Origin: a virus | Lineage: Duplodnaviria; Heunggongvirae; Uroviricota; Caudoviricetes | Strand: one strand, 5' to 3' | IMG/VR virus record: IMGVR_UViG_2563366886_000002 | Coordinates: 1 to 38,381 of that record | Length of the DNA stretch: 38,381 nucleotides | Shown here: positions 1-38,381 of the stretch, piece by piece | Numbering within the stretch: position 1 is the stretch's first letter | How the letters are laid out: each line of letters opens with the position of its first letter | Position numbers and translations under genes: made by a program | Notes under the pieces: generated by a model | The model's input: the letters and a program-made list of their open reading frames with translations, nothing else | Database searches by the model: none | Told to the model about the DNA's origin: nothing

Positions 1-139
1 GGTAACAGTTACCGGGAATTTTCTGTTCGGTTGCTGCTGCCATACATTCCTGCATTGTTCTGTGAACACTGACTGCAATATCAACTGGCTCTCCGGAAAC
101 AAGAAAAACCGTCAGAATAAGTGCAAATACTGGATTCAT
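1..139 (-). CDS. hypothetical prophage protein, N-terminal part only (runs off the window start); hydrophobic N-terminus
   Basis: Reverse-strand ATG at 139 with AAAGGA about 9 nt upstream; frame open to position 1; translation MNPVFALILTVFLVSGEPVDIAVSVHRTMQECMAAATEQKIPGNCY. Confidence 0.3.
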   Translation of the reverse strand, partial: MNPVFALILTVFLVSGEPVDIAVSVHRTMQECMAAATEQKIPGNCY

Positions 140-347
140 TGTGCACATCCTTTTGGCATCAGACGTAAACGGGCCAGCATTGAAACAATGCATACTTTAT
201 TTAATAACTCCCGTTCGTGTTTTCTTTTGTTAATGGCCTCTTCAGTAAATACAGGATTACTGATAGTGACACCAATTTCAAAACAACCTTCAGGTGATGC
301 TGCCAACTTACTGATTTAGTGTATGATGGTGTTTTTGAGGTGCTCCA

Positions 348-623
348 GTGGCTTCTGTTTCTATCAGCTGTCCCTCCTGTTCAGCTACTGACGGGGTGGT
401 GCGTAACGGCAAAAGCACCGCCGGACATCAGCGCTATCTCTGCTCTCACTGCCGTAAAACATGGCAACTGCAGTTCACTTACACCGCTTCTCAACCCGGT
501 ACGCACCAGAAAATCATTGATATGGCCATGAATGGCGTTGGATGCCGGGCAACCGCCCGCATTATGGGCGTTGGCCTCAACACGATTTTCCGCCATTTAA
601 AAAACTCAGGCCGCAGTCGGTAA
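348..623 (+). CDS. insA: IS1 InsA (transposition inhibitor, N-terminal part of InsAB')
   Basis: 91-aa [46 protein letters not shown]... recognised as IS1 InsA. Confidence 0.95.
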
Positions 624-1045
624 CCTCGCGCATACAGCCGGGCAGTGACGTCATCGTCTGCGCGGAAATGGACGAACAGTGGGGATACGTCGGGGCTAAA
701 TCGCGCCAGCGCTGGCTGTTTTACGCGTATGACAGGCTCCGGAAGACGGTTGTTGCGCACGTATTCGGTGAACGCACTATGGCGACGCTGGGGCGTCTTA
801 TGAGCCTGCTGTCACCCTTTGACGTGGTGATATGGATGACGGATGGCTGGCCGCTGTATGAATCCCGCCTGAAGGGAAAGCTGCACGTAATCAGCAAGCG
901 ATATACGCAGCGAATTGAGCGGCATAACCTGAATCTGAGGCAGCACCTGGCACGGCTGGGACGGAAGTCGCTGTCGTTCTCAAAATCGGTGGAGCTGCAT
1001 GACAAAGTCATCGGGCATTATCTGAACATAAAACACTATCAATAA
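542..1045 (+). CDS. insB: IS1 InsB frame (expressed as InsAB' transposase by -1 frameshift)
   Basis: 167-codon ORF overlapping the insA 3' end in the -1 frame; sequence recognised as IS1 InsB. Confidence 0.9.
596..605 (+). promoter_or_regulatory. IS1 programmed -1 ribosomal frameshift motif (A6C)
   Basis: TTTAAAAAAC at the insA/insB overlap, the known IS1 frameshift window. Confidence 0.7.
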
Positions 1046-1061
1046 GTTGGAGTCATTACCG

Positions 1062-1172
1062 CTCTTGCGTCAGGAGGAGCGGGAAAGGCGAAAAAATATA
1101 GAAAAGCTAATTCAGATTGAGCGTAACGCGAAAGCGCGGATACGCAGGGCGACAAAATCCAGAACTGAATAA
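1062..1172 (+). pseudogene. 3' remnant of a gene truncated by IS1 (C-terminal 36 codons only)
   Basis: Frame opens directly at the IS1 right end with no start codon; reads LLRQEEREREKNIEKLIQIERNAKARIRRATKSRTE then stop. Confidence 0.3.
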
Positions 1173-1265
1173 TTAAATTTAGCTCTGTTAAAAATTTAAT
1201 CCTTAACCGGAGGGATTTCTGCACCCTCAGAACATCAGGAGGCCGCCCGAAAGGGCGGTAGTTAA

Positions 1266-1448
1266 ATGCGAAAGTTTAAAATAATTATTGAAACGGGAAT
1301 AGCCGGTGGAGATTTCGAGGATGAATTCGAAGTGGATGATGATGCGACGCCTGATGAAATACATGACGAAGCAAAAGATATTTTCTTTAACTACTGCAAT
1401 TACTCATATCACGAAATAAAAGACGAAGAGGAAGAACAAAATGGCTGA
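1266..1448 (+). CDS. small acidic hypothetical protein (60 aa)
   Basis: ORF MRKFKIIIETGIAGGDFEDEFEVDDDATPDEIHDEAKDIFF...; stop overlaps the next start (ATGGCTGA). Confidence 0.4.
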   Translation: MRKFKIIIETGIAGGDFEDEFEVDDDATPDEIHDEAKDIFFNYCNYSYHEIKDEEEEQNG

Positions 1449-1617
1449 TTTTGGTTCAACTAAATACAACGTCAGTTTTGAAGAATGGCATGAACTGTTA
1501 ATGGACTATGCAGAGTTACGTGGTGGCAGTGCTGCTGATGCTGAAGCATGGCGTGATGATTATGAAGCAGGAAAAACTCCGGTCGAAGCATATTGTGATG
1601 AGTGGGGCGATGAATGA
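1441..1617 (+). CDS. small acidic hypothetical protein (58 aa; below the ORF-track size cut-off)
   Basis: ATG at 1441 overlapping the upstream stop; MADFGSTKYNVSFEEWHELLMDYAELRGGSAADAEAWRDDYEAGKTPVEAYCDEWGDE; stop overlaps the next start (ATGA). Confidence 0.4.
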   Translation: MADFGSTKYNVSFEEWHELLMDYAELRGGSAADAEAWRDDYEAGKTPVEAYCDEWGDE

Positions 1618-1871
1618 GCGAGGTTAATTATCAGGAAGGGCATGAAACGGCGGGGCAAGCAAAAACAGTGGCATGGCGATATCGCTACGTGAAAAAAAAG
1701 GCGTTACGGACTTTCAGGGGAAGTAGTGGTCTGGTGACTGGAAATATGTACCGAAAAAAGAGGATTGTAACGACAGGCCGAACTATGAAATTCAGGCCTT
1801 ATTCACTGCCCCGCCAGTCCCGGTTACATCAGAAGAACTGGTTAAAGCTGTGCACTTTTATGAACAACTAA
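1614..1871 (+). CDS. hypothetical protein, possibly frame-disrupted
   Basis: ORF MSEVNYQEGHETAGQAKTVAWRYRYVKKK...; its 3' half is unusually basic, while a different frame (1727..1930) encodes a more protein-like stretch WSGDWKYVPKKEDCNDRPNYEIQALFTAPPVPVTSEELVKAVHFYEQLKRENPP with no start codon; an A8 run lies at 1692..1699. Confidence 0.3.
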   Translation: MSEVNYQEGHETAGQAKTVAWRYRYVKKKALRTFRGSSGLVTGNMYRKKRIVTTGRTMKFRPYSLPRQSRLHQKNWLKLCTFMNN

Positions 1872-2100
1872 AACGCGAAAATCCACCAGCATCCGGAAAC
1901 CTGATTACAGATTCCCAGATAAGGCAATGAGCTACCTGGCGCAGAACGGGCTGATAAGTATGGGGAATGTTTTACGATGAATATTTAGACTAAAGAGTTT
2001 GTAACGCTATGTAAGTGATTTTTTCTGGTTTAGATATTTATATGTCCGGCCAAATTGAGGTGTGTTTAAATGTAATTGCACATTGATTGTAGGAGGAATA

Positions 2101-2280
2101 ATGAAAAACGCATTGCAGTTTTTGTTTGTTGCGTTCTGGTTGTTCGTATCATGTATGCCCATCATCTTCACAGCAAGGTATATAGAAAAAGTTGATGTTT
2201 TGATATTAATATTTGGATATATAAATGCCCTTTTTTTAGGGGTGTTCATGGCGGTCATGTGCATTGAATACTGGCGGTAA
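2101..2280 (+). CDS. small hydrophobic membrane protein (59 aa)
   Basis: AGGAGG RBS 6 nt upstream of ATG; MKNALQFLFVAFWLFVSCMPIIFTARYIEKVDVLILIFGYINALFLGVFMAVMCIEYWR predicts two transmembrane helices. Confidence 0.45.
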   Translation: MKNALQFLFVAFWLFVSCMPIIFTARYIEKVDVLILIFGYINALFLGVFMAVMCIEYWR

Positions 2281-2389
2281 ATACAGCGAACGCCATTGGT
2301 TTAGTTGGATATTTACTGTGCCGGACAAAAACGGTTTGCGGGGAAATCTTAGTTAAGTAGAATTACTGCGGGTGCTTGAGGCTATCTGT

Positions 2390-2538
2390 CTCAGGCATGA
2401 ACACCAAAAGGCAGATAGAGAAAAGCCCCAGTTAACATTACGCGTCCTGCAAGACGCTTAACATTAATCTGAGGCCATATCTATGCGACACATAGAGATT
2501 AGCCTCTTACGGACCGAAAGGTCAAGGAGAAGCAGGCT
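2390..2538 (+). promoter_or_regulatory. hok mRNA leader region (expected location of mok-like leader ORF and antisense Sok-like RNA)
   Basis: Structured leader upstream of hok; a short ORF (ATGCGACACATAGAG...) terminates in TGA overlapping the hok ATG; assignment by analogy to hok/sok loci. Confidence 0.35.
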
Positions 2539-2694
2539 ATGAAGCAGCAAAAGGCGATGTTAATCGCCCTGATCGTCATCTGTTTAACCGTCATAGTGAC
2601 GGCACTGGTAACGAGGAAAGACCTCTGCGAGGTACGAATCCGAACCGGCCAGACGGAGGTCGCTGTCTTCACAGCTTACGAACCTGAGGAGTAA
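2539..2694 (+). CDS. hokD: Hok/Gef family type I toxin (51 aa)
   Basis: MKQQKAMLIALIVICLTVIVTALVTRKDLCEVRIRTGQTEVAVFTAYEPEE, recognised as HokD/RelF-type Hok peptide. Confidence 0.85.
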   Translation: MKQQKAMLIALIVICLTVIVTALVTRKDLCEVRIRTGQTEVAVFTAYEPEE

Positions 2695-2762
2695 GAGACC
2701 TGGCGGGGGAGAAATCCCTCGCCACCTCTGATGTGTCAGGCATCCTCAACGCACCCGCACTT

Positions 2763-2790
2763 AACCCGCTTCGGCGGGTTTTGTTTTTTC
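2763..2790 (+). terminator. rho-independent terminator after hok
   Basis: CCCGC-TTCG-GCGGG hairpin followed by a T run. Confidence 0.7.
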
Positions 2791-2861
2791 CTGGCATTCT
2801 GGTTTACAATTCGCACGTCAGCCTGAACACCTGACACCTGCTGCGCCAGCAGAGAAAACAG

Positions 2862-3134
2862 ATGGCGCACAAAACCAAATTTCACAATTCTGATACCGAC
2901 CTTGCCATCCGGCATGAGCGGCGTTCACACGCATTTAAAACCGACTGGTACCAACACCCACCATGTACTGAAGAACAGGCCGAATGGCTGATTCATTCTT
3001 ACCGCAGGCGCGGGTTCGAGGTTAAGAAAGCTCTCAGTCTCGACTATCGGCACTGGATAATCTCTGTCAGGCTGCCTTATTCCGAACGCCCACCACGTCC
3101 GTCCCGCACTTTCCAGCAACGGATCTGGAGGTAA
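2862..3134 (+). CDS. hypothetical prophage protein (90 aa) immediately upstream of the DUF968 gene
   Basis: ORF MAHKTKFHNSDTDLAIRHERRSHAFKTDWYQHPPCTEEQAEWLIHSYRRRGFEVKKAL...; position matches the rem gene of the K-12 Qin prophage (order recalled as hokD-rem-ydfU, not verified). Confidence 0.45.
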   Translation: MAHKTKFHNSDTDLAIRHERRSHAFKTDWYQHPPCTEEQAEWLIHSYRRRGFEVKKALSLDYRHWIISVRLPYSERPPRPSRTFQQRIWR

Positions 3135-3135
3135 C

Positions 3136-4194
3136 GTGCGGGTATTACTTAGACCTGTTCTGGTGCCTGAGCTTGGGCTGGTGGTCCTTAAGCCGGGCCG
3201 TGAATCCATACAGATATTTCATAATCCTCGAGTGCTGGTGGAGCCGGAACCGAAAAGCATGTGCGGCCTGCCATCCGGAGTCGTCCCTGCCGTTCGCCAG
3301 CCGCTGGCGGAGGATAAATCATTACTGCCATTTTTCAGCAATGAGCGTGTGATTCGTGCTGCTGGCGGCGCTGGTGCACTGTCTGACTGGCTGTTGCGCC
3401 ATATTAAATCCTGCCAGTGGCCACACGGTGATTATCACCACAGTGAAACCGTCATTCACCGTTATGGTACCGGCGCAATGGTGTTGTGCTGGCACTGCGA
3501 CAACCAGTTGCGTGACCAGACCTCAGAATCACTTGAGCAACTTGCTCACCAAAACTTGTCAGCATGGATGATTGACGTCATCCGTCACGCAATCAGCGGT
3601 ACGCAGGAGAGGGAGTTATCGCTGGCCGAATTATCCTGGTGGGCGGTCTGCAATCAGGTGGCTGATGCGCTTCCGGAGTCTGTATTGTGTCGTTCACTGG
3701 GATTACCGGTGGAAAAAATCCGCTCCGTATACCGTGAGAGTGACATCGTACCGGGAGAACAGACTGCCACCAGCATACTGAAGCAGCGCACAAAAAATAT
3801 TGCGCTGCCACTTCACGTCCACCAGCAACAGCCCCCACTCCAGGAAAAGACGTTAGTAAGCATCGCCGTTGATCCGGAGTCTCCGGCTCAGTATCTCCAG
3901 CGCCAGAAACCACAACGGGAAGAGATGCCTGTATACACGCGCTGGGTAAAAACGCAGAAATGCATGACGTGCGGTAATCAGGCAGATGATCCGCATCACA
4001 TCATTGGTCATGGCCTGGGAGGTATGGGAACAAAGGCTGATGATTTGTTTGTTATTCCGCTGTGCCGTAAATGTCATAACGAACTGCACGCCGGGGTAAA
4101 AGATTTTGAAGAAAAACACGGCAGCCAGCTGTTGTTGCTGATTCGTTTTTTAATGCACGCGAGAAATTCGGGTGTCCTGAAGTGGAAAGCATGA
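3136..4194 (+). CDS. DUF968 family prophage protein (YdfU-like), Cys/His-rich C-terminus
   Basis: 352-aa ORF with GTG start; C-terminal CMTCGNQADDPHHIIGHGLGGMGTKADDLFVIPLCRKCHNELH motif; lies between hok and rusA/Q as in Qin-type prophages. Confidence 0.65.
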   Translation: MRVLLRPVLVPELGLVVLKPGRESIQIFHNPRVLVEPEPKSMCGLPSGVVPAVRQPLAEDKSLLPFFSNERVIRAAGGAGALSDWLLRHIKSCQWPHGDYHHSETVIHRYGTGAMVLCWHCDNQLRDQTSESLEQLAHQNLSAWMIDVIRHAISGTQERELSLAELSWWAVCNQVADALPESVLCRSLGLPVEKIRSVYRESDIVPGEQTATSILKQRTKNIALPLHVHQQQPPLQEKTLVSIAVDPESPAQYLQRQKPQREEMPVYTRWVKTQKCMTCGNQADDPHHIIGHGLGGMGTKADDLFVIPLCRKCHNELHAGVKDFEEKHGSQLLLLIRFLMHARNSGVLKWKA

Positions 4195-4575
4195 ATGACT
4201 GAACGCATAGAATTTGTTTTGCCTTACCCGCCGACGGTGAATACCTACTGGCGACGTCATGGCAATACGTATTTCATCTCGGAGGCCGGAAAGCGTTATC
4301 GCCGTGATGTGGTGCTAATTGTTCGCCAGCAGCGGCTGAAATTAAACCTGTCCGGAAGGCTGGCGATAAAGGTGATTGCAGAGCCACCGGATAAGCGTCG
4401 TCGCGACCTGGACAATATCCTGAAAGCACCGCTGGATGCGCTGACGCATGCGGGAGTGTTAATGGACGATGAGCAGTTTGATGAAATCAATATCGTTCGT
4501 GGTCAGCCAGTATCTGGTGGACGTCTGGGGGTGAAGATTTACCCCATAATGCATGAAGAGCAGGTCAAAAAATGA
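4195..4575 (+). CDS. rusA: RusA Holliday-junction resolvase
   Basis: 126-aa ORF MTERIEFVLPYPPTVNTYWRRHGNTYFISEAGKRYRRDV...DLDNILKAPLDALTHAGVLMDDEQ typical of RusA. Confidence 0.85.
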   Translation: MTERIEFVLPYPPTVNTYWRRHGNTYFISEAGKRYRRDVVLIVRQQRLKLNLSGRLAIKVIAEPPDKRRRDLDNILKAPLDALTHAGVLMDDEQFDEINIVRGQPVSGGRLGVKIYPIMHEEQVKK

Positions 4576-5393
4576 AACTGGAAGATTTGCCGAAATACTA
4601 CTCCCCAAAATCCCCTTGCCTGACCGATGCATCGGCCTCAACGTCAAAAGATGCGCTGAGTATCACTGATGTGATGGCCGCGCAGGGCATGACACAGAAT
4701 CGGGCTGAGATGGGGTTTTCTGCGTTCCTGGGGAAAATGGGCATCAGTATGAATGACAGGGCGCGGGCAACAGAATTACTGGCAGATTATGCACTCAGTC
4801 GGTGCGATCGTGTGGCGGCGTTGAGAAAACTTCCGGCAGAAATAAAACCGGTAGTGATGCGCATTATGGCTTCGTACGCTTTTGAGGATTATGCCCGCAG
4901 CGCAGCGAGTAAAAAGCAGTGCCCTTGTTGCTATGGGGAAAAATTTATTGAAAGCGTAGTTTTTACAAACAAGGTCCAGTATCCGGATGGTAAGCCGCCG
5001 GTATGGGCAAAGTGTACGAAAGGTGTGTATTCGTCTTACTGGGAAGAATGGGAAAAAGTCAGGGAGGTGGTAAAAGTTGCCTGTCCGGAGTGTGGCGGAA
5101 AGGGTGAGGTTTCCACCGCCTGTAAGGATTGCCGTGGGCGTGGTGTCGCCATTCATCGTGAAGAGTCGGTAAAACGTGGTATGCCTGTTATCAGAGACTG
5201 CCAGCGTTGTGGTGGTCGTGGCTATGAAAGACTACCATCAACGGAGGCATTTAATGCTATATGCGAGGTGACAAACCAGATAACACGCGCGTCATGGGAA
5301 AAAACAGTTAAGAAATTCTATGATGCGCTGGTGACCCGGTTTGATATTGAAGAAGCATGGGCTGAGCGGCAGTTAAAAAAGGTAACTAGGTAA
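4572..5393 (+). CDS. late-gene antitermination protein Q
   Basis: 273-aa ORF start-coupled to rusA (ATGA overlap); CxxC...CxxC zinc-binding region (CPECGGKGEVSTACKDCRGRG, CQRCGGRG); followed by a pR'/tR'-like promoter and terminator. Confidence 0.75.
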   Translation: MKLEDLPKYYSPKSPCLTDASASTSKDALSITDVMAAQGMTQNRAEMGFSAFLGKMGISMNDRARATELLADYALSRCDRVAALRKLPAEIKPVVMRIMASYAFEDYARSAASKKQCPCCYGEKFIESVVFTNKVQYPDGKPPVWAKCTKGVYSSYWEEWEKVREVVKVACPECGGKGEVSTACKDCRGRGVAIHREESVKRGMPVIRDCQRCGGRGYERLPSTEAFNAICEVTNQITRASWEKTVKKFYDALVTRFDIEEAWAERQLKKVTR

Positions 5394-5398
5394 CAAGG

Positions 5399-5426
5399 TT
5401 GATTTTTCCGGAATCTGTGGTAAATT
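5399..5426 (+). promoter_or_regulatory. late promoter pR'-like (Q-utilisation region)
   Basis: TTGATT -35 and TAAATT -10 with about 16 nt spacer directly after Q, followed by a terminator as in lambdoid pR'-tR'. Confidence 0.5.
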
Positions 5427-5474
5427 CGTCATAACAATGGGCTTTTTATGCCTGACGTTAGAAGAGTTTCTACA

Positions 5475-5498
5475 ACCCGCCGCCGAGCGGGTTTTTTA
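5475..5498 (+). terminator. tR'-like rho-independent terminator
   Basis: ACCCGC-CGCCGA-GCGGGT hairpin plus TTTTTTAT. Confidence 0.7.
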
Positions 5499-5536
5499 TT
5501 GCGGAATTAATTACGGACCGTTATCATTCTGCTCCC

Positions 5537-5612
5537 GGCCCTTTAGCTCAGTGGTGAGAGCGAGCGACTCATAATCGCCAGGTCGCTGGTTCAAATCCAG
5601 CAAGGGCCACCA
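5537..5612 (+). tRNA. tRNA with CAU anticodon (Ile2-lysidine type, ileX/ileZ-like; Met not excluded)
   Basis: Cloverleaf folded by eye: acceptor GGCCCTT/AAGGGCC, D arm GCTC..GAGC, anticodon loop CTCATAA, T arm GCTGG-TTCAAAT-CCAGC, encoded CCA; closely resembles E. coli ileX. Confidence 0.85.
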
Positions 5613-5712
5613 TCACAAACCGCCATTAGCTTATCAGGAAGAGCAGACGACACGATAACAGGGTTGTTGGTGCGGGGGCGGGTCCCCGATGGCGGTCCAT
5701 TATCGGTATTCA

Positions 5713-5786
5713 GCGTTGTTAGCTCAGCCGGACAGAGCAATTGCCTTCTAAGCAATCGGTCACTGGTTCGAATCCAGTACAGCGCG
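5713..5786 (+). tRNA. tRNA-Arg (anticodon UCU)
   Basis: Acceptor GCGTTGT/ACAGCGC (one GU pair), D arm GCTC..GAGC, anticodon stem ATTGC/GCAAT with loop CTTCTAA, T arm ACTGG-TTCGAAT-CCAGT; CCA not encoded. Confidence 0.8.
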
Positions 5787-5899
5787 CTATATTCATTCTT
5801 CCAGATTCCTTCCGGCAGAGCCTTATACTGAAATATACTTGGCTCAGGATCTTGTTGAAAATATTATATGTTTGTCAAAAATAAAAGTTCTGTTAAGTA

Positions 5900-6253
5900 T
5901 TGATTGAGTGTTTGTTATACCGTCTAATGGTTTTTTCAGCATTAAATATTTATCATTCATATGGTGTGGGTAGAGTGAATATTGATGAGGCGTCGGGGTG
6001 TTTCATCCTTAGGCAGCGTATTGATATAGTCAATGCAGCACGAGCAAAGGCCTTCAGCCGTTTGACAGTTTTGTTTTGTACTCCTGATCGTCTTTCGGGA
6101 AGAGACGTTATTATTCTGAATAGTGATGCTATACAGAGGGTTTGCGATGAGTTCATGGTTGCTAATTCAGAATTATTTGCTCTTGTTCAGGAGTACAACA
6201 GAATAGCCAGGACCTGTGGTATGGATGAACTTCGGATTACTCATCTGGGGTAG
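5900..6253 (+). CDS. hypothetical protein in AT-rich cargo locus (start uncertain; ATG at 5927 or a GTG further in)
   Basis: ORF ...VNIDEASGCFILRQRIDIVNAARAKAFSRLTVLFCTPDRLSGRDVIILNSDAIQRVCDEFMVANSELFALVQEYNRIARTCGMDELRITHLG; no convincing RBS. Confidence 0.3.
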   Translation: MIECLLYRLMVFSALNIYHSYGVGRVNIDEASGCFILRQRIDIVNAARAKAFSRLTVLFCTPDRLSGRDVIILNSDAIQRVCDEFMVANSELFALVQEYNRIARTCGMDELRITHLG

Positions 6254-6644
6254 ATACATATCTGGATTATCACTTGTTACGGTAAAAAGTGATTGCTTAC
6301 TGTTTTTGTGAATGGCATTGCAGCAGCCGGATAATGTCAGTGCTGGCTGACGGTGTGCTGGTGGCGGGTGTGGTGGTTATTGCTTTCCCGTTGCTGAAAA
6401 AGAAAACGCCAGACTGTTAGCCGGGTATCAGTTAGCGGGAGAAATTTTTAAATACTTCACAATTCAGGCGGTTGACTGTTGTCTGGTTTGCGGGGAGTTT
6501 GTTAAAAGAAACTGGCATGGTGAATCCCCCTGTGCGGAGGGGCAATCAGCGAGTAGGTATATGGGATAATCGCGGATTCAGGTGCTGGTACTGAATTCAC
6601 CGGGAGGCACCCGGCACCATGCAATGGCACATAGCGCCACTCTC

Positions 6645-6680
6645 CAGCCCCTCTCCGGAGGGGCTGTTTATATTGATTTT
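6645..6680 (+). terminator. rho-independent terminator (plus-strand oriented)
   Basis: CAGCCCCTC-TCCG-GAGGGGCTG 9-bp stem followed by TTTATATTGATTTT. Confidence 0.65.
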
Positions 6681-6700
6681 GTCAGATGTGAGTAAACTCC

Positions 6701-7036
6701 TTATGGACTTTGTTGTTTTAGTCCATAAGGACATATTTGCAGAATGCAACGGTTATTAAAGCATTCATTCAATACGTTATCTGTATTTGTAGGGCATTCC
6801 TGGCTGTTTTTGATTAAATTCCAGAATGTTTTATTGAATGGTACTACGTTGTAAATGGTTACAGGTAGCACTTTGTTATTGAGCATGATACCTGTGTGAG
6901 TCAGTGTAAATATACTTTCAGGAGGTAAGAAAGCATCCGATTGATACCAGATTATTAATTTTACTTTACTCCATATGACTGAAAAAGATATTCCGCATGA
7001 TGGCTGGATAACTGTATCAATCACAATCCACTTCAT
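6701..7036 (-). CDS. hypothetical Cys-containing protein (111 aa), AT-rich, opposite orientation to the late operon
   Basis: Reverse-strand [37 protein letters not shown]...[27 protein letters not shown] with AAGGAAA RBS; 260-bp AT-rich upstream region. Confidence 0.45.
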
Positions 7037-7296
7037 TTAGTTTCCTTGTTTATGCCTTGCTGGTGATGTTCTGAAAAGTATAAATGATATTTTTGAATGT
7101 AAACCATAGAGCAGAATTATTTTTCTGATGTTGTTTATTGTTTATTTAAATGCAGGGTGGTTTATATCTCGTCTTGTAGTTTATCCATGCATATCTGCTT
7201 GATAATCAAGTTTTTATTTAAGGTATGGTTTTGTGTTTTTTCTGTATTACATGTCAGGTATTTTAAAGAATTATTTTTCAGATGGTGGAAAGAACC

Positions 7297-7485
7297 ATGG
7301 CATTTAAACACTATGATGTTGTCAGGGCGGCGGCGCCGTCAGATCTTGCGGAAAAGCTGACACATAAACTGAAAGAGGGCTGGCAGCCGTTTGGTAGTCC
7401 GGTGGCCATAACCCCTTATACCCTGATGCAGGCGATTGCAGCAGAAGGTGATGTGGTGGTCAGTGGTGCAACTGAGCCGGAGTGA
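7297..7485 (+). CDS. DUF1737-like small protein preceding the lysis cassette
   Basis: MAFKHYDVVRAAAPSDLAEKLTHKLKEGWQPFGSPVAITPYTLMQAIAAEGDVVVSGATEPE; family call from memory of lambdoid lysis-cassette neighbours. Confidence 0.5.
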   Translation: MAFKHYDVVRAAAPSDLAEKLTHKLKEGWQPFGSPVAITPYTLMQAIAAEGDVVVSGATEPE

Positions 7486-7792
7486 TACTACGTCATCGTA
7501 CTGGCCCGGCATTCCAGGCCATAAAAGACGGTCTGGCAGTGGGACTAAATGCACTGACGCTGACGGATATTACCAAAAATGCAACGTATGGCGTTGAGAT
7601 AGAAAGTCTGGTGCTGGAGATAAATACACCGGCATCATCATAAAAAGTGAGCCAGTCAAATGGAAGGTATCGTTAAACTCACCGGTAGTGTCAGTGGATC
7701 GTCTGAGACGCTTGCATGAGTTATCAGAGCCATCAGTAGTTAACTGGTGGCTTTTTTATTGTTGTCAGCTTCCGGATAACGGGAGACGGGGT

Positions 7793-8008
7793 ATGGACCA
7801 GATGGAAAAAATCACAACAGGTGTGTCATACACCACGTCAGCGGTGGGAACGGGCTACTGGTTCCTGCAGTTGCTGGACAGGGTTTCCCCGTCTCAGTGG
7901 GCGGCAATAGGCGTGCTGGGGAGTCTGCTGTTTGGGCTGCTGACATATCTGACTAACCTGTATTTCAAAATCAGAGAGGACCGTCGTAAGGCGGCACGGG
8001 GAGAGTAA
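7793..8008 (+). CDS. S: class II holin, phage 21 S-like pinholin (71 aa)
   Basis: [71 protein letters not shown]; dual Met start (M1/M4), two TM segments, charged C-terminus; GGAG RBS. Confidence 0.8.
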
Positions 8009-8012
8009 TTCA

Positions 8013-8363
8013 ATGACTCAAAACTATGAACTGATTGTGAAAGGGATCCGCAATTTTGAGAATAAAGTTACGGTAACTTTAGCGTTACGGGACAAAAAAC
8101 GCTTTGACGGTGAAATTTTTGACCTGGACATCTCGCTGGACCGTGTTGAAGGTGCCGCGCTGGAGTTTTATGAGGCAGCAGCCAGAATGAGCATCAGACA
8201 GGTCTTCCTGGATGTTGCTGCCGGGTTATGTGAAGGGGATGAGCAGTCGCCGGAAAAGCGCCCCGTAATTTTAGAGGCGCAGAATGTATGGATAACCTAC
8301 AAAGGAAAGCTACCGGGAAGAATTACTGGTTCTCTGAAGACTCCTCCGGAATCACAACCTTAA
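8013..8363 (+). CDS. hypothetical protein inserted between holin and endolysin (116 aa)
   Basis: ORF MTQNYELIVKGIRNFENKVTVTLALRDKKRFDGEIFDLDISLDRVEGAALEFYEAAARMSIRQVFLDVAAGLCEGDEQSPEKRPVILEAQNVWITYKG...; starts 5 nt after the holin stop; no family recognised. Confidence 0.5.
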   Translation: MTQNYELIVKGIRNFENKVTVTLALRDKKRFDGEIFDLDISLDRVEGAALEFYEAAARMSIRQVFLDVAAGLCEGDEQSPEKRPVILEAQNVWITYKGKLPGRITGSLKTPPESQP

Positions 8364-8426
8364 GTCACTGACCGGAACAGATAAACCTGTCCGTGGGCAG
8401 AAACCGATAAATCCTGATAAATATCC

Positions 8427-8960
8427 ATGAACGCAAAAATCAGATACGGCCTGTCGGCTGCCGTTCTGGCACTGATTGCCGTCGGTGCGCCCGCGCCTGA
8501 TATTCTCGACCAGTTTCTGGATGAAAAAGAAGGTAACCACACAACGGCATACCGCGATGGGTCCGGCATCTGGACCATCTGTCGGGGTGCCACGATAGTG
8601 GATGGAAAACCCGTTTTTCCCGGTATGAAACTGTCGAAGGAAAAATGCGACCAGGTCAACGCCATTGAGCGTGATAAGGCGCTGGCATGGGTGGAGCGCA
8701 ATATTAAAGTACTACTGACCGAACCACAAAAAGCGGGTATAGCGTCATTCTGTCCCTATAACATTGGCCCCGGTAAGTGTTTCCCGTCGACGTTTTATAA
8801 GCGGCTGAATGCCGGTGATCGTAAGGGCGCATGCGAGGCGATTCGCTGGTGGATAAAAGATGGTGGGCGCGATTGCCGCATACGTTCAAATAACTGCTAT
8901 GGACAGGTTATTCGTCGTGACCAGGAAAGCGCATTAGCCTGTTGGGGGATAGAGCAGTGA
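8427..8960 (+). CDS. R: endolysin, lysozyme (T4-lysozyme-like fold) with N-terminal SAR-type signal-anchor
   Basis: N-terminal weakly hydrophobic Gly/Ala-rich segment [17 protein letters not shown], then E-x8-D-x5-T catalytic spacing ([20 protein letters not shown]); pairs with the pinholin. Confidence 0.85.
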
Positions 8961-9418
8961 GCAGAGTCGCCGCGATTATTTATGCTTTGGTTATCTGCAT
9001 CATCGTCTGCCTGTCGTGGGCGGTCAATCATTACCGTGATAACGCCATCGCCTACAAAGAACAGCGTGATAAAAAAGTCAGTGAGCTGAAGCAGTCGATC
9101 GCCACCATCGCTGACATGCAGCAGCGTCAGCGTGATGTTGCTGCACTCGATGCAAAGTACTCGAGAGAATTAGCCAATGCGAAAGCTGAAAATGAAACTC
9201 TGCGCGCTGATGTTGCCGCTGGTCGTCGTCGGTTGCACATCAAAGCAGTCTGTCAGTCAGTGCGTGAAGCCACCACCGCCTCCGGCGTGGATAATGCAAC
9301 CAGCCCCCGACTGGCAGACACCGCTGAACGGGATTATTTCACCCTCAGAGAGAGGCTGATCACTATGCAAAAACAACTGGAAGGAACCCAGAAGTATATT
9401 AATGAGCAGTGCAGATAG
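8957..9418 (+). CDS. Rz: Rz-like i-spanin
   Basis: GTG start overlapping the endolysin stop (GTGA); N-terminal TM ([17 protein letters not shown]) then coiled-coil periplasmic domain; contains embedded Rz1. Confidence 0.8.
9177..9359 (+). CDS. Rz1: Rz1-like o-spanin lipoprotein embedded in Rz (+1 frame)
   Basis: [24 protein letters not shown]... lipobox LVVVGC followed by proline-rich PPPPPAW stretch. Confidence 0.8.
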
Positions 9419-9449
9419 AGCTGCCCATATCGATGGGCAACTCATGCAA

Positions 9450-9743
9450 TTATTGTGAGCAATACACACGCGCTTCCAGTGGAGTATAAATGCCTAAAGT
9501 AATAAAACCGAGAAATCCATTTACGAATGTTTGCTGGGTTTCTGTTTTAACAACATTTTCTGCGCCGCCACAAATTTTGGCTGCATCAACAGTTTTCTCC
9601 TGTCCAATTCCCGAAACGAAGAAATGATGGGTGATGGTTTCCTTTGGTGTTACTGCTGTCGGTTTGTTTCCAACAGTAAACGTCTGTTGAGCACATCCTG
9701 TAATAAGCATTGCCAGAGCGGCAGAAAACAACATTTTTTTCAT
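9450..9743 (-). CDS. bor: Bor lipoprotein (serum-resistance protein of lambdoid phages)
   Basis: MKKMLFSAALAMLITGCAQQTFTVGNKPTAVTPKETITHHFFVSGIGQEKTVDAAKICGGAENVVKTETQQTFVNGFLGFITLGIYTPLEARVYCSQ, near-identical to lambda Bor from memory. Confidence 0.9.
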   Translation of the reverse strand: MKKMLFSAALAMLITGCAQQTFTVGNKPTAVTPKETITHHFFVSGIGQEKTVDAAKICGGAENVVKTETQQTFVNGFLGFITLGIYTPLEARVYCSQ

Positions 9744-10126
9744 CTTATTATCCTGCATTGTTAAAAACGGCAGAATCCTATGTGACAACAATTAAACGAT
9801 AGTTAAATGGATTGATGAAAATTAAAACTATATAGGTGGATGCTCAGCCTATCGGAGGTAGTCAGGATTTGAATGTCAGTCTGTTGTCGGCATTCTGGCA
9901 ATGCAATTTGGATAAAGCGGGGATTAAAAAGATAGAGGCGAGCCGGTCAGGTAGAAATGAATCAGGCTCAAAGTGAAGCGGAAAAGGTCTGTGGCACAAG
10001 CTGATGCAGCCATAATTACAGCCTGATGATTTGTGGAATGAAACATGTTGAACCTCCTTAATTGATGTTATTCGAGTGATGAAGGCATTCTGTCCTTCTA
10101 TAGTGTCCAGTAAATCAAACAGGAAA

Positions 10127-10148
10127 CTTGTCCAACGTGTTGGACAAG
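10127..10148. repeat. perfect 10-bp inverted repeat with 2-nt spacer upstream of HNH/terS
   Basis: CTTGTCCAAC gt GTTGGACAAG; no T run after it. Confidence 0.6.
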
Positions 10149-10268
10149 CCTCTCCATTAGTGAGTTGTATTGATCACAACTCTACAAAGAATTCATTACT
10201 GGGTAGATGAAAATAGTTTCACTATGAATGGAGGAGGCTATGTCGGTGGCTTCTTCATTGGAGTACAT

Positions 10269-10619
10269 ATGCCCCCACGAATCCCACGCGCCTGCCGTAA
10301 GCGTGGATGTGCAGGTACAACCACAGACAGTTCTGGTTACTGCGATAAACATCGTGGCGAAGGATGGGTACAGCATCAACGCGGACTGAGCCGCCACCAG
10401 CGTGGCTATGGCTCGAAATGGGATGCCATACGTGCGCGCATACTGAAGCGTGATAATCATCTGTGTCAGAACTGCCTGCGCAATGGGAGAGCCGTTGAAG
10501 CCAGAACTGTGGACCACATCATTCCGAAAGCTCATGGTGGCACGGATGCAGACAGTAACCTGCAGAGTCTGTGCTGGCCCTGTCATAAAGCAAAAACAGC
10601 GCGCGAACGCATCAATTGA
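10269..10619 (+). CDS. HNH endonuclease (packaging-associated), helper prophage
   Basis: MPPRIPRACRKRGCAGTTTDSSGYCDKHRGEG...CQNCLRNGRAVEARTVDHIIPKAHGGTDADSNLQSLCWPCHKAKT; immediately upstream of terS/terL. Confidence 0.8.
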   Translation: MPPRIPRACRKRGCAGTTTDSSGYCDKHRGEGWVQHQRGLSRHQRGYGSKWDAIRARILKRDNHLCQNCLRNGRAVEARTVDHIIPKAHGGTDADSNLQSLCWPCHKAKTARERIN

Positions 10620-10766
10620 TAACAGTTCCCATCTGTAGGGGAGGGGCAGGTCAAATCTCTGCAACCCTGGCTGCTCAGTACCGCCGCCTGACCTTTCCTC
10701 GCATCGCCGCAGGTTCGAAAACTTTTTTTTGGAATGTGATTAAATGATTGATAGGTAAAACCGATT

Positions 10767-11249
10767 ATGTCTGGACCCCCGAAAACCCCGCCACGCCTGC
10801 ATTTGATACGAGGTAACCCCTCAAAGCGGCCAGTTAAAGACTCCAAAAAAACCGCTAAAAAGGATGAAAAAGGTCTCCCTAAAATTCCGCAACATTTAGG
10901 GGCGCAGGGGAAGTACTGGTTCAGGCGAATGGCGGAAGAGCTGAATGCGGAAGGGATCATTTCTCAGCTCGATGCACGTGCGCTCGAGTTACTGGTGGAA
11001 GCCTACACCGAATACCGGCATCACTGCGAAATACTCGATGTTGAGGGTTATACCTACCGCACGGAAACGCAGAATGGCGATGTGCTGATCAAGGCACACC
11101 CGGCTGCTGCGATGAAGGCTGATGCCTGGAAGCGGATTCGGGCGATGCTTGCAGAGTTTGGTATGTCACCGGCAAGCCGGGCGAAAGTAAATACCGCCGG
11201 ACCGGATGATGTTGATCCGCTGGCAGAGCTTTTAAAAGCGAGAGACTGA
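10767..11249 (+). CDS. terminase small subunit (P27 family), helper prophage
   Basis: 160-aa ORF between HNH and terL; stop overlaps terL start; P27-family-like composition. Confidence 0.7.
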   Translation: MSGPPKTPPRLHLIRGNPSKRPVKDSKKTAKKDEKGLPKIPQHLGAQGKYWFRRMAEELNAEGIISQLDARALELLVEAYTEYRHHCEILDVEGYTYRTETQNGDVLIKAHPAAAMKADAWKRIRAMLAEFGMSPASRAKVNTAGPDDVDPLAELLKARD

Positions 11250-12277
11250 TGGCAAAAGTGGCTGACGGGATCCGCTACGCCGAACGTGTTGTTGCAGGAG
11301 AAATTGTTGCTGGCGAATTTGTCCGTCTGGCCTGCCAGCGTTTTCTTGATGATCTGAAGTACGGCGAAGAGCGGGGGATTTATTTCAGTGAACCTCGTGC
11401 ACAGCACATCCTTAATTTCTACAAATTTGTACCCCATGTGAAAGGGGCGCTGGCAGGTCAGCCCATTGAGTTGATGGACTGGCATGTGTTTATCCTCATT
11501 AATATTTTTGGTTTTGTCATTCCGCTGGTGAATGAAGAAACCGGGGAAGTTGTCATGCGCAGCGATGGCAGTGGACGCCCGGTGATGGTGCGCCGGTTCC
11601 GGACAGCATACAACGAAGTTGCCCGTAAAAACGCAAAATCAACCCTGTCATCGGGTATCGGTCTGTATATGACGGGGGCAGATGGTGAAGGCGGGGCTGA
11701 GGTGTATTCAGCCGCAACCACGCGTGACCAGGCCAGAATTGTGTTTGAAGACGCCAAAAATATGGTCAGAAAAGCCCGGTCGACACTCGGGCGGTTGTTT
11801 GATTTCAACAAGCTGGCGATTTACCAGGAGCAGAGCGCATCAAAATTTGAACCGCTTTCCTCGGATGCAAACAACCTGGACGGTCTGAACATCCACTGCG
11901 CCATTATTGATGAGCTGCATGCTCATAAAACCCGTGACGTGTGGGACGTTCTGGAAACGGCAACCGGTGCCCGTCTGCAGTCTCTGTTATTTGGCATCAC
12001 CACGGCTGGCTTTAACAAGGAAGGGATTTGCTACGAGCAGCGCGATTACGCCATTAAGGTATTGCGAGGCTATAACAGCGACGTGGAGGGCGCGGTAAAA
12101 GACGACTCCTACTTTGCGATCATTTACACGCTCGATGAGGGAGATGATCCGTTTGATGAAACGGTCTGGCAGAAAGCGAATCCTGGCCTGGGCATCTGTA
12201 AACGCTGGGATGATCTGCGTCGTCTGGCGAAAAAAGCGAAGGAGCAGGTCTCTGCGCGGGTGAATTTTTTTACCAAG
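11249..12277 (+). CDS. terminase large subunit, N-terminal (ATPase) portion only; interrupted by the inserted element
   Basis: MAKVADGIRYAERVV...KANPGLGICKRWDDLRRLAKKAKEQVSARVNFFTKK aligns by eye with residues 1 to about 330 of the intact terL at 25338..26999; frame then reads through the att junction into int. Confidence 0.8.
12263..12277. repeat. attL core (left junction of inserted element)
   Basis: AATTTTTTTACCAAG; 12/15 identical to AATATTCTTACCAAA at 27508..27522, with a 7-bp identical core TTACCAA; both copies in the terL reading frame. Confidence 0.6.
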
Positions 12278-12406
12278 AAAGTAACATCACGCCGTAACAA
12301 CAGTGCGACCTGTCCTGATTTTTTTAGTAACCAAATGAAAGAAAAAGATTTTTTTCTTGTTCGTCGTTTTTGTTTTTTCTGGAAGGTTCTGGCTGTTTTC
12401 ATCATT

Positions 12407-12429
12407 TGTGTATTGCACTGTGTATTGCA
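12407..12429 (+). repeat. tandem direct repeats (candidate integrase arm-type sites / int promoter), left arm
   Basis: TGTGTATTGCA c TGTGTATTGCA 20 bp upstream of the int ATG; related GTGTATTGC pair at 27419..27439. Confidence 0.5.
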
Positions 12430-12448
12430 AAAACGGGTTATAAATCAC

Positions 12449-13671
12449 ATGGCGCTAAACAAACTGAGCGATAAAAAACTTCGTTCCCTGCTTGGACGCA
12501 GGAGTGAGAGGCAGGAAACCATCGCTGATGGTAACGGGCTTTCGGTACGGGTCAGTAAATACGGATGTGTTAGTTTTGTTTTCTTTTACAGACTGGCGGG
12601 AAGGGAAACCGCGCCCATCTGGCTGACACTTGGAAAATATCCTGATCTGAGTCTCAAATCAGCGAGAGAGATGCGCGATCAGTGTCGAACTTGGCTTGCG
12701 GAGGGCAGAGATCCACGGATTCAGATAAAAATTGAACGGGAAGCCACCTTGCAACCTGTTACCGTTCGTGAGGCACTTGAATACTGGCTTGATAATTATG
12801 CAATGGATAAGCGTAGGGGAGCAGAACATATCAGGCAGTGCTTTGGTAAACATATTTATCCGGTGATTGGTCATGTACCACTTAGTGATTGCTCTATATC
12901 TATGTGGATTAAGTGTTTTGACAAAATAAAAAAAGTAGCACCTGTACAGGCCGGAGCTTTGTTGCGTATATCAAAACAGGCGCTTAAATTTTGTAGGGTA
13001 AGAAAATACGCGATTAGTCATGAAATTGATGATCTTGAGGTCTGTGATGTGGGAAAAAAGTCTGCGCGAAGAAGCAGGGTTTTAACAGATGATGAAATCA
13101 GAGATTTATGGCGAAGTATTAATACTGATTATGACAATCACGAATTATCATATGAAAACCGAATTATTTTACGTTTCCTGGTAGTTTTTGGTTGTCGACT
13201 GTCAGAAGTATTACTGTCGTCCTGGGTAGAGTGGGATTTTGATAAGAAATTATGGCGCGTTCCCGCTGATCATAGCAAAAATGGCAGGGAAATAATCAGA
13301 CCGATTCCTGATGGCATGTTTAACTGGTTAGTTACGTTAAAAAAATAACAGGTAACAAAGAAAATGTGATTGGGTTTGATATGCGTCAGTGTACGGCAAG
13401 CGTAACTATCGGTAAGACATGGAAAAGGATGAAACACTCGGAGAAATGGACGGCGCATGATATGCGAAGAGTGTTTGCCACAAAACTAAGTGATCATGGT
13501 TTTGAACATAATGTGGTTGAACAGTTGCTTGGGCACACATTAGGCGGTGTTGCCGGGGTTTATAACAGAAGCCAGTATATGGACAGAAAAAAAGAAGCTA
13601 TGAACTGGTGGTACGACTATCTGAATAAGCAAATTAGTGGTGACAGTAATGATTCAAATAGTTACGCGTGA
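12449..13671 (+). pseudogene. int: tyrosine integrase (P4-like), reading frame split by a frameshift at an A7 run
   Basis: N part MALNKLSDKKLRSLLGRRSERQETIADGNGLSVRV... ends TAA at 13346..13348; catalytic C part (..WTAHDMRRVFATKLSD..LLGH..VYNRSQY) continues in the -1 frame (13366..13671); A7 run at 13339..13345. Confidence 0.6.
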
Positions 13672-13870
13672 AGAACTTGAAAATGATGAAACAATCGACA
13701 GGATGATTAAGGAAGATGAATGTGCATGGTTAACCGCTCTTGGCAGGAGACACAGATCGTTACTTGAAAAGGAAGGAAAATTTCCACGAAAAATATGTAT
13801 TGGCCCACAAACAAAAGTCTGGCGCTTATCTGAGGTGCTGGAATGGGTAAAAGGTGAATGGAAACCCTGA
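13637..13870 (+). CDS. AlpA-family DNA-binding protein (excisionase/regulator-like)
   Basis: ...ECAWLTALGRRHRSLLEKEGKFPRKICIGPQTKVWRLSEVLEWVKG resembles AlpA helix-turn-helix; start uncertain (several Met). Confidence 0.55.
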   Translation: MVTVMIQIVTREELENDETIDRMIKEDECAWLTALGRRHRSLLEKEGKFPRKICIGPQTKVWRLSEVLEWVKGEWKP

Positions 13871-13895
13871 GCTAAATTAAATGAGATATAATCAA

Positions 13896-13918
13896 CCCGT
13901 CTTTTGGCGGGTTTTTTT
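13896..13918 (+). terminator. rho-independent terminator
   Basis: CCCGTC-TTTT-GGCGGG hairpin plus T7. Confidence 0.6.
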
Positions 13919-13933
13919 ATAGGTGATATTTTT

Positions 13934-14212
13934 ATGCAAAAATTTATTTATCCTACACCCGAAGAACGCATTCAGATTCTGAAAGATCATGGCGAACCGT
14001 ATGATCGCCGTATACGCGAACATGAGTGTGCCAATCGTACCGGGCTTTCAAGAAGCAGACGTTGGGTACTTGAACAGGAGGGAGCATTTCCTGCTCGTGC
14101 TCATTTAGGGAAAGTGTCTGTTTCCTGGTTGCTCTCTGATGTGCTCTGGTGGGTTATGCATCCGCCAGGAGTAAAGGAAGTAAACAGCCCATACAAAAAC
14201 GCCAATAAGTAA
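13934..14212 (+). CDS. second AlpA-like DNA-binding protein
   Basis: AGGTGA RBS; MQKFIYPTPEERIQILKDHGEPYDRRIREHECANRTGLSRSRRWVLEQEGAFPARAHLGKVSVSWLLSDVLWWV. Confidence 0.55.
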   Translation: MQKFIYPTPEERIQILKDHGEPYDRRIREHECANRTGLSRSRRWVLEQEGAFPARAHLGKVSVSWLLSDVLWWVMHPPGVKEVNSPYKNANK

Positions 14213-14233
14213 TTACCGACAACCCCGCACCAC

Positions 14234-14261
14234 GCAATGCGGGGTTTTTTGTATGTGAGGT
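14234..14261 (+). terminator. rho-independent terminator
   Basis: CCCCGCA-CCACGCAA-TGCGGGG plus TTTTTT. Confidence 0.7.
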
Positions 14262-14269
14262 AAAAAGCA

Positions 14270-14848
14270 ATGAATAAAAATATTGCCGTGACGGGCAAGG
14301 GTGACGCACGTCATGTGAAAAAATTCTGTGATATTCGTGATCTGGTCGTTCTGCGCTTTGATGGCGTGGATGTTCGTGTGGTGTATCTAAACGGCGATCC
14401 GTGGTTTGTTGCAAAGGATGTTTGTGCTGCGCTGGAACTGACCAATTCGCGTACGGCGTTGCAGATGCTTGATGATGACGAAAAGGGAGTAAATTTAACT
14501 TACACCCCCGGAGGAAATCAGAATATGAGCATTATCTCCGAATCAGGTTTCTACAAACTAATAGCCCGCAGCCGCAAAGCAACGACGCCTGGCACATTTG
14601 CTCATCGTTTCAGTAACTGGGTATTCAGAAATGTGATACCGGGTATCAGAAAAACGGGGGCTTATGGTATCCCGTGGGGCGCATTACAGGATTTTTCCCG
14701 CCGCAAAGAGCAATACCAGATAAGTGCCAGTGAGAAGGGGAGGGAGCTACAGGCATGTAAGCGCAAAAAGCGTGAGCTGGAGGAAGAAGAAAAAAGGCTG
14801 ATACGTGAATACCAGCCTGAGTTTTACTTTGGTGAGCGTATTCAGTAA
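14270..14848 (+). CDS. Bro-N domain protein (antirepressor-like)
   Basis: N-terminal VRVVYLNGDPWFVAKDVCAALELTNSRTALQMLDDDEKG typical of Bro-N/AntA N-terminal domains; charged coiled-coil C-terminus. Confidence 0.6.
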   Translation: MNKNIAVTGKGDARHVKKFCDIRDLVVLRFDGVDVRVVYLNGDPWFVAKDVCAALELTNSRTALQMLDDDEKGVNLTYTPGGNQNMSIISESGFYKLIARSRKATTPGTFAHRFSNWVFRNVIPGIRKTGAYGIPWGALQDFSRRKEQYQISASEKGRELQACKRKKRELEEEEKRLIREYQPEFYFGERIQ

Positions 14849-15126
14849 CCACACGCGGTGTTGATTATACGGTACATCGTGTTGACCGGGAAGCTACCCA
14901 CCAGCAAGGCAAAATCTTCTGCTAAAAAATGACATATGACCAGTCGTCCGGAAAGCATGAAATTTTACAAAAATGGAAAATGAAGATTTTTATTGTGCTG
15001 GTGGGTAAAAACAAAAAGCGCCCCGTTGCCGGAGCGCCCTTGCGAACAATTAACCTACTGCGCAAAAAATGAATATAAGCTGTGGAATTATATCAGACAG
15101 GTGACGAAGCGCCACTATTGCCGGAT

Positions 15127-15162
15127 AACAGGCAAAACAAAGGCGACCGCAAAAGGGTCGCC
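15127..15162 (-). terminator. rho-independent terminator for the leftward regulator operon
   Basis: GGCGACC-GCAAAAG-GGTCGCC perfect 7-bp stem; T-rich on the reverse strand (TTGTTTTGCCTGTT). Confidence 0.6.
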
Positions 15163-15228
15163 AGTGGGAACAAGGGAAAACAAAAGCATCACCAACAATG
15201 CCACATTTGCGGCTGGTGGGCAATGTGA

Positions 15229-15417
15229 TCAGTCAGATTTGGTTCGTTCCAAGGTTTGCAACGAGAGCTTTTTCCTGCGCTCTTTAAGGAATTTCTCAAG
15301 AGCAAACGAACAAGGTGCGAATCTTTCTGATTCATGCTCTATCTTTCTGCGCCGTCTTTTCCGTGTCGGTGATAATGTTTTGGTCAATTCTTTATCGGTC
15401 ATTGTGTTGTCCTGCAT
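15229..15417 (-). CDS. small basic hypothetical protein (62 aa)
   Basis: Reverse-strand ORF MQDNTMTDKELTKTLSPTRKRRRRKIEHESERFAPCSF...; downstream of the repressor-like gene, upstream of the reverse terminator. Confidence 0.35.
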   Translation of the reverse strand: MQDNTMTDKELTKTLSPTRKRRRRKIEHESERFAPCSFALEKFLKERRKKLSLQTLERTKSD

Positions 15418-15459
15418 AGCAATGCGCCGTAGTTACTCACACCACGGCGCTGATAGTGA

Positions 15460-15657
15460 TTATTCTGATTCTTTGGCCTTCCGGCGCTGTTCATATTTTA
15501 ATTTGCGTCCACAGGCATCTAAGACCCATGCGGAAAAATTAGCACTAGGATTAGTTAATTTTTCTTGTTCAACGCTGGCATCAATCCCATCTATAAGCTC
15601 ATGTGGGAATCGAATATTTTTCTTTGCTGATTTGTTGTTTGTGTTACCGCTAGACAT
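15460..15657 (-). CDS. small putative DNA-binding protein; candidate element repressor
   Basis: 65-aa reverse-strand ORF MSSGNTNNKSAKKNIRFPHELIDGIDASVEQEKLTNPSANFSAWVLDACGRKLKYEQRRKAKESE; divergent from, and adjacent to, the palindromic operator-promoter. Confidence 0.4.
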   Translation of the reverse strand: MSSGNTNNKSAKKNIRFPHELIDGIDASVEQEKLTNPSANFSAWVLDACGRKLKYEQRRKAKESE

Positions 15658-15725
15658 TGATGCACCTCACTTAAATGGACTTTATGGGCGCACACAATAC
15701 AGCAAAAAAAATGAGATGTTAAGTA

Positions 15726-15764
15726 TTGACATGTGCGCACACATGATTTTAATCTGTGCGCACA
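15726..15764 (+). promoter_or_regulatory. rightward early promoter of the element overlapped by two palindromic operators
   Basis: TTGACA (15726..15731) and TTTAAT -10 candidates; two perfect 10-bp palindromes TGTGCGCACA at 15732..15741 and 15755..15764, 23 bp centre to centre; degenerate third copy GCGCACACA at 15689..15696. Confidence 0.6.
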
Positions 15765-15862
15765 GTTTGAGTTTTGTCACTCAAATTAAGCAACGCCCCG
15801 CAGTGCTCGCAACACATGCAGGGCGTCTAACCACCAACGATAGCAAGAGTATCGAGGTAGCT

Positions 15863-16066
15863 ATGAGAAATCATACCACACACCCGCAAGGGCGGGACTC
15901 GCACAACCTGAATAAATATATCTGGCGTTTTATCGCCCTGAGCACGGCACAACCGCGCGTGATTACCATTGAGGCCACCAGCGAACAGGAAGCACGCCAG
16001 CAATCCCCGGCTGGCTGCGTGATGGTATTCGCCGCCCGTATTCGTCAGGGGGTACACCATGATTAA
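15863..16066 (+). CDS. hypothetical protein (67 aa), first gene of the rightward operon
   Basis: MRNHTTHPQGRDSHNLNKYIWRFIALSTAQPRVITIEATSEQEARQQSPAGCVMVFAARIRQGVHHD; stop overlaps next start. Confidence 0.45.
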   Translation: MRNHTTHPQGRDSHNLNKYIWRFIALSTAQPRVITIEATSEQEARQQSPAGCVMVFAARIRQGVHHD

Positions 16067-16271
16067 CCTGTCACTTACCGACCTTAACCGCATCCAGTTT
16101 CGTGAGAAATTCACCGGGCAGTTGCTAGTCAATGTGGATAAAGGTCGCGTGGTGAGTAATTACCACCTGCCAGATGAAGCAATTGTCGCAACAAGGGAAT
16201 CATTACAGGAACTCGCAGAGCGTGTCGGAATGATTAACGCGAATATTCAGGGGGGGGTGAGCCATGCATGA
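16059..16271 (+). CDS. hypothetical protein (70 aa)
   Basis: Start-coupled ORF MINLSLTDLNRIQFREKFTGQLLVNVDKGRVVSNYHLPDEAIVATRESLQELAERVG. Confidence 0.45.
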   Translation: MINLSLTDLNRIQFREKFTGQLLVNVDKGRVVSNYHLPDEAIVATRESLQELAERVGMINANIQGGVSHA

Positions 16272-16497
16272 TATTTACAATGACACAGTAGATCATGCAT
16301 ACAGCGCACTTGCTTACAGTGAAAACATGCTTGAAATATTGCGCTTATGGCTTGAAACGCTTGGCGATAATGAAAGAGATAAACGCAACAGCAATATTGC
16401 AACAGCATTAATAACGCTTCTTGAGCCTGTAATAAATGAACTGCAAGAAATAGACATCTTGCACGACAGATATAAAGAGCAACACACCGGGAAATAA
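16264..16497 (+). CDS. hypothetical protein (77 aa)
   Basis: Start-coupled ORF MHDIYNDTVDHAYSALAYSENMLEILRLWLETLGDNERDKRNSNIATALITLLEPVINELQE. Confidence 0.45.
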   Translation: MHDIYNDTVDHAYSALAYSENMLEILRLWLETLGDNERDKRNSNIATALITLLEPVINELQEIDILHDRYKEQHTGK

Positions 16498-16502
16498 AAA
16501 CC

Positions 16503-16802
16503 ATGAAACAGAAAATTTCTGGCTTTACTGCCAGCGGCCCCGCTCGGCCTGAAATCCGCCCCGGCGATATTTTCCGGGATAACTACGGCGGCACGGTAAC
16601 GATTAAAAGCGTGGCGGGACGGTGCGTTACTTACCGCCGTGATGGGTACGGCTATGACTGCGTGATGCCTGTTTATCAGTTCCGGCGTGATTTTTCTCTG
16701 GTACAGAACGCAACACGCGGTAAGCCCACCAGCAGGGAAAAAGCACGGGAAAATATTAAGAAAATAAAAAGCATGCTCAGCGCATCCAGAGGTAAAAAAT
16801 GA
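16503..16802 (+). CDS. hypothetical protein (99 aa)
   Basis: MKQKISGFTASGPARPEIRPGDIFRDNYGGTVTIKSVAGRCVTYRRDGYGYDCVMPVYQFRRDF...; stop overlaps the rep start (ATGA). Confidence 0.45.
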   Translation: MKQKISGFTASGPARPEIRPGDIFRDNYGGTVTIKSVAGRCVTYRRDGYGYDCVMPVYQFRRDFSLVQNATRGKPTSREKARENIKKIKSMLSASRGKK

Positions 16803-18919
16803 AACTGGCACCGAACGTAAAACTGTTACCGAAAGATAAAGGCGAGGATGCAGTGATTTTTGCGGGGGATGACGCATACAGCCACGCAGAGCATTACATG
16901 CAGGGCGGAGAAGCCAGAAAGCGCGGCGACAAAATACCACCTGTTTATCTCGGGCGGCGTGACCTGGGTAATCTGGAAAACCTGCGTATTGTGGATGATG
17001 GACGGTTACGCGCCATGGTCAGACGTGCCGGAAAGCTGGATGACAGACAGGCGTTACAGATTGAAACCCTGCTGGCAGTGGCTGGTGTTAAGGAAGCCAG
17101 TTTTTGTGACGAGAACGGTGAACTACTGGAGGACTGGACACCGCAGCTTGCCCGGCTGAAAGACGAATACGAGCGCGGGGAAAGTCTGGTGTTGCCCTTA
17201 AAGAAAAAAATCACAGAAAGCCAGGGCGATGATGAATTAAAGCCCCGCGTTGAAAGTCGCGCCGATGGTGTTTTCTGGGTAACGCCCAAAGTTGACAAGC
17301 AGTCAGGCGAAATTATCCGGCCTGAGACGTGGTTATGTTCCCCGCTTGAACTACTGGGAACGGGGACAATCGGCAAAGAGCATTACCGCGTGATGCGCTG
17401 GAAGAAACCCGCAAACCATGAAGTCATCACAATGGCGGTTCCGTGCGGGGGCATTGGCGACCGTGACGGCTGGCGGTTGCTGAAAGACCACGGCCTTAAC
17501 GTAACAACTAACGGCAAATACAGGGCTATCCTGGCTGACTGGATGCAGTTAAGCGGAAACCATGAGGAATGGCAGTTAAGCACAACAACGGGCTGGCATT
17601 TTGGTGCGTACATCATGCCGGACGGTTCAGTCATTGGTGAGTCTGAAAAACCGATCCTGTTTACCGGAAAAACGGCTGCCGTTAATGGCTATTCTGTGGC
17701 AGGAACGGCGGAGGGCTGGCGCGATACCGTTGCGCGGCTGGCTGGTGGTAATCCGTCCATGATGCTGGGTGTGGCGGTATCGTTATCCGCACCATTAATC
17801 GGGCTGGTGGGTGCTGACGGCTTCGGGGTACATCTTTTCGAACAGTCATCGGCAGGGAAAACCACCACACAGAACATCGCATCCAGTTTATGGGGAGAGC
17901 CGGACGCGCAACGGCTGACCTGGTACGGTACAGCGTTAGGCATCGCCAACGAGGCAGAGGCGCACAATGACGGGCTATTACCCCTGGATGAAATAGGTCA
18001 GGCCGGAAACGCGCGGGAAGTGTCCACGTCGGCTTATACGCTGTTTAACGGTTCGGGGAAATTACAGGGGGCGAAGGACGGCGGCAACAGGGAGATCAAA
18101 CACTGGCGCACGGTGGCAATCAGCACCGGAGAAATGGACGTTGAGACATTCCTCAAAACGGAGGGGATAAAAGTCAAGGCGGGGCAGCTTGTCCGCCTGC
18201 TTAACGTGCCAATGGAAAAAGCCACGCAGTTTCACGAATACAGCACCGGAAAGGCACACGCAGACGCGTTAAAGGATGCCTGGACAGAAAATCACGGGGC
18301 GGCGGGGCGTGAATGGGTTAAATGGCTGGCAGACCACCAGCAGGAGGCAAAGGATACGGTAAGGGCATGCCGTGAACGGTGGCGCAACCTGATACCGGAG
18401 AGTTACGGCGAACAGGTTCACCGTGTGGGGGAACGATTCGCCATGCTGGAGTCGGCGCTGGTGCTTTCCGTCCATATTACTGGTTGGGATGTTCAGGCGT
18501 GCCGCGATGCCATTCAGCATAATTTTAATGCCTGGGTGAAGGAGTTCGGCACGGGTAACAGGGAGTTTAAACAGATGGTTGAACAGGCAGAGGCTTTTTT
18601 AGCGTCGTTCGGATTCAGCAGATACCTTCCGTGGCCCAACACCGACGAGCGTGATTTACCGATTAAAGAGCTTGCCGGATACAGAAAGGGGAGTATCAGA
18701 AACGAAGATGACGAGTTCCGTTTTTACACGTTCCCGCATGTATTTGAGGGTGAGATAGCACAGGGATTTAATCCGTCTCACTTTGCCCGCGCGTTGAGTG
18801 CTGCCGGAATGCTGGAAGCGGGTAACGATCGCCGTTACAAGAAAAAGGCGCTCGGCAAAATTGGGGGGAAGCAGCATGTTTTTTACGTGCTGATGTTCCA
18901 GCCTGAGGCAGAAGATTAA
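16799..18919 (+). CDS. replication protein, DUF927-type P-loop NTPase (primase/helicase-like) of the element
   Basis: 706-aa ORF with Walker A GxxxxGKT (SSAGKTTTQN); followed immediately by an iteron cluster; architecture typical of satellite/PICI replication genes. Confidence 0.6.
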   Translation: MKLAPNVKLLPKDKGEDAVIFAGDDAYSHAEHYMQGGEARKRGDKIPPVYLGRRDLGNLENLRIVDDGRLRAMVRRAGKLDDRQALQIETLLAVAGVKEASFCDENGELLEDWTPQLARLKDEYERGESLVLPLKKKITESQGDDELKPRVESRADGVFWVTPKVDKQSGEIIRPETWLCSPLELLGTGTIGKEHYRVMRWKKPANHEVITMAVPCGGIGDRDGWRLLKDHGLNVTTNGKYRAILADWMQLSGNHEEWQLSTTTGWHFGAYIMPDGSVIGESEKPILFTGKTAAVNGYSVAGTAEGWRDTVARLAGGNPSMMLGVAVSLSAPLIGLVGADGFGVHLFEQSSAGKTTTQNIASSLWGEPDAQRLTWYGTALGIANEAEAHNDGLLPLDEIGQAGNAREVSTSAYTLFNGSGKLQGAKDGGNREIKHWRTVAISTGEMDVETFLKTEGIKVKAGQLVRLLNVPMEKATQFHEYSTGKAHADALKDAWTENHGAAGREWVKWLADHQQEAKDTVRACRERWRNLIPESYGEQVHRVGERFAMLESALVLSVHITGWDVQACRDAIQHNFNAWVKEFGTGNREFKQMVEQAEAFLASFGFSRYLPWPNTDERDLPIKELAGYRKGSIRNEDDEFRFYTFPHVFEGEIAQGFNPSHFARALSAAGMLEAGNDRRYKKKALGKIGGKQHVFYVLMFQPEAED

Positions 18920-18941
18920 CCCCCTGTGTGAGGTGAAAAGT

Positions 18942-19066
18942 TGCGGGTTATGCGGGTTATCCTGTGTATAAGTGCATTAACTGTATGAATAAAAAGGAAA
19001 TCAGTAACCCGCACGTAACCCGCAAAACGGCAGTTATAACCCGCAAAAGTGCGATTATAACCCGCA
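18942..19066. repeat. iteron cluster (candidate origin of replication of the element)
   Basis: 9-mer TGCGGGTTA twice in tandem (18942..18959), AT-rich spacer, then inverted copies TAACCCGCA at 19005, 19016, 19037, 19058. Confidence 0.65.
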
Positions 19067-19129
19067 GAATTTCACCGTAAGGGTGTAAACAAGCGTAACA
19101 ATCAACGTTAAAACCGGAGAACAGACAGC

Positions 19130-19555
19130 ATGACAGCACAGATAGCGGCTTACGGGCGGCTGGTGGCTGACCCGCAGTTAAAGACCACCAGCAAGGGGAC
19201 ACAAATGGCTATGGCGAGTATGGCGGTTCCCCTGCCGTGCAGCCAGGCAGATGACGGAACGGCGACGATGTGGTTATCCGTCCTGGCGTTTGGCAGACAG
19301 GCCGATGCACTGGCAAAACACCAGAAAGGCGAACTGGTGAGTGTGGCGGGTAACATGCAGGTAAGCCAGTGGACAGGCCAGAACGGCGAAATGCGGCAGG
19401 GCTGGCAGGTCATCGCAGACAGCGTAATCAGTGCGCGAACGGCGCGACCGGGCGGCAAAAAAGGCCAGCAGGGCCAGGCTACTGACGCACTGAACAGGGC
19501 AAAACAACAGACAGGCCAGCACGATGATCCGTACGGGGACGGGATACCGTTTTAA
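19130..19555 (+). CDS. ssb: single-stranded DNA-binding protein
   Basis: OB-fold-like N-terminus (IAAYGRLVADPQLKTTSKGTQMAMASMAV), Gly/Gln-rich linker, acidic tail ending DDPYGDGIPF (SSB-type DIPF tail); GGAGAA RBS. Confidence 0.7.
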   Translation: MTAQIAAYGRLVADPQLKTTSKGTQMAMASMAVPLPCSQADDGTATMWLSVLAFGRQADALAKHQKGELVSVAGNMQVSQWTGQNGEMRQGWQVIADSVISARTARPGGKKGQQGQATDALNRAKQQTGQHDDPYGDGIPF

Positions 19556-19570
19556 GCAGTGAGGTACAGC

Positions 19571-19867
19571 ATGATTAAAGACAGCAAAGCGGAAGAACTG
19601 GAGGCTAAAGGGCTGTACCGGAGAGCGGCGGCACGTTGGGCTGATGTTATGTGGCTGGTGAGCACTGACAAGGAGCGCGAACAGGTGGCAAAGCGTCGCG
19701 CGGAATGTATCCGTAAGGCAGCGCGCCAACCAGTCATACCGGATAATTTCGGAATACTGAAAGAGGCCATAAACCGCACACATACCGGGATGGGCTTACA
19801 GAAACCTGGCGGTGAGATGTTCAGGAACTACCCGAAAAAAAAGGGGATAATTGATAACGGTTGTTAA
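19571..19867 (+). CDS. PerC-family transcriptional regulator-like protein
   Basis: MIKDSKAEELEAKGLYRRAAARWADVMWLVSTDKEREQVAKRRAECIRKA resembles PerC/Pch proteins as recalled; GAGG RBS. Confidence 0.45.
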   Translation: MIKDSKAEELEAKGLYRRAAARWADVMWLVSTDKEREQVAKRRAECIRKAARQPVIPDNFGILKEAINRTHTGMGLQKPGGEMFRNYPKKKGIIDNGC

Positions 19868-19899
19868 CTGTTTCTGGTATCGTGGTAGCAGGAGGAAAC

Positions 19900-20148
19900 A
19901 TGCCTGTGACATTTGAAGAAGTTCAGCAACATAAAAAGTTTCATGGTTTTGATGATCTGGAAACCACGACAGCAAAAAAATATCGCCGTCTGCTTTCTTC
20001 CGATGCGTTGTTTGTTGTGGATCATCATGATTTTCTGCGCAGCTCACTGACCGGGGAAATTTTCGCAACCAACCGTGAGCAGGTGGAAGCGATGATCGAA
20101 TACCTGTGGAAACTAAGAAGCAGAATGCGGGATCCCGTGAAACGGTAA
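19900..20148 (+). CDS. hypothetical protein (82 aa)
   Basis: AGGAGG RBS; MPVTFEEVQQHKKFHGFDDLETTTAKKYRRLLSSDALFVVDHHDFLRSSLTGEIFATNREQVEAMIEYLWKLRSRMRDPVKR. Confidence 0.45.
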   Translation: MPVTFEEVQQHKKFHGFDDLETTTAKKYRRLLSSDALFVVDHHDFLRSSLTGEIFATNREQVEAMIEYLWKLRSRMRDPVKR

Positions 20149-20157
20149 AATGATAAA

Positions 20158-20185
20158 GGCCTGGTAAAATCCAGGCCATTTTTTT
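20158..20185. terminator. terminator hairpin between convergent genes
   Basis: GGCCTGG-TAAAAT-CCAGGCC followed by ATTTTTTT on the plus strand. Confidence 0.65.
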
Positions 20186-20690
20186 ACAGTAAGCCTATTA
20201 AGGCACTTGCGCCAGCCCCAACAATGCTGGCAACGGTACTGTTTTCCAGTAACTGCTTTAATACTGATTTGGCTTGTACATCCCCCGATTTAGAGACTTT
20301 TTCAACCAGTTCAGTGATGCTGATGTTTACCAGCATATGGTTATGCTCACCTATCTGCACTTGATTACCACTAATTGAACCAATGTTAAATGTATTACTT
20401 TTAGGTGGCGTCATATGTTCATTTCCCGTGATATTTTCAATATAGAGCGTCAACATATTTGGATGGTTGGTTCCCTGTCTGAGGGTTCCATTGGGAAGCA
20501 ACTTCATATCTATAATTTTTAGATTTATCTCGTTTTTACCGACACACTGGATAATGTGTTGACCAATAGTTACTTCCGGTTCATTTGTATATGGAATTAA
20601 TACCTTGTTTTCTTTTGCGTTTCTTTTACCTTTAAATGATTCGCCATTAATTATGAAAGTATCAGGGTATACCATTGCGCTTAAATTCAT
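20184..20690 (-). CDS. AT-rich accessory protein of unknown function (168 aa) with hydrophobic Gly/Ala-rich C-terminal tail
   Basis: Reverse-strand ORF MNLSAMVYPDTFIINGESFKGKRNAKENKVLIPYTNEPEV...NSTVASIVGAGASALIGLL; AAAGGA RBS; markedly lower GC than the flanking modules; own upstream region and terminator. Confidence 0.5.
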   Translation of the reverse strand: MNLSAMVYPDTFIINGESFKGKRNAKENKVLIPYTNEPEVTIGQHIIQCVGKNEINLKIIDMKLLPNGTLRQGTNHPNMLTLYIENITGNEHMTPPKSNTFNIGSISGNQVQIGEHNHMLVNISITELVEKVSKSGDVQAKSVLKQLLENSTVASIVGAGASALIGLL

Positions 20691-20976
20691 GATGCGTCCT
20701 TTGTTGTAGTCAGAGGTAGCAATAATAGGCCATGGTTTACTTCTTTTGTAAATTATTTGTTCGTGTTTTTTCGTGGTTGTTCGGCCTTACTGACAGGTGT
20801 TTACATACTGATTTTTATGTATATGTTGGCGTGTGGCACTCAGACGTGAGCCGCCACAATGCCGCCTGACCCCCTGCGCGATGCCGGGTTGATCTGCGAG
20901 ATGCCGAGAGTGTCGGGCGGCGCTCCCTCCGTGTTGGTTTCACGTCCTGAATCTTAACCAATACGAGAAAACCTTC

Positions 20977-22146
20977 ATGAAGAAATTAATCGAACTCCGC
21001 CAGCAAAAAACCGCCCTGAAAAACCAGATGCGATCCCTGCTGGAAAAAGCCGACAGTGAAAACCGCAGCCTGAACGATGACGAGGGCAAACAGTTTGATG
21101 AACTGCGTGCAAAAGCCGATTCCCTCGACACAGAAATTTCCCGCCTCGAGTCTGTGGCTGATGAAGAACGCAGCAAGCCAGGAACGGGCATCCAGAAATT
21201 ATCATCTGATGAATTGCGTAACTACATCGTAACCGGAGATGTGCGATCACTGACCACCAGCACTGACAGCGGCAGGGATGGCGGATATACCGTAATTCCT
21301 GAGCTTGATCGCGAAGTCATGCGCCAGCTACAGGATGACAGTGTTATGCGCGTGATCGCGACCGTGAAGACCGCAAAATCAAATGAGTTTCAGAAACTGG
21401 TTTCCACTGGCGGCGCAACTGTAGGACGAGGCACAGAAGGCAGCGCACGTAGTGAAACCAACACCCCGAAAATTGAACGTGTAACCATCAAGCTGAATCC
21501 GATCTACGCCTACCCGAAAACCACGCAGGAAATCCTGGATTTTTCAGAGGTGGATATTCTGGGCTGGTTATCCTCCGAAATTGCCGACACGTTCGCCAGC
21601 ACCGAAGAGGATGATTTTGTTAATGGCGACGGTAACGGCAAGCCGAAAGGCTTCATGGCTTACACCCGTGCGGCGACCAGTGACAAAACCCGCGCTTTTG
21701 GCACCATTGAAAAAGTGGTAGCGGCAAGTGGAACCGCCATTACAGCGGACGAACTGATCGACATTCTCTACAAGCTGAAAGCGAAATACCGCAAAAATGC
21801 CGTCTGGGTGATGAACTCGGGCACGGCAGGGACACTACAGAAGCTGAAAAATGAGAATGGCGATTATATCTGGCGCGACAGCCTTAAAGAAGGTGCGCCG
21901 GATATGTTGCTTGGTCGTCCTGTTTTCTGCCTGGAGTCCATGCCGGACATCGGCGCAGGAAAAGCACCGCTAGCGGTTGGCGATTTCAGTCGTGGTTATT
22001 TCATCGTTGATCATGTAACAGGGATTCGCACCCGACCGGACAACATTACTGAACCCGGATTCTACAAGGTCCACACGGATAAATATCTGGGCGGTGGTGT
22101 GGTGGATTCAAACGCCATCAAAATTCTGGAAATGAAAGCTGGCTAG
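20977..22146 (+). CDS. major capsid protein, HK97 fold (element copy)
   Basis: 389-aa ORF with N-terminal coiled-coil delta-domain-like region then capsid-like body; paralogous by eye to the helper capsid at 30232..31449. Confidence 0.75.
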   Translation: MKKLIELRQQKTALKNQMRSLLEKADSENRSLNDDEGKQFDELRAKADSLDTEISRLESVADEERSKPGTGIQKLSSDELRNYIVTGDVRSLTTSTDSGRDGGYTVIPELDREVMRQLQDDSVMRVIATVKTAKSNEFQKLVSTGGATVGRGTEGSARSETNTPKIERVTIKLNPIYAYPKTTQEILDFSEVDILGWLSSEIADTFASTEEDDFVNGDGNGKPKGFMAYTRAATSDKTRAFGTIEKVVAASGTAITADELIDILYKLKAKYRKNAVWVMNSGTAGTLQKLKNENGDYIWRDSLKEGAPDMLLGRPVFCLESMPDIGAGKAPLAVGDFSRGYFIVDHVTGIRTRPDNITEPGFYKVHTDKYLGGGVVDSNAIKILEMKAG

Positions 22147-22200
22147 TCATGAGTAAGGAGGAGGCTGCGGCCTCCTTTTTCAGCTTTATGGAGTACACCG

Positions 22201-22761
22201 ATGAAAAACACCGATTTTGAAATCCGCACATCTGAACTGACCGCCAGCAATAAAAAGCTGGTGGGGTATGCCGTTCGCTGGAACAGCCTTTCAGAAATTA
22301 TCTGGGACGAATTCCGCGAACAGTTCACGCCGGGGGCTTTTGCTGACTATCTGGCGGCGGGTAATGATGTGCGCTGCCTGTATGAGCATGACTATACCCA
22401 ACTGCTGGGGCGCACCAAATCCGGCACTCTGGTACTGACTGGGGACAACACCGGGCTACGTTTTGAACTGACACCGCCTGATACCCAGCTTGGAAAAGAT
22501 GTGCTCACGCTGGTGTCGCGTGGCGACATTACAGGAATGAGCTTTGGCTTTCGCGCATTATGCGAAGAATGGAATATCGCGCAAAAACCGTATTTGCGTA
22601 CCGTAACCGCCGCTGAACTCCGAGAAATCACAATAACGTCGATGCCTGCTTATCCAGAATCTGGCGTGGAGATTGCCCACCGTTCGTTGTTTGCACAGCA
22701 CCCTGAATTACGCCCGGCAGGAAATAATCGTCATCGCTGGGCTGAACTGGCGGGGTTGTGA
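22201..22761 (+). CDS. prohead protease, HK97 family (element copy)
   Basis: 186-aa ORF between capsid and portal; resembles the helper protease at 29618..30217. Confidence 0.7.
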   Translation: MKNTDFEIRTSELTASNKKLVGYAVRWNSLSEIIWDEFREQFTPGAFADYLAAGNDVRCLYEHDYTQLLGRTKSGTLVLTGDNTGLRFELTPPDTQLGKDVLTLVSRGDITGMSFGFRALCEEWNIAQKPYLRTVTAAELREITITSMPAYPESGVEIAHRSLFAQHPELRPAGNNRHRWAELAGL

Positions 22762-22762
22762 T

Positions 22763-23977
22763 ATGTGGTGGCCTTTTAGTCGTAAAAAAAGCGAGCAACG
22801 TAACCTGTCCATTGATGATTTTCTGGCGCTGTCCGGCGTACCGAATACCGGATCCGGAGAATATGTTTCTGCCGGGACGGCTGAATCATTGCCTGCTGTG
22901 ATGAACGCGGTTTCTGTCATCGCTGAGGCGGTGGCCACGATGCCGTGTTATCTGTATCTGGTACGTAATGACAAGGGCAGGGAGGCGCGGGAATGGCTGG
23001 ACAGTCATCCGGTAGATATTCTGCTGAATGAGCAGCCTAATTCGTGCCAGACACCTTACCAGTTTAAACGCACAATGATGCGTCACTGTCTGCTGAACGG
23101 TAACGCCTATGCGGTTATTGAGTGGGGGCAGGACGGGCAGCCAAAATCACTTCATCCTTATGCGCCGGGGTGTGTTGTACCGGAACGCACAGGCGCACAC
23201 AAATACCGCTATACCATCACCGAACCCTGTACAGGAACGGTGCGCACGTATTTACAGGAAGAAGTTCTGCATCTCCGCTATGCCTCGGATGATGGCTTTC
23301 TGGGGCGCTCCCCTGTCACGATTTGCCGTGAGGCGCTGGGGCTTGGCCTTGCTCAACAGCGCCACGGAGCCAGCATTATGAAAGATGGCATGATGGCGGC
23401 AGGGATTATCACGTCAGGCGAATGGCTGGACGGCGTGAAAGGTAAACAGGCATTAGACGCACTGGAACGCTACAAGGGGGCGAAAAATGCCGGAAAAACG
23501 CCAATCCTTGAAGGGGGCATGGATTACAAGCAACTGGGAATGAGTAACCAGGATGCTGAATGGCTGGCCTCCCGTCGCTTCTCCATTGAAGACATTGCCC
23601 GTATGTTCAACGTGTCGCCGATTTTTCTTCAGGAATACAGCAACAGCACCTACAGCAATTTCAGTGAGGCAAGCCGCGCGTTTCTGACTATGACAATGCG
23701 TCCGTGGCTGGCGAACTTCGAACAGCAAATCAAGGCCGCTTTGCTGGTGGCTTCTCCCGTACCTGGTACCCGTTATCTGGTTGAGTTTGATTCAGCCGAT
23801 TTACTGCGCGCCACCCCTACCGAACGTTACGCCACGTATGAGAAAGGGATTAAGAACGGGATCATGAATCCGAACGAAGCCCGTGAGCGTGAGGGAATGC
23901 CGCCGCGTGAAGGTGGCGACGAGTTCAGCCAGGCATGGAAGCAGACTGTGGAAATTAAAGGTGAAAAAGATGAGTGA
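22763..23977 (+). CDS. portal protein, HK97 family (element copy)
   Basis: 404-aa ORF MWWPFSRKKSEQRNLSIDDF...; conserved stretches shared with the helper portal (e.g. FLQEYSNSTYSNFSEASRAFLTMTMRPWLANFEQQ vs FSNITQQAIQFVRYTMMPWVANWEQE). Confidence 0.8.
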   Translation: MWWPFSRKKSEQRNLSIDDFLALSGVPNTGSGEYVSAGTAESLPAVMNAVSVIAEAVATMPCYLYLVRNDKGREAREWLDSHPVDILLNEQPNSCQTPYQFKRTMMRHCLLNGNAYAVIEWGQDGQPKSLHPYAPGCVVPERTGAHKYRYTITEPCTGTVRTYLQEEVLHLRYASDDGFLGRSPVTICREALGLGLAQQRHGASIMKDGMMAAGIITSGEWLDGVKGKQALDALERYKGAKNAGKTPILEGGMDYKQLGMSNQDAEWLASRRFSIEDIARMFNVSPIFLQEYSNSTYSNFSEASRAFLTMTMRPWLANFEQQIKAALLVASPVPGTRYLVEFDSADLLRATPTERYATYEKGIKNGIMNPNEAREREGMPPREGGDEFSQAWKQTVEIKGEKDE

Positions 23978-24269
23978 AGACAAAATTACACCTGATGAAG
24001 TCAGGGCACATCTTCGCCTTGATGACTTTTCCGGAGAAGGCGAACTTCTGAAAATGTATACCGATGCGGCGCTGGAAGCCTGCCAGAAGCATATCGGGAA
24101 ACGTTTTGAAGACGGGCTGGAATTTACCCCGGCAATACGTGTTGGTTGCCTGATGTACATCGCTTTCCTGTACGAGAACAGGGAAGCGGTTTCACCTGTG
24201 GAACAGTCTGAACTGCCTATGGCTATTTCTGCGCTCTGGTCGGTTTATCGTGATGTGGGGGTGTACTGA
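23970..24269 (+). CDS. head-tail connector protein (gp6-like), element copy
   Basis: MSEDKITPDEVRAHLRLDDFSGEGELLKMYTDAALEACQKHIGKRF...; start overlaps portal stop (ATGAGTGA). Confidence 0.6.
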   Translation: MSEDKITPDEVRAHLRLDDFSGEGELLKMYTDAALEACQKHIGKRFEDGLEFTPAIRVGCLMYIAFLYENREAVSPVEQSELPMAISALWSVYRDVGVY

Positions 24270-24709
24270 TGCCGTGGCAACCATTAAGGCGATGCACTGA
24301 GCCGGGCTGTAATAAGCGCGTGAAGTCCGGCAAGTGTGAAGAGCACAGGCGGGCTGCATGGCGTGCAGAGGATGCCAGACGGGGGCACCGCCGCGCGCGT
24401 GGGTATTCCCGGCAGTGGGACAAATACCGCGCCCTGTACCTGAGCAAAAACCCGTTATGCGTGCGTTGTCTGGCTAAGGGGATTTATACGCCAGCTCTTG
24501 TGGTGGATCACATCATTCCCATCAATGGCGGCGGTGATGTTCTCTTCTGGCCTGAGTGGAACCACCAGGCATTGTGCCAGACGTGCCACAACCGTAAGAC
24601 GACACGGGAAGATCCAGCCACGAAAGCGAACCGTAAGGCGGGCATGTATCGCGAGCAGGAAGAACGGGCGGCACATCGTAACGACTGGATGTATGGCGAT
24701 GATGACTGA
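24269..24709 (+). CDS. HNH endonuclease (element copy)
   Basis: CTEPGCNKRVKSGKCEEH ... VVDHIIPINGGGDVLFWPEWNHQALCQTCHNRKT; start overlaps connector stop. Confidence 0.8.
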   Translation: MPWQPLRRCTEPGCNKRVKSGKCEEHRRAAWRAEDARRGHRRARGYSRQWDKYRALYLSKNPLCVRCLAKGIYTPALVVDHIIPINGGGDVLFWPEWNHQALCQTCHNRKTTREDPATKANRKAGMYREQEERAAHRNDWMYGDDD

Positions 24710-24997
24710 ACAGGAGCAAAACAGGCTGATACGTGGACTGATAAGGCAGCGTGACTTATGGAAGACACAGGAGACAGGGCACAAAGTCAACAGGACAGGG
24801 CGCACAGAACGCACCACACCGAAGCGATTAACCGACCGTGACCGCGAGGTCATGGAATGTTTTCGCAATCGCTGGTGAGGCTGTCAGAGGGGGTGGGGGA
24901 GGTTTTCAGGACGAAACCGTCCCTGCCGGACACCGACCGCCTCCTCAAATTTTTGTGCACGGGAATTTTTTTGAAAATAATTGGGCGAAAAAAGAAC

Positions 24998-25354
24998 ATG
25001 GCAAGACCACCAAAAGCCCCCGCTTACCTGGATGAAATCGCGGTCAGGCAGTGGAAGGAAAAATCGCGCCAGCTTTCCGGGCGGGAAGACCTTACCCCCG
25101 CCGACTGGAGCAATCTGGAGCTGTATTGCGTTAACTACTCCATATACCGCAAAGCCGTCGAAGACCTTGCGACGCGCGGATTCAGCATTGTTAACAGTCA
25201 GGGCAGTGAGAGCAGAAACCCCGCCCTGAGCGCAAAGGCTGACGCAGAAAGAATAATGATCAAAATGGCTTCTTTGCTGGGTTTTGACCCGGTAAGCCGC
25301 CGCAGAAATCCACCGGAAACAGAGGAAGAGGACGAGCTTGACCGCCTGGCATGA
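24998..25354 (+). CDS. terminase small subunit (P27 family), element copy
   Basis: MARPPKAPAYLDEIAVRQWKEKSRQLSGREDLTPADWSNLELYCVNYSIYRKAVEDL...; precedes terL; start chosen by analogy to the helper terS. Confidence 0.65.
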   Translation: MARPPKAPAYLDEIAVRQWKEKSRQLSGREDLTPADWSNLELYCVNYSIYRKAVEDLATRGFSIVNSQGSESRNPALSAKADAERIMIKMASLLGFDPVSRRRNPPETEEEDELDRLA

Positions 25355-34470: not shown

Positions 34471-37400
34471 ATGAGTGTGGCGACATTACGTGAACTGATT
34501 ATTAAAATCTCGGCAAATTCCCGGTCATTCCAGTCAGAGATCTCCCGGGCTTCGCGTATGGGGCAGGATTACTACCGTACCATGCAGAACGGAGGCCGGC
34601 AGTCCGCTGCTGCATCCCGTGAAATGCGGCGTGCACTGGCAGAAGTGACGGATCAGATAAATACAGCTAAATCTTCGGCACTAAACATGGCGGGGGCATT
34701 TGCCGGGGCTTTTGCTACCGGTCATCTTATTTCTCTCGCCGATGAGTGGAATTCAGTAAATGCCCGTCTGAAGCAGGCCTCACAGTCCAGTGATGATTTT
34801 CAGTCATCACAGCGTGAATTAATGGCGATCAGCCAGAGAACGGGGACGGCTTTTTCTGATAACGCCAGCCTTTTTGCCCGCTCTGCAGCTTCCATGCGGG
34901 AGTATGGTTACAGTTCTGAGGAGGTACTGAAAGTCACCGAGGCGATCTCCACGGGCCTGAAATTATCCGGTGCCAGTACAGCAGAAGCCAGTTCGGTGAT
35001 CACGCAGTTCAGTCAGGCTCTGGCGCAGGGAGTGCTGCGCGGTGAAGAGTTTAACTCGGTGAATGAGAACGGCGATCGTGTTATTCGTGCTCTGGCTGCG
35101 GGAATGGGAGTTGCCCGTAAGGATCTGAAGGCCATGGCGGATAACGGAAAGTTGACCGCCGATAAGGTTGTTCCTGCACTGATTAGTCAGCTTGGGGCAT
35201 TACGTGATGAATATGCGGCAATGCCTGATACGGTTTCATCCTCTGCAACCAAAGTTGAAAACGCCTTTATGGCCTGGGTTGGTGGTGCGAACGAGGCAAG
35301 CGGAGTGACGAAGACGCTCTCCGGTGTGCTGAATGGTCTTGCAGGCAATATTGACACCGTGGCAACCGCTGCCGGTGCTCTGGTTGCCGTCGGGGTAGCC
35401 CGATATTTTGGCAATATGGCGTCGTCTGCTGGATCTGCAACTGCCGGATTAATTACTGCAGCCAGAAACGAAGTGGCTCTTGCTGAAGCGCAACTTCGGG
35501 GGACACAGATAGCAACCGCCAGGGCGCGTGCGGCGGTTTATCGTGCGCAACAGGCGGTTGTTGCTGCTCGCGGTACCGAAAGGCAGGCCGCAGCAGAAGC
35601 GAAGCTGACAGCTGCCCAGGCGTCACTTACCCGTAATATTGCGGCCAGAACAGCGGCACAGACAACGCTGAATACTGTCACGTCAGTGGGGAGTCGTCTG
35701 TTAAGTGGTGCGCTGGGGTTGGTTGGTGGTGTGCCGGGACTCGTCATGCTGGGGGCGACGGCCTGGTACACGATGTATCAGAATCAGGAGCAGGCCAGAG
35801 AATCTGCACGCCAGTATGCCGCAACAATCGACGAAATTCGCCAGAAAACGTCGGCAATGTCGCTTCCTGAAGCGTCAGATAATGAGGAAAAGACGCGGCA
35901 GGCACTTGATGAGCAAAACAGGTTAATTGACGAGCAGAAAAGTAAGATTAAATCCTTACAGGAAAAAATTGCTGGCTATCAGTATGTGCTGGCAAACCCG
36001 GGCTGGACAACCGATAACGGTTTTATGATTAACCACATGACGTCGGTAAAAACTGTCACAGAAGGGCTTGCAGAAGCAACAAATCAACTGGCAGTTGAAC
36101 AGTCCCGTCTCACACAAATGCAGGGCAAAGCGCAATCCATTCAGGATGTGCTTGCCGGGCTGGAGGAGCGACGGGTGGCGTTGATCCGTCAACAGGCCGC
36201 GGAACAAAACAAAGCGTATCAGTCCCTGTTGATCATGAATGGGCAGCATACCGAGTTTAATCGCCTTCTCGGGCTCGGTAATGAATTACTTCAGCAGCGA
36301 CAGGGGCTGGTGAATGTACCGTTACGGCTACCACAGGCAACCCTGGATGATAAACAGCAGACTGCACTGAATAACAGCGAGCGCGAACTGGCTCTGTCCC
36401 GCCTGAAGGGGGAAGCCCGTGAGCGTGCCCGCCTGGGTTATGCTGCGGATGATCTCGGCTTTGTGGGAGAGGCGTATCAGACAGCCAGACAGAATTATAT
36501 CAATAACTCACTGGATGCCTGGCGAAATAACCAGGCAAATAAACCCAAAGCGCATAAAAAGACCGAAGCGGAAAAAACAGAAGATATTTATAAACGGCTG
36601 ATTAAACAGCAAAAAGAACAAATAGCACTGGCAGGGCAGAATACTGAACTGGCTAAGATGAAATATCAGGTCAGTCAGGGCGAATTATCAACCCTGTCAG
36701 AAGCGCAGAAAAAAACGCTTTTGCAGAATGCAGCACTCATCGACCAGAAAAAGATTCGTGAGCAGCTTGCTGCGTATGAAAGCAGCCTGGCGGACAGTAA
36801 TGCCAGTACCCGGGCATCTGACGAAGCGCAGTTACTGGGATATGGTGAAGGCTCACGGATGCGTGAACGACTCCAGGAAATGTGGAGTATCCGGCATGAG
36901 TTTGAGCAGAAAAATAACGAGCTGCTGAGACAGTATCAGGCCGGAGAAATTGAAGAAGCCCTGTGGAAACAGGAGAAAGAACTGAATAAAAAATATCTGG
37001 AAGAGCGTCTCAGCGATCAGCAGGATTATTATGCAAAGGCCGATGCTTTACGTAATAACTGGAATGCAGGACTCCAGGAGGGGCTGACCAACTGGGCAGA
37101 CAGTGCCACCGATTATGCTTCGCAGGCGGCAGATGCTGTCGTTTCCACTATGGACGGACTGGTATCAAATATTTCCGATGCACTGGCCGGAAATGTTGTG
37201 GACTGGAGAAACTGGGGGAGTTCAGTTCTCCGGGAAGTTTCAAAAATTCTGATGAATGCGGCCATTGTTAACGGACTGAAGTCACTCTCCGGTGCCGGAG
37301 GGTGGCTTGGTACAGTCGGCGGATGGATTTCGGGGGCGGTGGCAAACGCAAAAGGTGGTGTTTACACATCGGCAAATCTGAGTGCTTACAGTAACACTAT

Positions 37401-37704
37401 TGTGGATACACCGACGTATTTTGCTTTTGCGAAAGGTGCCGGGCTGATGGGCGAGGCCGGGCCTGAAGCTATCATGCCACTGACACGGGCAGCGGACGGC
37501 TCTCTTGGGGTCAGAGCCATTGGCAATGTGAATAGTGGCGGGGGGTTTGTTTATTCTCCCGTGTATCACATCAGCATTCAGAATCAAGGGAGCAATGGCG
37601 AGATAGATGCGCGCTCAGCCAGGGGACTGGTGGATCTGATCGACAGCAGGGTTGTGTCAATTATGCAGTCATCGCGTCGGGATGGAGGATTGTACAGTGC
37701 CTGA
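34471..37704 (+). CDS. tail tape measure protein
   Basis: 1077-aa ORF, Ala/Gln-rich and coiled-coil rich, after G/GT; GGAGA RBS. Confidence 0.9.
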   Translation: MSVATLRELIIKISANSRSFQSEISRASRMGQDYYRTMQNGGRQSAAASREMRRALAEVTDQINTAKSSALNMAGAFAGAFATGHLISLADEWNSVNARLKQASQSSDDFQSSQRELMAISQRTGTAFSDNASLFARSAASMREYGYSSEEVLKVTEAISTGLKLSGASTAEASSVITQFSQALAQGVLRGEEFNSVNENGDRVIRALAAGMGVARKDLKAMADNGKLTADKVVPALISQLGALRDEYAAMPDTVSSSATKVENAFMAWVGGANEASGVTKTLSGVLNGLAGNIDTVATAAGALVAVGVARYFGNMASSAGSATAGLITAARNEVALAEAQLRGTQIATARARAAVYRAQQAVVAARGTERQAAAEAKLTAAQASLTRNIAARTAAQTTLNTVTSVGSRLLSGALGLVGGVPGLVMLGATAWYTMYQNQEQARESARQYAATIDEIRQKTSAMSLPEASDNEEKTRQALDEQNRLIDEQKSKIKSLQEKIAGYQYVLANPGWTTDNGFMINHMTSVKTVTEGLAEATNQLAVEQSRLTQMQGKAQSIQDVLAGLEERRVALIRQQAAEQNKAYQSLLIMNGQHTEFNRLLGLGNELLQQRQGLVNVPLRLPQATLDDKQQTALNNSERELALSRLKGEARERARLGYAADDLGFVGEAYQTARQNYINNSLDAWRNNQANKPKAHKKTEAEKTEDIYKRLIKQQKEQIALAGQNTELAKMKYQVSQGELSTLSEAQKKTLLQNAALIDQKKIREQLAAYESSLADSNASTRASDEAQLLGYGEGSRMRERLQEMWSIRHEFEQKNNELLRQYQAGEIEEALWKQEKELNKKYLEERLSDQQDYYAKADALRNNWNAGLQEGLTNWADSATDYASQAADAVVSTMDGLVSNISDALAGNVVDWRNWGSSVLREVSKILMNAAIVNGLKSLSGAGGWLGTVGGWISGAVANAKGGVYTSANLSAYSNTIVDTPTYFAFAKGAGLMGEAGPEAIMPLTRAADGSLGVRAIGNVNSGGGFVYSPVYHISIQNQGSNGEIDARSARGLVDLIDSRVVSIMQSSRRDGGLYSA

Positions 37705-38038
37705 GCCTGAAGTTTTTAACTGGATCCCCCGTGAGGGGATGGAGACGACACGAAAGCCATCAGTTATTACGGTAAAGTTTGGTGACGGATATGAACAGCG
37801 ACGGGCTGGTGGTCTGAATGCGGATCTGAAAACGTTTAAACCGGTATTTCGTGTCACAGATGAATATTCCCGTGCCGCGCTGGACAGTTTTTTATCCCGT
37901 CATGCCGGGATTCGTGCTTTTTTGTGGCGTCCGCCAAAACACAACAGGACTGTCCGGGTTGTCTGCAGGGAGTGGAGCATTTCGGATAATGCCATGTATA
38001 CCGATTTTAACTGTACCTTTGAAGAGGTCACTCACTGA
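37697..38038 (+). CDS. minor tail protein M (lambda gpM-like)
   Basis: GGAGG RBS then GTG overlapping the tape measure stop; ...VKFGDGYEQRRAGGLNADLKTF...FLWRPP... parallels lambda gpM. Confidence 0.75.
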   Translation: MPEPEVFNWIPREGMETTRKPSVITVKFGDGYEQRRAGGLNADLKTFKPVFRVTDEYSRAALDSFLSRHAGIRAFLWRPPKHNRTVRVVCREWSISDNAMYTDFNCTFEEVTH

Positions 38039-38381
38039 TGCAGGATATACAGCAGGAAACACTCAATGAGTGCACTAAAACGGAGCAATCCGCGCTGATC
38101 GTGCTCTGGGAAATTGATCTGACAGAGGTCGGCGGAGATCGTTATTTCTTCTGTAATGAGCAGAACGAAAAAGGTGAACCAGTCACCTGGCAGGGGCGGC
38201 AGTATCAGGCCTATCCCATTCAGGGAAGTGGATTTGAGATGAACGGCAAAGGAGCCAGTGCAAGGCCAACGCTGAAAGTCTCTAATCTGCACGGCATGGT
38301 CACCGGGATGGCGGAAGACCTGCAGAGTCTGGTCGGCGGAACGGTGGTCAGGCGTAAGGTTTACGCCCGTTTTCTGGATGC
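38038..38381 (+). CDS. minor tail protein L (lambda gpL-like), partial at window end
   Basis: MQDIQQETLNECTKTEQSALIVLWEIDLTEVGGDRYFFCNEQNEKGEPVTWQGRQYQAYPIQGSGFEMNGKG... nearly identical to lambda gpL N-terminus from memory. Confidence 0.85.
   Translation, partial: MQDIQQETLNECTKTEQSALIVLWEIDLTEVGGDRYFFCNEQNEKGEPVTWQGRQYQAYPIQGSGFEMNGKGASARPTLKVSNLHGMVTGMAEDLQSLVGGTVVRRKVYARFLD

Follow-up and report, generated by a model that had tools for sequence, protein, structure and literature searches.

An intact IS1 lies between two truncated genes of a DicB/Qin-type prophage

The window, by which we mean the whole 38,381-nucleotide stretch of viral DNA analyzed here, has the layout of a DicB/Qin-type prophage and is collinear at 97-100% identity with the annotated prophages L001, L002, L012 and that of E. 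coli 042. The closest relatives lacking the IS1 described below are two prophages at potC, in E. coli 127 (L002) and in strain NRZ96606 (L012). On the minus strand, the leftward early operon is represented by the 5′ part of ydfD (DUF1482, lysis protein YdfD; 1-139), which the window edge truncates and which matches L002 15001-15139, annotated as DUF1482/ydfD, at 100% identity, and by a remnant of dicB (136-292). A complete IS1 follows at 293-1060 on the plus strand and abuts the 3′ remnant of a phrog_1621 gene (1061-1172, plus strand). Rightward from this remnant come a DUF7167 gene, two small genes and the nin/Q region with sok/hokD, DUF968, RusA and an antiterminator, and then tRNAs and the lysis and structural genes.

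By length and terminal repeats, by reading frames joined at an A6C motif and by near identity to reference copies, the element is an IS1 of the IS1B sequence type; reference values for IS1 length and repeats, and the role of the A6C motif, are given in PMC12428005. It is exactly 768 bp long, opening with GGTGATGCTGCC and closing with GAGTCATTACC. The terminal inverted repeats, IRL (293-315, GGTGATGCTGCCAACTTACTGAT) and IRR (1038-1060, GGTAATGACTCCAACTTATTGAT, the end of the element reading ...ATCAATAAGTTGGAGTCATTACC), are imperfect and match at 18 of 23 positions. insA (348-623, plus strand) is intact and encodes 91 amino acids from a GTG start, with the Pfam domains Zn_ribbon_InsA and HTH_Tnp_IS1, and the insB′ frame (542-1045, plus strand) is open throughout. 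The A6C -1 frameshift site TTAAAAAAC (597-605, plus strand) yields the InsAB′ transposase. The reconstructed protein of 232 amino acids matches the Pfam zinc-finger, HTH and DDE families PF03811, PF12759 and PF03400 over their full length (DDE_Tnp_IS1, 1-131 of 131, E 4e-78). Seven other IS1 copies could be aligned with it end to end over 768 bp with no gap: it is identical to the IS1B-annotated chromosomal copies L014 and L015 (0 differences, 100% identity) and differs at 2 positions from the IS1 of phage P1 and at 4-8 from IS1A-type copies. No second IS1 sequence was found in the window, so that 293-1060 is the sole copy there.

IS1 usually duplicates 8 or 9 bp of its target (PMC12428005). 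The 9 bp to the left of the element (284-292, CAACCTTCA) and the 9 bp to its right (1061-1069, GCTCTTGCG) agree at 3 of 9 positions, no more than expected by chance. CAACCTTCA is absent from the right side, and no duplication of 8-10 bp surrounds this IS1 in any register. The direct duplication of 8-9 bp that marks a simple intermolecular insertion is thus lacking, as a sequence-only reading of this DNA had claimed.

That reading had also described the right flank as the last 36 codons of a gene with no start, and this description holds. Positions 1062-1169 encode LLRQEERERRKNIEKLIQIERNAKARIRRATKSRTE in frame, followed by a stop codon (1170-1172), and no start codon is present. The intact gene, at L002 19679-20035, encodes a protein of 118 amino acids of unassigned function with a weak zinc-ribbon signal; its first 82 codons (245 bp) are missing from the window. 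The left flank is a truncated gene as well, which had not been remarked. Intact DicB of L002 has 62 amino acids, begins with MKTLLPNVNTSEGCFEIG and matches Pfam PF05358 (E 6e-39). Compared with this translation, dicB in the window has lost its first 10-11 codons, together with its promoter, and its frame continues from inside IS1, reading ...SPEGCFEIG.

Two chimeric open reading frames span the junctions. One, of 56 codons (136-306, minus strand), runs from a TTG at 306 inside the IS1 terminal repeat into truncated dicB; the other, of 41 codons (1047-1172, plus strand), runs from a TTG at 1047 inside IRR into the truncated phrog_1621 gene. Exact-protein look-ups found neither product on record in the protein collection. 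Both are likely to be annotation traps and not genes.

The two flanks lie 4,631 bp apart in IS1-free relatives

The 292 bp to the left of IS1 and the 500 bp to its right are each 100% identical to both L002 and L012. Each relative shows the breakpoints in the order and orientation of the window, with 4,631 bp between them. In L002 coordinates, the left flank ends at 15292, positions 15293-19923 are missing and the right flank resumes at 19924. The left empty site reads CAACCTTCA followed directly by GACGTATT (15292/15293) and the right one GATGTAAG followed directly by GCTCTTGCG (19923/19924), so that the breakpoints coincide exactly with the two IS1 termini. Because both interrupted genes are intact in L002 and L012, the window represents the derived state. 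It retains a single IS, with the relatives' DNA missing exactly from the IS terminus, which is the structure expected of an adjacent deletion.

From the dicB side onward, the missing segment holds the 5′ end of dicB, the DicF small RNA (an Rfam match of 77 bits in the relatives), ydfC and a small zinc-binding open reading frame. Next are the genes of the immunity switch, an HTH repressor (dicA/cI-like) and a cro-like gene, and a YdaT/CII-like gene. The remainder comprises a replication initiation protein (phrog_3729, E 7e-257), DUF977 and the first 82 codons of the phrog_1621 gene. No DNA of this segment was found elsewhere in the window, and an Rfam search likewise placed no DicF there. The switch, DicF and the replication genes are therefore absent from the window, and all of them lie within the relatives' 4,631 bp.

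The sequence-only reading had proposed that an IS1-associated deletion removed part of the early region, and it had suggested a comparison with related prophages free of the IS1. This comparison supports the proposal, with the flanks matching perfectly and the intervening immunity and replication genes present in the relatives. The absence of such genes from the window start to hok is thus accounted for by the IS1-bounded deletion.

No microhomology was found between the two empty sites, as might have accompanied a deletion independent of IS1. We also considered whether IS1 copies in two different prophages had recombined and so brought together unrelated flanks, with a rearrangement of the chromosome. 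We rejected this possibility, as a single potC lineage, that of L002 and L012, matches the 292 bp on the left and the 500 bp on the right at 100% identity.

A mosaic patch at 2061-3560, which spans hok/sok, the small gene after it and the beginning of DUF968, shares about 100% identity with L001 (an ompW-integrated prophage of strain 2D) and only 90-97% with L002 and L012, otherwise the closest prophages. The patch starts about 1 kb to the right of IS1; it is lambdoid mosaicism of the usual kind and has no connection with the IS1 junction.

IS1 events recur in the 5′ third of dicB

As a local baseline, we examined IS1 in homologous early regions of prophages from other E. coli genomes, seven copies in all. 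Perfect 9-bp duplications flank four of them (L003, L004, L008 and L010), namely CGTTTGGTA, which lies in dicB, GAACCTTTA, AACTTTATC and GGAATCGAG. The remaining three (L005, L007 and L009) have no duplication, and all three adjoin missing or truncated DNA; in L007 the neighbor is an N-terminally truncated exonuclease gene. In these regions it is therefore common for an IS1 to lack a duplication and to stand beside missing DNA.

Three of these copies lie close to the position of the window junction within dicB. In L003 (strain 23CRST022), which serves as a positive control, a simple IS1 insertion lies 19 bp further along the gene with the perfect duplication CGTTTGGTA. In L005 (E. coli 2017.04.03CC), IS1 joins dicB at the nucleotide used in the window, and the deletion extends to the lysis region. 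In L009 (23CRST007), a divergent IS1 bounds a deletion from dicB to flxA. In window-equivalent coordinates the junctions fall at 262 (L009), 292 (window and L005) and 311 (L003).

The Qin prophages L005 and L009 resemble the window in that IS1 abuts the 5′ third of dicB, no duplication is present and the immunity region is deleted. They differ from it in prophage lineage (flank about 94% identical), in IS1 isoform (IS1A-type or divergent) and, for L005, in orientation. Their right-hand endpoints, in the rrrQ region (L005) and at flxA (L009), also differ from that of the window, and the events are independent. For L005, whose Qin lies at rspB, an inverted IS1A-type element with 7 differences and a flank only about 94% identical point to an origin independent of the window event.

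With the window included, the 5′ third of dicB carries four independent IS1 events within a span of 50 bp, and deletions of the immunity region accompany three of them. By our own estimate, which is based on small numbers from the loci inspected, the chance that two of four events would share a nucleotide in the 189-bp dicB under uniform targeting is about 3%. Such clustering may reflect a preference of IS1 for this target, a selective filter or a combination of the two. A single deletion ending in dicB would eliminate the repressor along with both early promoters, DicF and the start of dicB, so that losing immunity would not unleash the division inhibitors. We tentatively suggest, while considering it rather doubtful, that IS1 prefers the 5′ third of dicB as a target, above all the 9-mer CAACCTTCA at codon 11, and that dicB-anchored deletions are a recurrent, selectively permitted route by which DicB-type prophages are grounded in E. 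coli. If confirmed at population scale, the recurrence would give modest insight into IS1 target choice and into which deletions of prophage DNA are viable.

Adjacent deletion from a single IS1 is the favored mechanism

An IS can come to lack a target duplication through decay of the repeats, recombination between IS copies or adjacent deletion, and the last two are the usual causes (PMC11708052). We consider it very probable that the window carries a genuine IS1-associated deletion, whichever of these two mechanisms produced it. Both leave identical end products, and the window sequence alone cannot separate them.

The reading we favor, with roughly even confidence, is an adjacent deletion by intramolecular replicative transposition from one resident IS1. 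In a DicB/Qin-type lambdoid prophage beside potC, IS1 would first have entered at one or other of the junctions seen today. We regard the dicB junction as the likelier first site because IS1 strikes dicB repeatedly. Transposase would then have linked the opposite end of the element to a site on the same molecule 4.6 kb away, and the intervening 4,631 bp would have been lost as a circle. This would leave one IS1 between flanks that had never been neighbors, and therefore no target-site duplication. The predicted precursor junctions are IS1-IRR followed by CAACCTTCAGACGTATT and GATGTAAGGCTCTTGCG followed by IS1-IRL.

To look for the junctions and their precursors, we used 60-mers on 5,426 complete E. 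coli genomes; for GTDB species representatives, JGI metagenome contigs and IMG/VR the queries were 32-33-mers. Neither exact junction in the same orientation had a match in these four collections, nor did a precursor, with IS1 and its duplication at either junction; a precursor may still exist outside these collections. The only near match was L005 (H91), with its inverted IS1 at the same dicB nucleotide. One further match, H5 (L004), seemed to share the right junction and was rejected, as separate BLAST pieces had been joined and its IS1 lies at another position. Matches H6-H9 and H13-H15, which gave the same impression, were rejected as well, no right-junction match being present in any complete E. 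coli genome.

The main rival explanation, already raised by the sequence-only reading, is that two IS1 copies inserted in the same orientation, one in dicB and one in the phrog_1621 gene, and that RecA-type homologous recombination between them excised the 4.6 kb and one IS1. Each insertion would have made its own 9-bp duplication and the surviving hybrid would keep one flank from each, which gives exactly the observed structure. Recombination between IS copies frequently accounts for missing duplications (PMC11708052), natural IS1 insertions recur in this same prophage region and IS1 is present dozens of times in many E. coli genomes, at up to 40 or more places per record. If the source genome were rich in IS1, as for example in Shigella, two nearby insertions would be less improbable. 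Against this, recombination demands two independent same-orientation insertions within 4.6 kb in addition to the recombination itself, and the junction searches found no genome with a single insertion or with both IS1 copies in the collections covered. The window IS1 is uniformly of IS1B type with no isoform mosaic, an observation that is uninformative if both parents were identical. We regard recombination as a real possibility, though a less probable one than adjacent deletion, for which a single insertion suffices. Adjacent deletion is also favored because IS1 transposes primarily replicatively (PMC12428005), because the simple dicB insertion 19 bp away in L003 exemplifies a plausible first step and because two IS1 copies around the immunity region, the intermediate that recombination requires, were seen in none of the seven homologous loci inspected. 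Our preference for it is modest.

The other explanations carry much less weight. IS1 might have inserted first inside the missing segment and generated two successive adjacent deletions, one from either end, that produced both present junctions, or a one-step insertion with deletion might have left no duplication. Adjacent deletions in long-term evolution lines often begin small and extend stepwise, and one-step IS movement of this kind has been proposed (PMC11708052). Such histories are less parsimonious, since they call for three events or for a mechanism that is still to be established in the case of IS1, and a first insertion in the repressor or early-promoter region could release the toxic dicBF operon from repression (PMC10448788); we consider them improbable. 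Marginally less credible still is an assembly artefact, in which two real direct IS1 copies were collapsed and the 4.6 kb between them dropped. Collapse of a 768-bp repeat would give exactly the observed pattern, and neither junction was seen in any other public genome searched. However, the missing segment is nowhere else in the window, equivalent single-IS1 deletions are present in finished genomes (L005 and L009) and this IS1 lies inside a contiguous 38-kb stretch; short-read assemblers normally break at IS1, which suggests a long-read or finished assembly. An ordinary insertion whose 9-bp duplication was later erased by point mutations or sequencing errors can be dismissed almost entirely. 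Beyond general possibility nothing speaks for it, and a decayed or mis-sequenced duplication is excluded because the flanks, matching at 3 of 9 positions, are error-free copies (over 292 bp and 500 bp) of sequences that lie 4,631 bp apart in the relatives.

The favored adjacent deletion has long-studied counterparts. The classical IS1-promoted adjacent deletions are reportedly those that Reif and Saedler described in 1975 for the gal region of E. coli K-12. The window shares the features of adjacent deletions by IS1, with one IS kept, a deletion starting at the exact IS terminus, no duplication and an intact, replicative IS1 (general mechanism in PMC11708052). Unlike the gal deletions, the window event is known as an end product only, in a natural prophage. 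It also resembles the IS150 and IS1 recombination deletions of the Lenski long-term lines (PMC11708052), where one IS stands between unrelated half-duplications; it is unlike recombination deletions in that the required two-copy intermediate is seen in no relative. An IS1-bounded prophage deletion is in any case long-known, textbook-type IS-driven decay, here with a standard IS1 copy.

The deletion leaves a grounded, defective prophage

The prophage is grounded and defective. The repressor, early promoters, replication genes and DicF are gone, dicB is a pseudogene and the terminase gene terL is separately disrupted. With the 4,631 bp, the prophage has lost the repressor, the cro-like and CII-like genes, both divergent early promoters, the replication initiator and DicF, and dicB has lost its promoter and start. 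Having lost its switch and its replication initiator, the prophage should therefore be neither inducible nor able to replicate.

In Qin, a single promoter has been identified for ydfABC-dicF-dicB-ydfDE, namely dicBp, which lies upstream of ydfA. DicA keeps it repressed, and growth is inhibited when it is induced (PMC10448788). This regulation fits a deletion that takes away repressor and promoter together. The loss of the repressor was probably tolerated because the event also deprived the toxic leftward operon of its promoter. With the promoters lost along with the repressor, neither the division inhibitors nor the rightward operon should be switched on. A consensus scan for an outward or fusion promoter at the right end of IS1 that could drive the nin/Q region returned, on the plus strand from IS1 to hok, only IS1's own weak promoter-like site (300-327), a weak negative result.

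The cryptic Qin (Kim) prophage of E. coli K-12 has the same gene set, with ydfD, dicB, DicF, ydfABC, a dicA/dicC-like switch, hokD, DUF968, RusA and Q (PMC10448788; PMC2669165). As in Qin and the defective prophages of O157 Sakai, a lambdoid prophage has been disabled by IS insertions and deletions (PMC10448788; PMC2669165), and the general picture of IS-damaged lambdoid prophages in PMC2669165 is consistent with the window. Qin of K-12 keeps dicA, dicC, dicF and dicB and has lost other parts. Unlike it, the window prophage keeps its late region and has lost the switch, DicF and the 5′ end of dicB, and its second lesion is a nested element in terL. The locus offers a clean natural example of an IS removing the control region of a prophage without killing the host. 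Its significance is mainly a matter of annotation: the prophage should be called defective, and the two junction open reading frames should not be annotated as genes.

Other features of the prophage lineage

Positions 10268-38381 of the window are 99.3% identical to E. coli 042. By collinearity, a nested element of about 15 kb (approximately 12280-27510) lies inside terL, with the 5′ part of the gene at approximately 11250-12278 and the 3′ part at approximately 27508-28251. It encodes an integrase, two HTH regulators, BRO-N, an Icd-like protein, a DUF927 primase-like protein, SSB and PerC, and it has its own genes for a major capsid protein, prohead protease, portal, head-tail connector, HNH, TerS and TerL. 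No tail genes were found within approximately 12280-27510. We take the element to resemble a capsid-forming, PICI-type phage satellite. The same element is present in E. coli 042 and NRZ96606, both of which lack the IS1 event, and it therefore predates that event.

In L001, L002 and L012, the three relatives whose annotation covers it, the gene that follows a 58-codon open reading frame, at 1614-1871, is recorded as frameshifted and interrupted by a stop; it is an older pseudogene common to the lineage. Rfam matches at the gathering threshold place the sok antitoxin RNA at 2370-2541, overlapping hokD, two tRNAs downstream of the antiterminator at 5537-5609 and 5713-5786, and the small RNA STnc100 at 6486-6675.

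The relatives carry other IS elements, at L012 17570-18682, L012 23055-24283 and L002 28747-29975, whose sites are empty in the window. These are IS421, after tRNA-Ile, and IS2, after iss. Different IS elements are thus eroding the potC prophage lineage, each strain being affected independently.

Follow-up and report, generated by a model that had tools for sequence, protein, structure and literature searches.

Identity and composition of the locus

A classic site of prophage accessory genes is the interval that separates Q, the late-gene activator, from the lysis genes. Here we asked what occupies it in the window, i.e. the whole 38,381-nucleotide stretch of viral DNA analysed, and whether its content stands in for the Shiga toxin genes that Stx phages carry there. 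An earlier note, made from the sequence alone, had described a 1.5-kb AT-rich segment at the stx-equivalent position and had proposed lysogenic-conversion or defence cargo of unknown function. An ORF scan, ARAGORN, Rfam and a terminator scan recovered all the features it had listed, and two were added: a DUF3927 gene, which had been overlooked, and a third, decayed tRNA beside the two already noted. The features are as follows.

4572-5393: Q, late-gene activator (PF03589)
5474-5493: tR'-like terminator (terminator scan)
5537-5612, plus strand: tRNA with CAT anticodon (ARAGORN, as Met; Rfam, 72.5 bits), left-hand backbone of the slot
5620-5696, plus strand: decayed tRNA-Arg(TCG), acceptor stem retained, middle scrambled
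5713-5787, plus strand: tRNA-Arg(TCT) (ARAGORN, Rfam)
5975-6253, plus strand: conserved 92-codon gene with GTG start, the core of the ORF noted earlier at 5900-6253 (phrog_2873, E 3.8e-70)
6289-6420, plus strand: DUF3927/TciB-like 43-aa small protein (PF13064, 94.9 bits, E 2.8e-27; gathering score 25)
6486-6675, plus strand: STnc100-family structured small RNA (Rfam RF02076, 132.4 bits, model positions 1-206 of 206, E 4.2e-29)
6698-6731, minus strand: candidate iraL terminator, a 12-bp hairpin overlapping the last iraL codons and stop, then UUUACU (fold of 6640-6740 on the minus strand, z-score -5.96)
6701-7036, minus strand: iraL, RssB anti-adaptor of the IraM/IraL/RssC family (NF007393, 162 bits; cut-off 121)
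7037-7169, minus strand: iraL 5' UTR and promoter fragment, -100 to +33 of the CFT073 study (131/133 identical to CFT073)
7170-7281, no strand: rest of the AT-rich divergent spacer between iraL and the DUF1737 gene, GC about 0.29-0.33 (110/112 identical to CFT073)
7282-7643, plus strand: what is left of an esterase gene of the nanS-p type, forming the right-hand backbone of the slot (PF08410; phrog_143)

Comparison with the potB-island prophage of E. coli CFT073 (L006, positions 32263-34565) showed 97.9% identity over positions 5495-7800 of the window, with gene order kept. The two loci share orientation and neighbours (Q, tRNAs, DUF3927, STnc100, iraL, truncated DUF1737, holin), and they differ by two conservative substitutions in IraL and one base at the inferred iraL transcription start site (TSS), as well as by two features of CFT073, an IS200 that follows Q and a middle tRNA-Arg that is intact. 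The locus is a known lysogenic-conversion locus, already described from uropathogenic CFT073, and its novelty is low. Two of its components, iraL and STnc100, are already characterised; the DUF3927 and 92-codon genes are small and conserved, with no activity on record. The complete 1.5-kb arrangement was present in 863 of 5426 complete E. coli genomes. We consider it highly probable (about 85%) that the segment between Q and the lysis genes represents a mosaic accessory ('moron') region of a lambdoid prophage, essentially the same locus as in the CFT073 potB-island prophage, and that it consists of four separable units: iraL, STnc100, the DUF3927 gene and the 92-codon gene.

Base composition deviates from that of the flanking phage genes, a mark of morons, a concept that reportedly goes back to Hendrix and co-workers. 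GC content was 0.29-0.41 at 5800-6300 and 6700-7300, whereas Q and the lysis genes have about 0.46-0.55. The description of the whole 1.5 kb as AT-rich thus held for both flanks but not for the centre (6200-6700, DUF3927 to STnc100), where GC was 0.47-0.53. That the genes are accessory cargo and not phage backbone was borne out by PhiR12_2, in which Q, STnc100, the esterase gene and the holin gene follow one another without any cargo. Comparison of the slot across related prophages, a check that the earlier note had proposed, showed that the cargo differs between phages: stxAB in some, tciA-tciB in another, none in PhiR12_2. As with the lambda bor and lom morons, extra genes of deviant composition separate backbone genes that adjoin each other in PhiR12_2, a relative; the extra genes are bounded by a terminator, and one of them, iraL, probably has its own promoter and would be active in the lysogen. 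Unlike those morons, the present locus has two independent insertion points on either side of a conserved RNA element, and the promoter of its plus-strand unit is only a candidate.

Relation to the stx slot

We then considered how far the locus corresponds to the position of stxAB. Phage 2851 (Stx2c), P13374 (Stx2a) and an Stx1 phage all carry, in this order, Q, tRNAs, stxAB, STnc100, DUF1737/esterase gene and holin gene; STnc100 immediately follows the B-subunit gene (stx2B or stx1B) and precedes the esterase gene. Relative to 2851 and P13374, order and orientation are the same here, including an iraM-like gene between STnc100 and the DUF1737 gene in 2851; the cargo is stx2AB in those phages but the 92-codon and DUF3927 genes here, and the Q type and lysis cassette also differ. 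No ORF for an A or B subunit was found at 5790-7296, where family scans gave DUF3927 and IraM only, in agreement with the statement that no stx-like ORF is present.

The edges of the replaced stretch were defined by alignment. Homology to the tRNA cluster of Stx phages stops at about 5802, just after tRNA-Arg(TCT). Phage 2851 is again homologous from 6457 on, 46 nt beyond the stop codon of stx2cB, and remains so through STnc100, the iraM-like gene (whose protein shares 73.6% amino-acid identity with IraL here) and DUF1737. The assignment to an stx-equivalent slot was therefore sound as to the Q-to-lysis position but too broad in extent, as only about 5803-6456 replaces stxAB. By this alignment, the 92-codon and DUF3927 genes occupy the exact place of stxAB, while the right-hand part (STnc100, iraM-like gene, DUF1737) coexists with stx and is no substitute for it. 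The true stx-equivalent insert is about 650 bp; STnc100 and the iraM-like gene belong to a shared backbone that is also found behind stx2c. In non-Stx lambdoid prophages, the 'stx slot' holds regulators of host physiology. Current understanding is unchanged by these findings.

iraL and its promoter

The reverse-strand, Cys-containing gene of 111 aa (6701-7036) proved intact, with four invariant C-terminal cysteines. Profile and structure searches found homologues for both ORFs that the earlier note had listed, IraL in this case and phrog_2873 in that of the 92-codon gene. Besides NF007393, the 111-aa protein matched phrog_4407 (E 8.4e-73) and PDB 8twd (IraM; E 8.7e-32); PF11183, listed for IraM clusters in precomputed tables, gave no match in current Pfam-A even at E ≤ 10. 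Compared with CFT073 C_RS06710 (c1429), which has been identified as iraL (PMC12890032), 109 of 111 amino acids and 333 of 336 nucleotides were identical, and both substitutions (V25I and I98T) are conservative. The IraL subtype is defined by at least 95% identity to CFT073 iraL (PMC4045071), and identity to the commonest 107-aa IraM cluster (P0009) was 64%. On these sequence grounds, the gene is of the IraL subtype and not the IraM subtype. For the iraL coding sequence, the best match was at least 95% identical in 1417 matching records, about one quarter of complete E. coli genomes.

IraL of CFT073 is an anti-adaptor of RssB, stabilising RpoS in log phase (Hryckowian et al. 2014; PMC4045071). 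In that strain, a log-phase TSS was mapped by 5' RACE and iraL was found to affect both RpoS level and half-life; the protein binds RssB's N-terminal domain and is active in K-12 from its native promoter (PMC4045071). By analogy with this 98%-identical protein, IraL here would function as an anti-adaptor of RssB and may raise RpoS in growing cells. 'Unknown function', as the cargo had been described, is thus wrong for the 111-aa gene, and equally for the structured stretch, which is STnc100.

The iraL promoter fragment, defined as -100 to +33 in the CFT073 study, is at least 96% identical among iraL strains (PMC4045071). A candidate -10 element, TATACT (7082-7077), and a Shine-Dalgarno sequence, AAGGAAA, were both conserved in phage 2851. 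The TSS probably lies at about 7069-7070, and the base at 7070 differs from that in CFT073 (A vs G). From this promoter in the AT-rich spacer, iraL would be transcribed against the late operon during lysogeny, and transcription would probably end at the hairpin at 6698-6731.

K-12 IraM (b1160; PDB 8twd), the Mg2+-starvation anti-adaptor, is of the same family (NF007393): the solved chain can be aligned with the N-terminal 78 residues, and the four C-terminal cysteines are common to both. However, the region upstream of K-12 iraM is unrelated, and the gene adjoins e14 and not a Q-lysis slot. The literature also separates the two anti-adaptors by the conditions that induce them and by their binding to RssB: to both of its domains for IraM, only to the N-terminal one for IraL. 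Synteny of K-12 iraM with the present locus through ycgX was considered and rejected, as ycgX is DUF1398 and not DUF1737 and the iraM upstream region is unrelated.

Expression of the plus-strand genes

In lambdoid phages, Q-modified RNA polymerase starting at pR' passes terminators. On induction, pR' transcription with Q would continue past tR', over the tRNAs and the two small genes and beyond the STnc100 terminator; going by general knowledge of lambdoid Q, the polymerase would then cross iraL in antisense and enter the lysis genes. A consensus promoter scan found six sites, compared with 5.7 expected in shuffled sequence; because this is not above chance, we claim no promoter for the plus-strand genes.

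One alternative is that the 92-codon gene, the DUF3927 gene and STnc100 have no promoter of their own and are expressed essentially only from the Q-antiterminated pR' transcript on induction, like stx2, with STnc100 as a 3'-UTR processing product. This alternative is a real possibility, although we lean against it. The genes take the place of stx2AB and are on the strand of the late operon, their promoter-like matches are at chance level, and in Sakai the Hfq-bound EcOnc27 segment begins at +64 after stx2B whereas the Rfam 5' end of STnc100 is at +75, an upstream extension of 11 nt that is compatible with a longer precursor. However, in EDL933 culture, RNA-seq reads were reported for all 11 STnc100 copies, one of which was confirmed by Northern blotting (PMC5331693), and an RpoD ChIP-exo signal has been reported at STnc100 copies of Salmonella LT2. 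Two sigma-70-like sites (5839-5867 and 5855-5882) also lie just upstream of the 92-codon gene, although in CFT073 one of them has lost a base of its -35 element (position 5839). From general knowledge, pR' transcripts are expected to end at tR' (5474-5493) in a lysogen, which likewise speaks against expression from the late transcript alone.

The STnc100 RNA

The structured stretch at 6480-6640 and its strong terminator, as noted earlier, correspond to Rfam STnc100 at 6486-6675, the match far exceeding the gathering score of 47 bits. The terminator has a 9-bp stem with seven GC pairs (6645-6666), followed by a T-tract to 6672, and was kept in 11 of 13 aligned copies. Among the 38 predicted pairs of the fold, 13 showed changes on both sides across the 13 copies, which are related, so that fewer events than cells are represented. 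The closing helix and two hairpins were almost invariant in these copies, and all 190 nucleotides were identical to CFT073. The multi-helix RNA of about 190 nt would, with its intrinsic terminator, close the upstream plus-strand transcription unit.

The closest characterised relatives are EcOnc27/sRNA103, a member of the same RNA family downstream of stx2B, and the related PasD1 and PasD2 of EPEC. The likeness comprises a full-length model match, the same multi-helix core and terminator, and a position between cargo and the esterase/lysis genes. EcOnc27, whose coordinates overlap the 5' third of STnc100, is Hfq-bound (Hfq-CRAC) and was confirmed by Northern blotting (PMC7873438), and RIL-seq partners have been reported for PasD. 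By analogy with these RNAs, STnc100 here may be an Hfq-associated regulatory RNA. Here, however, it is preceded by the DUF3927 gene and not stxB, and it faces iraL and not the antisense sRNA AsxR. The middle hairpin and 5' tail also diverge in sequence, so the seed or targets may differ; targets of the family are poorly defined in the literature.

Mosaic breakpoints were located at 6457 and at about 6623-6631, i.e. at both edges of the STnc100 core, making these edges useful for comparing prophage cargo. Copies of the element share a near-invariant core between unrelated flanks, and because this core coincides with the breakpoints, a probable role for it is that of a homology patch in cargo swapping. 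STnc100 could be mainly a cis-acting DNA/RNA module, combining an insulating terminator with a patch of recombination homology, and not a trans-acting regulator. Such a module would fit the junctions at its edges, the weak support for proposed targets, and its repetition: a genome may hold as many as 12 matching places, and tandem arrays occur in 640R1 (two copies) and in strain 2014C-3338, where four of five copies are in tandem. Nevertheless, we regard this possibility as rather unlikely: the covariation in 13 pairs keeps an RNA structure beyond the terminator, family members show Hfq binding and Northern detection, and the related PasD has RIL-seq partners. Moreover, cis and trans roles are not exclusive. 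The invariance of the STnc100 core and its tandem arrays might also reflect a function beyond that of an Hfq sRNA, for which an RNA domain that binds a protein or ligand, or a module dedicated to recombination, would be examples.

Two other features of this stretch were set aside. TTGTTAAAA (6499-6507), which is near-invariant and lies upstream of the closing helix, might be read as an extended -10 element; this was not preferred because EcOnc27 of Sakai starts, in Hfq-CRAC, upstream of the equivalent sequence, placing TTGTTAAAA within the RNA. A pseudo-CDS annotated by PGAP antisense to STnc100 (about 6505-6630) is an annotation artefact over structured RNA.

The two small genes in the place of stxAB

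The DUF3927 protein contains a hydrophobic stretch, SVLADGVLVAGVVVIAFPLL, followed by KKK, and probably has this one stretch as a transmembrane segment. PGAP annotates the gene in strain 64 and CFT073 as WP_000562553.1. PHROGs assigns it to phrog_1470, 'TciB-like inhibition of cell division or resistance to colicin', which is an annotation label only; a literature search on DUF3927/TciB found no relevant paper. In JLK-2012, the tciA-tciB module occupies the same slot, and a 311-nt stretch (6321-6631 of the window), covering the C-terminal part of DUF3927/TciB and the STnc100 core, is 92.6% identical. JLK-2012 differs in having the TerB-like tciA in place of the 92-codon gene, in being without iraL, and in having a full-length esterase gene.

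The 92-aa protein is predicted to be a helical hairpin under purifying selection; the AF2 model is a two-helix hairpin with a pLDDT of 86.3. Scans against Pfam, NCBIfam and PADLOC assigned it to no family, and a profile search of PDB sequences returned only coiled coils at E of about 0.45. Foldseek searches with the model against PDB and BFVD gave nothing at E ≤ 0.001, only generic helical hairpins (EmrA, prefoldin, designed helical bundles). An exhaustive HMMER search over 1.84 billion representatives recovered just 19 proteins, none with an informative Pfam domain for the family. At all five loci examined, the gene lay within the antiterminator-to-lysis region of Escherichia or Salmonella lambdoid prophages; the Salmonella homologue (43% identity) is also between Q and the holin gene. 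It is conceivable, but improbable in our judgement, that the 92-aa protein is a new lysogenic-conversion or host-takeover effector, maybe acting with the adjacent DUF3927 peptide, where relatives carry Shiga toxin.

Still less likely is the defence cargo suggested by the earlier note, in which the locus would be an anti-phage defence or superinfection-exclusion island with the 92-aa protein and the DUF3927 peptide working together in exclusion or abortive infection. Their genes are neighbours on one strand in a slot generally known for accessory genes, and DUF3927 is a small membrane peptide with the TciB-like label. Yet a scan of the 92/117-aa, DUF3927 and IraL proteins against PADLOC-DB 2.0 gave nothing at E ≤ 0.1, and the TciB label is an annotation for which the literature search found no paper. 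Nor is the pair obligatory: in JLK-2012, DUF3927 accompanies tciA without the 92-codon gene, and EC581 has a 92-aa homologue with no DUF3927 annotated beside it.

The 117-codon ORF first noted at 5900-6253 is a real gene, but its conserved start is the GTG at 5975 (92 aa) and not the TTG at 5900. The EC581 homologue has an in-frame stop 10 codons upstream of the corresponding GTG, and PGAP annotates it from the equivalent GTG as WP_001017777.1. A chance ORF in AT-rich, non-coding spacer DNA is scarcely credible: RefSeq/PGAP does not annotate the gene in strain 64 or CFT073 (two near-identical genomes checked), it lacks a Pfam or NCBIfam match, and its start is non-ATG with a weak or absent Shine-Dalgarno sequence, but dN/dS was 0.26-0.29 over the last 92 codons against two homologues (L007 and L008, about 70% nucleotide identity), third codon positions carried about twice the differences of first or second positions, the 92 codons are free of indels in three lineages, against 4-13 stops in the other two frames, homologues of 92-95 aa reach down to 34-44% identity, Salmonella included, and the AF2 model is confident. 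RefSeq thus misses a conserved gene of this slot in the reference UPEC strain CFT073.

Flanks of the slot

On the left, the tRNA at 5537-5612 is identical in CFT073 (76/76), where PGAP labels the copy Ile, and in Stx phages 2851 and P13374. The decayed tRNA-Arg at about 5620-5696 received no ARAGORN or Rfam call in the window; its CFT073 counterpart is called tRNA-Arg(tcg), and the two align at 74% identity with differences concentrated at 5644-5678.

On the right, the esterase remnant consists of a 67-aa DUF1737 N-terminus (7282-7485) and a 53-aa C-terminal ORF (7482-7643), which match positions 1-58 and 582-632 of the 634 positions of phrog_143. About 1.5 kb is absent relative to yjhS of JLK-2012, and PGAP labels the gene 'incomplete'. 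The DUF1737 remnant also gave a marginal match to AbiEii (E 0.0097, PADLOC-DB 2.0).

A previously described locus

The segment at 5790-7296 is near-identical to an already studied locus, and its main components, iraL and the STnc100 RNA, have both been described previously. By megablast, the whole 1507-bp segment was found in 863 of 5426 complete E. coli genomes at 95-99.5% identity, and the best annotated match carries a 'DUF3927 family protein' and an 'anti-adapter protein IraM'. The window, a lambdoid prophage, has the gene order of the potB-island prophage of uropathogenic strain CFT073: antiterminator, tRNAs, DUF3927, IraM-family gene on the opposite strand, truncated DUF1737, holin, YdfR, and lysozyme. 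Alignment of window 5495-7800 with that prophage gave 97.9% identity, with matches at 190/190 nt of STnc100, 278/279 nt of a 92-codon gene, 333/336 nt of the iraL coding sequence, and 131/133 nt upstream of iraL. The elements listed in the earlier note were all found at their coordinates, and its description of the cargo as unknown proved largely wrong, given that the chief constituents are iraL and STnc100. Both flanks of the segment are AT-rich (GC 0.29-0.41), and its centre, 6200-6700, has a GC of 0.47-0.53.

Features of the interval between Q and the lysis genes
4572-5393, Q antiterminator (PF03589, DnaJ-type zinc finger)
5474-5493, tR'-like terminator (terminator scan)
5537-5612, tRNA, CAT anticodon
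5713-5787, tRNA Arg-TCT
5790-7296, segment in question
7282-7485, DUF1737 ORF, 67 aa
Downstream of the DUF1737 ORF, P21-type holin, DUF1327/YdfR protein, lysozyme-like ORF, and Rz-like ORF

The reverse-strand gene

The 111-aa protein encoded at 6701-7036 (-) scored 162 bits against the NCBIfam IraM model (cut-off 121) and was identical at 109 of 111 positions to C_RS06710 (c1429) of CFT073, which is iraL (PMC12890032). On sequence grounds, the gene is iraL. Its product shares 64% identity with the most frequent cluster of 107-aa IraM proteins, aligns over the N-terminal 78 residues with the solved IraM chain 8twd (E 8.7e-32), and has four C-terminal cysteines that are invariant in nine family representatives. 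The best match to the coding sequence was at least 95% identical in 1417 E. coli records and just 60-80% identical in 3331, a range that includes the genes annotated iraM.

Hryckowian et al. located iraL on the potB island, mapped its transcription start by 5' RACE in log-phase cells, and found that RpoS level and stability rise in log phase with iraL, which is active in K-12 if moved with a fragment running from -100 to the gene end (PMC4045071). In later work, expression was higher in a fur mutant and upon a shift to 37 °C. Upstream of the gene, a TATACT hexamer lies at 7082-7077 (-), reading TATAAT in Stx2c phage 2851, and the start site would fall at about 7069-7070, ~33-34 nt upstream of the ATG, fitting the '+33' of the paper. 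A 12-bp hairpin (6698-6731) overlapping the stop codon and followed by UUUACU is probably the iraL terminator.

STnc100

The structured stretch described in the earlier note is STnc100, with a full-length Rfam match at 6486-6675 (132.4 bits, gathering score 47), and the 9-bp GC-rich terminator at 6645-6666 belongs to it. When thirteen copies from the window, several phages, and two E. coli genomes were aligned, the long-range closing helix and two hairpins were almost invariant, the third hairpin was variable, and 13 of 38 predicted pairs showed compensatory changes.

This family corresponds to the Hfq-bound sRNA EcOnc27/sRNA103, encoded immediately downstream of stx2B (PMC7873438, PMC12711010, PMC12370729), and a 2026 preprint links it to the EPEC sRNAs PasD1/PasD2. 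Counted downstream from stx2B in Sakai, STnc100 occupies +75 to +280 and the segment recovered by Hfq-CRAC +64 to +143, an overlap indicating that Hfq contacts the 5' third of the RNA. RNA-seq of cultured EDL933 gave reads for all 11 of its copies, and a Northern blot confirmed one.

Tandem arrays were observed elsewhere. E. coli 2014C-3338 (NZ_CP027452.1; 2667-2879 and 4639-5618) has five copies, of which four are arranged head-to-tail with a period of ~260-270 nt, directly 3' of a homologue of the 92-codon gene and ahead of an esterase gene; phage vB_EcoS-640R1 has two (3061-3254 and 3530-3718). In RefSeq, the strand opposite STnc100 (window 6502-6630, -) bears a pseudogene labelled as a partial 'hypothetical protein' in the near-identical genomes, and similar ORFs are annotated in Stx phage records; most probably, this is an artefact of annotating a structured RNA.

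Two small genes

Besides iraL and STnc100, the locus encodes a DUF3927 peptide and a poorly annotated 92-aa protein modelled as a helical hairpin. The latter corresponds to ORF 5900-6253, which had no Pfam or NCBIfam match and is absent from the PGAP annotation of CFT073 and of the near-identical strain 64. It matches phrog_2873 (E 3.8e-70), and 92-95-aa homologues occur in Escherichia and Salmonella down to 34-44% identity, with a Salmonella homologue likewise lying between Q and holin. In pairwise comparisons with two homologues (~70% nucleotide identity), the 92-codon core (5975-6253, +) had a dN/dS of 0.26-0.29, about twice as many differences at third positions as at first or second, and no indels, and the other two frames contained 4-13 stops. 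Judged by its sequence conservation, this is a genuine gene despite the missing annotation. The frame upstream of GTG 5975 is broken in 2014C-3338 and stopped in strain EC581, so the conserved product is 92 aa; the EC581 homologue starts at the corresponding GTG in the PGAP annotation.

AlphaFold2 (11-sequence alignment) gave a confident two-helix hairpin (pLDDT 86.3). A short pair of strands and the best-conserved motif, FSRLTVLFCTPDRLSG, lie in the loop joining the helices; fold and profile searches returned generic helical hairpins only. A tiny out-of-frame ORF (5961-5978, ATGGTGTGGGTAGAGTGA) overlaps the GTG start at its end, within the sequence GTGA, which could reflect translational coupling or coincidence.

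The DUF3927 peptide (6289-6420, +; 43 aa, GTG start, 94.9 bits) has a single hydrophobic stretch with KKK after it. Its family is designated 'TciB-like' in PHROGs, and a literature search on DUF3927 found no study of the family. The suggestion of defence cargo gained no support, as no cargo protein matched a PADLOC defence model.

Comparison with Stx and other phages

Synteny with Stx phages bore out the proposed stx-equivalent position. Phage 2851 has Q, three tRNAs, stx2A/B, STnc100, an iraM-like gene on the opposite strand, DUF1737, further genes, and holin. In Stx2a phage P13374 and an Stx1 phage, stxAB and STnc100 are followed by an esterase gene, with the antisense sRNA AsxR between STnc100 and esterase in P13374. 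PhiR12_2 has Q, STnc100, esterase, and holin with no insert. The iraM-like protein of phage 2851 is 73.6% identical to the window IraL over 110 aligned aa, and its gene sits between stx2cB/STnc100 and the DUF1737 gene. This intact gene (4501-4830, NC_049943.1) is unannotated in the RefSeq record, as are its counterparts in most other Stx2/Stx2c phage records listed.

The window and phage 2851 are homologous up to 5802, past the tRNAs, and again from 6457, 46 nt past the stx2cB stop, to 7454. Thus only ~5803-6456 is positionally equivalent to stxAB, and a second module, made up of STnc100, iraL, and DUF1737, can be present alongside stx. Only one half is shared by each of several other phages (mEp460_ev081, 5394-6623 and divergent beyond; 640R1, 6457-7800; JLK-2012, 6321-6631), placing junctions at the borders of the conserved core of STnc100. 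These junction positions suggest that the core acts as a patch of homology through which cargo is exchanged.

Proposed working

In the lysogen, iraL would use a promoter of its own and be transcribed counter to the late operon, and IraL would sequester RssB, stabilising RpoS in growing cells, a lysogenic-conversion function demonstrated for the CFT073 allele (PMC4045071). STnc100, probably an Hfq-associated regulatory RNA, terminates the plus-strand unit. In a consensus promoter scan, candidate sigma-70 sites at 5839-5882 were no more than expected by chance. Expression of stx2 depends on Q-mediated read-through, and STnc100 and the two small genes may be expressed in the same way or from a local promoter. 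Upon induction, from general knowledge of lambdoid late transcription, Q-modified polymerase would read through the segment, antisense across iraL, and into the lysis genes.

Flanking observations

Q is of a 273-aa type with a DnaJ-like CXXCXGXG zinc-finger region, and may be the 'Fels-1 prophage chaperone' of Salmonella annotations, reported as the commonest STnc100 neighbour. Between the two called tRNAs lies a decayed tRNA-Arg(TCG) (5620-5696; no call by ARAGORN or Rfam in the window), with an intact acceptor stem, a scrambled D/anticodon/variable region, and 74% identity to the intact CFT073 copy. The DUF1737 ORF matches the N-terminus, and the 53-aa ORF after it the C-terminus, of a nanS-p-type esterase family of 634 aa (phrog_143; the two ORFs together cover 7282-7643), with ~1.5 kb deleted relative to phage JLK-2012; CFT073 has the same deletion. 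A hok/sok type I toxin-antitoxin locus lies at 2370-2541 (Rfam sok, 106.7 bits), where hokD is annotated at the equivalent position in strain 64 and CFT073. Just past the Rz-like ORF, a 113-aa ORF (9450-9791, -) with a lipoprotein-like signal sequence looks like a Bor moron; 640R1 has Bor annotated at the same place.

Follow-up and report, generated by a model that had tools for sequence, protein, structure and literature searches.

The window, that is, the whole stretch of 38,381 nucleotides analysed here (IMG/VR record IMGVR_UViG_2563366886_000002, positions 1 to 38,381), carries an E. coli lambdoid prophage with HK97-type head genes, called the helper below. Its HNH and small terminase genes lie upstream of the large terminase gene (terL) and its portal, protease, capsid and tape measure genes lie downstream, all on the + strand. 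The terL gene itself is split in two by an insert. The features of the split gene and its surroundings are:

10170..10619, + strand, helper HNH endonuclease, a packaging accessory (Pfam HNH, 3.3e-16)
10767..11249, + strand, helper small terminase, Terminase_4, P27 type (Pfam, 1.7e-25)
11249..12276, + strand, helper terL 5' part, residues 1-342/343 (Pfam TerL_ATPase, 6.2e-28; TerL_nuclease profile positions 2-53)
12263..12277, + strand, attL, a 15-nt imperfect repeat with the identity block and crossover TTACCAA at 12270..12276
12277..27521, + strand, inserted satellite, 15,245 nt including one core copy, its main genes all co-oriented with the helper late operon
27508..27522, + strand, attR, a 15-nt imperfect repeat with the core TTACCAA at 27515..27521
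27522..28251, + strand, helper terL 3' part, nuclease domain (Pfam, 9.9e-40, profile positions 58-283)

The ends of the insert are marked by a pair of imperfect 15-nt repeats, AATTTTTTTACCAAG on the left and AATATTCTTACCAAA on the right, which are identical at 12 of 15 positions, with mismatches on both sides of the exact TTACCAA core. Both copies read in the terL frame, as VNFFTK up to the left junction and as NILTK followed by HMNVW across the right one. An earlier sequence-only reading had reported these strings, coordinates, identity, core and frame, all of which proved exact on recheck, and had interpreted them as attL and attR of a site-specific insertion. Taken alone, the repeat is only suggestive of att sites: a 12/15 match arose by chance in 1.1% of shuffles of a 200-nt target region. 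The decisive test for the boundaries was the reconstitution of an intact terL. When 12277..27521 was removed and the ends were joined at TTACCAA, an ORF of 1758 nt (585 aa) was obtained with its frame unbroken. At least 30 complete E. coli genomes contain an annotated, uninterrupted 'terminase large subunit' gene with 100% identity to a 799-nt piece across the join, over the full length of the piece. In these intact genomes the terL 5' part runs exactly into the sequence starting at 27522. The identical terL-int junction was present in all 36 complete E. coli genomes carrying the integrase of the insert, and E. coli 042 shows the same layout, its terL being annotated as two partial pieces on either side of the island. 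We considered that the repeats might be coincidental and the true boundaries elsewhere, with the insert as a complete nested prophage, an intron, an intein or an artefact of chimeric assembly. The shuffle frequency of about 1% is indeed not negligible over a 38-kb window. However, this reading is already refuted by the exact join, by the recurrence of the same junction in 36 independent complete genomes and in published alignments, by the doubled motif described below (expected 0.00 times) and by the content of the insert, where an integrase is present and tail or lysis genes were not recognised.

The empty site was found in 905 of 5426 genomes (at least 80% of the 799-nt join covered), so that the insert-bearing share of genomes with this terL is only ~4% (36 vs 905). 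A 26-mer of attL matched 9 IMG/VR contigs, and the excised attP junction gave no match in viral and metagenome contigs, either as a 30-mer or as a 22-mer. This absence says little, since the contigs appear to be mostly integrated prophages.

The insertion splits terL at codon 343, at about position 53-58 of the 286-position TerL_nuclease profile. It had been placed at the boundary between the ATPase and nuclease domains, a position that has to be corrected, the site actually lying ~60 residues inside the Pfam nuclease model. The conserved VGVDLA stretch (~residues 377-382 of the joined TerL), which we take to hold the first catalytic Asp of the nuclease, lies downstream of the insertion site. 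Past the left junction, the terL frame enters KVTSRRNNSATCPDFF, which is unrelated to TerL. The suggestion that attP carries terL-like codons thus holds for about five codons only (NILTK vs NFFTK; ~15 bp, with 12 of 15 nt in common), but no 3' replacement part is brought in and the gene is not restored. As a consequence, the helper terL is broken as long as the satellite is integrated. The TTACCAA block is preceded by AATTTTT and followed by ACACATG in the terL attB, and stands between AATATTC and GAAAGTA in the satellite attP; its identity in both sites agrees with the overlap of ~7 bp that characterises the lambda-type complex attP of tyrosine integrases. The junctions predicted for precise excision read TTTTTTTACCAAACACATG for attB and ATTCTTACCAAGAAAGTAAC for attP.

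Two further properties of the sequences around the core were looked at. The terL frame stays free of stops for 57 codons from the junction into the integrase ATG (shuffle p about 0.018), but we rejected a TerL'-Int fusion as a general trait, since it is not conserved: a TGA follows after 24 codons in the Arsenophonus A_246 attL, and the three loci of the capE group have a TAG 10 codons past the junction, though int is in the same phase. We consider the stop-free run in the window to be due to chance. Self-targeting was also considered. At the homologous codons, the satellite's own terL reads CTCACCAAGCG (EMLTKRF) and the helper terL TTTACCAAACA; the satellite gene has ACCAA and not the full TTACCAA, with 20 of 33 nt identical in the surrounding region, and is therefore not a perfect attB.

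The same core, which the sequence-only reading had proposed to look for, is known from related elements. A published survey (Tommasini, Mageeney and Williams 2023, PMC10111431) describes 491 helper-embedded PICIs (HE-PICIs) at 14 sites in prophage late genes, and one site group, A_Terminase_1_246, comprising E. coli, E. albertii and Arsenophonus, has the published att identity 'ttaccaa' (PMC10111431 supplement). The published E. albertii attL equals that of the window over their overlap; in the E. albertii attR, a few bases of the satellite side are different. The identity block is TTACCAA in E. coli, TCACGAA in E. albertii Eal51 and a 15-nt block, AATTTTATAACAAAG, in Arsenophonus; this co-variation between lineages supports the block as the exchange region. 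A published off-target event, Eco2384 in the DUF333-yeaN region, has an identity block 'gaa' directly to the right of ttaccaa, which is compatible with TTACCAA as the overlap and equally with a frame shifted rightward.

Inside both ends of the insert, the attP arms each carry a doubled motif:

12407..12429, + strand, doubled motif TGTGTATTGCAcTGTGTATTGCA of the attP right arm, its start 134 nt past the core centre and 20 nt ahead of the int ATG
27419..27439, + strand, doubled motif GTGTATTGCgcTGTGTATTGC of the attP left arm, its end 79 nt short of the core centre

These arm-like repeats had also been pointed out from the sequence, with exact strings and positions. They are tandem repeats, of TGTGTATTGCA on the right and GTGTATTGC on the left, on the same strand. 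They share a 21-nt doubled pattern, GTGTATTGCNNTGTGTATTGC, which the window contains twice (12408..12428 and 27419..27439, both + strand, giving four repeat half-sites) compared to 0.00 times in 100 dinucleotide-preserving shuffles. The attP thus has the doubled TGTATTGC motif twice, in the same orientation and each copy at a fixed distance from the crossover. The same doubled motif, tgTGTATTGCantgTGTATTGCa, has been published at two distances from the attP centre, 81 +/- 2 nt on the upstream and 132 +/- 2 nt on the downstream side (PMC10111431). Measured from the middle C of the core, the distances in the window are 79 and 134, and they become 81 and 132 if the centre is moved 2 nt rightward. 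We propose the doubled motif as a putative arm-type site, the integrase having an Arm-DNA-bind_3 domain; the authors of the published survey leave Int, AlpA or another protein as options for its binder (PMC10111431). A scan of all species genomes with the 16 specified bases of the motif listed mostly unrelated taxa, with two relevant cases among the matches listed: Erwinia endophytica, where the 3' part of a portal gene follows the motif at ~75 nt, and Xenorhabdus bakwenae, where it accompanies a close int homologue.

The integration genes directly follow the left junction:

12449..13671, + strand, tyrosine integrase (Arm-DNA-bind_3, 3.5e-18, and Phage_integrase), split by a 1-nt deletion, the ORF stopping at 13348
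13637..13870, + strand, AlpA-family excisionase/regulator 1 (Pfam Phage_AlpA, 1.9e-9)
13904..14212, + strand, AlpA-family regulator 2 (Pfam, 7.2e-10)
13894..13913 and 14221..14246, terminator-like hairpins beside AlpA regulator 2

No promoter-like or terminator-like site was found on the + strand between the junction and int, and the earliest terminator-like hairpins on this strand are located after the alpA genes. In a full-length comparison (over 398 aa), the integrase shares 50% identity with those of the capE-group HE-PICIs, which by sequence places it in the HE-PICI clade, among relatives of the 11capE integrase. The reading frame is however interrupted in this copy. The A-run at 13339..13345 has seven A, compared to eight in E. 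coli 042, and the single-A deletion cuts Int at residue 299 of 407, ahead of the C-terminal catalytic region. This copy may therefore not work at all, and if the deletion is not a sequencing error, the element would be locked in place and the helper left without a terminase. The composite might then be a fossil, the frameshift fixing the satellite in a terL whose phage can no longer package and the att sites being relics. Besides the truncation itself, several observations fit such decay: by alignment length, all 36 complete genomes with this int are consistent with A8 (the 66-nt query covers 67 record positions, at 98.5% identity), a truncated appearance is noted for many helpers of HE-PICIs (PMC10111431), and the helper's own integrase is annotated as frameshifted in E. 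coli 042. However, the 1622-nt int/alpA region is otherwise identical to that of E. coli 042, so any decay must be very recent, and a homopolymer length error in sequencing accounts equally well for A7. We regard a fossil as possible, though rather doubtful; it would concern the present activity of this copy only and does not contradict the origin of the att sites.

The rest of the insert contains the following features:

14270..14848, + strand, Bro-N domain protein (Pfam, 7.2e-20)
14993..16066, + strand, 357-aa ORF with an Icd-like C-terminus, a host cell-division inhibitor domain (NCBIfam phage_ICD_like, 1.5e-18, residues 309-352)
16503..16802, DUF4222 protein, preceding the DUF927 gene (Pfam, 1.3e-24)
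16799..18919, + strand, DUF927 primase/replicase (Pfam, 2.1e-46)
18943..19065, no strand assigned, iteron cluster 1, ori-like, with 2 direct and 4 inverted copies of GCGGGTTA
19130..19555, + strand, SSB (Pfam)
19559..19867, + strand, PerC-family regulator (Pfam)
20977..26999, + strand, satellite head and packaging module, all seven genes with Pfam matches: major capsid protein (start at 20977), S78 protease (22201), portal (22673), connector (23883), HNH (24269), TerS (24857) and TerL
25338..26999, + strand, the satellite's own TerL, 32% identical to the helper TerL
27081..27233, no strand assigned, GCGGGTTA cluster 2, with 3 direct and 3 inverted copies flanking an AT-rich stretch

The genes are arranged in four zones, in the order integration (int, AlpA), Bro, replication (primase, SSB) and late (capsid to TerL). 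The iteron GCGGGTTA occurs 13 times in the window, compared to 1.1 expected copies. In the Bro zone, the single 357-aa Icd-like ORF corresponds in the E. coli 042 copy to a truncated ORF and a separate Icd-like gene. The ORFs searched in 12277..27521 gave no match to a tail or lysis family, and a few small ones matched nothing; PADLOC gave no defence-system match for the ORFs of unknown function, and Rfam, at gathering score, detected no C4/isrK-type immunity RNA inside the satellite. The satellite capsid protein matches that of EcCIEDL933 (PDB 9GYI) over its full length (E = 2.9e-155, ~70% identity by eye), the next-best PDB match being much weaker (E about 1e-55). Judged from this gene content, the inserted element is a PICI-type satellite of the capsid-forming type.

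The likeness to EcCIEDL933, the prototype capsid-forming PICI (cf-PICI; Alqurainy et al., preprint 10.1101/2022.09.08.507074), extends to the whole set of HK97-type capsid, protease, portal, connector, HNH, TerS and TerL genes and to the lack of recognisable tail or lysis genes in both. With 15.2 kb, the satellite also agrees with the description of cf-PICIs as elements of 10-15 kb without tail or lysis genes. For the described cf-PICIs, six attB sites in the E. coli chromosome are reported, 'never occupied by prophages' (10.1101/2022.09.08.507074), whereas the attB of the window lies inside a prophage gene and so falls outside this definition, which is a search heuristic of the cf-PICI paper and not a mechanistic property. 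In its integration, the element resembles the members of site group A:Terminase_1:246 (e.g. Eco1645.15.A_Terminase_1_246 and Eal37.16; PMC10111431), with which it shares the target gene, the codon, the 'ttaccaa' block, attL over the common stretch, a size of 15-16 kb, the doubled TGTATTGC motif with its spacing and the co-orientation with the late operon. Nothing essential sets it apart from them; the 1-nt int deletion is private to this copy. It is also related to Eco567.11capE, the founding HE-PICI, which in E. coli NRG857c splits the lambda-E-type capsid gene of prophage 50icd: the integrase clade, the doubled motif just upstream of int and a late gene split without replacement are common to both, in line with the report that HE-PICIs bring no replacement sequence for their target gene (PMC10111431). 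Eco567.11capE differs by its capsid gene target, its 10-bp identity block, its size of 11 kb and its lack of terS, and the helper's cos machinery is presumed to package it (PMC10111431), whereas the element of the window has a complete head and terminase module. On this basis, we conclude with a probability of about 90% that the window holds an E. coli lambdoid prophage whose terL is interrupted by a 15.2-kb HE-PICI of site group A:Terminase_1:246.

The tyrosine integrase of the satellite recombined attP with attB in terL, inside the 7-nt TTACCAA, and thereby generated attL and attR. The further steps that we propose are drawn mainly from Eco567.11capE, the sole member with induction data, for which the composite excises and replicates, the satellite excises afterwards and no virions were recovered (PMC10111431). 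By analogy, the whole composite would excise and replicate upon induction, and helper late transcription would read past terL' into int and alpA, which, like the primase gene, have the same orientation as the helper late genes. Int, with AlpA, may then assemble on the core and the four motif half-sites and excise the satellite precisely, and this excision would restore terL and delay helper packaging. Provided with its own capsid, portal, protease, connector, HNH, TerS and TerL, the satellite should mainly need the tails of the helper.

The interruption of terL might in addition serve the satellite as a weapon: as long as it is integrated, or in that fraction of the genomes from which it excises late, helper packaging would be blocked, and the helper would still make tails and lysis proteins, the tails being left for satellite capsids while its own DNA is not packaged. 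We put this forward tentatively and consider it unlikely. If true, it would be a cis-acting interference with the helper that requires no dedicated interference protein, unlike EcCIEDL933, which reportedly leaves the yield of its helper undiminished (10.1101/2022.09.08.507074).

Inserts are also known that regulate the integrity of a gene, or take part in 'active lysogeny', such as skin in sigK and phi10403S in comK, where precise excision restores the gene. As with these, the gene split here is protein-coding and receives no replacement; unlike them, it belongs to the helper phage, another mobile element, and the presumed beneficiary is the insert. The insert could conversely act as a safety catch on terL, to the benefit of the prophage or the host, since precise excision could restore the gene, and HE-PICIs have themselves been likened to regulated gene integrity (PMC10111431). 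Such a switch is however very improbable, given that the insert has the complete genes of a satellite, including replication and head and packaging modules of its own, and given its rarity among genomes with this terL.

A 2023 publication (PMC10111431) already covers the phenomenon, this precise site, the TTACCAA block and the doubled motif. The window adds one more instance and three small observations, namely the embedding of a satellite of the capsid-forming type, a private int frameshift and two iteron clusters. This member unites helper embedding and capsid formation, which were described in separate papers. Integrated in this way, the satellite parks in an essential late gene of its own helper, with which it would be replicated and transcribed in cis, and packaging of the helper would depend on the satellite leaving. 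For genome annotation, this means that such composites are read as a 'defective prophage with a split terminase' and that the satellite within them is missed.

A 15,245-nt satellite (12277..27521, one core copy counted) interrupts the terL gene of the helper, an E. coli lambdoid prophage. The repeat strings and coordinates proposed as attL and attR in the sequence-only reading were borne out: AATTTTTTTACCAAG at 12263..12277 and AATATTCTTACCAAA at 27508..27522 are identical at 12 of 15 positions and share TTACCAA (12270..12276 and 27515..27521). As had been claimed, both are in frame with terL: the left one reads ..ARVNFFTK followed by unrelated sequence, and the right one NILTK, then HMNVWVTAESAW.. 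through the rest of the nuclease domain. The co-oriented tandem repeats reported inside both ends were likewise recovered, as two exact + strand copies of TGTGTATTGCA at 12407..12429 and of GTGTATTGC at 27419..27439. In shuffled sequences, a 12/15 match within a 200-nt region is by itself a 1% event; the 21-nt doubled pattern, observed twice, was expected 0.00 times.

Removing 12277..27521 and joining the flanks at TTACCAA yielded a 1758-nt ORF of 585 aa with an unbroken frame. A 799-nt piece across the join was queried against 5426 complete E. coli genomes. At least 30 genomes have uninterrupted genes, annotated 'terminase large subunit', that match it end to end at 100% identity, and at least 80% of it was covered in 905 of the 5426. 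The 801-nt junction between terL and the integrase gene was found in 36 genomes, including E. coli 042 and UMNF18, and these are exactly all the genomes of the set that have this integrase. In the RefSeq annotation of E. coli 042, terL appears as two partial pieces flanking an island of the same gene order. Since the join restores an intact terL, the occupied junction recurs and the 042 annotation agrees, the boundaries are exact and the site is used specifically. An assembly artefact or a chance repeat is excluded by the same identity to intact terL, the recurrence in 36 genomes and the split annotation in 042. The integrase region was duplicated in Z1324SEC0014, TUM1881 and ETEC4090 (39 places in 36 genomes), and in ETEC4090 the junction and integrase searches gave different loci; these genomes possibly carry two occupied terL prophages each. 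attL was present in 9 IMG/VR contigs; searches of viral and metagenome contigs for the excised attP junction gave no hits.

The gene content of the insert and of its surroundings was assigned by profile searches, as listed here.

Features of the satellite (ORFs of 12277..27521, Pfam unless stated) and helper RNAs (Rfam, above gathering scores)
2370..2541, sok antitoxin RNA (helper)
5537..5609 and 5713..5786, two tRNA genes (helper)
6486..6675, sRNA STnc100 (helper)
12449.., + strand, tyrosine integrase with an Arm-DNA-bind_3 N-terminal domain
13637 and 13904, two AlpA-family proteins
14270, Bro-N protein
14993..16066, ORF with an Icd-like C-terminus (NCBIfam)
16503, DUF4222
16799, DUF927 primase
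19130, SSB
19559, PerC
20977, HK97-type major capsid protein
22201, S78 protease
22673, portal
23883, connector
24269, HNH
24857, TerS
25338..26999, second, complete TerL (the satellite's own)

No tail or lysis families were detected among the searched ORFs of the satellite, and neither Rfam nor PADLOC gave any match inside it. The layout corresponds to a capsid-forming PICI, a PICI of Gram-negative type that has captured a head and packaging module. The satellite capsid aligns end to end with that of the prototype EcCIEDL933 (PDB 9GYI; E = 2.9e-155, about 70% identity by eye), and the satellite and helper TerL proteins share only 32% identity. The flanking DNA is lambdoid prophage, with sok, tRNA genes, HNH and TerS upstream on the + strand and portal, protease, capsid and tape measure genes downstream; in the 042 counterpart a Q-type antiterminator and lysis genes are annotated too. 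The main satellite genes point the same way as the helper late operon.

Several further features of the satellite were recorded. In the 357-aa ORF at 14993..16066, the family match is confined to the last ~45 residues (Icd-like cell-division inhibitor); in E. coli 042 the Icd-like gene is small and separate, and the corresponding zone also contains a truncated ORF and, on the reverse strand, a YlcI/YnfO gene, so this Bro zone varies among otherwise near-identical elements. Between the replication and head modules, the usual PICI place for accessory or defence cargo, two minus-strand ORFs of 127 and 168 aa (19796..20690) had no Pfam, NCBIfam or PADLOC match. Of 13 copies of the 8-mer GCGGGTTA in the window (1.1 expected), 12 fall in two satellite clusters. 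The first (18943..19065; 2 direct and 4 inverted copies) is ori-like and lies just after the primase gene. The second iteron cluster (27081..27233; 3 direct and 3 inverted copies around an AT-rich stretch), between the satellite terL and attR near the right end, may serve as another ori, for Rep binding or for packaging.

Insertions of this kind have been described. Tommasini, Mageeney and Williams (NAR Genomics and Bioinformatics 2023, PMC10111431; cited in de Sousa et al. 2023) reported 491 'helper-embedded PICIs' (HE-PICIs) at 14 prophage late-gene sites, all using one integrase clade. Their site group A_Terminase_1_246, from E. coli, E. albertii and Arsenophonus nasoniae, comprises elements of 15-16 kb with the att identity block 'ttaccaa', the very core predicted for this window. 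The E. albertii attL of that group agrees with ours wherever they overlap, and its attR differs only in a few satellite-side bases. Each HE-PICI attP carries two co-oriented copies of tgTGTATTGCantgTGTATTGCa, missing from other PICIs, 81 ± 2 nt upstream and 132 ± 2 nt downstream of its centre (PMC10111431). Here, counted from the middle base of TTACCAA, the distances are 79 nt to the end of the upstream copy of the doubled motif and 134 nt to the start of the downstream one, values that become 81 and 132 when the attP centre is moved 2 nt rightward. With the intact 042 integrase as query, integrases of the capE group (HE-PICIs in the prophage capsid gene of other E. coli genomes) showed 50% identity over 398 residues, and there too the doubled motif lies just upstream of int. 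All defining features that could be tested were found; the element is therefore a member of the described group, and the feature is of an already published kind, down to the exact site. The original interpretation finds support, with minor corrections. In the published alignments (PMC10111431) the identity block co-varies by lineage, being TTACCAA in E. coli and TCACGAA in E. albertii Eal51; in Arsenophonus the identity is complete over 15 nt (AATTTTATAACAAAG), exactly the extent of the 15-nt repeat. This co-variation supports TTACCAA as the putative strand-exchange region and the 15 nt as a core-type recognition region.

Outside E. coli, the matches listed in a genome-wide scan for the doubled motif were mostly unrelated. 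Among them, Erwinia endophytica NZ_RQVV01000053.1 (629..1506) has the doubled motif ~75 nt before what is by eye a portal 3' part, followed by a protease-like ORF (by eye). An HE-PICI inserted in a portal gene would present such an attR side, and the motif geometry thereby gains independent support. Also among the matches listed, Xenorhabdus bakwenae NZ_CP119194.1 (reverse complement, ~650..2060) has the doubled motif and then a close integrase homologue (MAVNKLSDKKLKSL..). Its upstream neighbour is a multi-pass membrane protein, EamA/DMT-like by eye, and no phage late gene; this is either an off-target or a chromosomal site of the HE-PICI integrase clade in another genus.

One correction concerns the position within terL, which had been placed at the boundary between the ATPase and nuclease domains. 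On the helper TerL, the Pfam ATPase match ends at residue 268 and the nuclease profile starts at residue 283; the insertion, at codon 343, falls at about positions 53-58 of the nuclease model. In the reconstituted protein the conserved VGVDLA stretch still follows the insertion point; we take this stretch to hold the first catalytic Asp of the nuclease, and if so, the split leaves the motor on one side and the entire catalytic nuclease fold on the other. The suggestion that attP carries terL-like sequence stood for about five codons and failed beyond them. The sequence shows that recombination between attP and the codon-343 site occurred inside TTACCAA and that terL is inactive in the integrated state, because attP brings no replacement 3' part. 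In the satellite's own terL, the codons homologous to attB (26247..26279, ..GAAATGCTCACCAAGCGATTC.., EMLTKRF) have ACCAA but not the full TTACCAA, with 20/33 nt shared overall, making it an imperfect target for self-insertion.

A single 699-codon ORF (11249..13348) runs without interruption from the helper terL 5' part through the 171-nt attP arm into int. The 57 codons from the junction to the int ATG are stop-free (shuffle p about 0.018), and RefSeq puts the 042 integrase start upstream, at MKEKDFF... This open frame is kept neither in the Arsenophonus member nor in the capE group, and is therefore probably due to chance.

int and alpA lie directly downstream of the terL 5' part in the same orientation, with a terminator-like hairpin after each alpA gene; no promoter-like or terminator-like sites were seen ahead of them on the + strand. 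In experiments on Eco567.11capE, satellite excision reached 42-98% by 2-3 h, after that of the composite (PMC10111431). By analogy, induction would lead the entire composite to excise and replicate; the satellite would leave later, restoring the late gene, and its genes would probably be driven by helper late transcription. The authors named Int arm domains, AlpA or another protein as candidate binders of the four TGTATTGC half-sites (PMC10111431). With a capsid-forming type of PICI as the embedded element, interruption of the helper terminase might itself favour the satellite, an idea that we regard as rather doubtful and for which no explicit publication was found as far as checked.

Across the 1622 nt of the int/alpA region, a single base separates the present copy from E. 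coli 042: A7 (13339..13345) instead of A8. The integrase ORF consequently stops at 13348, at residue 299 of 407 and short of the C-terminal catalytic part, and reading resumes in another frame at 13366..13671. A 66-nt query over the A-run spanned 67 record positions at 98.5% identity in all 36 complete genomes, consistent with A8. Since A8 is indicated elsewhere, A7 reflects either a sequencing error in the homopolymer or an inactivating mutation of very recent date. If real, it would leave a satellite without self-driven excision and a helper without terminase.

Follow-up and report, generated by a model that had tools for sequence, protein, structure and literature searches.

Helper-embedded PICIs (HE-PICIs) are satellites located within a late gene of a prophage. 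They bring no substitute for the sequence that they displace, and expression of the late gene in which they reside is not possible before excision (PMC10111431). A doubled motif, tgTGTATTGCantgTGTATTGCa, is found ~81 bp upstream and ~132 bp downstream of the attP center (Tommasini et al., 2023, PMC10111431). One member of the group, Eco33.15.A_Terminase_1_246 of Escherichia coli 042 (FN554766.1:2250958-2235714), is catalogued with the att identity "ttaccaa" (Tommasini, Mageeney and Williams, 2023, NAR Genom Bioinform, PMC10111431), and its entry in the supplement of that paper carries the annotation "reannotate term_int fusion". Capsid-forming PICIs (cf-PICIs) have EcCIEDL933 as their prototype (Alqurainy et al., bioRxiv 10.1101/2022.09.08.507074), and six chromosomal attB sites have been reported for them. 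Length changes of mononucleotide runs are known from "savior indels", as in the G7 run of the herpesvirus thymidine kinase gene and in endosymbiont poly(A) tracts that are rescued by polymerase slippage (PMC5009743). Furthermore, -1 frameshift sites are present in insertion sequences (A_AAA_AAG in IS911/IS3, A_AAA_AAC in IS1, and A_AAA_AAA clusters), where the two-frame state is conserved and usually accompanied by a stem-loop or a pseudoknot (PMC4066793).

Here, we describe an integrase gene that is split at a run of seven A residues (A7) in the viral record IMGVR_UViG_2563366886_000002, which was analyzed over its entire length of 38,381 bp (referred to as the window). The integrase stands at the head of an island that matches Eco33.15.A_Terminase_1_246 in its 15,245 bp, the TTACCAA core, the terL target codon, the doubled TGTATTGC motifs and the gene order. 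Over the region int-alpA-bro, the two differ in nothing but the tract, which is A7 in the window instead of A8. Further differences are a G8 instead of a G7 run at 16250 and 137 SNPs over the 21.4 kb shared together with the helper. The element, its site, the att core and the doubled motif are therewith already published. In its layout, the island resembles EcCIEDL933, with a size of ~15 kb, int-alpA-replication genes and capsid, protease, portal, connector and hnh-terS-terL genes without tail genes, but it resides in a prophage late gene and not in one of the six chromosomal attB sites. The lesion shares with the "savior indels" a one-base indel of a mononucleotide run and, in silico, the property that the wild-type protein can be regained by slippage within that run, whereas there is no evidence in the window of a selected compensated state or of compensation as such. 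With the insertion sequences it has in common the type of heptamer in a recombinase gene; however, the A7 of the integrase is derived and rare, and it lacks a stimulator. Homopolymer frameshifts of this kind are routine, RefSeq already contains the products of the lesion, and the value of the analysis is mostly corrective: the repaired state is A8 and not A6, the reading as an artefact is made unlikely, and the gene is placed in a catalogued HE-PICI within a prophage terL.

The island and its helper prophage

The host of the island is a lambdoid prophage, and the satellite is inserted site-specifically in its terL gene. The island covers positions 12277-27521 (15,245 bp with one copy of the core; Table 1). 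When the terL flanks are joined at TTACCAA, an in-frame TerL of 585 aa is obtained, and the empty site reconstructed in this way matches uninterrupted terL genes with 100% identity. In ~905 of the 5,426 E. coli genomes, a single place covers at least 80% of the empty-site query and represents an unoccupied site of this family. In all six relatives that were fetched, the nesting is alike, with different lambdoid prophages as hosts, including an Stx1d phage. [quoted passage not shown] Moreover, the zones follow the HE-PICI order int-alpA, Bro-N, primase and late genes, and the late zone has the proteobacterial cf-PICI set of capsid, protease, portal, connector, HNH, TerS and TerL in this order and without tail genes. 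A search for the attP junction in IMG/VR gave no match, which is a weak negative.

Table 1. Coordinates of the features of the helper prophage and the satellite in the window.
Feature	Position	Strand	Remark
Helper TerS (P27 family)	10767..11249	+	Directly upstream of interrupted terL
Helper terL, 5' fragment	11249..12276	+	ATPase domain and start of nuclease domain; in frame into island
attL crossover core TTACCAA	12270..12276	+	
Doubled TGTATTGC motif, copy 1	12408..12428	+	~130 bp downstream of core; diagnostic of HE-PICI attP
Integrase, N-terminal part	12449..13348	+	299 codons and stop; Arm-DNA-bind_3, core-binding region, first catalytic Arg (GCRLSE), Lys (HSKNG)
Integrase, C-terminal part	13324..13671	+	-1 frame; mechanical ORF 13366-13671 from GTG 13366; HDMRR, LLGH, GVYNRS tyrosine
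A7 homopolymer	13339..13345	+	A8 in nearly all relatives; followed by TAA 13346-13348
Two AlpA-family genes	13649-13870, 13934-14212	+	Regulator and putative excisionase
Bro-N domain protein	14270..14848	+	PICI "dynamic zone"
Replication zone	16799..19555	+	DUF927 primase-helicase 16799-18919; SSB 19130-19555
Late zone, cf-PICI-like	20977..26999	+	No tail genes
Late zone: major capsid	20977-22146	+	
Late zone: protease	22201-22761	+	
Late zone: portal	22763-23977	+	
Late zone: adaptor	23970-24269	+	
Late zone: HNH	24269-24709	+	
Late zone: TerS	24998-25354	+	
Late zone: TerL	25338-26999	+	
Doubled TGTATTGC motif, copy 2	27419..27439	+	~80 bp upstream of core
attR crossover core TTACCAA	27515..27521	+	
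Helper terL, 3' fragment	27522..28251	+	Nuclease domain
Satellite attB junction			GAATTTTTTTACCAAACACATGAATG
Satellite attP junction			GAAATATTCTTACCAAGAAAGTAACATC

The island encodes a TerL of its own, which is complete (553 aa). Since it is only 33% identical to the helper fragment, it is unlikely that it substitutes for the TerL of the helper. The possibility that the island terL serves as a replacement 3' end of the helper gene was likewise considered and is ruled out by its completeness, by the low identity and by the separate helper 3' fragment, which follows after attR.

The helper carries two tRNA genes (5537-5787) downstream of the gene for the Q antiterminator (4572-5393), a pair that is typical of the late-region cargo of lambdoid and Stx-type phages. 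As the first one is called tRNA-Met (CAT) by ARAGORN, whereas PGAP calls the homologue in E. coli 042 tRNA-Ile, it is probably an Ile2 tRNA with lysidine. A gene for a lipoprotein of the Bor/Iss family (Lambda_Bor; 9450-9791, minus strand) is located between the lysis genes of the helper and HNH-terS; at the homologous position, strain "10" has a gene annotated as iss (increased serum survival).

Reading frames of the integrase gene

According to the original prediction, the integrase is split at an A7 run, with a TAA stop at 13346-13348 and the C-terminal part in the -1 frame, which is borne out by the sequence and by a check of the open reading frames. Read from the window, the homopolymer comprises exactly positions 13339..13345 of the plus strand. 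The split and its stop codon hold, and the N-terminal part has 299 codons, counted from ATG 12449. The 0-frame codons at the tract are TTA AAA AAA TAA, which gives an A_AAA_AAA heptamer with TAA directly next to it. The catalytic C-terminal part (HDMRR...LLGH...Y) runs in the -1 frame to 13671; this frame is open from 13324, and both frames overlap at 13324-13348. When the tract was replaced in silico, A6 led to a stop after 301 codons and A7 to a stop after 299 codons, and among the three lengths A8 alone gave an uninterrupted integrase of 407 aa. A repair of the gene by A6 is thereby ruled out by translation. The assertion that the loss of one A would make the integrase continuous had the direction of repair backwards, and a test of the tract length should therefore ask for A8 instead of A6.

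The Pfam profile Phage_integrase matches the first piece with its positions 2-80 and the second piece with its positions 112-170. The protein restored by A8 has the full R-K-H-R-H-Y set in the motifs GCRLSE (248), HSKNG (275), HDMRR (337), LLGH (360) and GVYNRS (370), with the catalytic roles of the residues assigned by consensus and not by structure. In contrast, no single polypeptide of the window comprises this set, as H337, R340, H363 and the nucleophile Y372 are encoded in the -1 frame. The product of 299 residues is devoid of these four and keeps the arm-binding and core-binding parts together with the first Arg and the Lys.

A mechanical ORF at 11249-13348 (699 aa) begins as the terL 5' fragment of the prophage (TerL_ATPase, start of TerL_nuclease) and reads in frame into the integrase, a context that the original prediction had overlooked. 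Its residues 406-492 match Arm-DNA-bind_3 (PF13356; E = 4.7e-18), and the arm-type DNA-binding domain is thus present. In between lies a T-run at 12349-12355, which is T7 in the window, in E. coli 042 and in L003, and T6 in L002 and L004-L006. Because this run decides the frame between terL' and int, the "fusion" of 699 or 807 aa is incidental. Furthermore, the int start called by PGAP differs among the genomes, being either 12449 or one of various upstream ATGs. A real terminase-integrase fusion protein is ruled out by the polymorphic run and the varying starts.

State of the tract among related integrases

A megablast search with positions 12440-13680 against 5,426 complete E. coli genomes yielded 36 copies with 98.4-99.9% identity. 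All 36 span 1242 bases compared to the 1241 bases of the query, and a pseudogene flag is set on none of them. The six fetched relatives, including E. coli 042 as the closest one, have A8 throughout. Pattern scans that allowed A6-A10 found 17 copies in IMG/VR (16 with A8, one with A7) and three copies in metagenome contigs, all with A8, and no A9 allele was seen in them. In the searches that did not select for a truncated product, A7 is therewith present in roughly 1 of 56 copies (~2%), a count in which the data sets may overlap. A8 is the normal state of the tract. The scan of genome contigs for the tract gave zero matches, no copy of the locus was matched in the phages collection, and a distant blastn search returned no integrase of intermediate identity that covers the tract. 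A homologue with 66% identity (L046) reads ...CAT AAG TCA ACA AAA AAT... at the homologous position, and the tract is therefore not conserved.

Recurrence of the A7 allele

In an alignment of 46 integrase copies, 17 haplotypes were distinguished, four of which carry A7. One is the window itself, which is otherwise identical to the A8 copies of E. coli 042 and of two IMG/VR contigs. Another one is L010 (SRR070453), which apart from the tract has the sequence of the A8 copy in E. coli UMNF18, and the remaining two, L011 (ERR13355947) and L020/L044 (IMG/VR), are unique haplotypes. Additional 299-aa products ending in "...VTLKK" (P0009) with other C-terminal backgrounds occur in ~10 contigs, compared to roughly 1000 contigs with intact forms. 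In the record of E. coli UMNF18 (L002), frameshift flags are set in the island terL fragment, the DUF927 primase, HNH and TerS as well as in helper genes; as this suggests sequencing errors of the homopolymer type, L010 is a weaker independent case of A7. The tract is thus a hot spot of recurrent slippage, and even when the doubtful cases L010 and L020/L044 are discounted, it has changed repeatedly. Since no homopolymer within the integrase gene is longer than the A8 tract, repeated change is to be expected there. Across all frames of E. coli genes, AAAAAAA is rarer than expected, possibly because it induces indel mutations and transcriptional slippage (Sharma et al., PMC4066793). Other lesions of the integrase gene were seen in other copies.

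The C-terminal part of the integrase contains a second A7 run at 13587-13593, in which L020/L044 are also short of one base, and the product P0023 ends with "...DRKKKL", indicating a shift at this run. The contig of L011 begins at the position that corresponds to 12274 of the window, inside the TTACCAA core. This is where an assembly graph would branch if several junctions were present (attL and attP, or several terL alleles). The contig of L010, unlike that of L011, continues into terL (attL).

Origin and consequence of the lesion

We consider it probable that the window contains a genuine recent A8-to-A7 deletion in the integrase of an HE-PICI, with the satellite trapped or nearly so and the terL of the helper kept split. 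A single base would have been deleted recently from the tract of the tyrosine integrase gene of the embedded satellite, most likely by replication slippage, truncating the integrase after residue 299. The truncated product should be unable to catalyze excision, so that the satellite would be immobilized or nearly immobilized, and as the satellite has no replacement for the interrupted gene, the helper terL would remain split. One slipped base would thus disable two nested mobile elements and should also keep the helper terminase split, so that homopolymer decay in a satellite gene would ground a prophage, too, at little cost. The mutation of the integrase is most likely a null or near-null one. 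A small amount of full-length integrase with the wild-type sequence may still arise, either by -1 ribosomal slippage on A_AAA_AAA ahead of the TAA or by an A that RNA polymerase adds. Immobilization by decay, one of three alternatives in the original prediction, is the best supported of them, given the loss of H-x-x-R, the second His and the Tyr and the presence of A8 in ~98% of the copies; the loss of excision as such is what we infer. Since zero substitutions separate the window from its A8 twin in E. coli 042 over the 2.4 kb of int-alpA-bro, the event is a very recent one that allows no statement on selection. For the same reason, no secondary decay is visible that would prove a lasting loss of integrase function.

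A strain that truly has A8, with one A dropped from the consensus, would give the same sequence. The length of homopolymers is a classic error of several platforms, A8 is overwhelmingly the state elsewhere, the window does not differ from an A8 copy over int-bro except in the tract, and two other A7 copies show features that suggest error-prone data. However, three separately made assemblies give A7: an exact look-up of the 699-aa product led to the NCBI draft assembly GCA_000352925.1, the scaffold KB733178.1 of which is 100% identical to positions 8249-16348 and probably is the source of the window, and two independent read-level assemblies from Logan, of the runs SRR647296 and SRR633911 and each with 100% identity over 7 kb, contain the same A7 product. 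The product (RefSeq WP_001612880.1) has two GenBank protein accessions, ELH40907.1 and ELI33372.1. Moreover, the comparison with E. coli 042 (99.35% identity over 21.4 kb) revealed only three single-base indels, one of them intergenic, one in the int tract and one in the G7/G8 run; all other runs of 7-8 nt agree in this stretch, and the window does not look like an indel-noisy assembly. The KB-/ELH-series assembly presumably belongs to an Illumina-sequenced collection, and with Illumina a consensus error at an 8-mer is rare. A sequencing or assembly error, which had also been proposed, is for these reasons unlikely in the window, and the genuine deletion is preferred.

It is rather unlikely that the tract is a functional slippage site, either as a reversible heritable ON/OFF switch between A7 and A8 or with a leaky A7 that provides a low, tuned dose of integrase and thereby delays the excision of the satellite and the repair of the helper terL. 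The perfect A_AAA_AAA heptamer stands before the stop codon, and in silico a -1 shift or an extra A inserted by RNA polymerase restores the exact wild-type protein, with the sequence ...L K K I T G N K E N V I G F.... Heptamers without a stimulator shift at 2-10 times the background of ~0.05% (PMC4066793), single-base deletions are suppressed without programming at ~1-10% in some contexts in E. coli (PMC10861913), and for a compensated "savior indel" there is a precedent in the G7 run of herpesvirus TK (PMC5009743). With these values, a trickle of active integrase would be plausible. In contrast, a stable downstream RNA structure that could stimulate frameshifting was not found in 13349-13430: these 82 nt fold with an MFE of -8.8 kcal/mol (z = +1.27), and 184 of 200 shuffled sequences fold at least as well. 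A stimulator similar to a Shine-Dalgarno (SD) sequence is not visible upstream of the tract in the window either. Of the features of a programmed -1 site, the window has the 0-frame heptamer with a meaningful -1 product, but it has no stimulatory element, and the relatives have a single A8 ORF instead of the two-frame arrangement. Of those of a phase-variable locus, it has the recurrent length changes, with A7 on four haplotypes, some of which may be sequencing artefacts, but the two states are not both common and the tract is absent from L046. Furthermore, A7 alleles are always tips beside identical or nearly identical A8 copies, no A9 was found, and the other null lesions in the gene are as random decay would give. 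From the "slippage-prone switch" of the original prediction the recurrent slippage site remains, whereas the rarity of A7 and the missing tract, stimulator and A9 speak against a switch, and there is no sign of a programmed or designed one. Still more doubtful is a reversible heritable gate, in which A7 would silence the nested lysogen as a virus and a rare reversion from A7 to A8, or -1 slippage of a few per cent, would re-arm both elements; if true, it would be a phase-variable lock on prophage productivity, worked from within the satellite. Finally, the two pieces could act as a split protein, or the fragment of 299 aa could have a role of its own, e.g., as a dominant-negative binder of the att sites that stabilizes the nested lysogen. 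The N-terminal fragment keeps Arm-DNA-bind_3, both ends of the island have intact doubled arm-type motifs, and the ORF of the C-terminal fragment has candidate GTG and ATG starts. However, no convincing ribosome-binding site precedes 13366, 13381 or 13429, and the break is inside the catalytic domain, with the Pfam profile positions 80 to 112 lost or bridged. The rarity and the very young age of the A7 allele give no indication that the split form is selected, and a function of the pieces is highly improbable compared to the genuine deletion with a trapped satellite.

Annotation of the locus

The products of the lesion are found in RefSeq under misleading names, and the case flags an annotation hazard. 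WP_001612880.1, the read-through from terL' into int, bears the name "terminase large subunit" in the database, and the orphan C-terminal fragment of the integrase that of "tyrosine-type recombinase". The tail of the PHROG TerL profile phrog_9 (positions 690-811 of 812) matches residues 275-406 of the integrase, and the match of phrog_24775 (101 aa, "unknown function") coincides exactly with the orphan C-terminal fragment. These profile libraries seem to have been contaminated by calls in which the locus is split or fused.

A second length-variable homopolymer of the island is the G-run at 16250-16257. It is G8 in the window, its source assemblies L007-L009 and L023, G7 in E. coli 042 and L017, and G5 in L021. 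The 3' end of a small ORF (16059-16271) directly ahead of the next gene contains the run, the length of which alters the last residues of this ORF. Moreover, E. coli GF31 (L005, 16943-24355) harbors an "abandoned" HE-PICI stub, which consists of the terL 5' fragment, an intact A8 int, two alpA genes and bro, and which is joined by a deletion to a tail-fiber fragment and the chromosomal potB; the integrase ORF of this stub is still intact.

Follow-up and report, generated by a model that had tools for sequence, protein, structure and literature searches.

Among the described systems that come closest to the locus analysed here is the Stl/Rpr control of SaPIs and Gram-positive PICIs, where the regulator gene is divergent from the satellite replication operon and occurs in many alleles of differing specificity, and where derepression by a helper protein has been demonstrated for Stl. 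In Gram-negative PICIs, in contrast, AlpA is required and sufficient for induction (PMC6092414). Over-expression of AlpA alone leads to pri-dependent runaway replication of EcCICFT073, deletion of alpA abolishes induction of this element, and it is the helper, not SOS, that switches on its alpA expression (PMC6092414); EcCIEDL933 depends on alpA likewise (bioRxiv 10.1101/2022.09.08.507074). The contrast with the Stl-based control of Gram-positive islands was called "a mystery" (PMC6092414), and the later papers on cf-PICIs and HE-PICIs invoke only AlpA or P4-like RNAs (bioRxiv 10.1101/2022.09.08.507074; PMC10111431), the HE-PICI paper attributing the immunity located in the operator/leader zone to C4/isrK RNAs (PMC10111431). 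No repressor is described for Gram-negative PICIs in the PICI papers that we found, our coverage of the literature being incomplete.

In P4 (CI RNA/seqA, C4, isrK) and in P1 immI (c4-icd-ant) the early or replication operon has a structured leader, and its first product is a cell-division-inhibitor-like peptide. In lambda immunity (CI/Cro, OR1-3, PRM/PR) two divergent promoters stand back to back under three related operators of graded strength, the weakest of which lies on the repressor's own promoter, and the region is a mosaic, exchangeable cassette with conserved flanks. RHH proteins such as Arc and Mnt of P22 (immI), CopG, omega and the RHH antitoxins are small (53-80 aa), with a polar-alternating N-terminal beta-strand and two helices; Arc, Mnt and other RHH repressors have palindromic operators over divergent or adjacent promoters and regulate their own synthesis. 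Apart from the helper-mediated derepression demonstrated for Stl, the locus described below resembles these systems in the traits just named, as far as can be predicted; the beta-strand and the two helices of YlcI are putative. It differs from Stl/Rpr in its protein, since the Stl proteins are much larger, of the helix-turn-helix type and not homologous to YlcI; from P4 and P1 in having a predicted protein repressor with DNA operators instead of a C4/isrK RNA; and from lambda in having one regulator gene, which has no Cro-like partner, is predicted to encode an RHH and not an HTH protein and contains no RecA-sensitive domain.

The window, by which we mean the whole stretch of 38,381 nucleotides of viral DNA that was analysed, carries this locus inside a satellite. 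Gene order was taken from the RefSeq annotation of the near-identical locus of E. coli 042 and from Pfam and NCBIfam scans. A first part of a prophage (lysis genes, HNH, terS and an N-terminal fragment of terL) is followed by the satellite, with int, alpA, a second alpA-like gene, BRO-N, ylcI (reverse), an icd-like gene and two small ORFs, followed by DUF4222, a DUF927 primase, ssb, perC, capsid, protease, portal, connector, HNH, terS and a complete terL; the rest of the prophage (a C-terminal fragment of terL, portal, capsid and tail genes) comes after it. A Gram-negative PICI is recognised by the order of int, alpA and the primase-replication genes over about 10-15 kb, and a cf-PICI by capsid, protease, portal, connector, HNH and terS/terL in addition. 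The satellite has both the early gene order and its own set from capsid to terL (RefSeq annotation of the 042 locus, Pfam) and, identified here by these genes, is a capsid-forming PICI inserted in the terL gene of a prophage. The N-terminal fragment of the prophage terL lies upstream of int and the C-terminal fragment past the satellite's own terL, on a single strand throughout; such a split terL around the satellite is the helper-embedded configuration of Tommasini, Mageeney and Williams, 2023 (PMC10111431). Compared with strain 042, the satellite is identical save for two 1-bp indels and the 701 bp around the operators are 100% identical, while the flanking prophage has 63 substitutions. The integrase of the window has a 1-bp frameshift relative to strain 042. 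DNA similarity to phages amounted to a single short match.

The features of the control region are collected in Table 1.

Table 1. Positions in the window of the predicted elements of the control region and of the genes around it
Feature	Position	Strand	Description
alpA, second alpA-like gene, BRO-N gene	13637..14848	+	Pfam Phage_AlpA twice, Bro-N; co-oriented upstream of the switch
Tail of the leftward unit	15014..15417	-	orf62 (15229-15417), then two intrinsic terminators (15162-15142, 15041-15014)
ylcI	15460..15657	-	65-aa YlcI/YnfO (DUF3950) protein, predicted RHH repressor; K12, N14 and R16 form the predicted DNA-reading beta-strand face
O3	15684..15695		Weaker operator ATGGGCGCACAC; abuts/overlaps the -10 and start of P_ylcI; predicted autoregulatory site
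P_ylcI	15694..15722	-	-35 TTAACA 15722-15717, 17-bp spacer, -10 TATTGT 15699-15694; consensus scan
P_icd	15726..15755	+	-35 TTGACA 15726-15731, 18-bp spacer, -10 TAATCT 15750-15755; predicted start near 15762
O1	15731..15742		ATGTGCGCACAC; core palindrome 15732-15741, in the -35/-10 spacer of P_icd
O2	15754..15765		CTGTGCGCACAG; perfect palindrome of 12 bp that covers the 3' end of the -10 as well as the predicted start
Leader hairpin 1	15793..15826	+	ACGCCCCGCA..loop AGTGC..AACAC..TGCAGGGCGT, then conserved single-stranded TCTAACCA; RNAalifold and pair counts
Leader hairpin 2	15833..15858	+	Inner stem CGATA/TATCG (15838-42/15850-54); the Shine-Dalgarno GAGG of icd (15854-15857) is paired in this hairpin
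icd-like gene	15863..16066	+	67 aa, first of the rightward operon; NCBIfam phage_ICD_like 69.8 bits; RefSeq annotation
Remainder of the controlled operon	16059..18919	+	Two small ORFs, DUF4222, DUF927 primase/helicase (primase gene 16799-18919)

An earlier note on this DNA had described a divergent control region with two perfect palindromes beside a small repressor-like gene, and this description is borne out by the back-to-back promoters with their operators. The palindrome TGTGCGCACA is present at 15732-15741 and at 15755-15764. The two copies were said to be two helical turns apart; they do form a pair at a start-to-start distance of 23 bp, which corresponds to 2.2 turns and not to exactly two. 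As had been noted, the first copy directly abuts TTGACA, the second lies across the -10 candidate and a degenerate third copy is present upstream. The -10 candidate is TAATCT, overlapped by the 12-bp palindrome of O2, and the third copy is TGGGCGCACA (15685-15694), with one mismatch, 47 bp upstream of O1. To the left lies the 65-aa gene on the reverse strand. To the right the operon of small genes begins with the icd-like gene, on whose first base the interval given in the earlier note ended, and reaches the replication gene, a DUF927 primase. The simple consensus scan that called P_ylcI did not call P_icd, because the -10 of the latter matches in three of six positions and its spacer is 18 bp long.

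Counted one by one, the palindromes are not unusual. Perfect 10-bp palindromes number 29 in the window, where about 39 would be expected, and the three matches to TGTGCGCACA with at most one mismatch in the whole window are not above shuffled sequences (mean 2.1). The perfect palindrome is absent elsewhere in the 38-kb window, and no more than 17 of 1000 Markov simulations produced two identical palindromes within 60 bp of each other, a count that takes in trivial overlapping repeats. The unusual feature is the clustering and not the single palindrome, and the decisive evidence is comparative, because the layout of three sites recurs in 44 loci from other genera.

These loci come from a search with a profile of YlcI homologues, which retrieved 45 loci from contigs representing one genome per species; spacings were counted on 44 of them. 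The layout is shared by 44 loci of Enterobacterales and Orbales (Serratia, Rahnella, Klebsiella, Pectobacterium, Xenorhabdus, Proteus, Morganella, Pantoea, Gilliamella, Orbus and others) and by further E. coli alleles including that of EcCICFT073. Read from left to right, the common plan consists of the ylcI start, about 30 bp, a degenerate operator by a minus-strand -10 of the TATAGT type, an A/T-rich tract, TTGAC with a 12-bp pseudo-palindrome at once behind it, a TA..GT -10, a second operator copy, a conserved leader and an icd-like gene. In many loci, EcCICFT073 among them, ylcI is also linked to the operon gene set of the window. When 36 loci were aligned on the -35 element, TTGAC and the TA..GT -10 of P_icd formed the columns of highest information; the -10 of P_ylcI (TATAGT/TATTGT) was among the best-conserved columns in 25 loci, and the operator flanks likewise belong to the most informative columns together with TTGAC and both -10 elements.

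The operators of these loci are 12-bp pseudo-palindromes of the form (G/A)TGT-N4-ACA(C). The centres of O1 and O2 are exactly 23 bp apart in 39 of the 44 loci, and the distance from O1 to O3 is 46-47 bp in most loci and about 70 bp in those with a fourth copy. The operator cores vary from locus to locus (TGCGCA, TATATG, TTTAAA, TGCGGA, TACCCC and others), and all copies within one locus change together: O1 differs from its own O2 by 1.5 mismatches on average and from its own O3 by 2.7, while the corresponding values for a foreign-type O1 are 4.5 and 4.2. Our computational analysis thus establishes the anatomy of the region, its conservation, the concerted variation of the operators and, as set out below, their covariation with the protein.

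The product of ylcI belongs to the YlcI/YnfO family, with 28.3 bits for DUF3950 (cut-off 25) and 59 bits for NCBIfam NF041551 YlcI_YnfO_N (cut-off 30). The family is narrow: at 50% identity, a set of 1.84 billion proteins contains 121 cluster representatives of it. The searchable literature, which we covered incompletely, mentions YlcI/DUF3950 solely as an accessory or "y-ome" gene and offers no explanation for it (PMC13612085). YlcI of DLP12 and YnfO of Qin in E. coli K-12 and an ORF at the right end of lambda are members of the same family (43% identity, NCBIfam and Pfam matches); however, these genes are divergent from nohD/Nu1 beside cos in lambdoid prophages and have no GTGT-N4-ACAC array, and the satellite proteins form a distinct subgroup with 55-82% identity. 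One distant member of the family is a fusion with a small-terminase domain. A "transcriptional repressor" label in Pasteurella phage Pmp7 was rejected as support, since it belongs to a long ORF on the opposite strand.

Neither a sequence search with the family profile nor Foldseek against the PDB gave a match to a solved structure. Profile alignment placed YlcI residues 11-27 on Arc residues 8-24, a weak match (E=0.007), in which the YlcI motif KNIRFPHELID aligns with FNLRWPREVLD of Arc and K12, N14 and R16 stand opposite Gln9, Asn11 and Arg13. The latter three are the base-contacting side chains in the crystal structure of the Arc-operator complex. The Arc sequence was verified against PDB entries 1arq and 1par. 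Operator divergence correlates with divergence in the five residues before the invariant IRFP motif (r=0.56) and shows no correlation with that in the other 30 aligned core positions of YlcI (r=0.06); a partial Mantel test controlling for the rest of the protein gave 0.58 (p=0.0002), and its converse -0.16. The signal comes from residues 11, 12 and 14, whereas K13 and R16 are invariant. In statistical terms, the predicted beta-strand residues covary with the operator core on a (pseudo)palindromic site in the manner of an RHH protein. Therefore, the covariation and the fold assignment together indicate the same reading head.

The exchange of whole cassettes bears on the same question. The cf-PICI of O157:H7, in our view EcCIEDL933 to judge by its position and gene content, has no annotated ylcI, and the same slot is occupied by an unannotated 57-aa ORF (MSTPLEKRSPPYQMRLPEDFRAQLEEAAKADGDTSLATWIKRVLRKEL...) with sub-threshold matches to Arc (E=0.038) and YlcI_YnfO_N (E=0.0014). 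Beside this ORF stand two copies of another perfect palindrome, GGTAATTACC, 30 bp apart, and then the common leader and the icd operon. Judged by sequence, the O157 cassette is a non-orthologous replacement of ylcI in the same slot. In EcCICFT073, the model PICI, the allele encodes 59 aa; TTGAC is followed immediately by GTGGGCCACAC, which recurs 23 bp further on, and a degenerate third copy lies next to TATACA. The AlpA proteins of the CFT073 and O157 elements share 94% identity, while their RHH proteins share 24% identity (E=0.26, unrelated by BLAST) and their operators differ; therefore, the palindromes follow the RHH gene and not AlpA. Five further E. coli loci carry alleles of 59 or 101 aa, each with its own operators in an unchanged layout; the other E. 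coli alleles have GTGTGTTTCA, GTGTTCAACAC, GTGTAAG or CTGGAATCCAG. In these further loci only the 3' end of the gene and the leader are conserved, a mosaic pattern of the kind that marks immunity regions. All of this points to YlcI as a candidate allele-specific RHH repressor of the operators. The proposal of the earlier note that the palindromes are operators of the adjacent small protein thus gains in strength from the concerted variation, the 23/46-47-bp phasing and the covariation with the predicted DNA-reading residues.

We consider it likely that the region serves a helper-embedded cf-PICI as its immunity and control module, in which YlcI, a predicted RHH protein, represses P_icd via O1 and O2 and regulates its own gene via O3. 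DNA binding and repression by YlcI as well as the geometry of the dimer are what we infer from the comparisons above. A YlcI dimer would insert a two-stranded beta-sheet, with K12, N14 and R16 from each subunit, into the major groove of the 12-bp pseudo-palindrome. Dimers on O1 in the spacer and on O2 at the -10 and start, 23 bp apart, would block RNA polymerase at P_icd and so keep the icd-like/DUF4222/primase replication operon silent in the quiescent satellite. YlcI would also limit its own synthesis by way of the weaker O3, a site 47 bp upstream that overlaps the -10 and start of the leftward promoter. Different satellites would carry different beta-strand alleles of YlcI with matching operators, so that the module would also define immunity groups. 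In its layout ylcI corresponds to the Stl/Rpr class, being divergent from the replication operon with operators on the promoter of that operon.

It could be argued that YlcI is purely autoregulatory in the way of RHH antitoxins and small accessory regulators, that O1 and O2 are part of an autoregulatory array and that the rightward operon is controlled by AlpA read-through and the leader RNA. Under this explanation one would not look for the best-conserved sites on the core of the rightward promoter, where O1 and O2 lie (1.5 mismatches), and for the weakest on the ylcI promoter (2.7). Besides, ylcI lacks a conserved toxin-like partner on its downstream side. No ORF at all is found there in about half of the loci, and orf62, the small basic ORF that occupies this place in the window, is conserved only in E. 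coli elements: it has homologues in the O157 cf-PICI and EcCICFT073 (annotated as hypothetical) and is absent from the loci of other genera. A type II antitoxin function of ylcI was rejected for the same reason, as no conserved gene follows ylcI. Thus it is unlikely that YlcI controls only itself.

Another explanation would place immunity in RNA, as in P4 and P1: a processed leader RNA would cause premature termination or block the translation of icd, and the palindromes would be secondary. The Icd-like first gene and the satellite setting recall P1 immI and P4 immunity, C4/isrK matches are reported for some PICIs (PMC10111431), and the leader does contain two strongly covarying hairpins with a paired Shine-Dalgarno sequence. 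This structured leader between the operators and icd had been overlooked in the earlier note. In an alignment of 34 distinct leaders the two hairpins comprise 15 pairs, 11 of them with compensatory changes (7 of 10 pairs in hairpin 1, and 4 of 5 in hairpin 2, where 98% of cells are paired). Overall 94.9% of cells are paired, against 28-44% when the partners are slid, and the covariation score was reached in none of 500 shuffles. The predicted transcript of the window folds alike (MFE -33.5 kcal/mol, z=-3.5), with the icd Shine-Dalgarno sequence paired in hairpin 2, and among E. coli genomes conservation is widest in the segment 15782-15880. The inverted repeats could, less probably, act as DNA and not as RNA hairpins. 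However, no match to C4 (Rfam RF01695) or isrK (RF01394) was found in 15400-16300 at E<=10, nor in the whole window at the gathering score, whereas the same scan, as a positive control, finds C4 and isrK in P4 at 74.9 and 60.8 bits. We regard the weak Rfam similarities to mir-27 and R1162 antisense RNA as chance matches to which the palindromes and hairpins give rise. In P4, neither tblastn nor blastn gave a homologue of the leader, the icd-like protein or ylcI, and P4 shows no sequence homology to the locus. The loops of the leader have no complementary partner in the window, and a trans-acting antisense partner was rejected on this ground. Immunity based on RNA in place of the palindromes is therefore very unlikely, and an RNA layer may well coexist with the protein switch: the covarying two-hairpin leader upstream of icd would be an additional layer, as predicted from these alignments.

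It could also be that the palindromes are read by another regulator of the element, either AlpA, as a MerR-like winged-helix protein activating from the 18-bp spacer, or the BRO-N protein. Their genes are close upstream neighbours of the switch, experiments have established AlpA as the activator of Gram-negative PICI genes (PMC6092414), a palindrome within an over-long spacer of 18 bp resembles the geometry of MerR-type activation, and BRO-N proteins can bind promoters, as CapR of PLE does (cited in PMC10111431). Yet the operator type covaries with residues 11, 12 and 14 of YlcI, and the nearly unchanged AlpA of two elements goes with completely different operators. The positions of O2 and O3 do not fit MerR-type activation, and many loci lack a BRO homologue within 3 kb even though their operator set is complete. 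We hold a reading of the operators by AlpA or BRO-N to be highly improbable. Finally, the notion that the palindromes are due to chance or are non-regulatory, for example recombination- or restriction-related sites, for which the abundance of single palindromes in the window and the near-match count at shuffle level could speak, is effectively refuted by position, number, 23-bp phasing and concerted variation that are kept across more than 40 loci in many genera.

Repression of P_icd by YlcI raises the question of release, whose mechanism we infer from gene arrangement and from the published behaviour of AlpA. No plus-strand terminator was called between 14848 and 15460, that is, from the BRO gene to ylcI, while two minus-strand terminators end the leftward unit; therefore, we favour AlpA-driven or helper late read-through. 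By this more likely route, rightward transcription of alpA-bro would run antisense through ylcI, over the operators and into the operon. AlpA is induced by the helper and activates itself, and in the embedded state late transcripts of the helper would enter from terL. Alternatively, an anti-repressor from the helper or of the BRO type could lift the repression. The structured leader, which pairs the ribosome-binding site of icd, would act as a second layer. Relief of repression by a helper, as the earlier note had proposed, is thus plausible. An SOS signal, which it had named as the other possible trigger, probably does not cause release by cleavage: no LexA box (CTGT-N8-ACAG) occurs in 13500-16100, the 65-aa protein contains DUF3950 only and no S24 autocleavage domain, and the induction of alpA depends on the helper and not on SOS (PMC6092414). 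In this respect YlcI would be similar to Stl/Rpr, keeping the island quiescent and being insensitive to SOS. The term "master switch" used in the same note was probably too strong. EcCICFT073, which carries this module, is induced by AlpA alone (PMC6092414); therefore, AlpA acts above or around the YlcI switch, and YlcI is probably a subordinate lock.

The mechanism, an RHH repressor on palindromic operators, is a classical one, and what appears to be new is its assignment to the YlcI family and to this module in Gram-negative satellites. We tentatively put forward a wider idea, which may turn out to be true but to which we give less credence than to the module itself, that RHH cassettes of the YlcI type, both the YlcI alleles and their non-orthologous RHH replacements, supply the repressor and immunity determinant that has been missing for Gram-negative PICIs and cf-PICIs, EcCICFT073 and EcCIEDL933 among them. 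Each pair of allele and operator would then represent one immunity group, induction would proceed by convergent read-through, AlpA-driven or from the late genes of the helper, or by anti-repression, so that the RHH lock is silenced or bypassed, and the leader RNA would be a further control step on the Icd-like gene that had not been recognised before.

The allele-operator combinations would be natural orthogonal repressor-operator pairs with a possible use in synthetic biology and in PICI-based delivery vehicles. For DUF3950/YlcI, a family of uncharacterised function represented in E. coli K-12, our data suggest a probable function and fold and predict the residues that set specificity. For the repressor that Gram-negative PICIs were thought to lack, the small protein and its three mapped predicted operators offer a concrete and testable candidate; both the window and EcCICFT073 carry the module, and the EcCIEDL933-type element has it in the form of a replaced cassette.

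In K-12, as in lambda-like phages, where the homologous ORF lies at the right end, the ylcI gene is divergent from nohD/Nu1 and adjoins cos, and neither the K-12 gene nor the lambda-like homologue is accompanied by an operator array. The distant family member P0137 is a fusion to a Terminase_2 small-terminase domain. The cos-side position without operators, together with this fusion, hints that the K-12/lambda-like branch may have a DNA-binding role related to cos or packaging. Another homologue, 60% identical, is encoded by Pasteurella phage Pmp7, whose "phage" record is satellite-sized (10.7 kb); it lies on the strand opposite to an annotated 224-aa "transcriptional repressor", which is probably a mis-called overlapping ORF.

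In the cf-PICI of E. coli O157:H7 (L047, EcCIEDL933-type), a 57-aa RHH-like ORF is unannotated and is overlain by a dubious plus-strand "Icd-like pseudogene"; the palindrome GGTAATTACC occurs twice in this locus. The RHH gene of the E. coli satellites is followed 3', regardless of its allele, by a small and very basic ORF (MQDNTMTDKELTKTLSP.RKRRRRKIEHESERFAPC...). This ORF has no match in Pfam or NCBIfam, does not occur in other genera, and is overlapped by long spurious plus-strand ORFs.

A hairpin with a 9-bp stem (TTTGAGT..ACTCAAA) directly follows operator O2 and lies at the 5' end of the predicted rightward transcript; the inverted repeats at this position differ in other loci (e.g., CTTGATTGAATTCAAGG). 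The two leader hairpins are joined by the single-stranded linker TCTAACCA(C)AACG (columns 47-58 of alignment A2), which is nearly invariant from E. coli through Gilliamella and Orbus. This near-invariance suggests that the linker is recognised by its sequence, whether by a protein, by the ribosome or by some RNA.

Coordinates of the features discussed (w, window)
Feature	Locus	Position	Strand
ylcI of K-12	L049	4252-4446	-
"Transcriptional repressor" CDS, Pmp7	L058	4435-5109	-
YlcI homologue, Pmp7	L058	4853-5011	+
57-aa RHH-like ORF	L047	5765-5938	-
Palindrome copies	L047	5939-5948, 5969-5978	
Small basic ORF	w	15229-15417	-
Small basic ORF	L047	5534-5722	-
Small basic ORF	L057 (comparison locus)	4743-4916	-
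Spurious ORF (example)	w	14993-16066	+
Hairpin after O2	w	15764-15787	
Leader linker	w	15826-15840	
Rfam matches	w	2370-2541, 5537-5609, 5713-5786, 6486-6675	
AlpA-family genes	w	13637-13870, 13904-14212	
Prophage terL (N-terminal fragment read through into int; C-terminal fragment)	w	11249-13348, about 27507-28250	
Candidate att repeats	w	12408-12428, 27419-27439	
Integrase frames	w	ending at 13348; 13366-13671	
Indels	w	about 13338, about 16250	
70-aa ORF	w	16059-16271	

The satellite occupies the terL gene of the prophage. In the prophage portion of the window, Rfam scores a sok antitoxin RNA at 106.7 bits and the sRNA STnc100 at 132.4 bits, and it also matches two tRNA genes. Reading on from the N-terminal terL fragment into int gives a 699-aa ORF that is an artefact, and the C-terminal fragment picks up again 3' of the satellite's own complete terL. 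The satellite is flanked on both sides by an imperfect direct repeat of 21 bp, GTGTATTGC(A/G)CTGTGTATTGC, a candidate att repeat. Two AlpA-family genes stand in tandem within the element; EcCIMP1 has two alpA copies, one of which is reported to be dispensable for the PICI cycle and to act instead on the excision of the helper (PMC11773190).

When the prophage flank (10274-12109) was set against the satellite (12110-25101), all 63 substitutions relative to E. coli 042 fell in the flank, in terS and the terL fragment, and none in the satellite. Thus the same satellite resides in a prophage copy that has diverged, and the window does not derive from the 042 RefSeq record. Two 1-bp indels also separate the sequences: one A fewer in an A-run breaks the integrase up into two reading frames, and an extra G lengthens the 70-aa ORF. 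These are either real frameshifts or homopolymer sequencing errors; if they are real, the satellite would be immobile.

Follow-up and report, generated by a model that had tools for sequence, protein, structure and literature searches.

A putative two-module, iteron-based Rep origin separated by kilobases of cargo genes in a capsid-forming satellite

Reading of iterons by a C-terminal domain of the initiator protein is accepted for SaPI Rep and for the alpha protein of P4. P4 alpha binds two sites, ori and crr, and both of them are needed in cis. In the GenBank annotation of P4 (NC_001609), type-1 repeats are found in crr directly 3' of alpha and again in ori, which lies 4.7 kb away. The origin of PICIs comprises two iteron sets around an A+T-rich region and is located 3' of pri/rep. 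The rep-ori segment of EcCICFT073 is known to drive plasmid replication experimentally (Fillol-Salom et al., 2018; PMC6092414). Some PICIs are embedded in a helper. An interrupted late gene of a prophage is a known configuration of these helper-embedded PICIs (HE-PICIs), and a doubled TGTATTGC attP motif has been described for the HE-PICI integrase clade (Nagy et al., 2023; PMC10111431).

The stretch of DNA analyzed here (the window, 38,381 nucleotides, IMG/VR record IMGVR_UViG_2563366886_000002) contains an array of a 9-mer, TGCGGGTTA, that is similar to a PICI/SaPI origin in its position after rep and in its two iteron sets around an A+T-rich spacer. The original prediction was that this array, at 18942-19066, is the ori of the element. 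The prediction holds in kind, as the array is directly 3' of rep, has the layout of a PICI origin and covaries with the Rep C-terminus, and it falls short in that the array appears not to be the whole origin. A second TGCGGGTTA cluster, which the prediction did not report, is found at 27080-27234, downstream of the satellite terL. From the sequence, we read 18942-19066 as module A of the two-module Rep origin of a capsid-forming satellite, with module B separated from it at 27080-27234, and we give this reading a probability of about 0.8. Coordinates are collected in Table 1.

Table 1. Positions of the replication features and of the element ends in the window.
Feature	Position	Strand	Description
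attL core TTACCAA	12270..12276		satellite left end, inside prophage terL
Rep	16799..18919	+	706-aa DUF927 helicase, presumed initiator (Pfam)
Module A abutting iterons TGCGGGTTA x2	18942..18959 (copies at 18942, 18951)	+	9-bp period; exact match
Module A A+T-rich spacer	18960..19004		45 bp, 68.9% A+T (composition)
Module A inverted iterons x4	19005..19066 (19005, 19016, 19037, 19058)	-	phased 11, 21, 21 bp
Satellite SSB	19130..19555	+	first gene after module A; Pfam SSB E = 1.4e-15
Module B phased iterons TGCGGGTTA x3	27080..27131 (27080, 27102, 27123)	+	spaced 22, 21 bp
Module B A+T-rich spacer	27132..27207		76 bp, 71.1% A+T
Module B abutting inverted iterons x3	27208..27234 (27209, 27217, 27226)	-	copy at 27209 has one mismatch
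Module B flank ..CTGTTTTGTATATATATACGAAAA	27235..27262		aligns with right end of relatives' contiguous origins
Doubled attP-arm motif TGTATTGC x2	27418..27441	+	second copy 12407-12430; distinct from iterons
attR core TTACCAA	27515..27521		satellite right end

The element that carries the array is a 15,245-bp capsid-forming, helper-embedded PICI inserted in the terL gene of a prophage. Joining of the flanks in silico at the TTACCAA cores restores one 585-codon frame of the prophage terL. This gene (window 11249-12276 and 27522-28251) is split at position 64 of the Pfam TerL_nuclease profile. The early genes of the satellite encode an integrase, AlpA, a Bro-N protein, an Icd-like protein, a DUF4222 protein, Rep, SSB and PerC. 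The later genes encode a major capsid protein, a prohead protease, a portal, a connector, HNH, TerS and TerL. The satellite contains neither tail nor lysis genes and is co-oriented with the late gene of the prophage. Its gene set, its insertion in terL and its TGTATTGC motif match those of HE-PICIs (Nagy et al., 2023; PMC10111431) and cf-PICIs (bioRxiv 10.1101/2022.09.08.507074), and nothing essential is different.

The closest complete genome is that of E. coli 042, to which the window is not identical. The satellite (12110-27274) is nearly identical to the E. coli 042 copy, with two 1-bp indels in 15 kb, whereas the flanking prophage (10274-12109 and 27275-31016) is about 1-2% different (137 mismatches). 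This contrast suggests that the satellite has recently moved from one related prophage to another, or that the prophage has recombined. Compared with E. coli 042, the integrase gene (12335-13671) has one A missing at 13339, which leaves two frames, an ORF that ends at 13348 and a second one at 13366-13671. It is possible that this strain's satellite can no longer excise, in which case the helper terL would be permanently broken. Between the satellite HNH and TerS there is a gap of about 290 bp without a long ORF (24710-24997). In HK97-like phages cos is found at the position between HNH and TerS, and on account of this shared position 24710-24997 is likely the cos site of the satellite. At 14993-16066, a TTG-initiated ORF of 357 codons has no Pfam match. 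RefSeq has only a partial hypothetical pseudogene and a YlcI/YnfO-family gene on the opposite strand there, and the ORF is probably not a real gene. The prophage part has two Rfam matches, to the antitoxin RNA sok (107 bits) and to STnc100, an sRNA (132 bits), at 2370-2541 and 6486-6675. It also contains two tRNA genes called by ARAGORN at 5537-5787, a tRNA-Met(CAT) and a tRNA-Arg, the first of which is a tRNA-Ile in RefSeq for E. coli 042.

To call the gene upstream of module A a primase/helicase gene would overstate it. Rep matches the Pfam family DUF927 (PF06048) with E = 2e-46 and 159 bits against a cut-off of 22.6, and a Walker A-like SSAGKTT and a Walker B-like LLPLDE are readable in its translation. 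In the PDB, its sequence matches 8tch_A, named a "Pathogenicity island protein", at E = 4.5e-14, and Cch (5dgk, "Active helicase") at E = 2e-3. A Foldseek search with the Rep model, which is a poor one, returned 5dgk, the SCCmec helicase Cch, as the sole significant match (E = 8.6e-5). Pfam finds DUF927 only and no primase domain (Zn-ribbon or Toprim) in Rep, and longer relatives of about 930 aa contain a Zn-ribbon and a Toprim ahead of DUF927. Rep is similar to the self-loading helicases Cch and SaPI Rep (DUF927 / MCM-like) in its DUF927 domain, its sequence matches to 8tch_A and 5dgk and its fold match to 5dgk. It differs from them by an extra N-terminal domain of about 140 residues.

Modeled with AlphaFold on a 17-sequence alignment, full-length Rep reached a mean pLDDT of 50.5, with confidence at residues 1-125 only. 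For residues 561-706 (71-sequence alignment) the mean pLDDT was 50.2, and the helix-helix-hairpin seen there is only suggestive of a winged-helix type DNA-binding domain. Both models are too poor to assign a fold to the N- or C-terminal domain. The N-terminal domain (16799-17220) is modeled confidently as an alpha/beta fold; across most of residues 1-120 the pLDDT is 82-91. Neither a Pfam match nor a significant fold match was found for it. The same domain is common to the otherwise unrelated DUF927, AAA_25 and D5_N/DUF5906/Pox_D5 Reps of sister satellites. It might serve all of them as an adaptor, perhaps to a host primase.

Two tandem copies of TGCGGGTTA, an A+T-rich spacer and four inverted copies are located exactly where they had been predicted, and the spacings of the inverted copies, given as roughly 11 and 21 bp, are confirmed as start-to-start distances of 11, 21 and 21 bp. 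The array was also correctly placed directly after the DUF927 gene: the rep stop is at 18919, the first iteron starts at 18942, and the array is situated between this gene and ssb. Eleven exact copies of TGCGGGTTA are found in the 38 kb (both strands), against about 0.29 expected, and all of them are confined to the two clusters. With one mismatch allowed there are 20 matches, compared with 8.5 +/- 2.3 in shuffled sequences, and this number is reached in 0 of 100 shuffles. The spacer of module A is 68.9% A+T against 50.7% for the satellite as a whole, and 4.4% of the 45-bp windows of the satellite are as A+T-rich or more so. Two nearby candidates were rejected. A one-mismatch TGCGGGTTA at 19168 is ssb coding sequence rather than an iteron and is present also in a relative (L002) whose iteron differs. 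A DnaA box, TTATACACA, at 18963-18971 in the module A spacer was taken as chance. It is absent as a conserved feature from the origins of distant relatives, and the window has three DnaA-box-like matches against 1.3 expected, a number reached by 13 of 100 shuffles.

Relatives of the window Rep were collected at 80 loci, with one genome per species, and a repeat was callable in 69 of these. The iteron array begins no more than about 40 bp past the rep stop at all 69 callable loci and contains 4-12 copies. The repeated word itself is variable. At least 15 different 8-9-mers are found among the 69 loci, including GTTGGTTCA, GTCGGTTCA, GTTGTCTCA and ACGGGTTA as well as GTGGGTTA, CTTATCCCA, AGTGTGTCA and GTTGTACCA. 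The iteron class varies with the last ~100 residues of Rep rather than with its helicase core. The Rep of L002, with the iteron CTTGTCCCA, is 95% identical to the window Rep over residues 150-600 and 30-38% identical at the C-terminus. For L061, identity to the window Rep is 53% in the core, 16% in the N-terminal part and 71-80% at the C-terminus, and the iteron, ACGGGTTA, is one base from GCGGGTTA. Over all pairs, C-terminal identity averages 71% for Reps with the same iteron and 46% for Reps with different iterons. That the 9-mer differs between lineages and tracks the Rep C-terminus supports the view that the repeats are Rep-specific origin iterons. The pattern is as would be expected if the C-terminal domain of Rep reads the iterons.

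In our judgment it is extremely improbable that the repeats are sites for some other protein (an integrase arm site, a cosB-like terminase site or an operator) and are unrelated to replication. Such sites would suit the position of module B, which immediately follows terL and is separated from attR by about 280-430 bp. The iteron class nevertheless follows the Rep C-terminus, and no promoter, terminator or Rfam match is found in either module. Integrase arm sites are ruled out, as the arm motif of this integrase clade is the doubled TGTATTGC, which is present separately. A terminase or cos signal in module B is likewise ruled out, as homologs of module B are fused to module A after rep in satellites that have no terminase genes.

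Module B has the same 9-mer as module A in a mirrored layout. When the 60-bp duplexes of the entire satellite are ranked by stability, the least stable one begins at 27140, inside the module B spacer. On the circularized element the two modules are about 8.1 kb and 7.1 kb apart, with ssb, perC and the complete capsid-terminase operon in between. Of 5,426 complete E. coli genomes, 145 contain DNA similar to module B (at least 80% coverage).

The relatives place this second cluster in context. About 43 of the 69 loci have a contiguous A+B origin of 250-320 bp with around 12 iterons. Its module A consists of two to three abutting copies, an A+T-rich spacer and four opposite copies phased 11/21/21. 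It is followed by a short linker, often with CTGGCTGG. Its module B consists of three copies phased 21-22, an A+T-rich spacer and three abutting opposite copies, and then ..GTTTTGTTTATATATA. The first window cluster corresponds to this module A by itself, and the second matches the plan of module B exactly. Window positions 18920-19076 and 27056-27275 were joined in silico. Six contiguous origins, of the GTGGGTTA and ACGGGTTA classes, align collinearly with the joined sequence, and the alignment extends to non-iteron flanks such as TTAGCAnGCnAAGA, which precedes the abutting copies, and GTTTTGTnTATATA, which follows them. Judged by this collinearity, flanks included, module B is taken to be the ortholog of the second half of the origin, displaced by 8.1 kb. 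In a capsid-forming PICI of Winslowiella (L003), which has the same packaging module and a TerL that is 81% identical, A and B are fused after rep.

The fused arrangement bears on whether the window might instead contain two independent, complete and mirrored origins, each of which fires alone. This is possible, though in our judgment unlikely. Both spacers are A+T-rich, some relatives apparently have module A only, and each module taken alone fits the layout of a PICI origin (PMC6092414). The modules are nonetheless fused in most relatives, with conserved order, orientation and linker, which suggests one functional unit.

A split origin is found also in L002 (CTTGTCCC class) and in six loci of the TTGGTTCA class from several genera (L021, L028, L030, L036, L038 and L057). 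In these split relatives module B is 2.3-9 kb downstream of module A, and order and orientation are constant. The distal iteron is the same as the proximal iteron in every case. In the distal module B of the TTGGTTCA class, the iteron columns have 81% pairwise identity compared with 55% for the other columns, and the 21-22-bp phasing is kept. Among close relatives, fetched via the satellite TerL, module B is present in 16 of the 16 that have this Rep class and enough downstream sequence, a co-occurrence that could reflect shared ancestry rather than selection. In some close relatives it is about 1 kb further from terL. Among the distant split elements, only L036 yielded an att repeat (19 bp), with a possible one of 14 bp in L038, so the distance from module B to the end of the element is not to be generalized. 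In L024 (Yersinia pekkanenii, 7153-13204) there are three TTGGTTCA clusters in 6 kb, two of which have an identical pattern and are 4.6 kb apart. These clusters may stem from a satellite that is duplicated or in tandem, or from a repeat in the assembly.

Module B is also found without its partner. Five elements and perhaps a sixth (L085, L090, L104, L117, L131 and perhaps L129) are mosaics that combine near-identical packaging genes and an intact TGCGGGTTA module B with a different Rep. The Rep of these mosaics is of the AAA_25 type or of the EcCICFT073-like D5_N type, and has only the ~140-residue N-terminal domain in common with the window Rep. The mosaics have their own iterons after the rep gene, AAAAGTGGGGA or GGTAGA-type. 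As the orphan TGCGGGTTA module B is located beside an unrelated Rep that has its own iterons, module B is dispensable for the mosaic replicons, where it may be hitch-hiking. In L085, L090, L104, L117 and L131, rep and module A seem to have been swapped as a cassette that left the orphan module B after terL. The breakpoints fall within the N-terminal domain that these Reps have in common and a short way upstream of ssb. The reverse situation is seen in five A-only relatives (L032, L042, L045, L055 and L064), in which module B is absent within 10 kb of module A. On the basis of these five, module A alone may be sufficient.

The orphan copies that persist beside unrelated Reps, and the five relatives without a detectable module B, could mean that module A is the sole working origin and that module B is a functionless leftover of a DNA insertion or of module exchange. 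We regard this as improbable. The split recurs in three iteron classes with matched A and B iterons, the distal iterons and phasing of the TTGGTTCA class are conserved across several genera where the spacers diverge, and it is module B that holds the least stable duplex of the satellite.

Titration and handcuffing by iterons are established mechanisms in iteron plasmids, for example at incA in plasmid P1. Module B, with the same iterons at a distance from the rep-proximal array, could act similarly as a negative control element that titrates Rep or handcuffs with module A, and so limits or times replication. There is little to recommend this role for a module that contains an easily melted A+T-rich spacer and a full, mirrored origin architecture, and that is part of a contiguous origin in most relatives. 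Moreover, an induced satellite that over-replicates has little obvious need of a copy limit.

We return to the reading of A and B as two modules of one Rep origin. Its operation can be outlined by homology with known initiators. After induction, Rep would bind both arrays via its C-terminal domain. An A+T-rich spacer would then melt, perhaps preferentially the one in module B, which holds the least stable duplex. Rep is predicted to load itself as a ring helicase, as has been proposed for SaPI Rep and Cch. The host primase and polymerase would then take over, aided by the satellite SSB. Use of a host primase is presumed since the window Rep has no primase domain. With P4 as a precedent, Rep bound at A and B might also pair the modules by looping, and might in this way rebuild the contiguous origin in space. 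A stronger version of this idea is tentative, and we consider it more doubtful than probable. It states that the split mirror halves, which bracket the genes from ssb to terL, must loop via Rep in order to fire, and that this P4-like arrangement arose independently in the DUF927 helicases, a non-homologous family, as cargo was repeatedly inserted into the linker of an originally contiguous origin. Module B is located at the right edge of the satellite beside the portal-to-tail genes of the helper. If split-origin looping were true, firing before excision could amplify the helper tail genes that this tail-stealing satellite needs.

Split modules are found in several lineages, including the widespread capsid-forming PICIs of E. 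coli. Contiguous, split, A-only and orphan-B loci form a natural series in which the roles of the modules and the P4-like cooperation of distant arrays can be studied. For the window element, cloning of rep with the downstream repeats may give an incomplete origin. The pairs of Rep C-terminus and iteron are ready specificity classes for the engineering of satellite-based vectors.

EcCICFT073 and P4 are two systems with which this locus can be compared. The gene order DUF4222-rep-ori-ssb-perC is common to EcCICFT073 and the window. EcCICFT073 has a Rep of the D5_N/DUF5906/Pox_D5 type and GGTAGA iterons in one place, whereas the window has a DUF927 Rep and an origin split by 8.1 kb. P4 ori/crr and the window origin both have two separated clusters of one repeat, one of them 3' of the helicase gene, and each cluster contains both orientations. 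Replication of P4 starts at the distal site, and its crr consists of a 120-bp unit in duplicate, whereas the window modules are mirror halves of what is one contiguous unit in relatives. The proteins also differ. P4 alpha matches nine Pfam families, none of which is DUF927 (Zn-ribbon primase, Toprim and D5_N/DUF5906/Pox_D5 type), whereas the window Rep matches DUF927 only. In BLASTP, Rep showed no meaningful similarity to P4 alpha, with a best E-value of 0.011 across 54 residues. As the two proteins are not detectably homologous, the window origin would be described, by analogy, as one that works like P4 ori/crr and not as a member of that group. The PICI, cf-PICI and HE-PICI papers searched make no mention of a second, distal origin module, and its absence from the wider literature is unproven. 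An iteron origin after the rep gene of a satellite is known PICI biology, and the mirrored two-module plan, together with its repeated splitting by kilobases, is apparently new.

Follow-up and report, generated by a model that had tools for sequence, protein, structure and literature searches.

Locus and host element

What is encoded by the low-GC gene that lies on the opposite strand inside a phage satellite of Escherichia coli 042, and could it act against phages or on membranes, as an earlier note on this DNA had proposed? The window, i.e. the whole stretch of 38,381 nucleotides analysed here, contains the element and the gene as follows:

12278..27507, plus strand: cf-PICI-type satellite, ~15.2 kb (RefSeq annotation, Pfam)
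20184..20690, minus strand: ORF of 168 codons plus stop, ATG start, WP_001053661.1, member of PHROG 5789

By its gene content the element is a capsid-forming PICI-type satellite. Its 5' part carries, in order, an integrase, HTH regulators, BRO-N, an Icd-like gene, DUF4222, a DUF927 primase, SSB and PerC; the 3' part consists of an 82-aa hypothetical gene, the cargo slot, the major capsid, prohead protease, portal and connector genes, an HNH gene, TerS, TerL and ori-like iterons. Tail and lysis genes are absent, and the cf-PICI gene set is otherwise complete (RefSeq, Pfam). The satellite is inserted inside terL of a lambdoid prophage; att direct repeats of at least 12 bp were not found at its two ends in the compared windows. 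One survey predicted no defence cargo in cf-PICI (PMC13612085).

The position given by the earlier note, between the replication and capsid modules, was borne out, with the DUF927 primase, SSB and PerC on one side and the capsid, protease and portal genes on the other. The 168-aa ORF on the opposite strand was likewise recovered, as was its lower GC content (37.3%, GC3 36%), which compares with 45-60% in the adjoining genes and 50.9% in the entire satellite. It is not a chance ORF, because 98 homologues (E ≤ 1e-3) occur across several bacterial orders, with 18 invariant columns. RefSeq labels WP_001053661.1 in E. coli 042 as 'hypothetical protein'. The earlier statement that no family is recognised holds as far as function goes, since none is known for PHROG phrog_5789, but not for membership: the phrog_5789 profile covers residues 1-168 of 168 (E 3.5e-86), and a sub-threshold Pfam match to RHIM exists. 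No PADLOC-DB 2.0 model corresponds to the protein (0 families at E ≤ 10), Foldseek against the BFVD viral structures returned zero matches at E ≤ 0.001, and an Rfam scan of the locus gave no RNA family; no antisense element was detected there. A literature search turned up no mention of WP_001053661 and no account of a RHIM-like protein from enterobacterial satellites or of the protein family itself. The Gifsy prophage defence protein GiPD474 proved to be an unrelated ATPase.

Cargo cassette and slot turnover

Set against a related satellite with a vacant slot, the gene proves to be an inserted cassette, with these features in and around it:

20184..20743: inserted cargo cassette, ~560 bp
20691..20743, minus strand: cassette-specific 5' leader, ~55 bp, read from the sequence
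complement of 20697-20701, minus strand: ribosome-binding site AAGGA in the leader
complement of 20722-20727, minus strand: -10-like TATTAT in the leader
complement of 20747-20752: -35-like TTTACA, 19-nt spacer, falling in backbone DNA
20158..20177, both strands: GC-rich hairpin GGCCTGG-TAAAAT-CCAGGCC
19900-20148: convergent gene of 82 aa, sharing the hairpin with the cargo gene

A consensus promoter scan with spacers of 16-18 nt found none on the minus strand upstream of the cargo gene, and the promoter of the cargo gene is therefore regarded as putative and weak. The upstream region that had been credited to the gene alone proved to be its own only over the leader; positions 20744-20976 are conserved in relatives with a vacant slot and thus form part of the upstream region of the capsid operon. 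The convergent terminator hairpin noted previously is present and scores as a terminator in both directions, but it is not specific to the cassette: the empty-slot relative L008 has a similar hairpin, so that it would terminate the convergent upstream gene and be shared by the cargo gene.

The earlier note had suggested comparing the same slot in related elements for gene turnover, and the slot is indeed polymorphic: in related satellites it is vacant, filled with unrelated cargo, or occupied by the 168-aa gene plus a partner. Many otherwise near-identical satellites are without the gene. Its presence throughout the related elements in a known role, which the earlier note had named as evidence against a defence or membrane-acting effector, is thus not what is seen. 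The subfamily occupies a cf-PICI-type slot in 38 of 43 IMG/VR loci.

Protein features

The 168-aa protein, which terminates in ...NSTVASIVGAGASALIGLL, is divided into four parts:

20415..20690, minus strand: N-terminal small beta-barrel, residues 1-92, presumed sensor or ligand-binding domain
20322..20396, minus strand: RHIM-like segment, residues 99-123, NTFNIGSISGNQVQIGEHNHMLVNI (Pfam, PDB profile search, AF2)
20241..20321, minus strand: two amphipathic helices (helical hairpin), residues 124-150, SITELVEKVSKSGDVQAKSVLKQLLEN
20187..20237, minus strand: C-terminal hydrophobic helix, residues 152-168, TVASIVGAGASALIGLL, presumed membrane-inserting element

The barrel has the conserved patches IPYT and GTxHP, and its residues R23, D61 and H76 are nearly invariant. 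Within the helical hairpin D137, A140, K141, L144 and N150 are invariant. No other stretch of 17 residues in the protein is as hydrophobic as the C-terminal tail described in the earlier note (mean Kyte-Doolittle value 1.91); the tail contains a small-xxx-small 'glycine zipper' (A154-G158-S162-G166), in which G158, together with the neighbouring A159, is invariant, and G160 is nearly so. At 17 residues, the tail is short for a membrane span. In the AF2 model the barrel is confident, residues 91-120 have low confidence (block means about 46-57) and the terminal helices are moderately confident, a pattern expected of a switch segment.

RHIM-like segment

The best-conserved portion of the protein is the segment at residues 99-123 (FNIGSISGNQVQIGEHNHMLVNISI), whose character had escaped the earlier note. 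It is RHIM-like in sequence, with similarity to solved RHIM amyloid cores. The core tetrad (I/V)-Q-(I/V)-G is present as VQIG at residues 111-114. In alignment A1 (35 sequences) I103, Q112, G114 and N117 are invariant and G108 is nearly so, and the Q, G and N are each kept at 90% or more across 50 proteins with unrelated N-termini. Among diverged alleles in E. coli, DNA similarity is kept solely over the region coding for most of the C-terminal module.

RHIM (PF12721) is the sole Pfam match of the protein (E 0.021), at 14.8 bits and hence below the gathering threshold of 20 bits. Five relatives pass that threshold (P0240, 25.2 bits; P0214, 23.3; P0239, 22.8; P0217, 21.7; P0243, 20.1). Among ten 'long-type' relatives, RHIM is the top Pfam match in nine and the only other match in the tenth, and five exceed the gathering score; one relative has a very weak EAD10 match (E 0.099). 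When a profile of the C-terminal module was compared with 177,635 distinct PDB sequences, RIPK1 RHIM fibril peptides (8ib0, 9m6m) ranked first and second, and RIPK1 or RIPK3 RHIM chains made up 8 of the 11 top matches, at E-values of only 0.03-0.7, which are marginal owing to the shortness of the motif. In the alignment with RIPK1, the core QVQIGEHNHMLV is paired with GIQIGNHNYMDV. Segments rich in N, Q, G and S that form beta structure are capable of sequence convergence.

The prokaryotic BASS3 motif has the signature G-phi-Q-phi-G (bioRxiv 10.1101/2020.01.06.895854). In the protein studied here, which reads SGNQVQIG, the first G stands two residues too far away; the exact signature occurs in 'long-type' relatives as G-I-Q-I-G or G-V-Q-V-G, and the relatives with NSTGVQVGNHN and NNSQGIQIGDNN combine it with a score above the Pfam threshold. 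A motif HMM run against the window matched the 168-aa ORF alone (E 8.8e-10); the runner-up in the six-frame translation had an E-value of 0.22, so that no second motif-bearing ORF was found in the 38 kb.

Module family and genomic company

Motif, helical hairpin and Gly-zipper tail form one module, and across 249 representative clusters (exhaustive HMMER) this module is joined to numerous N-terminal domains that are unrelated to one another, a modularity missed by the earlier note. Many of these clusters align to profile positions of about 90-168 only, and the tail is kept beneath every N-terminal variant. Some of the N-terminal domains are Zn-ribbons, some are apparently helical and some measure about 160 aa; a DUF2513-like kind is indicated by weak Pfam matches in 3 of 50, and for most of the domains Pfam is blank. 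In another cf-PICI, this slot holds a relative (P0097) in which the module follows a largely different N-terminal domain. Swapped N-terminal domains over one conserved C-terminal module are typical of immune effectors. Modules of 79 aa that seemed to stand alone were rejected as minimal effectors and left out of the counts, because P0260 at least is the end of a longer, frameshifted gene. An alignment-based word search with alignment A3 returned mostly fragments, and A3 was too variable to serve for pattern scanning of viral contigs.

In a two-gene variant, a 254-aa protein (WP_244581917) is encoded directly upstream of a 169-aa one (WP_000365446) in E. coli (20 genomes), Enterobacter soli and six IMG/VR elements. 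The 254-aa partner, which is not an NLR, has the motif internally; it has motif and helices in common with the 168-aa family (hhalign 91.9%, E 6.8e-7), and the tail is absent. Neighbouring genes that have a motif in common, as in this pair, are a signature of amyloid signalling.

Where it is not part of a satellite, the gene is found in variable regions of prophages or beside candidate defence genes, and chromosomal occurrences include Pseudomonas, Xanthomonas, Shewanella and Sulfurimonas; homologues come from environmental and plant-associated bacteria and also from MAGs. The Pseudomonas relative is located in the variable region of a P2-like prophage by the tail genes (gpD, X, U) and adjoins a gene with a weak HEPN match. 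In three other genomes, the PADLOC candidates PDC-S60, PDC-S31 and PDC-S02 directly adjoin relatives. In a lambdoid phage, a distant homologue is flanked by the lysis genes and the terminase genes, and another was seen in a phage-like contig. One relative directly follows a lysis cassette, and one is near HigBA-like and YafO-like genes. No conserved neighbour or antitoxin was found in the Pseudomonas, Xanthomonas, Shewanella and other loci. Of the earlier proposal of a defence or membrane-acting effector, the membrane part fits the Gly-zipper tail and the single C-terminal module under swapped N-terminal domains; the defence part is backed by association only (the weak-HEPN neighbour and the three PADLOC candidates), with no PADLOC model for the protein itself.

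Comparison with known systems

With the RHIM of RIPK1, RIPK3, TRIF and ZBP1, the segment has in common the core (I/V)-Q-(I/V)-G with xxN-x-(M/L) after it, and beta flanks rich in N, S and G. It differs in being found in a bacterial host and phage satellite instead of a metazoan, in being fused to a membrane tail instead of linking kinases or adaptors, and in scoring below the Pfam cut-off with a two-residue insertion in the signature; its amyloid is putative.

BASS3 has been reported from Actinobacteria and Cyanobacteria, where it ends the Bell domain of an effector, with its N-terminal hydrophobic helix, and recurs at the N-terminus of an adjacent NB-ARC or NACHT NLR (Dyrka et al. 2020, bioRxiv 10.1101/2020.01.06.895854). 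Common to both are a prokaryotic RHIM-like motif joined to a presumed membrane-targeting helical effector and, in the two-gene variant, adjacent genes with the same motif. Unlike BASS3, the present family occurs mostly in unicellular Gammaproteobacteria, with no NLR and no Bell domain; its motif is internal, its hydrophobic helix is C-terminal and most of its loci are single-gene. Neither Pfam nor PDB sequences gave a HeLo, Hell or Bell match for the protein.

Bab/Agp (BASS11) is an amyloid-controlled Abi system of E. coli in which the membrane is damaged once the motif converts to amyloid (Ibarlosa et al., bioRxiv 10.1101/2024.11.07.622273). Both Bab and the present protein are small E. coli proteins of prophage-borne defence hotspots, with an amyloid motif (putative in the present one) and a helical domain wrapped around a hydrophobic helix that would line a pore; the Bab residues named in that paper (T85, I87-G88-S89-V90, Q92, D99 and N100) loosely resemble NIGSV..Q...N. 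In Bab, however, which has a Babybell domain, the hydrophobic helix is N-terminal and the motif lies at the extreme C-terminus, a 1094-aa TPR-GreAB-C-PIN sensor (Agp) is required whereas none is annotated beside the present gene, and BASS11 is described as a family apart from BASS3/RHIM. In HET-S/NWD2 of Podospora anserina, with its HeLo pore-forming domain under a prion-forming domain, the proposed logic is alike in that a short segment beside a helical domain folds as amyloid and a hydrophobic helix is thereby pushed out into the membrane; the order of parts is reversed, the proposed sensor of the satellite protein is in the same chain, and no sequence relationship or fold relationship was detected. 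The slot itself resembles the P4, P2, PICI and prophage defence hotspots, i.e. polymorphic single slots with low-GC cargo swapped between otherwise similar elements, with the difference that this cargo matches no known defence model. The family is regarded here as a putative variant of amyloid-controlled cell-death effectors.

Proposed function and alternatives

The reading preferred here, to which a probability of roughly 0.45 is assigned, is that the gene encodes an abortive-infection effector contained in one chain, whose sensor sets off amyloid assembly of the RHIM type and thereby frees a membrane-inserting tail. The satellite would carry this three-part cell-death effector as a cargo cassette expressed during lysogeny. 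The beta-barrel (1-92) would sense an infection cue; the RHIM-like segment (99-123) would be disordered in the resting monomer and form a cross-beta (amyloid-type) oligomer once triggered; and the hairpin (124-150) would restrain the Gly-zipper helix (152-168). Assembly of the RHIM segment may then pull the neighbouring hairpin apart, so that tails are freed and clustered, enter the inner membrane and cause depolarisation or permeabilisation, and the infected cell would die ahead of phage release. The scheme would follow HET-S and Bab logic with the part order reversed and the receptor fused to the effector. We infer, for the 168-aa protein, amyloid formation, membrane insertion, a trigger, toxicity and an anti-phage effect. 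Since the window holds no partner with the motif, one chain would have to sense and execute; to our knowledge, a single chain doing both is unprecedented for RHIM or BASS systems.

It is unlikely that the protein is instead a tail-anchored inner-membrane protein for superinfection exclusion, with a barrel that blocks DNA entry or an early step and a RHIM-like stretch that is a beta-hairpin linker and no amyloid switch. Carriage by a lysogenic element as a low-GC reverse-strand cassette would suit such a protein, as would the one hydrophobic segment at its C-terminus and the distant homologues in the lambdoid phage and the phage-like contig, and positions of this kind in temperate phages often house accessory genes, for example exclusion genes. 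Exclusion leaves unexplained, however, the top conservation of the RHIM-like segment and the tail-less motif protein co-encoded in some elements, and with a sole C-terminal anchor the entire protein would be cytoplasmic, an unusual geometry to block injection. Because the subfamily is concentrated in one cf-PICI slot (the 38 of 43 loci), a role specific to the satellite has to be weighed as a rival: the barrel might mimic a neck or stopper protein and act on portal-connector complexes, whether from the helper or from competitors. Tails might in this way be redirected to satellite capsids, or the completion of capsids might be linked to membrane events. We regard this as rather improbable. PilZ and split-barrel proteins score nearly equally, the barrel fold being therefore generic; profile similarity to the head-closure protein of the prophage is nil (probability 0.15%), and BFVD gave no significant matches. 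The gene is also missing from many otherwise near-identical satellites, is transcribed opposite to the late operon and occurs outside satellites, in the chromosomes listed above.

A membrane toxin for element maintenance, stress response or lysis timing, unlinked to phage sensing, could account for the hydrophobic Gly-zipper tail and carriage on mobile elements, and for the relatives near HigBA-like and YafO-like genes and directly after a lysis cassette; it is nevertheless very unlikely, as no conserved adjoining antitoxin-like gene and no RNA family or antisense element was detected, and swapping of N-terminal domains is more typical of sensors than of toxins. Viral RHIM proteins interfere with RIPK1/RIPK3 necroptosis signalling, and the core is close to that of mammalian RIPK1 in a strain, 042, that is an enteroaggregative human pathogen, which raises the thought of a RHIM mimic directed against the animal host. 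This seems far-fetched: the N-terminus is without an evident signal peptide or secretion signal, the hydrophobic tail would retain the protein in the membrane of the bacterium, the range of homologues takes in environmental and plant-associated bacteria as well as MAGs, and the gene resides in phage-related cargo slots.

Implications

RHIM-type amyloid signalling is so far known from animals, fungi and multicellular bacteria, where it serves to connect separate proteins. A wider, tentative and somewhat doubtful extension of the abortive-infection reading is that unicellular Gammaproteobacteria may possess a one-polypeptide 'mini-necrosome', made of an interchangeable sensor, a RHIM switch and a membrane-killing tail, which would be spread by satellites and prophages as anti-phage cargo and, in some elements, would be divided between two proteins, a sensor lacking the tail and an executioner carrying it, with the common motif as their means of communication.

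If the abortive-infection reading is true, a RHIM-like amyloid switch would enter E. coli genetics as a 168-aa single-gene system, for which mutation, imaging and challenge with a phage panel are feasible within days. Amyloid-controlled cell death would be extended from two-component pairs of receptor and effector to a fused single chain with swappable sensors, cf-PICI satellites would gain a recurrent candidate immune cargo, and the many N-terminal variants would be a ready library of candidate phage sensors on one read-out module. The family would also bear on the long-standing question of whether the RHIM/PP/BASS3 motif is an ancient device of immune signalling or a product of sequence convergence. 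As a candidate for suicide defence against phages by a single protein, the gene is open to direct testing.

Organization of the element

The window is identical to the reverse complement of E. coli 042 (NC_017626.1) at about 2.22-2.26 Mb. Annotation and Pfam matches place a lambdoid prophage (antiterminator, tRNAs, hok/sok, lysis genes, HNH and TerS) around an integrated cf-PICI-type satellite, which splits the prophage large-terminase gene into N- and C-terminal pseudogene fragments, so that the packaging enzyme of the resident prophage is disabled.

Features of the satellite region (window coordinates)
11249-12277: prophage large-terminase gene, N-terminal fragment
12278-27507: satellite between the terminase fragments, about 15.2 kb
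19900-20148, + strand: 82-aa protein, phrog_1957 (no assigned function)
20158-20177: hairpin with a terminator score on both strands
20184..20690, - strand: 168-aa ORF (WP_001053661.1)
27508-28251: prophage large-terminase gene, C-terminal fragment

The left part of the satellite encodes a tyrosine integrase, two HTH regulators, BRO-N, Icd-like and DUF4222 proteins, followed in the middle by a DUF927 primase, SSB, PerC, the 82-aa hypothetical protein and the 168-aa protein, and on the right by its own HK97-type capsid, prohead protease, portal, connector, HNH, TerS and TerL; annotation and Pfam gave no tail genes within the satellite. This layout, by annotation and Pfam, is that of a capsid-forming PICI (cf-PICI), and the earlier note was correct in calling the setting a satellite. 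TerS and TerL are supplied by the satellite itself, alongside the loss of the prophage terL. No direct repeats of at least 12 bp were found at the two satellite junction windows compared. Immediately past the satellite TerL, in a 37%-GC patch, window positions 27079-27233 hold two facing sets of repeats with an AT-rich stretch between them: three direct copies of TTGCGGGTTA, spaced 21-22 nt apart, and three inverted copies (ATAACCCGC), spaced 8-9 nt apart. The arrangement resembles an iteron-type origin from which the satellite would replicate.

The prophage accessory RNAs (window 2370-2541, 5537-5612, 5713-5787 and 6486-6675) are the sok antitoxin RNA with hokD, two tRNAs and the sRNA STnc100, located directly upstream of iraM, an anti-adapter gene on the reverse strand. 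The CAT-anticodon tRNA is called Met by ARAGORN and Ile by RefSeq, which probably reflects lysidine modification.

The cargo gene and its slot

The GC content of the 168-aa gene is 37.3% (GC3 36%) vs 45-60% per neighbouring gene and 50.9% for the whole element. Mean hydropathy of the protein peaks at 1.91 over its last 17 residues, TVASIVGAGASALIGLL, which present a small-xxx-small face (A154, G158, S162, G166). The 98 homologues (E<=1e-3), all unnamed, come from Enterobacterales, Pseudomonas, Shewanella and Xanthomonas; with eighteen invariant columns in the family alignment, the ORF is, judged from sequence conservation, a real gene under constraint. The reverse-strand ORF, its low GC, the convergent terminator hairpin and the hydrophobic C-terminal tail all stand as the earlier note had described them. 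The extent given there for the gene with its upstream region (20184-20976) holds in part: alignment with an empty-slot relative delimits a cassette of about 20184-20743, and positions 20744-20976 are backbone, the upstream region of the capsid operon.

The gene turnover sought in related E. coli satellites was seen. The slot is empty in E. coli APEC17, where the capsid upstream region directly follows the 82-aa gene, and in E. coli 06-00048 it holds an unrelated 157-aa reverse-strand gene. Cargo of this class (WP_001293446.1; locus L009 2126-2599, NZ_CP015229.1) is another uncharacterised candidate accessory gene with no Pfam match. The 82-aa protein borders the slot in most related satellites checked, diverged ones included (41-100% identity in about 24 of the 43 IMG/VR loci), and one terminator hairpin serves both its gene and the cargo gene. 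Of 5,426 complete E. coli genomes, 51 have the close allele of the 168-aa gene and a further 25 have diverged alleles whose DNA-level match is confined to query nt 26-213, roughly residues 99-160, i.e., most of the C-terminal module.

Regarding close family members in IMG/VR, at 38 of the 43 loci the gene lies beside, and is oriented divergently from, the capsid-protease-portal block of 12-19 kb elements, a pattern spanning capsid identities of 68-100% and differing replication modules. Among contigs taken as one genome per species, such satellites account for 4 of 12 loci; the others are from Pseudomonas, Azomonas, Psychrobacter, Sulfurimonas and MAGs of Helicobacteraceae, Kiritimatiellales and Flavobacteriaceae. 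A Pseudomonas copy outside satellites belongs to a P2-like prophage, in the variable region that adjoins its tail genes (gpD, X, U), and the gene next to this copy has a weak HEPN match. Direct neighbours of the Shewanella, Xanthomonas and Helicobacteraceae MAG copies match PADLOC candidate families (PDC-S60, PDC-S31 and PDC-S02), and a scan of 108 neighbours gave a PD-Lambda-2 pair and a methyltransferase. None of the neighbours is consistently present from locus to locus, and this link to defence is an association only. A family member of 27% identity, whose motif is degenerate (GDFQAGNDN) and whose tail is weaker, is encoded by Escherichia phage vB_EcoM-689R6 (L012 5001-5507), a lambdoid phage, between the Rz and HNH/terminase genes in late-gene orientation, a placement unlike the satellite slot.

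A constant C-terminal module with a RHIM-like motif

HMMER, run exhaustively on 1.84 billion representatives, gave 249 clusters (E<=1e-3), many of which match profile positions about 90-168 only; motif, helical hairpin (…LVEKVAxSxDxEAKSxLKxLLEN…) and Gly-zipper tail therefore form one module. The many N-terminal regions above it are mutually without detectable similarity. Among them are a Zn-ribbon and a domain of about 160 aa, others appear helical, and 3 of 50 members match DUF2513 weakly; none of those checked had an above-threshold Pfam match. The relative P0097 combines the same module with a largely different N-domain in the identical slot of a different cf-PICI, and a few members lack the motif while keeping helices and tail. 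Such interchangeable small N-domains on a constant C-module would be in keeping with the sensor-effector fusions of conflict systems.

The sole Pfam match of the 168-aa protein is RHIM (PF12721; residues 109-119, E 0.021), whose 14.8 bits are below the cut-off of 20 bits and, taken alone, weak. The resemblance in sequence is nevertheless solid, because three further results agree. The motif is the best-conserved segment of the family (FNIGSVSGxQVQIGxxNxxxVNISI; I103, Q112, G114 and N117 invariant, G108 nearly so). More distant relatives carry textbook versions (NSTGVQVGNHN, NNSQGIQIGDNN, NSQGVQIGDYN): RHIM was the top match in nine of ten and the only other match in the tenth, with five above the curated threshold (25.2, 23.3, 22.8, 21.7 and 20.1 bits). 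Finally, a profile of 56 diverse C-terminal modules was searched against every distinct PDB sequence: the two best matches were fibril peptides of the RIPK1 RHIM (E 0.029 and 0.033), and RIPK1/RIPK3 RHIM constructs made up eight of the top 11; HMMER aligned the module consensus nigsingenvqiGngNtqei with RIPK1 TI--FNSSGIQIGNHNYMDV. Compared with the G-phi-Q-phi-G signature common to RHIM, fungal PP and bacterial BASS3 (bioRxiv 10.1101/2020.01.06.895854), the protein has a two-residue insertion (SGNQVQIG). In the relative P0230, residues 120-151 (motif and first helix) gave a very weak match to EAD10 (effector-associated domain 10; E 0.099), a domain class tied to TPR-GreAB-C-PIN sensors of the Bab/Agp system; a distant link of the module to BASS11/EAD10 is possible.

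Two-gene variant

In some satellites (L010 1583-2886, NZ_CP148378.1; also L021, L043, L058, L059 and L062-L064) the slot is occupied by two genes in an operon, one for a 254-aa protein (WP_244581917) and one for a family member of 169 aa. The C-terminal part of the former aligns with motif and helices (NIFNIATVNSQYVQLGTNNNINIQELSEFFLKIASTGEKE; hhalign 91.9%, E 6.8e-7) and ends without a hydrophobic tail; by eye, its N-domain appears to be the one that the relatives P0153 and P0197 carry with the full tailed module. The pair was found in 20 E. coli genomes, one Enterobacter soli satellite and six IMG/VR elements. Neighbouring genes with a common amyloid-type motif are a genomic hallmark of amyloid signalling (bioRxiv 10.1101/2020.01.06.895854; 10.1101/2024.11.07.622273), and the two proteins are possibly a receptor/executioner pair. 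In E. coli 042 the 168-aa gene stands alone, with no second motif copy in six frames of the window (motif HMM; next best E 0.22).

Predicted structure and proposed function

AlphaFold2 with the family alignment predicted a confident seven-strand barrel for residues 1-90 (block pLDDT 81-91), low confidence for residues roughly 91-120 (block means 46-57) and four short helices for residues 125-167 (66-85). Our preferred reading, given a probability of about 0.45, is a sensor barrel joined to a RHIM-like amyloid switch and a membrane-killing tail, every functional step being inferred. The barrel would sense an infection cue by binding, or being clustered by, a phage product, and the adjoining segment would then assemble into a cross-beta oligomer. 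Since the last strand of the motif (VNISI) leads straight into helix 1, assembly would strain the helical hairpin, which presumably shields the tail; clustered tails would insert in the inner membrane, with death of the cell as the outcome. In the two-gene variant, the 254-aa protein would act as an additional sensor that lacks a tail and signals to the same executioner via the common motif. The earlier interpretation as a single-gene defence or membrane-acting effector is partly supported and much sharpened.

The hydrophobic tail might instead belong to a constitutive tail-anchored exclusion protein, which we consider unlikely; a membrane toxin serving maintenance or lysis appears less probable still, and a mimic directed at animal necroptosis would be very surprising.

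BASS3, the RHIM-like bacterial motif, has been described only in multicellular bacteria, with Bell-domain effectors paired with NLRs (bioRxiv 10.1101/2020.01.06.895854), a restriction still stated in a 2026 review. A non-exhaustive literature search gave nothing on WP_001053661, its family or RHIM-like proteins in satellites. Assignment as a Bell-domain effector, as a protein with an NLR partner or as one of BASS11 architecture was rejected in each case. Amyloid-controlled abortive infection has been shown for Bab/Agp in E. coli, where four helices sheathe a hydrophobic N-terminal helix that is released on amyloid conversion (bioRxiv 10.1101/2024.11.07.622273); its motif family, BASS11, differs from BASS3/RHIM. 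Compared with HET-S and Bab, whose logic is similar, the 168-aa protein has its parts in the opposite order and its presumed sensor on the same chain, and would work like the known amyloid-signalling effector families while standing outside them.
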